Below are positions 1 through 42,912 of a stretch of DNA of 42,912 bases, piece after piece; positions within the stretch are counted from its first letter, which is position 1; each line of letters begins with the position of its first letter. The position numbers and the translations under genes were made by a program. The notes below the pieces were generated by a model that saw only the letters and a list, made by a program, of their open reading frames with translations, did not search any database and was not told the DNA's origin. This stretch comes from Chiloscyllium plagiosum. Lineage: Eukaryota. The stretch spans positions 1,086,255 to 1,129,166 of the forward strand of contig NC_057759.1 in NCBI RefSeq assembly GCF_004010195.1. The letters are read 5' to 3'.

Positions 1-760
1 CCATTCACCCGCTCTCAGTGCGGGAAGGGGTATGCGAATTCTTCCAACCTGCAGACACACCAGCGGGTCCACACCGGAGAGAGGCAATTCACGTGCTTGG
101 GGTGTGGGAAAGGGTTCACTTAATCATCTGCACTGCTGATCCACCAGCGGGTCCACACAGAGGAGAGGCCGTTCACCTGCTCAGTGTGTGGGAAGGGATT
201 CAGTCATGTGGGCCATCTGCAGACACACCAGCGGATCCACACGGGAGTGAAGCCGTTCATGTGCCCAGTATGTGGGAGTAGGTTCGCTGAGTCATCTAAA
301 CTCCTGATCCACCAGCGGGTCCACACAAGGGAGAAGCCTTCCATCTGCTCAGTGTGCAGGAAGAGATTCAGTCAGATGGGGCATCTGCAAAGGCACCAGC
401 AGGTTCAGACGGGAGAAAAGCCGTTGACGTGCCCCGTGTGCGGGAGGGGGTTCACTGAGTCATCTACAGTGCTGACCCACCAGCGGGTCCACATGCGAGA
501 GAAGCCCTTCACCTGCTCAGAGTGTGGAAAGGGATTCAGTCGGGTGGGTGACCTGTAGATGCACCAGCGGGTCTACACCAGGGAGTGGCTATTCACTTGT
601 CCCGAATGCAGGAAGGCATTCAGTCATGTCAGTAACTTGCGGACACACCAATGGGTCCACATGGGAGAGAAGCCATTCACCTGCCCGAGTGCGGGAAGGG
701 ATTAATTGATGCCTCCGGCCTGCGGATGAACGAGCAGGTCCACAGTGGGGACAGCCCGCT
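1..760 (+). pseudogene. C2H2 zinc-finger array, disabled (5' part outside window)
   Basis: Frame-1 CxxC...HxxxH fingers with TGEKPF-like linkers. In-frame stops at 121-123 (TAA) and 556-558 (TAG), a frameshift near 685, and several lost Cys/His. AATAAA at 865-870. Confidence 0.92.
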
Positions 761-1154
761 CACCATCTCAAACGCTTTGACCTTGAGCCGTTTTTAAAAA
801 AAACAGCTACATTTTGTACACCTTTTTGTTGGGGAGATCTGAAGCAGTGACAAAGCTGGGTTGCAATAAAGGTTACTTGAACTTTTCGTCGTACTCGGAC
901 CTTGAAATCTATGCAATCTTGCAGGCTTTTGTTTCAAAGCTGCTCATTTCTTTCAGCCTCCAGCACTAAGTTTCTGCTGTCATGTATCAGAAGAAGCAAT
1001 GAATGAGTAGTTAGTATCATCAGAAATTGTAATTTTTTTCAGGAGTGCAGGTATTCCATTGCTTCATTGGCATTGTAAAGTTTACTGGCAGCACCAGGGG
1101 AGGTGTGAGCTGTGTTCACTGAAAATTATGTGGAAGAGCCCGTGTTGGACTGGC

Positions 1155-1975
1155 GTGGACAAAGTTAAAAATCACACAACACCAGGTTATATTCCAACAG
1201 GGTTTATTTGGAAGCACTCTCTCTCGGATCACTGCTCCTTTATCGGGTAGCTATGGAGCAAGATCACAAGAAACAGAATTTATAGCACAGGATTAGTGTC
1301 ATGCAACTGATACCATATAATGAACAAACTTAGAATGCTGCTAAGTCTTTCATCTTTTAGAATGGGTTGAAGGTTTTGGTTCATTTAATATGTTAATCCC
1401 AGAGCTTCCTTAAAGTAATATTCTTGACATACCTCGTTTTTTAAAATCTGAAGTTAACATCTCAGCTCAGAAAATGCATTCAAGTTGAGGTTAGAGTCTG
1501 TCTATATCCAATCTTGAGTGACACTGATTCTAATTTCCAAAGTAGGAATTTTTAAAATATTACATGGATTGACTGCCTGCAGATTTTGCTCAAAAAGTGC
1601 ACAGTAGAATGTATCTGCAAATGTGAGTTCGCAAATGAAAATTCACCCAAAAGACTTGTATGTATTTGTGCGTCCATCAGAGACAGTCTGTGCGTGCACA
1701 TGTGTGTGTGCACGTGACTGTGTGTTTGTGTGTGTGCGCATGCTTGATAAAATGTGTGATGGAGTATAAGCCTTTGCGAGGGTGGGTATGCATGGGGAGA
1801 GTACGTCTGTGTATCTGGGAGAGAGCAAGTGTATGAGAAAGAGCGTCTGCATGAGTGTGTGGAAATGTGCTTGTGTGTGAGTGTACAGTACAGTGGATGT
1901 AAACGCAAGGTCCCAGTTGAGGCTATCCTCACGGATACTGAACTTGGCTATCAATCTCTGCTCGGCCACTAGAAA
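1155..1975 (-). mobile_element. Penelope-like element 3' fragment (GIY-YIG C-terminus, 3' region and terminal repeat)
   Basis: Minus-strand VAEQRLIAKFSIREDSLNWDLAF resembles the PLE GIY-YIG C-terminus. It is followed by a (CA)n-rich tract and the recurrent shark PLE end 'gttaaaaatcacacaacaccaggttat', with a decayed hammerhead core near 1215-1250. Confidence 0.75.
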
Positions 1976-2525
1976 CAATTAAGCAGTTACACAACACACA
2001 TTGGAGAAGGTTGGGTGGGACTTGTCTTTCAATTTGCTGGGAGGATCTGGATGCTGTGTTCTAGGGCAAACACATGTCAGAGAGATGGAGCTGGAAGCCA
2101 GGCTCCAGACATGTTGGGAGGAAATGGGTAAAGTTAACCGGACACTTTATTCCGGGAAATGGTCTTCCCCTCCAGATAGCCTTCTAATTGGGTCAGTGGA
2201 CAGGGTCAGAGCGCGTATCAGACAGGTAAAGGAGATCTGAGAGAGGGCTGCAGGCCGGAGGAGCGAACTGGCTGGGCAGTGGGTGGTGACAGTAACGACA
2301 ACACTGGGGAATGGGAGATGGTGGTGAGGGAACTGGCAGCAGGAGGCCAGATGACATCTCTGTCTGTCTGGCAGGAGAATTCAGGAACAGATGTGATCAG
2401 GGCTAGAGAGATGGGAAAGGGGGGTTGCAGCGGGTATGATTCAACAATGTCGGGAGGAGAGATCCTCTATTGCAGGCTCACGAGAAGTTAGAAGCTACAA
2501 AGACAAAGCCGAACCTCAAAGCTCT

Positions 2526-2830
2526 GGGTGGCATGGCTCAGCAGTTAGTACCACTGCCTCATGACCCCAGGGACCTGGGTTCGACTCCATCCTCAGGGGA
2601 CTGTCTGTGGACTATGGCACGTTCTCCACCTTGTGTCTGTGTGAGTTACGTCCACGTGCTCAGGTTTCCTCCCACATTTCAAAAATTTGCAGTTCAGGGT
2701 GGATTCGCCATGCTAATGTGGTCAGACATGTGCAGGTTAGGGTGTATTAGCAATGGGGAAATGCAGGGCTGTAGGGTAAGTGGGTTGGTCTAGGTTTGGT
2801 GCTGTTCAGAAGCTCGTTTGCTGTGGAGGA
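2526..2830 (+). mobile_element. HE1-like tRNA-derived SINE, old copy
   Basis: A-box-like 'tggctcagcagttag', B-box 'gggttcgactcc' and the V-SINE-type core 'ggtttcctcccaca'. Confidence 0.8.
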
Positions 2831-2887
2831 ATGGGTTCCAGTTCGTAGGACACTTGACATCAGTCCTAGCGAAGATGGGATTTGTGC

Positions 2888-3212
2888 TGTCTCTCCCTCC
2901 ACCCTCTGTCCCCCTGTCCATTCTCTCCACTCCCACCTCCCCCCCCACCCATTCTCTCTCTCTCCCACACTCATACACCCCCATTCTGTCTCACTCCAAA
3001 CCCTCTGCTGCCGTTCTCTCTTTCCCTCTCCCCCATTCTCTTACGCACCACTGTCCCCCCAGTCTTTCGCTTTCCCCCACCCTGTTGCCTTCAGTCTCTC
3101 TTCAGCCACACCCTCTATTCCTCTGTCCATTTTCTCTGTCTCTCTTCACCCCCTAACTATTCTCTTTCCTTTCCTACCCCTATCCTTTCTCATGCCTCAA
3201 GCCCTCTTTGAT
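2888..3212. repeat. C/T-rich low-complexity tract
   Basis: Almost purely pyrimidine on the + strand; the overlapping ORFs are compositional artefacts. Confidence 0.85.
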
Positions 3213-3502
3213 CGCTGAATCGAGCTCTTAAAGAACACAGAGAATTGATGGTGATGACTCTATCTGGGAGATGGGAGTGCATGAGAAATGGCTGGCCTTT
3301 AAAATTGAGAATAGCTAAAATGATATCTTTAGAAACATCATAAATGTTTGAAAGCATATTCAATATTTTTAAAAAAGCTTCAGAATTCTTTGACAAAATT
3401 GCTTGAAATATGCGCAGTTAGGTCACAGCTGAGGACAGGCTGTAAGGGGTGGATAGTCTATTCCAAGTCTTGTGCAATTGGTCCCGACTATGTAGAAATC
3501 GA

Positions 3503-3810
3503 GCCATAGAGTTGTGAGGCATGCAAACAAACCTTTTGATCCACACCGACAAGATATCCTAAATTAATATAGTGACCTATTTGCCAGCATTTGGTCCATA
3601 TCCCACTCACCCCTTCCCATTCATATACCCATCCAGATGCCTTTTAAATGTTATCATTGTAGCAGCCTCTACCAGTTTCTCTGGCAGCTCATTCAATTCA
3701 CACACCACCCTTTGCATGAAAAGGTTACCCCTCCGGTCCCTTTTAAATCTTCACCCTCTCACCCTAAAGCTATGCCCCTCTAGATTCGGACAGCATTCTA
3801 CGCTGGGGAA
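3503..3810 (-). mobile_element. CR1 LINE 3' end
   Basis: Reverse complement of the CR1 3' end seen at 36600-36865. Confidence 0.8.
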
Positions 3811-3964
3811 AACACATCCAAAATTTGAGCTCCCGGACGAAATGGAAACAGAATGAAATAAAATATCGAGCCACAGTAGAAAAAGAAAATTGTGACTGCA
3901 ATCCTTTTTCTAAACGATTGGCATTTAGACACTTTAAATTTGTCAGTAGCACCAGCATCTTCAC

Positions 3965-4392
3965 ATTGCATACTGCGCATGCTCCTCAGAGTCAGCAAGC
4001 ACTGTGAATGTTCACCGGTGTCAGCAAAATAATGTGCATGCTCCTTGCTCACCACGGAAATGGCCTGCGACTTTTTTTAGTGGACCAATGAGGAGCCCTG
4101 GACAACCGGAAGGTGTGTGGTCCTCCTGCCAGTCACAACCCTCCTTTTGTCTGAATGCGGCCATTGGACCATGAGCTTTGGAAGTTGCTGCTCCTCTCTC
4201 TGAATGAAGATTGAGCTTCACCCCAGACTGCAACTTACTCTGGCCAACATCTGTGCGTACAGCAGTCTCTTTTCTCACCGTTTTCCATTTCTTTGTTTCA
4301 TTCTGGGATTCAATTGTTGACTTGCAGGAACTGAAAGGAAAGGGAGTGAATCCAGGGAGGGGACAGACTCTGGAAAAGTCATCCAGGTCAGG
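3965..4392 (+). promoter_or_regulatory. Putative promoter and non-coding first exon of the downstream zinc-finger gene
   Basis: Non-repeat sequence with an NRF1-like TGCGCATGC (3974-3982), CCAAT (~4085), an ETS-like CCGGAA (~4106) and a donor-like CAG|GTCAGG at 4386/4387. Linkage to the 12170 acceptor is inferred. Confidence 0.4.
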
Positions 4393-4504
4393 GTCTCAAT
4401 TGGCAAAAACAAGGCAAATGCAGGACCACAGTATGAAGTTTTAACCTTTGCTGCAAAAAAAAGCAGAAAAGAGGTGTAAGGTTTAAATGGTGATATATTG
4501 GGAT

Positions 4505-4638
4505 GTGGAGAAAGTGAGGACTGCAGATGCTGGAGATCAGAATCTGAAAGTTTGGCGTTGGAAAAGCACAGTAGGTCAGGCAACATCTAAGGAGCAGGAG
4601 AAATAATGCATCGGGCTTGAACCTTTCGTCAGGAATGA
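4505..4638 (-). mobile_element. Penelope terminal-repeat fragment
   Basis: Same family as 26183-26400 (gagaaagtgaggactgcagatgctggagatcag...tcaggaat), more diverged. Confidence 0.75.
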
Positions 4639-4883
4639 TGCGTGGATGTACAAAGGTGCCTCTGTGTCCTTCTACACCAGTCAATGTCGGTTATCAGATA
4701 GGTGCAGCAAGCAATGAGATTGGCAAGTGATATATTAGCAAGAGGAATGGAGTTCAGAAGTGGGGATGTCTTCCTGCAGTTAGGGGATCATTGAATATAT
4801 TCAAGGCTGAGTTCATCTGACTTTTGAACAACAAAGATGTGGATGGTTCGGGGGAAAGGCAAGAAAATAGTTTTATGACCAGT

Positions 4884-5310
4884 ATAGTACAGGAACAGAG
4901 ACATACAGCCCAGAAACACTCCCTTCAGTACATCCCGTCCATGCTGACTATGTTCTAAAATTAAACTAGTCCCACTTGCTAGTATTTGGCCCATATCCCT
5001 CTGAACCTTTCTGATTCATGAACTTATGCAAATGTCCTCTAAACGTTGTCACAGTACCCATATCCACCACTTCCTCTGGAAATTCATTCCACATAGAAAC
5101 TGCTTTCTTAAAAAAAAACGTGATCCTCGTTTTTTTGAAAAAGTCTTTCTCCTTTCACCTTCAACATTTGTTCCCTAATCATTAAACACCCCAGCCTAGG
5201 GAAAAGACACTTGCTGTTTTCCTCATCTATACTCCTCATGATTTTATAGTCCTCTACAAGGTCACCTCTCAACCTCCTATGCTCCAGTGAAAAAAGTCCC
5301 AACCTATCTG
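4884..5310 (-). mobile_element. CR1 LINE 3' fragment
   Basis: Minus-strand LFSLEHRRLRGDLVEDYKIM, the CR1 ORF2 C-terminal motif, plus the 3' UTR. Confidence 0.88.
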
Positions 5311-5374
5311 CCTAGATGTATGTACACTTCTATCCAAATGAGAGAGGAAAGAAAATCTGATATAAATTAGAATT

Positions 5375-5845
5375 GATTGGATGTACTGACGGTTTGAGGC
5401 TTGGCAGATGGGTAATTTAAATAAATGCGAGCTGTTGCAAAGAGACCGTGGAGTGCAGGTTTATAGTTTCTTGCAAGTGCAGAGGCCGGTAGAAAGGATA
5501 GTGAAGGTGTTTGGTATGCTTTCCCTTATTGGTCAGAGCATTGAGTATAGGTGTTGGGAAGTCATGTTGCAGCCGTGCAGGACATTGGTTAGGCCACTTT
5601 TGGAATACTGCATTCAGTTCTGGTCTCCCTGATATAGGAAAGATGTTCTGAAACTTTGAAAGGGATTGGAAAAGATTTACATGGCTGTCCTCAGACTTGG
5701 AGGGTTTGAGCTTTTGGGAGAGACTGAATAGGCTGGGGCTGTTTTCCCTGGAGCATCGGAGGCTGACAGGTGATCTTACAGAAGTGTATAAGGGGCAGGG
5801 AGAGGGTGAATAGGCAAGATCTTTGCCCCAGGGTATAGGAGCCAA
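5375..5845 (+). mobile_element. CR1 ORF2 C-terminal fragment
   Basis: RTLVRPLLEYCIQFWSP motif. Confidence 0.88.
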
Positions 5846-5849
5846 CAAC

Positions 5850-8800
5850 AAGGGAGAGAGAAAGAAACCTACACTGCTAACTGACACAGCAGTGAATCTG
5901 CAATTACAGGACATCAGAGTGAGTGTAGGAAAAATTAACAAACAGCAAGATTCACAGCTACCTTTGGAGGAACCTGTGTGGGAGCGCGAGCAGCACAGGA
6001 ACAGATAAGTGCATATTTTAACGCGTAACCTTGCTGTATGTCTGCACCAGTGTACAGAGTGGGTTCTTTCTTGATTATATGTTTTATTGAAATCTGTCTC
6101 TTGATTAAATGTAAAAAATGTAAACTGTAAGTACTAGGTTAGCCTGGAGCACTGGTTTTTATAGCAAAACAATGGTGCTATTGTCTGGTTCTGTAGATTG
6201 TGGAGGAAATATGGCTTTTCTTAGAGTAATATGCTCTTCCTGTCGGATGTGGGAGTTTTGGGAGAGTTTCAATGTTACTGTTGATTACGTCTGCAGTAAG
6301 TGTTTGGTTGTGAATCCTACCGGATCACATGGATCAGCTGGAGTGACAGTCGAGGAATGAGGAAGTTACAAGAGGAATATTACAATGAGGAATACATCCA
6401 GGAAAGTTATTTGGGTGGAACTGAGAAATAAAGAGATAATCACCTTATTGCGATTGTACTACCACTGAATAATCAATCGAAAATAGAGAAACAAATTTGT
6501 AACGAGATTTCAGTTATCGGTAAGAACAATGGGTGGTTATGGTTAGGGATTTTAACTTTCCAAACACAGAAGGTGGTGTGACTGATGGCAGTTATCAGAT
6601 GGGAGAAAAACCGCAAACAGGTAGATGGGTTAGCTCCAGGAAAGGTAGGAGGGATAGGCAGGTAGTGCAGGAGTCTTCTGTGGTTACCCCCATTTCAAAC
6701 AAGTATGCTGTTTGGAAAATGTAGGGGGTGATGGACTGTCAGGGGAATGTAGCACAAACAGCCACATTACTGGTACCCAGGCAGGTTCTAATGCAATGAG
6801 GGTTAAGTTGGGATCCAAGCGATCGATTGTGATAGGGACTCTCCAGTCAGAGGCAGAAACAAGTTTATGTAGTCAGCAGCAAAAAATAAGAATGGTGTGT
6901 CACCTCCCTGTGCCAGAATCAAGGATGTCTCCGAGATGGTGCAGAATGATCTCAAAGGGGAGAGGGACCAGCAGGACGTCATTGTATACATTGGAACCAA
7001 CGGCAGAGGAAGGGAAAAGAATGAGATTCCGAAGGGAAAGTATAGAAAGTTAGGCAGGAAATTAAAAAGGTGGACCTTGAAGGTAGTCATATCTGGATGA
7101 CTCCCAGTGCTGTGAGCTAGTGAGTATAGGAATAGGAGGATAGAGCAGATGAATGTGTGGCTGAGGAACTGGTGCATGGGAGATGGGTTGACATTTTTGG
7201 ATCTTTGGAAATCTTCTGGGGTAGAAGTGACTTGTACAGGAAGGATGGATTGCACCTGAATTGAAAGGAGACCAATATTCTGGCAGGGAGATTTGCTAGA
7301 GCTGCTCAGGAGGGTTTTAACTAATAATGTGGGAAATAGTGAAGACAGAAATCAATCTGAGAGTGGTACAGTTGGGAAAGGGAACAAGTAAAACAGTCAG
7401 GGCAGGAAGGAACAAAGCAGAGAACAAGGTCGGACTGATAAATTAAACTGCATTTACTTCAACGCAAGAGGCCTAACAAGGAAGGCAGATGTCCTCAGGT
7501 CATGGTTAGAGACATGGTACTGGGATATCATGGCAATTACAGAAATGTAGCTCAGATGGTCAGGACTGGCATCTTCTCCTCCAGGATATAAATGCTATTG
7601 CAAGGATTAAAAAGGGGGCAAAAGAGGATTGGGAGTGATGTTTTTATAAGGGATGGTATTACTGCTGCACTTCGGGAGGAATACAACCAGGGAAGTTATT
7701 TGGGGGGAACTGTGAAATAACAAAAGGGATGAGCCCTTGATTGGATTGTATTATAGACCACCAAATAGTCAGCTGGAAATTGAGAAACAAATTTGTCAGC
7801 AACTTTCAGTTATTTGTAAGAATAATAGGGTGGTTGTGGTAGGGAATTGTAACTTTCTGAACATAGACTGAGACAGCCATAGTTTAAGGGTTTGAGTACT
7901 GTGGATGCTGGAGATTAGAGTAGAGAGCGTGGTGCTGGAAAAGCATAGCATTCGAGGAGCAGGAAAATCGACGAAGGGCTTTTGCCGCAAACGTTGATTT
8001 TCCTGCTTCTTGGATGCTGCCTGACCTGCCATGCTTTTCCAGCACCAAAGTCTCAGATCTAAAAGTTGAAGTTCTAAATTGGAGCAAGGCTAATTTTGAC
8101 TGTATTAGGCTGGAACTTTCAAAAGCTCATTGATCACAGATGTTCGCAGTCCAAGCAATGGCAGGAAAATGTGAAGCCTTCAAAAATTAGATCATGAGAG
8201 TCCAGAGACAGTATATTTCTGTTCAGGTGAAAGTAAAGGCTGGTAGGTAAAAGGAATGATGGGTGACTAGAAAAATTGAGATTTTCGTTCAAAAAAAGGA
8301 CAGAAGCATACGACAGGGACAGACAGAAGAGATTGAGTGAATCCTTCGAGTATAAAGTTAGTAGGAGTATATACTTAAGAAGGAAATCAGGAAGGCAAAA
8401 AGGGGACAGGACATAGCTTTGGTAAATAGGGTGAAGGAGTATCTGAAGGGTTTTTATAAATACATTAAGGACAAAAGGGTAACTAGGGAGAGAATAGGGC
8501 CCCTCAAAGAATAGCAAGGCAGCCTATGTATGGAACTGCTGGAGATGGGGGAGATACTAAACAAATATTTTGCATCAGTGCTTACTTTGGAGAAGGGCAT
8601 GGAATTTCAAAAATATGGGGAAATAGATGGTGACATTTGAAAAATGTCCATATTAGAGAGGTGGTGGTGCTGGATGGCTTTAAACGCACAAAGGTAGATA
8701 AATCATCAGAACCTGATCAGGTGTACCTTAGAACTCTGTGGGAAGCTAGAGAAGTGATTGCTGGGCCCCTTGCTGATCTATATGGACTTCAGTGAGGGGT

Positions 8801-9571
8801 TTGATAAGGTTCCTCATGGGAGCAACATGTGGATCATTTCAGAGAATATCTCTAGGATACTTGCACCCAGCAACCCCATTGTCATGTGGCTGAACACTTT
8901 AACTCCCCTCCCATACTTGCAAGGATACGTAGGTCCTTGGCCTCGTCCATCACTGAACCTTAACTGAGAAAGTCTATAGCCTTCAAACTTGTCTTTAAAC
9001 ATTTAGACTAAACAAATATTTTGCATCAGTGCTTACTTTGGAGAAGGGCATGGAATTTCAAAAATGTGGGGAAATAGATGGTGACATTTGAAAAATGTCC
9101 ATATTAGAGAGGTGGTGGTGCTGGATGGCTTTAAACGCACAAAGGTAGATAAATCATCAGGACCTGATCAGGTGTACCTTAGAACTCTGTGGGAAGCTAG
9201 AGAAGTGATTGCTGGGCCCCTTGCTGAGATATTTTCATCATTGATAGGCACAGGTCAGGTGTTGGAAGACTGGAAGTAAGCTACCATGGTGCCAATGTTT
9301 AAGAAATGTGGTAAGGAAAAGACCGGGAACTATAGATTGGTAAGCCTGATGTTGATGGGCAAGTTGGAGGGAATCCAAACGGACAGGATTTGCATGTATT
9401 TGGAAAGGCAATGATTGATTCCAGATAGTCAGCATAGCTTTATGCTTTGGAAATCATGTCTCACAAATTTGATTGAGTTTTTTGAAGAATTAACAAGGAC
9501 GATTGATGAGGGAAGATTAGTGGACGTGATCTATATGGACTTCAGTGAGGGGTTTGATAAGGTTCCTCATG
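5850..9571 (+). mobile_element. Long degenerate CR1 (5' UTR, ORF1 zinc-finger/esterase, ORF2 APE to start of RT), 3'-truncated
   Basis: ORF1 VICSSCRMWE...YVCSKC at ~6211; SGNH-esterase motifs (ARIKDV, VIVYIGTN, DGLHLN) at 6830-7265; APE start LNCIYFNARGL at ~7445; RT entry SCLTNLIEFFEE...IYMDFSEGFDKVPH. Confidence 0.9.
7897..8058. mobile_element. Inverted (fold-back) Penelope terminal-repeat insert with collapsed centre
   Basis: Two opposed arms (ggtgctggaaaagcat ... atgcttttccagcacc), same family as 26183-26400, inserted in CR1 ORF2. Confidence 0.7.
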
Positions 9572-9765
9572 GGAGCAACATGTGGATCATTTCAGAGAAT
9601 ATCTCTGGGATACTTGCACCCAGCAACCCCATTGTCATGTGGCTGAACACTTTAACTCCCCTCCCATACTTGCAAGGATACGTAGGTCCTTGGCCTCGTC
9701 CATCACTGAACCTTAACTGAGAAAGTCTATAGCCTTCAAACTTGTCTTTAAACATTTAGACTAAA
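8556..9765 (+). repeat. Tandem duplication (unit 1 8556-9006 with a 302-bp internal deletion; unit 2 9007-9759)
   Basis: Near-identical copies (3 A/G differences seen). ACTAAA junction microhomology. Includes the first ~48 bp of the LTR (8965-9012). Confidence 0.92.
9572..9717 (+). mobile_element. Penelope GIY-YIG fragment, left half (ERV integration target); continues at 20993-21019
   Basis: Decayed F-R-E-x-L-W-D-T...VAEHFNSP...LGL, continuing on the far side of the provirus as T-T-R-S-L-E-E-E-R-L. Confidence 0.75.
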
Positions 9766-10566
9766 ATGTAATGTTGAATTATAGAACACATTTACTGAAC
9801 TAGAAAATAGACAGGCAGGAAGGCTCAGAAAAAGAGGAGATCTCAGGGAATGCAGAAGATAGCGACATCTGGACTCACCAAATGATAACAGGATGCTGTA
9901 AGGCAATTAAGAACATTTGCCTTAGCATCAGTGAATCCGTGTGAACAGGACACCAAGTGATAACATTCACAGCCGTTCTCTTGTGAAATTAATGACAGTG
10001 TTTGACTTTGACCCTGAAACAAAACTCGGTACTATCAAAAGCTTTGTAATTAATGGTCAGATGCTGCCAATTATAACGGACTCTTATTACCCCTTGCAAG
10101 CAGGGCAGAGATAGAGAGAAAAAAAATCTTTGCTGACTTGAGAGTTCAAAAGGACACTAAGGGGAGAGACCATTTTAGTGGTGAGGCTATTGGAGCCTGT
10201 AGAAAATTAACTTAGTGCTTATCTGCTATGCACTGAATTTTACTGGATTTTGGGACTTTATGATGATATTGAGTAGCCATTACCAGGTAATATTAATGAA
10301 GCTTTCACTTACTTGCTGTTCTTGCAGGCCACTCTACAGACCTTACAGACTGCCCCAACTGTCAATTCTAACTAGTCAGATCTTATGTCTTATTTGAATT
10401 TGAATCACAAACTTGAAAAGAAAGCATGTTTAATTCGAGACTAATTAATCATTTTACATACAATGGTGCAGTAACATTTCAGCGTCAGGTACAGAATGAT
10501 TCTGTGCTTTAGATAAAAAGCAGGAATCTGCTCCCAGCTGAAAATTATTCTAAACCTAACATCGAA
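9718..10566 (+). repeat. ERV 5' LTR, U3 portion (part a)
   Basis: Collinear with 19468-~20338 at roughly 90% identity by eye. Confidence 0.92.
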
Positions 10567-11665
10567 CTCTGCCTATTTCCTTCTTAGTAATCCTCTGTTG
10601 TTCTTTAAAAGCTTCCCAGTCCTCCGTTTTCCCACTTATCTTTGCTATGTTATACTTTTTCTCTTTTAACTTTATATGTATCTTAACTTCCCTCATCAGC
10701 CACAGCCACCCATGCCTCCTCCTAGGATCTTTCTTCCTTTTTGGAATGAACTGATCCTGCATCTTCTGCATTATACGCAAAAATATCTGCCATTGTTCCT
10801 CCACTGTTATCCCCGCTAAGGTATTGCACCATTGAACTTTGGTCAGCTCCTCCCTCACAGCTCCATAGTTCCCTTTATTCAACAGAAATATTGTCACTTC
10901 TGATTGTACCCTCTCCCTCTCAAACTGCAGATTGAAGTTTATTGTATTATGGTCACTACTTCCCAATGGCTCCTTCACTTCGAGGTCCCTGATCAATTCT
11001 GGTTCGTTGCAAAATACCAGATCCAGAATTGTCTTCTCCCTGGTAGGCTCCAGCACCAGCTGTTCTAAGAATCCATCCCGGAGGCACTCCACAAAGTCTC
11101 TTTCTTGAGGTCCAATACTATCCTGATTCTCCCAGGCTACCTGCATGTTGAAATCCCCCATAACAACTGTAGTAACATATTTGCAACAGGCCAATTTCAG
11201 CTCCTGATTCAACTTATGTCCGACATCCAGACTACTGTTTGGGGGCCTGTAGATAACTCCCAAGAGGGTCTTTTTACCCTTAGAATTTCACAGCTGTATC
11301 CATACTGACCCTACATCCCCTGATTCTAGGTCCCCCGCGAAAGGGACTGAATATCATCCTTTACCAACATGCCCNNNNNNNNNNNNNNNNNNNNNNNNNN
11401 NNNNNNNNNNNNNNNNNNNNNNNNNNNNNNNNTCCGTCAGTCTGTCCTTAGGATAGCACGTGTAGCCTTGAATATTCATTTCCCAGGCCCTGTCCACTTG
11501 AAGCCACGTCTGTTATCCCCACAATATCATATCTGCCAAATTCCAGAAGAGCCTCAAGCTCATTCATCTTATTTCTAATGCTTCGTGCATTCATATATAG
11601 TCGTTATAATTTGTAACTGCCCTCACCCTTCCCATCAACTCCTATTTCACTCAACCTTACAGCAT
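10567..11665 (-). mobile_element. CR1 ORF2 endonuclease/linker fragment (spans gap 11375-11432)
   Basis: Open 235-aa frame with GVIYRPPNS, MGDFN, LDLVFCN and GSSDHN; no CR1 3' tail. Confidence 0.92.
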
Positions 11666-12128
11666 GATCCACAGACACAGAATGTCATCATAGCAGGGAA
11701 TAAAACAAAAGAATTGAGAAAAAAATAAATGCACAGTTGGTGCTTGTAGTTAATGTTTGTTCATTAGAAAGTAAACCTGAAATAGGGGTCTCCCAGGATT
11801 CTTTCCCCTTCTTGAGGAATTCTCTCTCCCTTACATCTAAATATTAGTACCTTGCTCTGATTTGTAACGATACTCTCGTCAACTGAAATAAAGTATCTGT
11901 TATCAAATAGACACAGAGATGTACAGCACGGGAAACAAAAATCTTTTCGATCCAACACCCCCGTGCTGACAATCTTCTCCTCTCACTCTAAACCTTTTGC
12001 ACCCCACCCTGGGGTAAATTACTTTCCCATTTTCCCTACCGTGCCCCTCATGATTTTAAAAACCTTTATGATCAGCAGGCATCTGGCAATCTAGCAGAAT
12101 TGCCACCTATGTTATGTGCATTTAACTG

Positions 12129-12169
12129 TACTAACAGTGATCAATCATTTTGTGAATTTATTTTTGCAG
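12129..12169 (+). promoter_or_regulatory. Branch point and splice acceptor of the zinc-finger coding exon
   Basis: TACTAAC at 12129-12135, a T-rich tract, and TTTTTGCAG|G at 12169/12170. Confidence 0.7.
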
Positions 12170-12496
12170 GAAGACATGCGGAAAGAAATCTGAAAGCACA
12201 TGATACATCAACTTCTGACAGAACCACTTGATTCATTGGGACTTGAATATCAGCAGCTATTCAAATCGAGAGGAAATGTTTGCTTTTGTCTGCTTGACAG
12301 GTTTTGGACACTGGTATGGCAGGAGGAATACGGAGACATCTGAGTGAGGGAGATTCAGTGCGCTGTCTGTGAAATGTGCTTCAAACCGTTTACTCAGCTT
12401 AGGGGATCAAACTGACACCACTCACTGTGGGGAGAAACTGTGTACACATCCTGTTTGTAATTTCAAACTCAGAGCGACGCAAGGAAAGCTCCCCCA

Positions 12497-13336
12497 ATGG
12501 GGAAACAGTGGAAATGTGGGGACTGTGGGAAAGGATTCCCTTCCCCATCAGTGCTGGAAACCCACAGACACATTCACACTGGGGAGAGACCGTTCACTTG
12601 CTCCGTGTGTGGGCGGGCATTCAGTCAGATGGGTCATCTGCAGAAGCACCAGCGGGTCCACACGGGAGAGATGCTGTTCACTTGCCCCGTGTGTGGGCGG
12701 GCATTCAGTCAGATGGGTCATCTGCAGAAGCACCAGCGGGTCCACACAGGAGAGAAGCTGTTCACTTGCCCCATGTGCGGGAAGGCATTTGCTCAATCAT
12801 CTGCACTACTGATCCATAACAGGGTCCACACCAGGGAGAGGCCATTCATTCACCCCTCTCAGTGCGGGAAGGGTTTTGTGAATTCTTCCAACCTGCAGAC
12901 TCACCAGCGGGTCCACACCGGAGAGAGGCCATTCACGTGCTTGGTGTGTGGGAAATGGTTTGCTTATTCATCTGCACTGCTGAACCACAAGCGGGTCAAC
13001 ACAGGGGAGAGGCCATTCACCTACTCTCTGTGCGGGAAGGAATTCATTGATTCTTCCAGCCTATGGACCTACCAGCGGGTCCACACGGGAGAGAAGCCGT
13101 TCATGTGCCCAGTATGTGGGAGGTGGTTCACGGAGTCATCTAAACTCCTGATCCACCAGCGGGTCCACACTGGGGAGAAACCTTTCATCTGCTCAGTGTG
13201 CAGGAAGAGATTCAGTCAGGTGGGATATCTGCAAAGGCACCAGCGGGTTCAGACGGGAGAAAAGCCATTCACTAACCCCGGAGCAGACTCACCGAACTGG
13301 AGACTTTTCCAGCTTTTTATTCTTTTCCAGATATAA
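12497..13336 (+). CDS. KRAB-less tandem C2H2 zinc-finger protein, 279 aa, 9 finger units (5 canonical), 3'-truncated array
   Basis: Starts MGKQWKCGDCGKGF. Fingers 1-4 and 8 are intact; fingers 5, 6, 7 and 9 lack a ligand. The array breaks after EKPFT at ~13273 and the frame ends in unrelated sequence. Confidence 0.8.
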   Translation: MGKQWKCGDCGKGFPSPSVLETHRHIHTGERPFTCSVCGRAFSQMGHLQKHQRVHTGEMLFTCPVCGRAFSQMGHLQKHQRVHTGEKLFTCPMCGKAFAQSSALLIHNRVHTRERPFIHPSQCGKGFVNSSNLQTHQRVHTGERPFTCLVCGKWFAYSSALLNHKRVNTGERPFTYSLCGKEFIDSSSLWTYQRVHTGEKPFMCPVCGRWFTESSKLLIHQRVHTGEKPFICSVCRKRFSQVGYLQRHQRVQTGEKPFTNPGADSPNWRLFQLFILFQI

Positions 13337-13584
13337 ACATTCATGTGAACAGCAGAGCAAGGCTAAAAAACATATTCCATTCTGGTTACATACAGATAAG
13401 AAGATTCACACGGGGAGGTGTGTAATAAGATTCACACGGGACTAAGCGACACCTTCCATTTTCGGTTAGATTCACACATGTATTGGGACACAATTTTAAC
13501 CCTTTCACCACATTCCACTGCTTGGCCCAATACATGTGTTACATTATGATTCACACATGTATTGGGACATAATTTTACACCACA

Positions 13585-13614
13585 AGTGCTAACCACTGTG
13601 CCACCGTGCCGCCC
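13585..13614 (-). mobile_element. HE1-like SINE head remnant (30 bp)
   Basis: Identical to 27850-27879 (agtgctaaccactgtgccaccgtgccgccc). Confidence 0.8.
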
Positions 13615-14066
13615 AAAAGAAAGCATGTTTAATTCAGCTAGGTGTGTTTTTCCTACATGATGGATCATTCAAGGCCTGTAGGAGTGATCAGTCAAGCGCA
13701 CACAGATCCGTCAGTTAACTCTTCTTCTTTACGAATTATTGTCTTTCACTGTTATCTGTTTAATTAAGAACATGCAATGTTTTTGTAAACTTTTGTATCA
13801 AGGAACACTACATCAGAGTAGCCAGCTAGTACTCTACTCCTAGTTAGAGACTAGTTCGTTTAGTTTATAGTATCAGTGTTATGTTGTTACAGTGTTGCTA
13901 TTAGTGAATGAAGGGGCTGATTAAAATTAAACTAAACAACTGTCTGTAAGAGGTTTTTATTCCAGACTTCCAAAGAGTACAATCTCCGGGATGAACCAAG
14001 AGAGAGGCTTTACAGGTCTGAATCCACAAGGGTTTACCTGGGCTGTCTCAAATCTGTACTTTAACA
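13615..14066 (+). repeat. ERV 5' LTR, part b (end of U3, R, U5)
   Basis: Aligns to ~20520-20988 and ends in TTAACA. The TATA and polyA equivalents are mutated (TGTATCAA, AATGAA). Confidence 0.9.
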
Positions 14067-14069
14067 ATT

Positions 14070-14087
14070 TGACGCTGTGAGCAGGGT
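14070..14087 (+). promoter_or_regulatory. Primer-binding site, tRNA-Ser(CGA)-type
   Basis: TGACGCTGTGAGCAGGGT lies 3 nt after the LTR. It is complementary to the vertebrate tRNA-Ser(CGA) 3' end (...CCTGCTCACAGCG-CCA), with a G>A change at position 3. Confidence 0.85.
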
Positions 14088-14400
14088 TCCAACAAGGGCT
14101 AAGTTTGAGTGAAACTGGAAAAGAGGAGCTTCACCTAAGGGTTAGACCTGAGACCAATGGGCCCACAACGTAAGATTATACCTTGGTTGCTCTTGGTCTG
14201 TATCGTCATGTGTGACTTCCCCCATTTCACTCTCACAGTACCCTGTTGGAACCTGAAATGAGATTGTTGAAATAGGTACTAAAGACAGAAACTGTCAAGT
14301 TTTACAATGTCGAGAATGCATTGCAAAATAATTAGTCTTATTGTTGTATAGTCGAGTTGTTATCTTCTAAAATGCTTGTGTGTGCGCGCACGCGGGAGAG

Positions 14401-14708
14401 AGATTAGATTACTTGCAGTGTGGAAACAGGCCCTTCGGCCCAACAAGTCCACACCGAACCGCCAAAGCTCAACCCATCCAGACCCATTCCCCTACATTTA
14501 CCCCTTCACCTAATACTAACAATGTCGCATGGCCAATTTACCTAACCTGCACATTTTTGGACTGTGGGGGGAAACCGGAGCACCCGGAGGAAACCCACGC
14601 AGGCACTGGGGGAAATGTGCAATCTCCACACAGACAGTCTGCCTGAGGTGAGAATTGAAGCCGGGTCTCCGGCGCTGTGAGGCAGCAGTGCCGTCCACTG
14701 TACCGCCC
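14401..14708 (-). mobile_element. HE1-like SINE in the ERV leader
   Basis: Full length with a (TAATC)n tail, inserted in a (GA)n tract. Confidence 0.9.
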
Positions 14709-14745
<37 letters not shown>

Positions 14746-14888
14746 CACACAAAGACTTCGTGCTAACTCTCTGCAGCTTGCAGAAAGTTGAGTGAATATT
14801 TGTGTTTTGGGTCTGTGCCCTGTCGTGACTGAGGTTGGTGCCCTGCAGATCAATAGTTCTGTGAAGATTTAAAGTAGGTAGGATAAAT

Positions 14889-15650
14889 ATGGGTGTAACT
14901 CCAGATAAGATGAAAGACAAACATCCCCTAACGGAAATAATAAGTCTGTATCCTAATTATGAGAAACAATGAAGGGAACAATCGGCTGCAGCTGCTCAAC
15001 AAAATAAGGATTGGTCTCTGGAAGACACACATGATTTAACTCTACTCATTAAAATTGAACAAGGGATTTGGGAAAAAAGGGAAGTAAGCAGAAAGAAGCC
15101 ATATGAGTGTGGAAAAAGGTAGTTTGGGAAAAATGGGAAAAATCAATGCAATCATCACGGAGACAAAACTGTATTAAACAGGGAGTTAGTCCATTAACTG
15201 AAGAAGGATCTAAATTAGATTGGACAGAACGAAAACGCAAATTTGAAGCATATGATTTAGAAGCAGAATTGCATTTGGCTAGAACAAAAGGAAAGCAAAG
15301 ATTTAGAACCTAAGCTGAGATGTCAGGAGCCCCAATGAAAAGGAAATAAGAATAAGAACAGGCTGCAGCCATGCAGGACCGGACGAATGACAGAGACTGT
15401 TCCTTATACCCCATCCTCTCCTCTCCCAAAGATCGATAAAGAATCCTGATCCATCTGTGGACTGTGGATGAGGAATGGGATTCTGATTTGGAGAAGTAAA
15501 TATTTTATGTCTCTCCTCCCATCAGCCGACCTCCTCAAGACTCACCCACAGTACGGTCAAGGCGAACAAGCTTCATAAAACAAAGTCACCTGAACCCCCC
15601 TCCCTACTCTGAGGACCAATCTGCTGAGACCCATGCCCTTCCCCAACGAA
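14889..15650 (+). pseudogene. gag: ERV gag remnant (MA and late-domain region)
   Basis: MG start (myristoylation-type), a W-x-L-E-x-T matrix-like motif, LYPIL (15404-15418) and PPPY (15596-15607) late domains; multiple stops and frameshifts. Confidence 0.72.
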
Positions 15651-16084
15651 TCATTTGTCACCGTCTGTTGGGAGTGTTACAATTGCACAGATGAGTGAAC
15701 TTAAGACCACTGATTTTGATAAATCTAACTGCTGCTTTTAAAATCAGTTTGTACTCTTTAACCAGAAGGTCAAAGAAAATGATGCACTGCTGAAAGAACC
15801 AAACATTGCTAGTTTTTCAAAAAAAAAGGTATTTCAATTTAACTTTAAAGCAACCAGAAGTGCAAGTCAAATTCAAACTAATAAAATTTAAAATTCCACT
15901 TGGAAGAATTAGGCCACCGTACAGGTTGACAATTACAACTTTGCCCCCTAAATCAGTATTTACAGACAGCCTGTGGCATTCTACTGGCACCACATTTAAA
16001 TAATTCAAGATGAAAGTACACATGGCTCCTATATGATTACTTTAAAACTGCACCCAGATTCTCACAACCATCCATACTGTGGGA

Positions 16085-17983
16085 TTGGCTGCTTCTAATA
16101 TAACTTTGCATCAAAATGTAGACGTCTGTACCACCCATTCTGCAATATCCTCGCTTACCTCTAAACGTCCTCCACTCAGAATCTGCTTGTCTCCTTAAAT
16201 ACTGCTCTCACATTAACCCGGTTACATTCCTACAGGAAGAACGTCTTGAACTGCCTGATCCTCCCCATGATTGTGTTCTCATAAATTACCTTGTTACTAA
16301 ACCACATCCTGATCTTACTAATCAGGCTCTAGTTAACCCAAACCTTACACTTTATGTCGATGGTTCTTCTTCTATCTCTCCAGAGGGCAAAAGTATGTCA
16401 GGATATGCGATTGTCACTTTTTCCCAGACACGAGAAGCTTATTCTGTCGACCCAGCAAGCTGAACTCCTTATTCTCACCTGTGCCTGTATACTTGCTAAA
16501 TGAAAGTCAGCTAATATCTATACTGATTCCCATTACGCCTTTAGATGCGCCCATAATTTTGTTCAACTTTGACACCAGCGCAGCTTCCTTAGCTCATCAG
16601 GAATTCCGACCCTCAATGTTGCCTGTGATGCTAATCTCCTCATTGCTGTTCAATTTCCCTCTCAATTAACAATTATCAAACGTTCTGCTCACTCCTCTGA
16701 TACTTCCTTTGGCACTAAAAGCAACAATTCTGCTGACTCAGCTGCTAAGAAAGCAGCTCTTGAGCAAAAAGACATGGTTACTCAAATGACGAATAGGAAA
16801 CCAAAGAGAGACTCTCCTATTTCCTCTTCTGACACCCCAACCATGCCTGACCGAGAGCAAAGACGGACCCATCAGGGGGACGCCTCTGATGAGGAAAGAC
16901 AAAGACAAAGACAAAGATGGATGAACCATGGTTGTTATGTAAGCAGTTATAACAAGCTTTGGGTTACGCCGGTAAGACAGATACATCTGCCCTACATGCT
17001 TATGTTCATATGCATATGCACGTAGGTGTGGAGGGAATGGTAGACAGAATTCTCCAAACTTGGTGGAATTCCCACCTGAAAGAAAAAGCAAAACAAGCAG
17101 CTGCAAATTGCCTAATTCGTCAAAAGTATAATCCCGGGAAAGGAATAAAGTATCCACCAGGTGAAACTCCCTTGCCAAGTGCACCTTTTGATATTATCCA
17201 GTTAGATTTTATAGTTACCTAGATGCCACGGTTATAAGTATTGCTTAGTGATAATCGATGGATTATCCATTTAGTAATGGATTGACGCATATCCCTGTAC
17301 TGCATAGCAACAACTCCTTGTAAAATTCTGTTAAGGGAAATCATACCCAGATTTGGAATACTAGTAACGGTCTCTTCTGATAATGGCCCCCAATTCTGTG
17401 TGGAGCTCAACAAGGAACTATGTCAGAGCTTGAAAATGAATCAAAAATTCCATTGTGCCAACCATCCCCAAGCAGCGGGAACTGAAGAAAGAGCCAATGG
17501 TACCCTAAAAGGTCAGCTAAGCAAATTGTTAGAAGAAGCAGGCCTTAATTGGCTGCAAGTACTTCCAATCGCCCTTTTTAATATGAGACCCATGACACAG
17601 ACAAAGACAGGATTCTCGGTGGCTGAACTAATATATTGAAAGCCCCTGAGGATTCCCTGGTCTGCATCATTAACTGCCCAACACATTGTTGATGTGCATT
17701 TCATGGCAGAATAGATGCACAGGTACCTGATTAAGCTAACCAAAGCACTGCAGTCTTATCATCAACAGGTCAAATAAGCTTATCGGATACCAGGGAAGGA
17801 AGAAGAAAGAGCTCCAACATTTAAAGACATTAACCCTGGTGACTGCTTACTATTGAAAGACTTTAATTGTGGAAAATTGGGACCCCCTGGAAAAGTCCTT
17901 ATCAAGTTCTTCTGACAACTGAAACTGCAGTAAAGGTAGAAGGTAAAGGACATTGCAAGCTTGTAGCCCCCTCACAGTTCTAG
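16085..17983 (+). pseudogene. pol: ERV pol remnant (tether, RNase H, integrase)
   Basis: INPVTFL...PHDC...PDL; RNase H LYVDGS, QQAEL and IYTDSHYAF; integrase IIQLDFI, SDNGPQF, ERANGTLK and PYQVLLTTETAVKVEG; stop at 17981-17983. Confidence 0.93.
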
Positions 17984-19399
17984 TGTTAGCACTGATACAG
18001 GCATCCGATGAAAGCCCAACCTAAGTACATGTGCACAAATGTAACCAACCCTTCTGTGATAACTCAAACCAGCTAAAACTCCAATGTGACTGTACGTATG
18101 ATACCTGTACTAATACCATTGGATGTTATGAATGCAGCTGCCCAGCTGAAACTCATTTAAACTACTCCCATTGCGTATCCAAACATCACTCTCGACCTTA
18201 TTGTCATCCTTGCAACACTTCTATGCCAGTCATCGTGAGATGGCACAATTCCATAACTTTGTCCGTTCCGTCAACTGAAAATTACTACCTTGAGATGTTC
18301 CCTTTTCAAAATGAACCATGCAGATTGCAGTATTGAACACATAGTACAGAAATCACCAAACCCTAAGGCACCTATTGCCATGAGACTGACCATTTATACC
18401 TTCTTGATGGAATCCTATCTTATCCAACCTACTGCCACCGACAGAAATACCTTTACACATTTCCTGTATTCAGTAGCTACAGTAATGAACAAAACAAGCT
18501 GGAAAGATGAAGAAAGACCAAAAATACTGTGCACTCCCAATCCTCCTCCTGTTACCAATGGTTTCTTTATTCAAGTTAAGCCCCCTGACCCGTGTGTTAT
18601 CTGCTCACACTTCCATCATTCTAATGCCTTTACCACGTTTCACCCCCACCGTGAGATGCCTGAAGTCGATGATGAATGGAACACCCACCAGCAGGTGAAT
18701 CAGTATGAAACAACAAGTAGAGGTAAAACAAAACAGGACTTACACAACGTCTTCCATCAACAAACCTGGTGGTCCAGGTTGCTGGGAGGCCTTATTCCTG
18801 GCTGGGGTATTGAAATGGCCCTAGATCAGATAAGTGACCTTGCGTATGATATCAAAAAACCTGCCAACTCGACCGCCCATGCTTTGAAACTGGTGAACAA
18901 AGAGTTACAGGAGACTCAGATGATGACGATGCAGAATCGATTAGTGCTAGATTTCCCCCTTGCTAAAGGAGGCGACACTTGTTCAGTCATTGGCCCGCAA
19001 TGTTGCACCTACATCGATGATTTCTTGAACGACATTTTGGATGATACAGATGTTATCAACAAAACGGGTCAAGATGCAGGGAAGGTACCTGCCCCACAGT
19101 CATTCAATTCATGTGGATGGAGTTTTAATTGCTGGTTATTGTCGCTGTACGGATGGATCCCGTGGGACTTACTGATAATCCTTGGTCTCATCCTAGGAAT
19201 ATACATTGCCATCCGGTTATGCATGAAATGGATCGTACATTGCTTTTCACCTAAGCCAAAGAGGAATCTGATTAATCGACCCATGTCTCCCCCTCTACTT
19301 CCATGCCCGAACTTCCATGTTGAAATCCAGTATTTTTCAGATTCTGCTCCTCCGGATGATGACTCGCCAGAGGAGGCACTTGACTTATTAAGAATATAA
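17950..19399 (+). pseudogene. env: ERV env (gamma-type TM) with N-terminal EGF-like module
   Basis: Signal peptide PLTVLVLALIQA overlaps the pol end. Stop at 18022-18024 and a frameshift at ~18300-18400. CVIC, fusion peptide WWSRLLGGLIPGWGI, ISD MQNRLVLDFPLAKGG, CX6CC (CSVIGPQCC), a TM helix and a cytoplasmic tail. Confidence 0.93.
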
Positions 19400-19445
19400 A
19401 TTGACTGAATGGACTAAGTATACTTGTAAAAGCCAAGTAGTTGTC

Positions 19446-19467
19446 ATGAAATGACAAAACAAGGGAA
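19446..19467 (+). promoter_or_regulatory. Polypurine tract (decayed)
   Basis: ...AAAACAAGGGAA immediately precedes the TG of the 3' LTR. Confidence 0.7.
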
Positions 19468-20988
19468 TGAGAAAGTCTATAGCCTTAAAACCTCTCTTTA
19501 AACATTTAGACAAAAATATAATGCTGAATTATAGAACACATTTACTGCACTAGAAAATAGACAGGCAGGAAGGCTCAGAAAAAGGGGGGATCTCAGGGAA
19601 TGCAGAAGATAGGGACATCTGGGCCCACCAAATGATAACAGGATGCTAAGGCAAAGTTCTTAATTGCCTTACAGCATCGGTGAATCTGTGTGAATAGGAC
19701 ACCAAGTGATAACATTCACAGTAGCTCCCTTGTGAAATTAATGAGTGTGTTTCTTTCTGACCCTGAAACGGAACTCGGTACTATCAGAAGATTTGTAATT
19801 AATGGCAGGATGCTGCCAATTATAATGGATCCTTATTAACCCTTGCAAGCGGGGCAGACAGAGAGAGAGAGAAAAAAATCTTTGTTGACTTGAGAGTTCA
19901 AAAGGCCTTTAGAGGGAGAGACCATTTTAGTGCTGAGGCTATTGGAGCCTGTAGAAAATTAACACTTAGTGCTTATCTGCTATGGATTGAATTTAACTGC
20001 ATTTTGGGACTCTATGATGCTATTGAGTAGCCATTACCAGTTATTAAATCCAAACTCTGCAAGAGGTAATATTAATGAAGTTTTAACTTACTTGCTGTTC
20101 TTGCAGACAACTCTACAGAACTTACAGACTGCCCCACAGTCAATTCTAACTAGTCAGATCTTATGTCTTGTTTGAATTTGAATCAAACTTGCAGAGAGTG
20201 TTTAATTCGAGACTAATTATTCATTTTAAATACAACCTTGCAGTAACATTTCAGCCTCAGGTACAGAATGATTCTGTGCTTAATATAGAAAGCAGGAATC
20301 TGCTCCCAGCTTAAAATTATTCTAAACCTAACATTGAAGAGATTCTGACACAATCTGTCAGGAAGCCATGTTATGGTCAAAAATTTGCCTTCTTTGCTAA
20401 GAAGCCATTTCGTAAAACAATGATATCAGATATGCGAGCTGTGCAAGATTACCTTATGACATCTCCCACTTAATTTAGACTGGTACTTCTTTATAGGAAC
20501 TTATCTCGCGAGCAAATGCTTAACTCAGCTAGGTATGTTTTTCCTACCGGATGGATAGCTCAAGGTCTGTAGGAGTGATCAGTCAAGCGCACACAAATCT
20601 GTCAATTAACTTTTCTTCCCTACGAATTATTGTCTTTCACTGTTATCTGTCTAATTAAAAACATGCAATGTTTTTGTAAACTTTTGTATAAAAGAAGTCA
20701 CTTTGTAGCAGTACACCGGAGTAGCCTGTTAGAGCACTTGAGGAGATGGTACCCCACTCTCCTAGGATATTTAAACTCGTTAGTTTAGCTTATAGGTATC
20801 AGTGTGATGTTGTAACAGTGATACTATTATTGAATAAAGGAGATGACTAAAATTAAATTAAACTGTCTGTAAGAGGTTTTTATTGCAGACTTCCAAAGAG
20901 TACGATCTCTGGGATGAACCAAGAGACAGGTTTACAGGTCTGAGTCCACAAGGGATTCCCTGGGCTTTCTCAACTCTGTATTTTGACA
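19468..20988 (+). repeat. ERV 3' LTR, complete, 1521 bp
   Basis: TG...CA termini; TATAAAA at 20687-20693; AATAAA at 20833-20838. Confidence 0.93.
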
Positions 20989-21019
20989 TAACCACCCGAA
21001 GCCTGGAGGAAGAACGCCT

Positions 21020-22660
21020 GATGCTACAGAGATACTGTCAGGGCCCCAGCTATTTCCTCTCTCGCCTCCCCTAGCAACCTGGGATAAATCCCATCCAGTC
21101 CTGGGGACTTGTTCATCTTGATAACCTCTAGCCTGCTCAACACATCTTCGAACTTATTTCAACATGATCCAGAGTAATCAAGCTTCTACCTCTAATCTCA
21201 ATAGTCATCATGTTCCTCTCCTCCGTGAACACTGATGCAAATGTGTGATTCACAATCTCCCCCATTTTCTCAGGTTTGATGTATGGCCTTCCTTCCTTAT
21301 CCTTTCGTGGACCAATCTTTTCTCTCATTACCCACTTGGTTCTTATATAAGAATAAAAGGCTTTGGAATTCTCCATAATTCTGCTCGCTGAAGCAATGTC
21401 ATGACCCTTTTTAGCCCGCTTGATTCCTTGTTTAAGACTGGTCCTACTCTGCTGATATTCCTCCAGGGCCTGTTCTGTTCTTACCTGCCTGGACCTTATG
21501 TATGCTTCCCTTTTCCTGTTGGCTGGTTGTACAATTTCTCCTGTCATCCATGGTTCACGATTCTTGCCTTCCCTATCCCTTGCTTTCAACGGGACATGCC
21601 TACCCTGCATTATCTTCAACCTATCTTTGAAAGCCTCCCACATATCAAATCTGGACTTCCCTTCAAATAGCTGTGTCCAATCCCCATTTCACAGCTCCTA
21701 CCTAATTTTGATATAATTGGCCTTGGCCCAGTTTAGTATGCTTCCCTTAGGACCACTCTCATCTTTGTCTAAGAGTATACTAAAACTTACAGAATTGTGG
21801 TCACTGTTCCCAAATGAATCCCCACTGCAACTTCTACCACCTAGTCTGGCTCATTCCCCAACACCAGGTTCAATATGGTCCCTTCCCTCATCGAACTATT
21901 GACAGACTGCTCGAGAAAACTGTCCTGGATGCTTCTTACAAATTCTGCCCCATCCAGACCTGTGGCACTAAATGTATCCCAGTCAATGTTGGGAAAATTA
22001 AACACAGGTGAGGTGCCAGAGGACTGCAGGGTTGCTCATGTTGTCCCCCTGTACAAGAAGGGTAGTAGGGATAGTCCGGGTAACTACACACCAGTGAGCC
22101 TGATGTCAGTGGTGGGAAAGTTGCTGAAGAAGGTACTGAAGGATAAAATCTATTTATATTTGGAAAAGAATGGGCTGATCGGTGATAGGCAACATGATTT
22201 TGTGCAGGAGAGATCATGCCTTACCAACTTAATAGAGTTCTTTGAGGAAGTGACCAAGTTGTTAAATGAAGGAAAAGCGATACATGTCACACACATGGAC
22301 TTTAGTAAGGCGTTTGATAAGGTTCTCCATGGTAAACTAATGGAGAAAGTGAAGTCACGTGGTGTGCAAGGTGTTCCAGCCAGGCAGATAAAAAACTGGT
22401 TGAGCAGCAGGAGACAGAGTAGTAGTTGAAGGTAGTTTCTTGAAAAGGAGAAAGGTTACTAGTGGTGTTCCACAGGGATCAGTGCCGGAGCCACTGTTCG
22501 TATGATCAGCAAGTTTGCAGATGACACGAAGATTGGTGGAGTAGCAGAAAGCATAGGGGACTGTCAAAGAATACAGGAGAATATAGATAGACTGGACAGT
22601 TGGGTGGCAAAGTGGCAGATGGAGTTCAATCCAGGCAAATGTGAGGTGATGCATTTTGGG
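21020..22660. mobile_element. CR1 fragment with inverted 5' part (21020-22002 minus; 21997-22660 plus)
   Basis: The minus piece ends at ...EIAGALT.. and the plus piece resumes LNTGEVPED, then FSKAFDKV and SKFADDTK. Confidence 0.88.
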
Positions 22661-23599
22661 ATCACTCGTAACATTGTTCTTGCCAATTTCTGCAATGTAC
22701 AAGATATTTCCCCTTACCAAACGCTGCAGTTATAAATATAAACTTACTTTCAATTCGCAGAAGCTGATATTCAAAGAATATGGGTGTGGAGGGGACGGAG
22801 TCCTACCTGAGACTGTCCAAAGTGGTGTGTGGTCACACTCAAAATTGTAGATACTAAATGAGATACATTCTTATGTTAATGACTGACACCTACAGAGTAA
22901 AAACAACAGGTTACACTTTAGAAGGTTTGAGTTACAGTCCAGTAACATACTGACATGTAAAGACTGTGAAATAGAGCAAACAAAAATGCTTTACATCCCA
23001 GAAATGGATAGGCACAGATTGGAGGAACATTTCCAAGTGGCATGCAAATAGTGTAATGTTTTATCGCTCACATCAGTGTTTGGTGGATACAGAATAAAAC
23101 CTGTCTTGAAGTAACACTAATTGACTATTACACAGAGGACCAGAGCCTCAGATGTTGAGTTAATGGCAAATATATAAATAAAGACTGGACAGATACAAAA
23201 TTAAAGTGCCACACATATAGCATGCTAACAGTTGCTGGTTAACAGGCATTTGTATGAGACAGAGAAATGCCCTAAATCTCTTCGTGAAACTGCAATACTC
23301 CGAAATAAAAAGTGCAGCAACATGGTTCTGGTACACTGTAGGTACTTGCAAAGCACACATTTACAGAACGGTCTCTGGGCCCACAGTTAACAATCAATTT
23401 CTCAGAAATATATCAATCCCACGGTCAAGACAGACATTTTCAATCCGAGACACAAAAACAAAACGCTTTAAATGGGGACTTTTTCCATCTCTCTCCAACT
23501 CCGTGCAGTTGAGAACTAGTTCCGTCAACCTGTGCCGCTGCACAATTTCTTGTTCACTCCCACCTCTCTGTCTGTGTGTGTATTTGTCATTATTATTGA

Positions 23600-23882
23600 G
23601 TTTGGCGAGTCCCGGAGCCGGCCCTGTTGTTTCTCTCTCCTGAAAGGGTTGTCCCTTTAAAGAGTCTTTCCCCTGAAGCAGCTGCTAACGGTCACTTGGG
23701 GCACGAGGCGGCCGTTAACCGCCATCTCGCGCGGGGCCTGAAGCTAAAATGGCGCCGGGGCCACGCGGGAAGGAAAAGCGCCGAGGGAGAGCGGACTGTG
23801 TCAACATGTGCCGTTCCCGAGGGTCAGGATGGTGGTTATTGGGGGGTGGAGGGGGATAGGAGAGATCCTCCCCCCGGTGAGG
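23600..23882. promoter_or_regulatory. CpG-rich promoter-like island
   Basis: Local CpG enrichment; two opposed YY1-type cores (CCGCCATCT ~23719, AAAATGGCG ~23746); donor-like CCG|GTGAGG at 23876/23877. Confidence 0.6.
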
Positions 23883-24128
23883 TATATTGTACAGACTGCG
23901 AGGTCTCTATCTCTCTCTGTTGGACTGTCTATGACTTGCTTTAACACTATGTCGATTAATCTCGATGATCTTGTGTCTCTTTCTGACTCTGACTATGTTT
24001 CTATATAACTCCATATGCCTGTGTGTGTCTCTGTCTCTCTCTGTTTCTCCCTGCCTCTCTGACTTTCTCAGTGACTCTGTAACTCTCTCTGACAACAACT
24101 CGTGCCTAACAGTTTGGTTTAATCACAG

Positions 24129-24400
24129 GCATCCCTGTGTCAGTCCTAGAGCTGAGTGTCCACACTGGAAATGAGGTAGTGGAGGGAGACAGCGCCTCAT
24201 TAAACCACTCTTTCAACCCCAATTCAATATACTTTCTACAAGGATGGTGAAGAGATTTAGTGGGAATACTCCAACCACTGCAGAGCCTTACACACAATCA
24301 TCAACATCAGCAAAAGTGAAGAGGGCAGTTAGCACTGTGCTGTTTCTAACCAGCAGGCAGAGTCTCTCCTGAATAGCAAATTTATCGCCATTTCAGTGAG
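24129..24400 (+). pseudogene. Receptor Ig-domain exon A
   Basis: CAG| then GIPVSVLELSVHTGNEVVEGDSASL / TPIQYTFYKDGEEI*...ISKSEEGS*HCAVSNQ...SKFIAISV. One frameshift, two stops, first Cys lost. Confidence 0.85.
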
Positions 24401-24434
24401 TTTTTAAGCAACTCTATACATATCGACATCATCA

Positions 24435-25232
24435 GAGCAGTGTGATAGCGCTGGGGAAGCATGCAGAGGGAGATTTACCAGGTTATTGTCTTGGGGGCTG
24501 GAAAGTTTCAGTGATGAAGAGAGATTGGACAGACCGGGGTTGTTTTCCTTAGAGCAGAGCAGGTTGAGAGTGTGGGGACATGATTGAGCTATATTAAATG
24601 ATGAGGGGCGTAGATAGGGTATACAGGAAGAAACCTCCCCTGCTCCCTTGAAGGAGGGATCAATGACTGGGGGAGGGGCATAGATTTAAGGTAAGGGGTA
24701 AGAGGTTTCGAGGGGGATGTGAAGGAAAAATTTCACTGAAGGGGGAGGGGGAGGGGGGGTCTGGAACTCACTGCCTGTAAGGGTGGGAGAGGCAGAAATT
24801 CTCATCACATTGAAGAACGATTTAGATGTGCATTTGCAATCCAAGGCGAGAGTCAGATTAAGTGGTCTTTGATGTTTCATATGTATATTGCTGCAGAAAT
24901 AGGGGCTTGGATAAGGTGAATAATCAAGGTCATTTCCCCAGGACAGGGAGTCCAAAATAGAGGGCATTGGTTTAAGGTGAGAGGGGAAAGATTTAAAAGC
25001 GACCTGAGGGATAACTTTTTCACAGATGGTGGTGCATTTTTTGGAATGAGCTGCCAGAGGAAGTGGCAGAAGGGGGTACAATAACAACCTTTAAGAGCTA
25101 TTTGGAAAGATGCATGGATAGGAAAGGTTTTGACAGATATGGGCCAAACACAAGCAAATGCAGCTAGTTCTGTTTAGAGACTTCGTGAGCATGGACGAGT
25201 TGGGCCAAACGGCCTGTTTCCATTCTGTGACA
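24435..25232 (+). mobile_element. Two consecutive CR1-type 3' fragments
   Basis: LFSLEQSRLR and WNSLP/WNELP-type C-terminal motifs and a CR1 3' UTR. Confidence 0.75.
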
Positions 25233-25295
25233 TTCCAACTGGGAGTCTGGTATTGGAGAACAGAGAACAGGTATTGGTTGCTTTTAACTGGCATG

Positions 25296-25568
25296 GAAGA
25301 TGTTCAAAGTAGGGTGTGGGATGGGGACAGTGACGGTAACCCCAGGATGTTGACAGAAGGTGGGGGTGGGGGGGACTGTGAGTAACCCCCAGAATTAACA
25401 GTGAGGTGGGGGTCGGGACAATGACGGTAACTCCCAGGATGTTGAATGTGATTTAGGGTGGGGACAGTGACAGAAACCCCCAGAATGTTGAATGTGTGCT
25501 GGGGGTAGGGACAGTGACAGTAACTCCCGGGATGTTGATGCTGCAAGGGTTGGGGATAGGGATGGTAA
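25296..25568. repeat. G-rich minisatellite, ~43-45 bp unit, ~6 diverged copies
   Basis: Recurrent ggatgttgaatgtg...gggacagtgacggtaaccccca. Confidence 0.8.
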
Positions 25569-25810
25569 TACCATTGAACATCAAGAGGACAATGGTTGGA
25601 TGGTGTACCATTTGACCATCCATAGTTAACTCAAATCTTTCGAAGTGTAGATTTTACAACAGATGGAAACTTTGCAACGATGTGAAACCTCAGTTGCTTT
25701 ATTTCTCCTTTCTGTCAGTTATTATCCTGTCATAGAAGTTAACATCTGTGAAAAGAAAGACAATTTCAACATCCAATCTTTTATTTCCTCGTTGTCTTGT
25801 TTTGTTCCAG

Positions 25811-26104
25811 TTCCTGTTGCTGGGGTTTTCCTCACCCCCAGAGTCAGGAAAATGGAGGTTCCGATTGGGAATTGTCTTGTTCGAGAGTGTGTATTGTGTT
25901 GAGGTACAGGATCGTACTTTCAACGGTACCTTCAAAGGTAAGCTTTAAATAATGCCAGCGGGAACTACAACTTTAGCTCAGACAGGAGAGAGCTGGCCAT
26001 TGAATCCTCCAGTTCCAGCACCAAGGCAGATACCTTGTTGCGATCAACAGGGGTTGGAACAATATTTAGTGTGACCAGGAATTCCATCAACCTCACAGAG
26101 CTAG
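25811..26104 (+). pseudogene. Receptor Ig-domain exon B (294 nt, phase 1-1)
   Basis: ttgttccAG| VPVAGVFLTPRVRKMEVPIGNCLVREC...*GTGSYFQRY...ALNNASGNYNFSSDRRELAIES; a shifted frame gives HQGRY..VAIN; ends SINLTEL-G|GTAATT. Confidence 0.82.
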
Positions 26105-26182
26105 GTAATTCATTCTTCATCTTTGATCTGTGCTCGTTCTTCACTGGGGTTCAGCTGAAGTCTTGACATGAACACTCTAAAA

Positions 26183-26400
26183 TGAAAGTGTGTTGTTGGA
26201 AAAGCGCAGCAGGTCAGGCAGCATCCAAGGAACAGGAGTATCGACGTTTCGGGCATAAGCCCTTCTTCAGGAATTCCTGAAGAAGGGCTTATGCCCGAAA
26301 CGTCGATTCTCCTGTTCCTTGGATGCTGCCTGACCTGCTGCAGTTTTCCAGCAACACATTTTCAGCTCTGATCTCCAACATCTGCAGTCCTCACTTTCTC
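26183..26400. mobile_element. Palindromic Penelope terminal-repeat insertion with 16-bp TSD and hammerhead motifs
   Basis: 91-bp arms centred on GAATTC (26271-26276); CATGAACACTCTAAAA at 26167-26182 and 26401-26416. Confidence 0.88.
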
Positions 26401-26499
26401 CATGAACACTCTAAAAAAAATTACTTCAGAAACTCAGCACGTCGGCAGCATCTGTGGGGGGAAGGGAAAGAGAGAGTAATATCCTTTCCTAGATAAGGG

Positions 26500-27105
26500 A
26501 GGCCTTTATAGCGAGAGGATTCAAGTCCTAAGTGCAGGGATGTCTCGTTACAATTGGACAGGGTGAGACCACACCCTGGAGAACTCTGTGCGCAGTTTGG
26601 GGTTTCCTTATTTGAGGAACGATATTGTGCCTATGGAGGGAGTGCACTGAAGGTTTCCCACAATGATTCCTGGGATGGCAGGACTGACAGATGGAGAGAG
26701 ACTGGAATGGTTAGGATGATATTCACTGGAGTTTAGAAGAATTAAGGGGGAATCTCGTAGAAACCTATAAATTTGAACAAGGATGAAACCCAATAAACAT
26801 GCAGAGAGTGTTCCCGGTGACCAGGCGGAGAGTCCAGAACTAGGGGGTCACGGTCAAAAGGGAATGGAATGGGAATGAGATGGGGTGAATTGTCTTGACG
26901 CTGAGAGTGGGGAGCCTGTAGAATTCTCTGCCACAGAAAGCAGTCAGGGCCAGAACACTGAATGTTGTTCAGGAAGGAGTTGGATTGAGTTCTTAGGGGG
27001 TAAAGGGAGAATGCGGGGAGACAGGGGATTGTGTTGGGTGATCAGCCATGATCCCTTTGAATGGGCAGAGCAGGCTAGAGGGACTGAATGGCCTCCCCCC
27101 TCCAA
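26500..27105 (+). mobile_element. CR1 3' fragment
   Basis: VRPHPGELCAQFG and FRRIKGES remnants plus a 3' UTR. Confidence 0.75.
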
Positions 27106-27455
27106 ATGATATTTTCGATGTTTCTCTGTGAATGGCCCAGTTGCCACTGACAGGTGGAGGACAAGGGAAGTTTTGCCTCGATATATGGAGTCCGTGAAAA
27201 TGAGGGACAGTAATTTCTAGTCGACCATTTAGAGAGAGTGGGTGCAGAGTGATCTTTTGAGTTTAGCATGGAATAGTTTGGGTTGGATCGGTGGGATATT
27301 GTTAATGAGAGAGGCTGCACAGAAACAATTATGTTAATGCAATGGTGAGGGTTTGGAGAGAATTTTACAGACACGAGTGTTGGCAGGGGGTCAGGGCAAC
27401 AGGGAACAGGAAACACTGGGGTTGGTGTTTGCTGAAGGGATGATGTTATTGACAG

Positions 27456-27939
27456 GAAATCCCTCTCTGAATCCAGCACAGGCACTCAGCACTGAGATGG
27501 CAGTACTCATTGTCCCACTGTTTCTGATCCTTTCTCTCCTCATATTTTTTTTTTAGATTACTTTTTTTTAGATTAGATTACTTACAGTGTGGAAACAGGC
27601 CCTTCGGCCCAACAAGTCCACACCGACCCGCCGAAGCGCAACCCACCCATACCCCTACATTTACCCCTTACCTAACACTATGGGCAATTTAGCATGGCCA
27701 ATTCACCTGACCTGCACATCTTTTGGACTGTGGGAGGAAACCGAAGCACCCGGAGGAAACCCACGCAGACACGGGAGAACGTGCAAACTCCACACAGTCA
27801 GTCGCCTGAGGCGGGAATTGAACCCAAGTCTCTGGCACTGTGAGGCAGCAGTGCTAACCACTGTGCCACCGTGCCGCCCACATATTTCTTCCCATTAAAC
27901 TCCGGAATTGGAAACAAGATGGGTGAGACACTCCAGCAG
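27456..27939 (+). pseudogene. Receptor transmembrane exon, split by a SINE
   Basis: Removing 27548-27887 gives GNPSLNPAQALSTEMAVLIVPLFLILSLLIFLPIKLRNWKQD. Candidate donors at 27923 and 27940. Confidence 0.82.
27548..27880 (-). mobile_element. HE1-like SINE, young, TSD CATATTT
   Basis: Full length with a (TAATC)n tail; CATATTT at 27541-27547 and 27881-27887. Confidence 0.92.
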
Positions 27940-28189
27940 GTAACCCTGGCGATCATTCTCCAGTTGGCACTCGATGTAGGTTTCAAACTGATGTTGCTCA
28001 CATAGTGTATGAGGGTGTGCGTATGAGAGAGTATGTGTATGAGTGCGTTTGAGTGATAGTGTGAAAGTGTACATCTGTGTGAGAGAGACACACACACATT
28101 CTCATTGACCCTTACACATACTTTCACGTGCGCGCACACACTCAGTCACTTCTGCAGTGCACCTTGTAGACCACACTTGAGAAGCCGAA

Positions 28190-28625
28190 CACCATCCAGG
28201 GACAACGCAGCCCCTGCTTGATTGGCACCACATCCACACCCTCCACCACCCATGCTCAGTAGCAGCTACGAGATGCCCTTCAGAAGTTCACCAAAGATCT
28301 TCAGGCAGCACCTTCCAAACCCACAACCACGTCCATCTAGAGGGACAAGCACAACAGATACATGAGAATACCACCTCCTGCAAGTTTCTCTTTGAGCCAC
28401 TCACCAATTTGGACATATATATCAGCCATTCGTTTAGTGTCGCTGGGTCGAAATCCTGTAATTCCCTCTTTAATGGTGTCATGTGTCTACCTACAGCATA
28501 GGGACTGCAGTGGTTCAAGAAGGCAGCTCAGTACCTCCTTCTCAAGGGGCCAACTTGGGTTGGATATTAAACTCTCGGCCCAGCCAGTGATTTCCACAAC
28601 CCACCAGTGAATTAAAAAAGAAATA
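28190..28625 (+). mobile_element. Non-LTR retrotransposon 3' fragment (second copy at 33965-34240)
   Basis: Two diverged copies in the window share 'ggactgcagtggttcaagaaggcagctca' and end in 'gtgaat(t)aa'; clade not assigned. Confidence 0.65.
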
Positions 28626-28879
28626 AAGCACTATTTGGGAACATGCTGTATGAGGATGTGGGCAGGCTGAACAAGTGGCAGACGAAATTACTTGGGGACA
28701 CATACAAAGAAATGTGCTGTGTTCAGAGGAATGGTTAGCACAGATATAAGCTAAAGGTTAAAATTGGAATAATTGTTGCTTGCGCATCAGTCAAAGAATC
28801 CAGATTCATTTGCTAGCAGGAGAAGCTGAATATTTACAGTAAAACTTTCCTGTGTTCTTTCTCTCTTATTTTTTTCCAG

Positions 28880-28906
28880 CATGTTCCCGGCAACACAGTT
28901 AAGTTG
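28880..28906 (+). pseudogene. Receptor cytoplasmic exon 1 (27 nt, HVPGNTVKL)
   Basis: Long pyrimidine tract + CAG acceptor, GTGAGG donor; reading phase inferred. Confidence 0.55.
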
Positions 28907-29129
28907 GTGAGGTGGTTAGCAACTTCGAACAGCATTGAAACACTGTCCAAATAGCCTGAAAATCACTCTGGGGTGCAAACCCAGCAATTTTACACTTGTT
29001 AGATAAATCGGAGCAAATGAACCATTAAGTCTGGCTCGTAAAGCACAACAGTTCAAATCGAGGACACACTCTCAATTTCCGTTAGACAGTAAACTGAGAG
29101 TTGGTCAGTCCCATTAGTGGTGAGGTTAT

Positions 29130-29730
29130 CCATTGCAGTTGGAAGAATTATAAAAGGGAACTTATCATCTGAATAGGAGAGAAAGTTAAAAATGTCAATG
29201 CAAAAGCTACAGCAGGTCACAAGGAAGACATTTATTGCAAAAGGAATGGAGTATGGAAGTAGGTAATTGTTACTGCAACTGTACAAGGGATTGGGGTTTC
29301 CACATCCGGAGTACTGCAGACAGTTTTGGTCCCCTTCCTTGAGGAGGGATGTAGTTGAATTGGAGGGAGTTCAAAGGAGATCATTGAATTGATTGCCCAG
29401 ATGAGATTTTAATCTTATGAGAAGAGACTGGTACAATTTTGATGTCTTTACTTGAGGACTGATGCAGTTATACTGGAGGTAGTTCAGAGGAGATTCACTC
29501 AATCATTTCCAGAGATGAAGGGTTTGTCTTACATGAGAGATTGAGCAGTTTCTCTGGAGTTTGGAAGAGAGGAGATCTAACTGAAGGTTATAAGATGCTA
29601 AAGGGGGTATTGACAGAGGATGTTTGAGAGAGATGTGGGAGAATCTAGAACGAGAGGTTATCATTTCAGGATAAGGGGCTGGACAGACTGAAAACAGAGT
29701 TAAGGAGCAATGAATTCTCTCAAATGAGGA
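29130..29730 (+). mobile_element. Old CR1 C-terminal fragments
   Basis: LQLYKGLGFPHPEYCRQFWSP remnant. Confidence 0.7.
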
Positions 29731-30479
29731 GGGGGGTTGAACATCACGCCCCCGCCCAACCCCCCACCACTGCATAAATTGGAGGAGGAGACAGACAGAN
29801 NNNNNNNNNNNNNNNNNNNNNNNNNNNNNNNNNNNNNNNNNNNNNNNNNNNNNNNNNNNNNNNNNNNNNNNNNNNNNNNNNNNNNNNNNNNNNNNNNNNN
29901 NNNNNNNNNNNNNNNNNNNNNNNNNNNNNNNNNNNNNNNNNNNNNNNNNNNNNNNNNNNNNNNNNNNNNNNNNNNNNNNNNNNNNNNNNNNNNNNNNNNN
30001 NNNNNNNNNNNNNNNNNNNNNNNNNNNNNNNNNNNNNNNNNNNNNNNNNNNNNNNNNNNNNNNNNNNNNNNNNNNNNNNNNNNNNNNNNNNNNNNNNNNN
30101 NNNNNNNNNNNNNNNNNNNNNNNNNNNNNNNNNNNNNNNNNNNNNNNNNNNNNNNNNNNNNNNNNNNNNNNNNNNNNNNNNNNNNNNNNNNNNNNNNNNN
30201 NNNNNNNNNNNNNNNNNNNNNNNNNNNNNNNNNNNNNNNNNNNNNNNNNNNNNNNNNNNNNNNNNNNNNNNNNNNNNNNNNNNNNNNNNNNNNNNNNNNN
30301 NNNNNNNNNNNNNNNNNNNNNNNNNNNNNNNNNNNNNNNNNNNNNNNNNNNNNNNNNNNNNNNNNNNNNNNNNNNNNNNNNNNNNNNNNNNNNNNNNNNN
30401 NNNNNNNNNNNNNNNNNNNNNNNNNNNNNNNNNNNNNNNNNNNNNNNNNNNNNNNNNNNNNNNNNNNNNNNGTGGACCT

Positions 30480-30682
30480 CAGCTGGAGTGTCAGAGAGAG
30501 AGAGAGAGGGAGAGAGTGATAACTGGTAGGTGGTGGTTTAACCTGAGGGTTACCATGCCTCACACAAGGGGAGAGATGGAGGACAGTCCTTCATGGTAAC
30601 CTCAGTCAGTGAGAGATTCAAACCCACGCTGTTGATGTTACTCCATATTTCAAACCAACCATCCAGCCAACTGAGCTAACCC
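30480..30682 (-). mobile_element. Second tRNA-derived SINE family (another copy at ~39436-39637)
   Basis: Minus-strand GGTTAGCTCAGTTGG A-box and GGGTTTGAATC B-box; 'ggtttaacctgaggg' core shared by both copies. Confidence 0.7.
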
Positions 30683-31554
30683 AACACAAAGTAGAGGGCA
30701 GAAAAGAAATTAAATCCAGTGACAGCACAGGTATTGAATGGAGAATATTAGATTGTTTTGGAGATATACTTTTGATCTGTTGGGTATTTCTTTGTATGTG
30801 TGTAACACCTTACCTTCACAGACAACAGAAGCTGAATTTAGAAATACATTTGACAAAAGGAGTTGGCCTTCTATTACCCAGGCTGGTTTTGTTCTGTTCT
30901 GCACACCTTCCTTAAGGAAGGGTGTACAAATGCTGGAGACACTGTGAAGGAGATGTACGAGAATGATACCAACGATGAGGGATTTTAGATGCAGGGAAAA
31001 GTTCAGGAGATTGAGCTTATTCTCTTTCGAGCAGAGAAGATGAAGTAGTGACATTATCGTGGTGTTGAAAGTTTGAACAAATCTGACGGGTAAGCAAGTT
31101 ATTGTTTCCCATTCATTGGTCTATTAGTAACTGGCTGGTCAGAATTTCAAGATTGTCAGTGAGAGAGTGAGACGAGGAGAAACTTATTGGGTTGTTGAGT
31201 TTGGAATGTGCTGCTTGGGAGGCAGATTCCATAGGAGGTTCGAAAAGAGAGCTGGATAGAAATTTGAAAGGGATGATGGTAGAGGGCGAAAGATAGGGCT
31301 GGAGATTGGGACTAGCTGGGTAGCCCTTTCAGAAGCTGGTAAGACACAAATTGCTTCCTTCTGTACAGTAAAGTTTTGATTCTCTGAACGTAGATGTTCT
31401 GAGCCACATTCCAGACAATTCCAGGAGGCCATTACTTGTACCTTGGCTCAGTGACCTTTTTGCCAGGGGTTTTCGTCCATGAACAGCAGCAAATTGTTGT
31501 CACGAGTAGGATTGGAACTTGGTTGGGTAATGGTCTGTAAATATTTCATTCCAG

Positions 31555-31648
31555 GGGAAGCAATAGGAAATCGAGCTGAGGGCGCGAGTGAGGACAGAAC
31601 CCGCAAGAAATTTCGAACACGCAAAATTCGGGTCAAGTCAATTGAACG
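31555..31648 (+). pseudogene. Receptor cytoplasmic exon 2
   Basis: ttccAG| GKQ*EIELRARVRTEPARNFEHAKFGSSQLN-g |GTGAGT; the phase-1 end matches the next exon. Confidence 0.6.
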
Positions 31649-31759
31649 GTGAGTATGAATTTATGAGGTGCTGATCCTACACCATCACGTATTGGTCAGC
31701 GTTCATGCTAGTTTTCGTCTGATTCGGACAAAACCAAATCTCTTTCTGAAGTGTTGGAG

Positions 31760-32700
31760 GGAATTTTGGGTTGTTTCCTTTACAACAGAGAAGGTTGATG
31801 GGGGAGGGGGGACATGATAGAGGTGTGTAAGATTGATAGTGTTGTAGAGCAGAGAGCTTTAGACGTTCAGGTACATAATTCTTTGGAGTTTGTGTCACAG
31901 GTAGACAGGGTGTTTGAGAAGGTGTTTACAACACTTGCCTTCATTGATCAGCCCATTGAGTGTTGGAGTTCGGACACCATGTTTTGGTTGTACAGGACAC
32001 TGGTGAAGCCTGTTCTGGTGCATTGTATCCAATTCTGGTTACCCTGTTAGATGAAGGATATTATTAAGCTGGAGAGGGTTCAGAAAAGATATACCAGAAT
32101 GCTGTTGGGAATGGAGTGTTTGAGTTATAAGGAGAGGCTGGCTGGACTGGAACTATTATCACTGGAGCATAGAAGTTTGAGGGGTTTCAAGGTTTATGAA
32201 ATCATGATGGACATAGATGAAGTGAATGGCTAGTGGGGGGGTGACTTCAAGACCAGGGGACATAGTTTTCAGGTGAGAGGAGAAACAATTTTTTAAAAAT
32301 GACATGAGGGGCAACCTTTTTTTGACGGAGAGTGGTTCACTTTTGATTGAACTTTGAGGAAGTGGCGGACCTGGGTACAGTTACAATGTGTAAAACACAT
32401 CTAGGAAACTACAAGAACAGGAAAGGTTAGGAGAGATATGGGCCAAGTGCAACCAAGTGGGACGAGTTTAGTTTGAGATTATGGACAGCATGGACCAGTT
32501 GGACCAAAGCGTCTGTTTCCTTGCTGTGATGCTTGCTATGATGCTATTATGAGGGACATGGACCGGGGAACAGGAAACGGCTGTTTCCCTTAGTCCAAAG
32601 GTCAGTAACAAGGGGGACATCATTTTAATGTGAAGGGTAAGAGGTTTAGAGAGGGATTTAAGGGTTCTTTCACCCAGAGGATGGTGGGGATCTGGAATGT
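31760..32700 (+). mobile_element. CR1 3' fragments
   Basis: LYRTLVKPVLVHCIQFW and DIIKLERVQKRYTRM motifs. Confidence 0.85.
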
Positions 32701-32829
32701 GTGAAAATAAAATATTTGGACTTTCAGTTTCTATTTGAAATCACTAATTGCTCCGGTGTGTGGAAATGCCACTTTGTAACTGCAGGGGAGGGGGGCGCGG
32801 TTCCATGATTTATTAATGTGGAATGTTCG

Positions 32830-33760
32830 TACAAAGGAGCAGGAGGAAGCCATTCAGCTCCTTTAGCGTGTTCTACCATTCAATGGTTGATCTGTGATCT
32901 GACTCCATCTGACTTCATTTATGGGTTGCACGGTGGCACAGTGGTTAGCACTGCTGCCTCACAGCGCCAGAGACCCGGGTTCAATTCCTGACTCAGGCGA
33001 TTGACTGTGTGGAGTTTGCACATTCTCCCTGTGTCTGCGTGGGTTTCCTCCGGGTGCTCCGGTTTCCTCCCACAGTCCAAAGATGTGCAGGTCAGGTGAA
33101 TTGGCCATGCTAAATTGCATGTAGTGTTAGGTAAGGGGTAAATGTAGGGGTTGTGCTTCAGCGGGTCGGTGTGGACTTGTTGGGCCGAAGGGCCTGTTTC
33201 CATACTGTAAGTAATCTAATCTAATCTAACCTGCCTTTGGCTCCTATCCCCTTAATAACTTTGCTGAACATAAAAAAAATCTCTGAATTAAAACTAACAA
33301 CTGATCCAGCATTGCCTGCTGTTTATGGAAGAGAGTTCGAAACCTCTCACAGCCATTGTGCGTAGTAGTACTTCCTAACATCTTTCCTGAACAGTCTGGA
33401 CCTAATTCTCCAGCAATGCCCTCCCTCATTCTAGGATCCCCAAACAGTGGAAACACTTTCAATTTATCCACCCCGTCTTTTCATGTTAATATCTTCGATC
33501 AGATCATCCCTAAACCCTGTAAATTCTGGGGAGAACAGGCTTAATTTGTGTAATCTCTCCTCGTAACTTAACCCCTGAAGCCCAGATATTAATCTTGTAA
33601 ACTCACGCTATACTCCCAGGTCAATCTATCCTTCCTCGGGTGTGGTGCCCAGATCTGCTTCAAGTGGGGTCAAACCAGGGTTTTGTATAACTGCAGCATC
33701 CCTTCTGCATCCTTGTACCCCAGTCCTTTCGATATTAAGGCCAGCATTCCATTAGCTTTC
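32830..33760 (-). mobile_element. CR1 3' fragment interrupted by a SINE
   Basis: Reverse-strand CR1 C-terminal and 3' UTR sequence on both sides of 32923-33229. Confidence 0.7.
32923..33229 (+). mobile_element. HE1-like SINE
   Basis: A box GTGGCACAGTGGTTAGC, B box GGGTTCAATTCC and a (TAATC)n tail. Confidence 0.92.
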
Positions 33761-34554
33761 TTCAGGCAATGCATGTCAGAAATAAAAGGAAACATGGATA
33801 TCGTTGGAGAAACTCAGCAGGGACAGATATTATTTGCCACCTCGGGACTGACTGTTTACTGTTGCAGACAACTTTCCATCTGTTCTTTTAATCCTTCAGT
33901 TTTGAGCTGTGCTGGACCAGGTACTGTTCAGTAAAGAATGCAGGGGCACACAATTGCAATTATTCATTTTGTGCAGCAGATACATGGGAACATCCACCCT
34001 CTGCAAGTTCCCCTTCAGCCCACGCAATGTTCTGACTTGGAAATATAATACTATTCCTTCAATGTCATTGGGTCAAAATCAAGGAATTCCCTCCCTCCGC
34101 GCAATGTGTGTCTATCTATAGCACATGGACTGTAGCAGTTCAAGAAAATAGCTCATCCCCACCTTCTCAGGGCGCAACTAGGGATGAGTTGGGCAATAAT
34201 CACTGGGCCCAGCGGGTGATGTCCATGTACCATGAGTGAATAATGATTTTAAAAATTGTAAATTACCCCAGGGCCTCCACCTTCCCTATGTGAGTCTGTT
34301 CTGGGAGGGTGGGCACACACATTGTAGTGAATGTTGATGCAAAATACACATTGGATGTTATTGAGTCGCCTAGTTTGTGAACTGCTTTGAAAAGGTCGAT
34401 ACATAGCCAAGAGCTTAGGTGTGTATTCCTGCTGGGTTGGGGCTGTGACCTTAATTATCACTCCATATTCAATTTTGAGGCATTATTTGCTATTGTTTTA
34501 ACATTCTGATCTCTAACTTTTCGGTTCATTTTGCTTACTGTTTCCTGATTATAG

Positions 34555-34620
34555 ATGACTCCAAAATGAATAGCAGTTTGGTGTACTCAGTTTTCACCAT
34601 CTCAAAAATGAGAAACGCTG
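34555..34620 (+). pseudogene. Receptor cytoplasmic exon 3 (66 nt, phase 1-1)
   Basis: attatAG| DDSKMNSSLVYSVFTISKMRNA-G |GTAAAG; contains the Tyr motif LVYSVF. Confidence 0.72.
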
Positions 34621-34737
34621 GTAAAGGATACAGTATATATATATACTTTCACAACATTTCTGGTTCAGTGAAAGTGGAGATTTTCTCTAGTTTATCTTAA
34701 CCCTCTAAAGCCCAGCCACTTGTAAACATTGTAGTGA

Positions 34738-36866
34738 GAAAAGCCAATTTTGACAGTATTAGGCAAGAACTTTCAAAAGCTGTTTGGGCGCAGATGTTCG
34801 TAGGTAAAAGGACGGCTGGAAAATGGGAAGCCTTCAGAAATGAGATAACGAGACTCCAGAGAAAGTATATACCTGTTAGAGTGAAAGGAAATGCTGGTAG
34901 GTATAGGAAATGATGGATGACTAAAGAAATTGAGTTTTGGTTAATAAAAAGAAGGAAGTCGTATGTCAGGTATAGACAGGATAGATCGTGTGAATCCTTA
35001 GGAGAGTATAAAGGCAGTAAGAGTATACTTAAGAGAGAAATCAGGAGGGGAAAGAAGGGACATGAGATAGCTTTGGCAAATAGAGTTAAGGAGAATTCAA
35101 AAGGACTTTTACAAATACATTAAGAACAAAAGGGTAACTAGGGAGAGAATGAGGCCCCTCAAAGATCAGCAAGGCGGCCTTTGTGTGGAGCTGCAGGAGA
35201 TACTAAATGAGTATGTTGCATCAGTATTTACTGTGGAAAAGGACATGGAAGATATAGAATGTAGGGAAATAGATGGTGACATCTTGAAAAATGTCTATAT
35301 TACTGAGGAGGAAGTGCTGTGTGTCTTGAAATGCTTAAAGGTGAATAAATCCCTTGGATCTGATCAGGTGTACCATAGAACTCTGTGGGAAGCTAGAGAA
35401 GTGATTGCTGGACCTCTTGCTGAGATATTTATATCATTGATAGTCAGAGATGAGATGCCGGAAGACTGGAGGTAGTCTAACGTGGTGCCACTCTTTAAAA
35501 ATAGTGGTAAGGACAAGCCAGGGAACTATAGACAAGTGAGCCTGATGTCGGTGGTGAGCAAGTTGTTGGAGGGAATCCTGAGGTACTGGATTTTACATGT
35601 ATTTTGAAAGGCAGGACTGATTAGAGCTCGTCAACGTAGCTCTGTGCGTGGGAAATTATGTATCACAAACAAGATTGAGTTTTTTGAAGAAGTAACAAAG
35701 AGGATTGATGAGGACAGAGCGATAGATGTGATCTACATGGACTTCAGTAAGGCATTCGACAAGGTTCCCTATGGGGTACTGTTTACCAAGGTTAGATCTC
35801 ATGGAATACAGGGAGAATTAGCCATTTGGATACAGAACTGATTCAAAGGTCGAAGACGGAGGGTGGTGGTAGAGGGTTGTTTTTCAGACTGGAGGCCTGT
35901 GACCAGTGGAGTGCCACAAGGATCTGTGCTGGGTCCACTACTTCTTATCATTTATATAAATCATTTGGATGTGAGCATGTGAGGTATAGCTAGTAAGTTT
36001 GCAGATGACACCCAAACCGAACAGTTTTGGACAGTAGTAGACAGTGAAGACCTCTGATTACAACAGGATGTTGATCAGATGGGCCGGTGGGCTGAGAAAG
36101 ATAAATATGAGGTATTGCATTTTGGGAAAGCAAATCTTAGCAGGACTTATACACTTAATGGTAAGGTCCTCTGGTGGAGTGCAGGTTCATAGCTCCTTGA
36201 AAGTGGAGTCGCAGGTAGATAGGATAGTGAAGAAGGCGTTTGGTATGCTTCCCTTTATTGGTCAGAGTATTGACTACAGGGGTTGGGAGGTCATGTTGCG
36301 GCTCTACAGGATATTGGTTAGCCCACTTTTGGAAAATTGCCTGCAATTCTGTTCTCCTTCCTATCGGAAAGATATTGTGAAACTTGAAAAGACTTTTCAA
36401 GGATGTTGTCAGGGTTGGAGGATTTGAGCTATAGGGAGAGGTTGAATAGGCTAGGGCTGTTTTCTCTGGAGCGTTGAAGGCTCAGTGGTGACCTTACAGA
36501 GGTTGACAAAATCATGAGGGGCACAGATAGGATAAATAGACAAACTCTTTTTCCTGGAGTGGAGGAGTCCAGAACTAGATAGAATAGGTTTAGGGTGAGA
36601 GGGAAAAGATATAAAAGAGGCCTAAGGGGCAACGTTTTCACGCAGAGGGTGGTGCGTGTGTGAAATGAGCTGCCAGAGGAAGTGGTGGAGGCTGGTACAA
36701 CTGCAACATTTAAAAGGCATCTGGATAGGTATATGAATAGGAAGGGTTTGGAGGGATATGGGCCAGGTGCTGGCAGGTGGGACTTGATTGGGTTTGGGAT
36801 ATCTGGTCGTCACGGATGAGTTGGACCGAAGGGTCTGTTTCTGTGCTATACATCTCTATGACTCTA
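34738..36866 (+). mobile_element. CR1, 5'-truncated, with 3' tail
   Basis: ORF2 linker, RT ([28 protein letters not shown]) and C-terminus; tail ctctatgactcta. Same subfamily as 8085-9571. Confidence 0.93.
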
Positions 36867-37254
36867 GTGTTTCCTTTGCTTATAGCATGGAGCGATGATC
36901 TGCCCAAGTTTTTTGAATCTTTTTGCATCATTTGAATTTATTACTAATGGATAGTGTTTTCAATGAATTAAATCATAGAAATGTTCCATCCATGTCAACT
37001 CAATTACCAACAGGGCAATGTGAATTGGAATAGGGAATGTTACACTGATGGCTAATTGCTTTTAATTTCATCTTGTTTTGAAGGAATGCCTAAATTTTAG
37101 GCCCTGGGTCATCAATCTGTAGATTGCCCCAGTACAACAGCTTAATGTCTGAGAGTGGCCCTTTCTGGCCTTGGTCTTTGGGGCAAGGAGCCATTCGTTC
37201 TGGGTCTAGCATCATTCACATGAGGAGCATTGCCATTTCATTGCCCTGAGTGTT

Positions 37255-38120
37255 TCTTTGATGATACAAAGGTAGGTGGAAAGATAGGTAGTGTTGAGGA
37301 AGGGGTGAGGCTGCTGAAGGATTTGGACAGACTGGGAGAGTGGGCAATGAAATGGTAGATGGAATACAATGTGGGAAAGTGGGAAGTTATGTACTTTAGT
37401 AGGAAGAAGAGACAGACTGTTTTCTATATGGGGAAAGGGTTCAGAAATCTGAAGCACAAAGGTCTTGGGAGTCAGAGTTCAGGATTTTCTTCAGGTTAAT
37501 GGGTATGTCCATTTGGCAGTTAGGAAGGCAAATGTAATGTTAGTATTCATTTTGGGAGGTGTCGAATACAAGAGCAGCAATGTACTGCTGAGGCTGTATA
37601 AGGCTCTGGTCAGACTACGTTTGGAACATTGTGAGCAGTTTTGGGCCCCCTATCTAAGGAAGGATGTGCTGAACTTGGGAGGAGTCCAGTGGGGGCTTAC
37701 AAGAAAAATCCCAGGGATGAAGCACTTGTCATATGAGGAGAGGTTGAGGTCTCTGAGTCTGGACTCTATGGAGTTTAGAAGGGTGATGGAGAATCTGATT
37801 GAAATTTGGAGGATACTGAGAGGCTCGGATAGAGTGGACATGGACAAGATGTTTCCATGAATAAGAGAGACTAAGACCCGAAGGCACAGCCTCAGAGTGA
37901 AGAGAACTCCCTTGAGAACTGAGATGAGGAGGAATTTCTTCAGCCAGACAGTGGGGAATCTGTGGAACTCATTACTGCAGACGGCTGTCATTATGTCTTT
38001 AAGACAGAGGTTCTTGATCAGTAGAGAGAAGGCAGGAGAATGGGGTTAAGAAACATATCAGCCATGATGGAATGGCAGAGCAGACTTGATGGGCCGATAG
38101 GCCGCTCTACCTTATGGTTT
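37255..38120 (+). mobile_element. CR1 3' fragment
   Basis: LYKALVRLRLEHCEQFWAPYLRKD motif. Confidence 0.9.
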
Positions 38121-38239
38121 TGGCTATTAAGTGACTAATGGCCTGTGATGCATCACACAGTTTAGGCCCTCAGGTTCAGAGCTTTCTGAGCATGTGCTAT
38201 GAGGCACCCACACTAAAAAGTGTGCAGGCAGCTGGATGA

Positions 38240-39255
38240 CTAATAGAACATACGGGCTCAGAGCCCTTGGGAGCCAGCTTCCCTCGTTTTTATGGCTGCA
38301 ACTGATCTCATCCCAGCCTCAACTCCAATTTCCTGCCCCCACTCCCTTTAACCCCTCACTGATTGACAATTTGTCTGTCCCCTCCTTCAATTTATTCAGT
38401 GTCCCGACATGCCCCCCTCACACATTGGGGGATGAATTCCCAGATATTTCCACCCCCTCTGCCTTGGAGAGAAGCCATTTCTCAACATCTCACTTTTCAG
38501 TCTGTCCCACCCCCTTCTCGTGAAACAATGACCCTCTCATCCTAAATTGTCACACATGAGGAAACAACCTCTCTCTGTCTCCTTTGTCAATCCCACCTCC
38601 TTTACCACCCTATATCCCTCAGTTGGAACTCCCCTCATTCCTCTAAACTGCAGAGCATATTGGCCTTCATTGCTCAATCTCTCATTTGAAGACAAATCCC
38701 TCCTCTCTGAACATGAAATGTACAAAATCACGCTAGATAGTATCTTGGATGTAGAATACACATCTCAAAGTGAGTTAGTCATAGTTTCCGAGAAGTCTGC
38801 AGCCCAGAAAAAGGCCAGAGTCTGTGCTGGTCAGAAACAACCACCTCACTATTCTCTAATCCCATTTCCCCAGTACTTGTCCCCATTGCCCTGGTGTCAC
38901 GAGTGCACATCTAAATCCTCCTTCAATGTGATGACGGATTCTGCCTCTCCCACCCTTACAGGCAGTGAGTTCTAGATTCACCACCACCCTCTGGGTGAAC
39001 AAGATTTTCCTCACAATCTCCTGGCCCTTACCTTCAATCTATACCGCACCCCCCCCCCCCCCCCCCCAACATCCGTTAAGGGGGGAATGTTTCTTCCTGC
39101 CTGCCCTATCTTCACCCCTCATCATTTTATACATCCCTCTCTTTCAATCCACTCTGCTGTAAGGACAACAACTCCAGTATGTCCATAATCTCTCCATCAT
39201 CGAAACTCTCCAGCCCCAAGGCAATACGCTGGTAAATCTCCCTGTGCATCCTCTC
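38240..39255 (-). mobile_element. Two old CR1-type 3' fragments
   Basis: Reverse complement resembles 24435-24850 and other CR1 ends. Confidence 0.65.
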
Positions 39256-39306
39256 AATTCATTTAGATATGTACCATTGGTAAAATGACTTTTCTTTTAT
39301 TTACAG

Positions 39307-39338
39307 GTCACTCTAATGGTGCAGCAGGAAGGAAACAC
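39307..39338 (+). pseudogene. Receptor cytoplasmic exon 4 (32 nt, phase 1-0)
   Basis: ttttatttacAG| (G)HSNGAAGRKH |GTAAGT; phases fit both neighbouring exons. Confidence 0.72.
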
Positions 39339-39663
39339 GTAAGTTATATTGCAGTGAAAAAGAGGGCAGTTAACTTTGCTGATAAAAAAATTATGTTTTT
39401 AGCAAGCAGTTAATGTAAGTTCACCATTGTCTCATTAGAGAGAGGGGGAGAGAGGTGTGGGGGAGAAAAAGAGAGAAAAAGCAACAACTGTTTTATGGTT
39501 TAACCTGAGGGTCACCATATCGAAGGCACATGGAATGATCATTCACAGCAATTTCAACCAGAGCAGCAATTGAACACATGCTGTCAGTGTGACTGTACAT
39601 TGTAAGCCAACTATAGAAGCAACTGAGCTAACCAACCCCTAAATGGCAAGTGGCAAAATCTTT

Positions 39664-40155
39664 GGGTGGCACAGTGGCTCAGTGGTTAGCAATGCTGCTT
39701 CATAGCACCAGGGACCCAGGAACAATTCCAGCCTCAGGTGACTGTTTATTGGGAGTTTGCAAATTATCCCCTCCTCTGCGTGGATTTTCTCCGGGTGCTC
39801 CAGTTTCGTCCCACAGTCCAAAGATGTGCAGTTTAGATGGATTGGTCATACTAAGTTGCCCAAAGTATGAGAGTTATGCAGGTTAGGAGGATTAGCCATG
39901 GAAAATGCAGGGTTACAGGGATTAGAGACGGCATTGGGTCGGGGTCGGATGCTATTCAGAGGGTCAGTATATGGACCCGATGGGCTGAAAGGCCTGCTTC
40001 CACGCTGTAGGATTCTATGATGTGCAGGTTCGGGGGATTGGCTATGGTTAATGCAGGGTTACAGGAGTAGGGTCAGGGTCTGAGTGGGATCCTCTTCACT
40101 GGCTTAGGATAGACTAGATGGACTGAATGGTCTCTTTGCACACTGTACGGATTCT
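39664..40155 (+). mobile_element. HE1-like SINE with repeated 3' module
   Basis: tRNA head and V-core; the 'tgcaggtt...ctgtaggattct' block occurs twice. Confidence 0.82.
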
Positions 40156-40974
40156 GGGGACATTAATGTTTGGCTCAATAGTGTGGGGTATTTTATTCTG
40201 ATCTCAATTTTGATGAGATTCACTTTCAGTTTCTGAAATAATGGGAAGGCAAAATCCTATGTTTTCAGCTCCCCAGGGTATGCCCTGCAGATGTGAATTT
40301 GAATCTTGCTTTGGCAGGTGGTGGATTTGGAATTTGATTTTAAACAGAAACAGATCTGGAGTTAAGACTCTAATGATGACTGTTGTCAGGAACAAACAAC
40401 CATCTGGTTCAAAATTGAAGACTGAGGTGAGGAGGAATTTCTTCTCTCAGAGGGTTGTGAATCTTTGGAATTCCTTGCAACAGAGAGCTGTGTGTGGGGA
40501 CAGGGAGCAGTTTTAAGCCTGGGGTAGGTATTTTCCTGATTAGTCCAGGAATTGAGGGTTACATGTTAAGTGCAGGAAAGTGAGAGTGAGAAATGGGACA
40601 TCAGCCATGATGTGATTGAATAGCTGAGCAGGCTTGAGCCAAATGGCCTTCTCCTGTTTCTGTCTGTGATCTGCCGTCTTTACCTGATCTGCCCTGCACT
40701 TGACTCCAAACCCTTTGCAAACTCTTTACTGCCTTCTGGCTGAGCAAGTCAATTGGTTTAAGGACATTTCGGAATTGTATTCACTCCCCATCTTGGCAGA
40801 GATGACCACATCCTGTTCAGAGTACAGAGAAATAACAGGGTCAGGGTCAGTTTTAGGCTTGTTCCAGTCATGTGCTTTGCCAAGAGAAATTGGTTTGTAT
40901 CATGACCCCACATATTCGCAGCTCCTCTCTTCACTGGTTGTCTTTCAGGAAAAGTTTGTTATTCTCATCCATTT

Positions 40975-41870
40975 TCATAGTAATACTGCACAGAAACAGG
41001 CCCTTCAGCCCAACTCGCCCATGCTACCAGGTTTCCCAAACTCAACTAGTCCCATTTGTCTGCATTTGGCCCATATCGCTCTAAATGTTTCTTATCCATG
41101 TACCTTTCCAAATATCTTTTAAGCGGAATTGTACCTGCCTCGACCACTTCCTCTGGCAGCTCATTCCATATACTCACTGCCTTCTGTGGGATAAATTTGC
41201 CTCTCAGGTCCTGTTTTAATCTTTCCCTTCTCACCTTAAACCTATGCCCACTAGTTTTGGACACCCCTACCCTGGGTAAAAGACCATAACTATTTACGGT
41301 TTCTGTGCCCCTCGTGATTTTATAACCTCTATTAGATCACTCCTCAGCCTCCAACACTCCAAGGGAGAAAAGCTCCCAGCTTATGAAGCTTCTCCTTTTA
41401 ACTCAAACCCTGCAATCTTGGTAACATATTTGTAAATCTTTTCTGCAACCTTTCTAGCTTAACAACATTCTTTCTACAGCAGGTTGACCAGAAATGCACA
41501 CAATACTCTAAAAGTTGCCTCACTAACATGCTGTACAGCTGTAACATGATGCCCCAACTCCTATCGTAGTGCTCTGACCAATGAAGGCAAGCATGCCAAA
41601 CGCTTACTTCACCACAGTGTCAAGCTGCTATGCCACATTCAAGGAACTGTCTTCCTGCACCCCTAGGTCTGTTTGTTCGGAAACACTCCCCAGACTTGTA
41701 CTATTAACAGTATAGGTCCTGTCTTGGTTTGCCTTCCCAAAATGCAACACCTCGCATCTATCTAAATTAAAGTTTACCTGCCATTCCTTGACCCACTGGC
41801 CAAGTTGATCAAATTTCCATTGTCCTCTTAGATAACCTTCTTCTCTGTCCAAAACGCCACCTATTTTGGT
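40975..41870 (-). mobile_element. CR1 3' fragment
   Basis: WQVNFNLDRCEVLHFG and IWNELPEEVVEAG motifs. Confidence 0.9.
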
Positions 41871-41911
41871 CCTGCTCCTATCTACTACGTTTCTTGTTGA
41901 CCTGTATTCAG

Positions 41912-42031
41912 GCTGACCAACCACCCTGCATCACATACGCTATCCTGAGACACACAGATACAGGAGGGGATGAGGAACCAGGTCAAGATGAAGAGGGAAA
42001 TGTTTATGCCAACCTTCCACGGACATTGTGA
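41912..42031 (+). pseudogene. Receptor terminal coding exon with ITIM
   Basis: attcAG| ADQPPCITYAILRHTDTGGDEEPGQDEEGNVYANLPRTL-TGA. ITYAIL fits the ITIM consensus [SIVL]xYxx[IVL]; distal NVYANL. Confidence 0.8.
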
Positions 42032-42189
42032 GACAGCATAAAAGAAAGATTTGTGAAGTTTCACAGGCTATCAATAGCAAGTCTATCTTCCAGCAAATAA
42101 GGAGGAAATGGAAGTGAAGCATAGCAATGTCATGTTTCTGCGACTAGGCTAGGCTTTGTCTCAATTCACTAAGCAAGATATCCGTTCGA

Positions 42190-42334
42190 AACATGGATTT
42201 GTCTTGAGAAACCATCTGAATAATGGTCCCTCCCACAACTCTCGGTGAGTCAATTTATACTGCTGTAGCACAATCCAACTGAGAGTTGTGGGAGGGACCA
42301 TTATTCAGATGGTTTCTCAAGACAAATCCATGTT
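42190..42334. repeat. Perfect 54-bp inverted repeat with a 37-nt spacer
   Basis: 42190-42243 is the exact reverse complement of 42281-42334. Confidence 0.95.
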
Positions 42335-42827
42335 ATCCTGAGACAAACAGACCTAGGGGTGCAGGAAGACAGTTCCTTGAATGTCCATTCCTACCTCGAG
42401 CATCCATTTGATCTGGTGGCGAATGCGTCAAGGCAGACTAGCCAATGAATTGAATGTACTCTGCATTTTCTGTTTAAATTGTGGTGAGCTGGAAATACTT
42501 CAAGACAGGATCATTCACCAGCCCTATCTTCATTACCCTCAAACTTCATCAGTTTCAATACATATCCAGCTATCTTTTCATACCTCATGGAATATGCTCC
42601 AGTGCCCCCCTCAAAGATATACCATTGACTCTGCATTGTTGCTCTGTGTTTCTGTTAGCAAAATGCATTTCGTCACATTTGTCTGCATTGGAATTCATTT
42701 GCCAGGTTTCTGCCCATTTGGCAATTTGTCAATCTCCCTGTGAAGTCACTCAGCATCATCTTCACAATTCACTCTCTTCTCCCTGGGTTAGTGTCAACTG
42801 CGAATTTAGAGATGTAGTTATCAATGT

Positions 42828-42912
42828 GTTGAAAAATGTGATGCTGGAAAAACACAGCAGGCCAGGCAGCATCCGAGGAGCAGGAGAATCGACGTTTCGG
42901 GCAGTCTTCAGG
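42828..42912 (-). mobile_element. Penelope terminal-repeat fragment (runs off window)
   Basis: Same sequence family as the left arm of 26183-26273. Confidence 0.8.

Follow-up and report, generated by a model that had tools for sequence, protein, structure and literature searches.

The stretch of DNA analysed here, referred to as the window, comprises 42,912 nucleotides of Chiloscyllium plagiosum and carries a decayed provirus, whose parts are listed below by their positions in the window.

9718..10566, plus strand: upstream piece of the 5' LTR, 86% identical to 19468-20338
10567..13624, no strand assigned: secondary insertion inside the 5' LTR, the gap between the two LTR pieces
12461-13336: C2H2 zinc-finger exon inside that insertion, with zf-C2H2 profile matches
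13625..14066, plus strand: downstream piece of the 5' LTR, 80.5% identical to 20516-20988
14070..14086, plus strand: primer-binding-site-like word adjoining the LTR end, with the same word behind the LTR in loci L063 and L066
14857..15991, plus strand: broken remnant at the gag position, recognised by blastn collinearity with sibling proviruses
16049..17990, plus strand: pol remnant, RNase H/integrase part (rve, E=3e-4 at 17286-17636)
17950..18003, plus strand: signal peptide of Env, read in a different frame from the pol end that it overlaps, its 5' start damaged in this copy
18040..18093, plus strand: first four cysteines of an N-terminal Cys cluster, on the 5' side of a junction
18094..18098, plus strand: junction, where 543 nt (181 codons) of a long subfamily are absent by blastn
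18098..18174, plus strand: 3' half (C3-C6) of a calcium-binding EGF, containing the motif at 18106-18141
18175..18626, plus strand: SU core of no known family, with CxxC as CVIC at 18593-18604 and a frame break near 18296
18627..18736, plus strand: SU end, with the SU/TM boundary near 18719-18736
18737..19399, plus strand: gamma-type TM, with TLV_coat and Ebola-like HR1-HR2 weak in this copy
within the TM: fusion-peptide-like segment 18767-18808, ISD 18929-18955, CX6CC 18980-19006, membrane helix 19169-19213
19468..20988, plus strand: 3' LTR

The word at 14070-14086 presumably resembles the 3' end of tRNA-Ser. The zinc-finger exon at 12461-13336, within the LTR insertion of ~3 kb, resembles another one at window positions 1-760, and a sibling provirus (L153+L154) keeps its LTR pair unsplit, unlike the 5' LTR of the window. 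Three siblings on the window's own contig (G000:C50; near 1.92, 3.33 and 6.18 Mb) have flanks ~80-94% identical to window 1-31895, and this shared flanking DNA shows that a single insertion in a zinc-finger cluster was multiplied by segmental duplication.

Protease and reverse transcriptase (RT) are mostly missing from the pol remnant of the window; siblings score above cut-off for RVT_1, rve and MLVIN_C. Comparison of a sibling RT piece with solved structures gave E values of 2e-28 for MLV, 2e-16 for foamy virus and 6e-8 for HIV-2, and in a sibling integrase (IN), in which MLVIN_C was above cut-off, the core found its best match in foamy IN. As listed in PMC9967133, the marks of a gamma-type Env are a CxxC in SU, a fusion peptide, an ISD, a CX6CC and a membrane helix. 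Among the loci of the family that reach TM, CXXC is present in SU in 11/19 short and 4/7 long copies (CVIC in the window), CX6CC in TM in 14/19 short and 2/7 long ones, some of which end early, and a furin-type basic SU/TM site (K/R-x-K/R-R before D-L) in 7/19 and 1/7, the window copy being without it. In the window the ISD precedes CX6CC, and TLV_coat is above cut-off in sibling L015. A signal peptide and one membrane helix are present as judged by hydropathy peaks only, the signal-peptide peak (LTVLVLVLIQA in L002) likewise being a matter of hydropathy alone. On these sequence features, the provirus is a class I endogenous retrovirus (ERV) with a gamma-type Env, whose RT is closest to that of MLV among solved structures.

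The env of the window is decayed. It is 18 nt shorter than its siblings near 17944, is interrupted by a stop at 18022-18024, loses its frame near 18296 and misses at 18627 some 430-440 nt found in most siblings. The translation of the env frame given in a first-pass annotation of this DNA proved exact (TLQACSPLTVLVLALIQA at 17950-18003, the stop at 18022-18024 and CTNTIGCYECSC at 18106-18141), as did its reading of 18106-18141 as a match to the EGF Asx-hydroxylation pattern (PS00010 type, C-x-[DN]-x4-[FY]-x-C-x-C), which is the single match in the six frames of the window. Chance provides a mean of 0.015 such matches (maximum 1) in 200 dinucleotide-block shuffles, and the pattern extended with its flanking cysteines was found in 0 of 200. 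The cysteines at 18055, 18091, 18106, 18133, 18139 and 18172 follow the spacing C-x11-C-x4-C-x8-C-x-C-x10-C, in agreement with the one originally described. The location of the segment behind a hydrophobic signal peptide and in the env frame was also borne out, since the frame is open there in sibling L002, extending over 259 aa that begin ahead of the start codon, take in the EGF segment and reach SU. The extra cysteine of the G-C-Y word is a private change of the window copy, with G-S-Y in its closest siblings. An adjacent Asn-rich frame (MCTNVTNPS...) was considered as the true env and rejected, as the same stops close it in the siblings inspected. The Pfam profile comparison that had been proposed matched no family with the window peptide, and the window copy alone is thus no proof of an EGF domain.

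The decisive information comes from the rest of the family. Altogether, 67 distinct loci were compared, the counts being lower bounds that include duplicated pairs and groups, and they fall into a short, window-type subfamily and a long one: an extra segment is wholly or partly present in 24 loci and absent in 43. A segment private to the window copy, the possibility against which the initial proposal had guarded, is contradicted by the 30 best DNA matches, all of which carry the Cys segment behind a signal peptide. In the short copies the first four cysteines are kept in 27/33, 33/34, 30/34 and 32/32, and the hydroxylation Asx in 34/36, with the aromatic residue of the motif replaced by His in 16/36. 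Every one of 13 sibling short-form segments matches EGF-clan models at E<=10 and none (0/13) lies above the Pfam cut-off, the best score being that of EGF_CA (E 1.9e-5, 25.2 bits vs a cut-off of 27). A search of 1.84 billion representative proteins with the short-form ORF of L002 returned three matches, all of them arrays of calcium-binding EGFs (cbEGFs) aligned on the Cys segment. The N-terminal calcium ligands are absent from the window and from the short form, and are located in the 543 nt that these lack. Within the short form, the copies on unplaced contigs L069-L073 form a tight clade sharing ~500-750 nt extra inside SU, which suggests a further local amplification.

The long copies were first revealed by a protein search of the genome, in which matches began only from residue 55 onward. 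Their Env is ordered as a signal, an eight-Cys cluster, a Thr-rich stalk, a full EGF, a full cbEGF, the same SU and a gamma-type TM; the stalk comprises 68 aa with 40% Ser+Thr, and eight sequons lie within the first 263 aa. The two tandem modules contain 12 cysteines, with G-Y-T-G-N-G and D-D-E-C in register. The Pfam cut-off for EGF_3 is exceeded in 2/4 natural long-form ORFs, module 1 scoring 35-44 bits vs a cut-off of 28.5, and of 12 aligned stop-free natural EGF pairs 11 match EGF_3 (best E 1.2e-11) and eight EGF_CA at E<=0.1. Cysteine retention per position ranges from 13/18 to 18/19, and the calcium motif, which reads D-D-E-C, is kept at its D/N (15/19), D/N (18/19) and E/Q (14/18) positions, as are the hydroxylation Asx (19/20) and the aromatic residue (16/19) of the cbEGF. 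Against the sequences of the PDB, a profile of the pair found its best match in EGF I-II of uromodulin, collinear across both modules (E 0.0037); a profile was required, as a single-sequence EGF pair gave 0 matches in the same search. Matches of the profile to RBX1 were discarded as Cys-pattern noise. An Atlas search placed EGF-clan members in 10/10 of the best named clusters, with scores of 0.85-0.88 that count at lead level only. Judged from profiles and residues, module 1 is an EGF-like domain and module 2 is, by its motif, a calcium-binding EGF, and that the ERV family carries true EGF-class sequence is almost certain.

Structural modelling was less informative. AlphaFold reached a pLDDT of 33.5 for a natural long-form ORF and 41.4 for the 12-row pair, too poor to judge the fold, and Foldseek on the poor EGF-pair model found nothing at E<=0.001 (best E 4.5). 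The first Cys cluster was considered as an old EGF, which remained unsupported (best E 0.15 for the profile of the long-form cluster vs host EGFs). In the long form, as seen in locus L060, a short D-A-T-C-R-N word closes the first Cys cluster (~6640-6670) and recurs within EGF1 (6895-6920). Such a repeat hints at internal duplication; homology beyond it was not supported when profiles were compared. The data bear directly on the sequence class, the architecture, the junction, the presence throughout the family and the selection on the shared half; the fold and the function are putative.

A close-up view of the junction revealed how the two forms are related. They differ in frame by 543 nt (181 codons), with two blastn pieces on every long copy tested, and the spacing at the junction is identical in 37/43 short loci, the other six having secondary indels. 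In the window the junction lies at 18094-18098, between cysteines 2 and 3 of the domain first described, and the EGF seen there is accordingly a hybrid, with its first two cysteines from the upstream cluster and its last four from the cbEGF. Its spacing of x11, x4, x8, x1 and x10 compares with x12, x5, x8, x1 and x10 in the long cbEGF, and the junction preserves both the reading frame and an even number of cysteines. The absence of the D-x-D/N-E-C calcium motif from the window, also pointed out by the first-pass annotation, was confirmed and is explained by the junction, which leaves out the front half of the cbEGF, as D-D-E-C sits in the absent 543 nt. In trees of IN (14 long and 27 short loci of sufficient sequence) and SU (21 and 42), the long and short forms are two sister clades, and this midpoint-rooted topology does not give the direction of change. 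Since the cbEGF of the long form extends whole across the junction, loss is favoured over insertion, from which we infer that the short form arose from the long one by loss of the 543 nt. The proposal that a host EGF had been captured at the N-terminus of SU therefore holds in one part, since EGF sequence of host type is present throughout the family and was kept by selection, and fails in another, the module of the window being a hybrid and not an intact capture.

That selection was seen in pairwise comparisons of natural copies (36 short and 20 long), as net divergence between subfamilies. For the 26 shared EGF codons the net dN/dS was 0.14-0.18, with a bootstrap P(dN>=dS) of 0.008-0.022 and an upper 95% bound of 0.69-0.93, and it was 0.17 when C50-type duplicates were collapsed to one; 86 codons of the SU core gave 0.42-0.49, and IN and TM 0.12-0.15. 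Between the subfamilies, the EGF half that they share evolved under purifying selection, at a dN/dS of ~0.15. Within subfamilies dN/dS was 0.75-1.4 (0.85-0.88 within the group for the long-only segment), as expected from decay after insertion. Copies are ~86% identical within each subfamily and 77% between them, and LTR pairs 80-87%, identities which indicate that both insertion waves are old. The signal peptide, EGF, SU and TM form one ORF in 0/67 natural loci, many of which end before TM: the longest open frame reached 368 aa and none joined the EGF/SU start to the ISD, so that no intact single-locus ORF of a co-opted (syncytin-like) env was found among the 67. In a 2% sample of one RNA run, 14 reads fell on the stretch; identity was <90% in 13 of these, and the EGF part was covered by none.

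The family is shared with other organisms. Contigs of two of them (B and C) covered 30/30 bins of a long copy in both cases. In organism B, single contigs span the signal region, the long-only segment and SU, and the short-form joint is visible on another contig. The long-only segment is also covered by contigs of organism C, one of them with 96% identity over 404 nt, probably an orthologous insertion, and loose ends there fit the short form.

As for the origin of the modules, no host donor gene was identified in the genome, the best host exons (fibrillin-like arrays and one other exon) reaching E ~1. The best single-exon match to module 1 was a host EGF_3 exon with a C-S-T-C-H start (L114:3946-4182), which we take to be SUSD1-like and which is too weak a match for a donor. 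Two uninterrupted frames of 734 and 899 aa (L109:7746-9947 and L110:3927-6623; G000:C9 near 28.62 Mb), with tandem cbEGF repeats and many sequons, are giant EGF-array exons of a host gene, unusual vs genes with one EGF per exon. For the SU core, word-indexed protein searches, the 1.84 billion proteins, IMG/VR and JGI metagenomes gave no relatives, and the best Atlas score was 0.75, to an unnamed entry. Among 30 other env loci of the genome, with 23-37% TM identity, 0/30 matched an EGF profile, a count in which the 1.5-kb flanks may miss the SU start. One env of an unrelated ERV family (L150:3061-4908) has an uninterrupted frame of 616 aa and no EGF, and very long env 'ORFs' were rejected, having turned out to be runs of N.

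Altogether, these observations allow a history to be proposed. An ancient class I retrovirus with a gamma-type Env would have gained coding sequence of host type, an EGF followed by a cbEGF; the absence of introns from the EGF sequence is consistent with its having been captured, through template switching, from the mRNA of a cell. The EGF pair would then have stood on a Thr-rich, sequon-rich stalk at the N-terminus of mature SU, before the CxxC-bearing core and a standard TM, and may have tethered the virion to a partner on the cell surface or in the matrix, a role that EGF/cbEGF pairs play in proteins of uromodulin, fibrillin and adhesion-GPCR type, with the SU core and TM driving fusion. 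One lineage would later have lost 543 nt in frame, whereby the rear half of the cbEGF came to follow the first Cys cluster directly, a loss that would have restored a six-Cys EGF spacing and removed the D-D-E-C calcium ligands. The short form also entered the germ line many times, and the window holds one decayed copy.

What the modules did is a more delicate issue. Adhesion and matrix-binding ectodomains usually consist of EGF/cbEGF pairs carried by glycosylated stalks, and the viral modules are located where a gamma-type Env has its receptor-binding domain; the best reading of the architecture, towards which the balance tips slightly, is that they may have been an accessory attachment module. 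As the short form spread without stalk and EGF1, the modules were presumably not the sole determinant of entry, unless complemented in trans, and given that spread, EGF1, the stalk and the calcium motif are either dispensable or complemented. A shield or immune decoy, in which the glycosylated stalk and self-like EGFs would hide the SU core from antibody or engage complement or lectin pathways without docking, seems unlikely but deserves consideration: the mucin-like shields on filovirus GP offer a parallel, and the Thr-rich stalk, the eight N-glycan sequons, the host-like sequence and the tolerated loss of most of it are all in keeping with such a role. Selection nevertheless kept the Cys/Asx core of the cbEGF, which a pure shield does not need, and the short form retains the EGF half and discards the stalk.

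The same selection bears on whether the domain was a tolerated passenger, constrained only to fold and pair its cysteines for ER quality control, with the SU core as the true receptor-binding domain. The 181-codon loss was viable and kept the frame and an even Cys count at the junction, and the aromatic residue is often His in short copies (16/36), as a passenger might show; on the other hand, the SU core has a higher dN/dS than the shared EGF half, though with overlapping intervals, and a useless N-terminal domain could have gone entirely, which makes this reading rather improbable. Simple retroviruses require dividing cells, and this need, together with weak hEGF matches, would suit a growth-factor mimic that, like the growth factors of poxviruses, stimulates receptors of the EGFR family and makes target cells enter the cell cycle. 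EGFR ligands are recognised by their spacing and G-x-R-C end, both absent from all rows of the pair alignment, and the best matches are cbEGF arrays and uromodulin; with modules of uromodulin/fibrillin type devoid of the ligand signature, such signalling is very improbable. Finally, a cysteine pattern arisen by chance or convergence within a Cys-rich SU, for which the unmatched window peptide, the short-form segments below cut-off and the Foldseek result could be quoted, is scarcely credible, being largely refuted by the two tandem modules and the above-cut-off EGF_3 scores of the long form.

Returning to attachment as the preferred role, we tentatively advance, as a scenario somewhat short of an even chance, that a retrovirus of cartilaginous fishes built its receptor-engaging end from a captured host EGF and cbEGF on a mucin-like stalk and then recombined it into a hybrid EGF, changing its partner or its calcium dependence. 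To our knowledge, the SU N-termini in which the origin of retroviral receptor-binding domains is to be sought share no sequence across lineages. Here an SU N-terminus is recognisably of host type, in dozens of insertions, under selection and in two architectures joined by one junction. In nature, a gamma-type fusion machine tolerated large host modules at its tip. If the scenario above is true, retroviral SU would be built on a modular plan, taking up adhesion domains of the host as determinants of entry. The family is dead and its function putative, which limits the impact, and the N-termini of fish and amphibian ERV Envs suggest themselves for a cheap screen for host extracellular domains.

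No natural retroviral Env with EGF modules was found in the open-access papers searched. Neither 'EGF' nor 'mucin' appears in the main texts of bioRxiv 10.1101/2021.11.23.469661, whose supplements may include the family, and of PMC9967133; the main text of PMC13709493 is likewise devoid of 'EGF', which PMC12813294 contains as EGFP only. As described in the main texts of PMC9967133 and bioRxiv 10.1101/2021.11.23.469661, the gamma-type Envs of fishes and amphibians share with the present one the signal, the CxxC, the TM marks, the class I pol and the env/pol overlap; unlike them, this SU opens with an EGF/cbEGF pair and a Thr-rich stalk, and its core has no detectable relative. Frog ERVs hold a captured OGFr inside pol, according to the main text of bioRxiv 10.1101/2021.11.23.469661, and as far as that account goes both cases represent intron-less coding sequence of host type fixed in a virus family, the frog one in pol and the present one on the virion surface, at the usual receptor-binding position.

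Among cellular proteins, EGF I-II of uromodulin and repeats of fibrillin/ADGRE5 type share with the viral pair the order of EGF then cbEGF, the collinear cysteines, D-D-E-C and C-x-N-T-x-G-S-Y-x-C-x-C; unlike them, the viral pair has longer loops and no D8C or ZP, the similarity being at family level only (E 0.004). Poxviruses encode EGF-like growth factors as separate genes of DNA viruses, with the EGFR-ligand signature; in both cases a virus carries a host EGF fold, which here would be part of the fusion protein. The closest design is an artificial one: Cosset et al. are said to have engineered in 1995 EGF-MLV Env display chimeras with an EGFR ligand at the N-terminus of SU, which resemble the present Env in bearing an EGF-fold module at that position and differ from it in that the module found here is natural, of the cbEGF class and kept by selection.

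What the first reader, a model, noticed from the sequence alone, without database searches (positions are those of the whole stretch)
24129..42031. Hidden 18-kb FCRL/PECAM-like inhibitory receptor pseudogene
Seen in sequence: two phase-1 Ig exons beginning (G)IPVSV and VPVAGVFL, with the motifs VVEGD, PIQYTFYKDG and EEGS(Y)HCAVSN, then a TM exon and five small cytoplasmic exons. The last four splice in phase to ...SSLVYSVF...CITYAIL...GNVYANL*. Established: VPVS-type C2 domains, a multi-exon tail and ITIMs typify FCRL/LITR/PECAM-type receptors. Cartilaginous-fish members of this group are poorly characterised, so intact paralogues would inform Fc-receptor-like origins.
Basis: partly seen in the sequence, partly recalled or inferred. 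Interest (0 to 1): 0.7.

Follow-up and report, generated by a model that had tools for sequence, protein, structure and literature searches.

The report
Headless dead shark FCRL-like receptor copy
This is a real but broken back half of a shark immune-receptor gene, one of about 40 dead copies whose front end is replaced by an oddly conserved CpG-rich element; the intact sister gene is likely an inhibitory Fc-receptor-like protein, a family that reviews still say sharks lack.

Summary
Confirmed. The exons are real and collinear (79-89% DNA identity for eight measured) with the last nine exons of an intact 14-exon gene 1.4 Mb away (RefSeq XP_043539736-43, 'PECAM-like'; five Ig domains, uncharged TM, two canonical ITIMs; spliced in a public run). 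The window copy lacks the leader and first three Ig exons and has stops, frameshifts, a SINE and lost splice sites. The tail has six exons, not five, and ends NVYANLPRTL*. It is one of at least 40 copies; 27 of 36 examined share one frameshift, so they multiplied after death. The family resembles FCRL more than PECAM-1 (a separate PECAM-1-like gene lies on C24), but trees of these domains cannot exclude either. RefSeq names and a 2024 paper already use FCRL labels; the scan found this family before in at least eight windows of this genome and in three windows of other genomes. New here: 25 of 40 copies carry, in place of the front half, a CpG-rich promoter-like element ten times less diverged (1.3%) than the neighbouring exon (12.9%). 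Selection or gene conversion: undecided.

The parts
23531..23900 (.). CpG-rich promoter-like element standing where the front half of the gene should be (about 630-700 bp in other copies; this copy lacks about 330 bp of its left side)
   Evidence: GC 0.62, CpG o/e 0.95 at 23601-23800; 98-99.5% conserved core among 14 copies; 40 genomic matches; no Rfam match
24129..24395 (+). Fourth Ig exon: first Cys lost, 11-nt deletion, TAG at 24258 and 24330, 7-nt deletion at the donor leaving a phase-0 GT
   Evidence: groups with the intact fourth domain at 99/97
25811..26104 (+). Fifth (membrane-proximal) Ig exon: TGA 25900, TAA 25939, frameshifting deletions, second Cys lost
   Evidence: groups with the intact fifth domain at 100/100
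27477..27918 (+). Transmembrane exon split by a SINE (about 27548-27880, target duplication CATATTT); donor GT>AT
28868..28898 (+). Tail exon 1 remnant (approximate ends): acceptor deleted, donor GT>TT
31555..31648 (+). Tail exon 2: +1 insertion; FDYAEI tyrosine lost
33900..33955 (+).
34555..34620 (+). Tail exon 4, open, AG/GT intact; LVYSVF (degenerate ITIM)
39307..39338 (+). Tail exon 5, open, AG/GT intact
41912..42031 (+). Last exon, open, 12-nt in-frame deletion; ITYAIL (canonical ITIM), NVYANL, stop

Best explanation
The finding is a non-coding, front-truncated genomic duplicate of a five-Ig shark receptor gene, likely copied by repeated segmental duplication after it was already dead, and its intact sister gene likely works as an FCRL-type inhibitory leukocyte receptor. 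Steps. (1) Shown: the intact gene at G000:C50:2.503-2.531 Mb has a two-exon leader, five phase-1 Ig exons, an uncharged TM and six tail exons with five tyrosine motifs, two of them canonical ITIMs. (2) Inferred from RNA contigs: it is spliced. (3) Inferred from family knowledge: ligand engagement would phosphorylate the ITIMs and recruit SHP-1/SHP-2/SHIP to damp signalling; ligand unknown. (4) Shown: a founder copy lost its leader and first three Ig exons, was joined inside intron 3-4 to an unrelated CpG-rich element, and took a roughly 10-nt frameshift in the fourth Ig exon. (5) Inferred: tandem and inverted segmental duplications, at least 30 kb long, spread this dead unit over about 7 Mb. 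(6) Shown: the window copy then gained its own lesions and cannot make a receptor. (7) Open: the CpG element stayed nearly unchanged, most likely because it is an active promoter-type island kept by selection, otherwise by gene conversion among copies.
For: Collinearity of exons and introns with the intact gene. Intact gene equals RefSeq P0003/P0010, with 71-91% identical relatives in Hemiscyllium, Stegostoma and C. punctatum. Copy counts: at least 40 for each of the fourth Ig, fifth Ig and last exons against 7 of 7 candidates for the second and third Ig exons. 27 of 36 distinct fourth-Ig copies share the deletion and 21 of 36 the same stop; 2 of 36 fourth and 3 of 30 fifth exons are open, both together only in the intact gene. 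25 of 40 fourth-Ig hits have the element upstream, 2 have the third Ig exon, none both. pN/pS 0.89 over the two Ig exons against the intact gene. A contig of run X2 joins the intact gene's fourth exon end to the fifth exon, depth 198. Best PDB sequence hits FCRL5 (E 2e-49), FCRL4 and Fc-gamma-RI; PECAM-1 is absent from the 27 hits and from the 60 shown of 108.
Against: The FCRL assignment is not closed by phylogeny: on the last three domains, shark plus tetrapod FCRL has support 21/58 and shark plus PECAM is not rejected (p-AU 0.084). The intact gene's first domain forms a shark-only clade and its second groups with D1-type rather than D2-type domains. The second leader exon is 30 nt, not 21. 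Foldseek gave generic multi-Ig hits led by PirB, titin and DSCAM. The three last tail exons are open and in phase, pN/pS 0.58 on only 30 differences. A sister copy 94% like the window is spliced in run X1, so not every dead copy is silent. Counts come from one fragmented assembly, and some unplaced contigs may be haplotypes.
Confidence: 0.85

Rival explanations
1. The shark family is a separate expansion from the common ancestor of FCRL, PECAM-1 and LITR-type receptors. It works like FCRL but is not its orthologue.
For: Deep nodes unresolved; shark-specific first domain; 30-nt mini-exon; the only FcR-gamma/zeta family hit is on C12, not C50; earlier notes, untested here, place the cluster among LILR-like genes.
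Against: D2-type domains of catshark and sawfish members group with tetrapod FCRL D2 at 97/98, D3-type at 85/84; one end-to-end alignment with turtle FCRL (155 bits) against 88 bits for the PECAM-1-like protein.
Confidence: 0.2
2. The copies are derived from PECAM-1, as the RefSeq name suggests.
For: RefSeq name; AU test does not reject shark plus PECAM on the last three domains; VPVS-type domains are shared with the PECAM-1-like protein, which itself hits FCRL5 best.
Against: A whale-shark protein whose N-terminus hits PDB PECAM-1 D1-D2 (E 2e-10) maps at 65-87% identity to a separate locus on C24; the receptor's N-terminal domains hit Fc receptors, not PECAM-1.
Confidence: 0.07
3. The array is functional as non-coding genes: the CpG element is a live promoter, and the dead exons are the body of selected long non-coding transcripts (or yield a tail-only ITIM peptide).
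For: Element 1.3% against exon 12.9% divergence in the same 11 copies, 0.9% against 9.8% outside CpG columns; core 96-98% conserved even in the distant C4-type copies; YY1- and Sp1-like motifs (recalled consensus); a spliced sister copy in run X1.
Against: No other segment of the unit is conserved beyond about 90%, apart from the TM/SINE bin; no joint from the element to any exon and no cluster of molecule starts; only 3 of 988 reads in X6 are at least 99% like the window and X7 has none; last exons of many copies are frameshifted.
Confidence: 0.15
4. The element is not selected. It is homogenised by gene conversion, perhaps as a recombination hotspot, which would also drive the duplications and inversions.
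For: Identity peaks at 99.9% in the island and falls to 97%, then 88-93%, at its edges, taking in non-CpG sequence; element and exon divergences are uncorrelated (rho 0.09, p 0.52); copies lie in both orientations.
Against: The same core is conserved in copies on another chromosome whose flanks are 71-90% identical; the correlation test has little power with about 3 differences per pair.
Confidence: 0.35

Closest known systems
RefSeq XP_043539736-43 'platelet endothelial cell adhesion molecule-like' (Chiloscyllium plagiosum; P0003, P0010) and relatives named 'Fc receptor-like protein 2/3/4/5' in Stegostoma, Hemiscyllium and C. punctatum
   Same: Same exon chain and phases from the fourth Ig exon to the stop; 79-89% DNA identity in eight exons and 75% in the third tail exon.
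   Different: The window copy lacks five 5' exons, has a foreign CpG element in their place, and is broken in six of nine exons.
Turtle and kiwi FCRL models (P0039, P0130) and Xenopus XFL receptors (PMC2413239, passages read)
   Same: Five Ig domains aligned end to end with turtle FCRL, 28% identity over 547 columns; D3-type and membrane-proximal domains group together (85/84 and 91/20); multi-exon tail with tyrosine motifs; birth-and-death cluster.
   Different: Second leader exon 30 nt, not 21; the first two domains do not sort as D1 and D2 in this subfamily; no activating TM seen in the members I examined.
Human FCRL5, FCRL4 and Fc-gamma-RI (PDB 9loc, 9mbz, 8din, 4w4o)
   Same: Best sequence hits; residues 33-465 align with FCRL5 13-437 and 59-282 with Fc-gamma-RI.
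   Different: Immunoglobulin binding is untested; mammalian D5 repeats have no supported shark counterpart in the tree.
PECAM-1 (PDB 5c14, 5gni; whale-shark P0185, named 'Fc receptor-like protein 5' by RefSeq but read here as the likely PECAM-1)
   Same: VPVS-type membrane-proximal C2 domains, multi-exon ITIM tail.
   Different: Six domains, different N-terminal domains, separate locus on C24; weaker alignment.

Membership tests
Unprocessed pseudogene of the shark five-Ig receptor (subfamily of P0010) | Collinear exons and introns with an intact paralogue | tested here: met
Unprocessed pseudogene of the shark five-Ig receptor (subfamily of P0010) | Disabling lesions and near-neutral decay | tested here: met
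   four stops, frameshifts, SINE, four damaged donors; pN/pS 0.89 in Ig exons
FcR/FCRL family (tested on the intact paralogue) | Best reciprocal-type similarity to FcR/FCRL proteins | tested here: met
   PDB best hits FCRL5, FCRL4, Fc-gamma-RI; best non-chondrichthyan hits are frog and turtle FCRL models; only the forward direction was run
FcR/FCRL family (tested on the intact paralogue) | Ectodomain built of D1-D5/D6 subtypes in order | tested here: inconclusive
   D3 85/84, D1-type 86/88 (a wrasse CD22 fragment falls inside), proximal domain 91/20; D2 97/98 only for catshark and sawfish members; first domain shark-only; concatenated tree 21/58
FcR/FCRL family (tested on the intact paralogue) | Signal peptide split over two exons | tested here: met
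   40-nt and 30-nt leader exons; feature from PMC2413239
FcR/FCRL family (tested on the intact paralogue) | 21-bp second leader exon (30/21 rule of mammalian FCRL1-6; only a fraction of Xenopus XFL genes) | tested here: not met
   30 nt; the paper says only some XFL genes keep the rule, so this does not exclude the wider family
FcR/FCRL family (tested on the intact paralogue) | Uncharged TM with ITIM-bearing multi-exon tail (inhibitory class) | tested here: met
   TM MAAIIVPLFLILSLLTLLPV; LLYSVV and IIYATL; six tail exons
FcR/FCRL family (tested on the intact paralogue) | Synteny with the mammalian FcR/FCRL region | tested here: inconclusive
   PRCC and PRPF31 family searches rang nowhere; FcR-gamma/zeta hit on C12 only
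FcR/FCRL family (tested on the intact paralogue) | Binding of immunoglobulin Fc; leukocyte expression | not testable with these tools
   spliced junction in run X2, tissue not on record; PMC11372145 reports genes named fcrl3, fcrl5 and fcgr1a-like in bamboo shark B cells without locus ids in the passage seen
PECAM-1 | PECAM-1-type N-terminal D1-D2 and six-domain ectodomain | tested here: not met
   five domains; no PECAM-1 hit among the listed PDB matches; a separate gene fits better
Teleost LITR / CD22 | Domains grouping with LITR-like or CD22 C2 domains | tested here: not met
   window domains group with neither the catfish P0148 (LITR-like by my reading; RefSeq calls it hemicentin-1-like) nor the wrasse CD22-like rows; one protein each, so sampling is thin

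The most novel reading that the evidence does not exclude
A captured CpG-island promoter, fused by chance into intron 3-4 of a shark FCRL gene, is the real unit of amplification. About 30 near-identical copies of the island are kept by selection or act as recombination hotspots, and they carried dead FCRL back halves across a 7-Mb immune cluster. The intact members of that cluster date the Fc-receptor-like family, including its D2, D3 and amphibian-type proximal domains, to the ancestor of jawed vertebrates.
Probability: 0.3. Interest if true: 0.6.

Novelty: new member of a known kind. Interest (0 to 1): 0.3.

Why it matters
The dead copy itself is ordinary. Its family matters because a 2014 survey (PMC4016189) and a 2026 review (PMC13337447) state that cartilaginous fish lack FcRL genes and ask how sharks manage antibody-driven phagocytosis. 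Intact, spliced FCRL-like genes give named candidates to test against IgM, IgW and IgNAR. That point is already implicit in RefSeq names, in PMC11372145 and in many earlier notes of this scan. The conserved CpG element is the unexplained part: it would show how a promoter-like island can drive or ride the birth-and-death turnover of an immune receptor cluster.

Tried and rejected
Zinc-finger hitchhiking: C2H2 genes flank the window copy, but none was found in the seven other stretches of 30-80 kb scanned; rejected. Element as retroviral LTR: the neighbouring provirus has its own LTR pair (13625-14066, 20516-20988), 2.5 kb away; rejected. Element as structured RNA: one weak Rfam match outside it (E 0.81), none in a complete copy, folding z 0.24 and 0.48; rejected. 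Element as coding exon: one + frame is open in the 7 copies printed, but 0 of 219 candidate proteins scored; weak negative. Element as assembly artefact: copies carry private variants, and in independent runs one to three contigs cover the element against up to 15-16 over the Ig exons, at similar depth; unlikely. Foldseek on the AlphaFold model (mean pLDDT 73, five Ig folds) gave generic multi-Ig hits; uninformative. Synteny markers PRPF31 and PRCC: no match anywhere, uninformative. NCBIfam: 0 families. Run search: no RNA holder on record for the intact gene. Supplements of PMC11372145: 0 occurrences of fcrl3, fcrl5, fcgr1a or pecam1 in 4 files held. PMC7677710: 0 occurrences of Fc receptor, FCRL or PECAM in the main text. 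No complex prediction was run. Reads were laid only on 23400-26170, so the TM and tail junctions of this copy are untested.
Full report
Observation. All named motifs are at the stated places on the + strand. The window lies at G000:C50:1086255-1129166. DNA searches of the own genome gave 41 matches for the first Ig exon (40 of 58 candidates scored), 40 for the second (40 of 55) and 40 for the last exon (39 of 39), mostly on the 8-Mb scaffold C50 and in both orientations. One copy, C50:2.503-2.531 Mb (minus), has both Ig exons open and is collinear with the window over exons and introns. Its fourth domain is 100% identical to RefSeq P0003, named 'PECAM-like' in Chiloscyllium plagiosum; relatives at 71-91% in Hemiscyllium, Stegostoma and C. 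punctatum carry PECAM-like, FCRL2-6 or Fc-gamma-RI-like names.

The intact gene. It has 14 exons: leader exons of 40 and 30 nt, five phase-1 Ig exons, a TM exon and six tail exons. The tail holds FDYAEI, AVYSSV, LLYSVV, IIYATL and NVYANV; by the recalled consensus (I/V/L/S)xYxx(L/V/I), LLYSVV and IIYATL are canonical ITIMs. The TM has no charged residue. AlphaFold gives five Ig folds, a TM helix and a disordered tail. A contig of run X2 (kind not on record) joins the intact gene's fourth exon end exactly to the fifth exon at depth 198, which I read as spliced mRNA.

The window copy. It holds the last nine exons only. The leader and first three Ig exons are absent from the window and the 10 kb before it. 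Lesions: fourth Ig exon, first Cys lost, 11-nt deletion, two TAG, damaged donor; fifth Ig exon, TGA, TAA, frameshifts; TM exon split by a SINE, donor GT>AT; tail exon 1 without acceptor or donor; tail exon 2 with +1; tail exon 3 with -1 and donor GT>GC. The last three exons are open and in phase. pN/pS against the intact gene is 0.89 for the Ig exons (92 differences) and 0.58 for the three tail exons (30 differences). In RNA run X6, 3 of 988 laid reads were at least 99% like the window; X7 had none; a contig of X1, 94% like the window, splices the fourth to the fifth exon through a donor this copy has lost, so some sister copy is transcribed. Reads were laid on 23400-26170 only.

History of the array. 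The second and third Ig exons have only 7 copies each (7 of 7 candidates). Of 36 distinct fourth-exon copies in the loci I had fetched (not all hits; identical stretches collapsed), 27 share a roughly 10-nt deletion and 21 the same stop; 2 are open. Of 30 fifth-exon copies 3 are open and 11 share a stop. Only the intact gene has both open. The unit was therefore dead before most duplications. Flanks align for at least 11 kb upstream and 18 kb downstream at about 85-92%, which points to segmental duplication. On C50, 13 of 22 fourth-exon hits have a last exon within 30 kb downstream (one partial duplicate hit was dropped from each of two lists).

The element in place of the front half. At 23531-23900 lies the most CpG-rich stretch of the window. 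It has 40 scored matches of 90 candidates; 31 of these 40 have a receptor exon downstream on the same strand; 25 of 40 fourth-exon hits have it upstream, 2 have the third Ig exon instead, none has both. Its core is 98-99.5% identical across 14 copies whose flanks are 84-93%. In the same 11 copies the element differs by 1.3% and the exon by 12.9%. In complete copies the conserved part spans about 630 bp with graded edges. Four distant relatives (81-83% overall, 96-98% in the core) lack receptor exons among the hits; the one on C4 lies about 4.6 kb upstream of a TNFR-domain exon. It is not an LTR of the neighbouring provirus, not an Rfam family, not unusually folded and has no protein match. The RNA lay shows no joint from it and no start cluster. 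I read it as a captured promoter-type island; selection and gene conversion both remain open.

Family. By sequence the intact protein hits human FCRL5 (E 2e-49), FCRL4 and Fc-gamma-RI first, and frog and turtle FCRL models are the best non-chondrichthyan hits. It aligns end to end with turtle FCRL at 155 bits and with a whale-shark PECAM-1-like protein at 88 bits. That protein hits PDB PECAM-1 at its N-terminus and maps to C24, so the shark likely has its own PECAM-1 elsewhere. A tree of 90 domains over 90 columns (19 rows dropped as near-duplicates or extra repeats, after trimming repeats of CD22, catfish and squirrel rows) puts the window exons with the intact fourth and fifth domains (99/97, 100/100), catshark and sawfish D2-type domains with tetrapod D2 (97/98) and D3 types together (85/84). 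It leaves PECAM domains unplaced and the shark first domain on its own. A three-domain concatenation is unresolved: 21/58 for shark plus FCRL, p-AU 0.084 for shark plus PECAM. Foldseek is uninformative. So it likely works like an inhibitory FCRL, and membership is probable, not proven. A second subfamily with open exons lies on the same scaffold.

Literature. PMC4016189 (passages): no FcRL homologues found in sharks. PMC13337447 (passages): FcR-like molecules lacking in cartilaginous fishes. PMC11372145 (passages; supplements searched, no hits): genes named fcgr1a-like, fcrl3 and fcrl5 are expressed in bamboo shark B cells. PMC2413239 (passages): domain subtypes D1-D6 and the 30/21 leader rule. 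PMC7677710 (term search): no mention. Other papers were seen as listings only. Nine searches found no paper describing the shark cluster; the library lacks most subscription journals.

Earlier notes. After I had fixed my reading, the scan's notes showed this family in at least eight other windows of this genome and in three windows of other genomes. They are unchecked AI notes, not support. Two prompted my synteny searches, which were blank.

Verdict. A real, ordinary dead paralogue of an already annotated and repeatedly noted family; the conserved CpG element is the one new and unexplained feature. Interest 0.3.

Noticed in passing
window 13625-20988: Old endogenous retrovirus-like insertion: LTR pair 85-93% identical in ungapped blocks, integrase fragment (Pfam rve E 3e-4, below cut-off), and a 380-codon open frame at 18257-19396 that looks envelope-like by eye but has no Pfam hit. 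Shared at 90-92% by at least three other copies of the unit, so it predates those duplications.
   Followed up: partly
window 3-555 and 12461-13333; G000:C50:1070754: Three C2H2 zinc-finger arrays on the + strand upstream of the pseudogene; none found near the other copies scanned.
   Followed up: partly
G000:C50 near 1.49, 3.85, 4.90, 6.98 and 7.07 Mb (L090-L105): Second FCRL-like subfamily with six or seven Ig exons, several with open frames; RefSeq XP_043539714-22 is one. In five places a member lies just upstream of a full-length copy of the first subfamily, suggesting an older two-gene duplication unit.
   Followed up: partly
L131-L132 (G000:C4:112569646 and 112574257): Distant relative of the CpG element about 4.6 kb upstream of an exon with TNFR cysteine-rich repeats (Pfam E 8e-17; osteoprotegerin/DcR3-like by recall); a possible source locus.
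   Followed up: partly
window 25632-26003 (reads of run X6): Pile of poly(T)-primed reads read as an antisense transcript through the fifth Ig exon; the letters differ from the window, so it comes from another copy.
   Followed up: no
G000:C24:48.00-48.13 Mb (L151-L156): Likely PECAM-1 locus with a tandem duplicate of its first three Ig exons, one copy with a stop; the whale-shark relative is named 'Fc receptor-like protein 5' in RefSeq, so automatic names look swapped between the two families.
   Followed up: partly
L149 (G000:C50:6392906): A copy in which the CpG element is fused directly to the fourth tail exon by a large deletion.
   Followed up: no
window 29800-30470: Assembly gap of Ns inside the intron between tail exons 1 and 2.
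   Followed up: no
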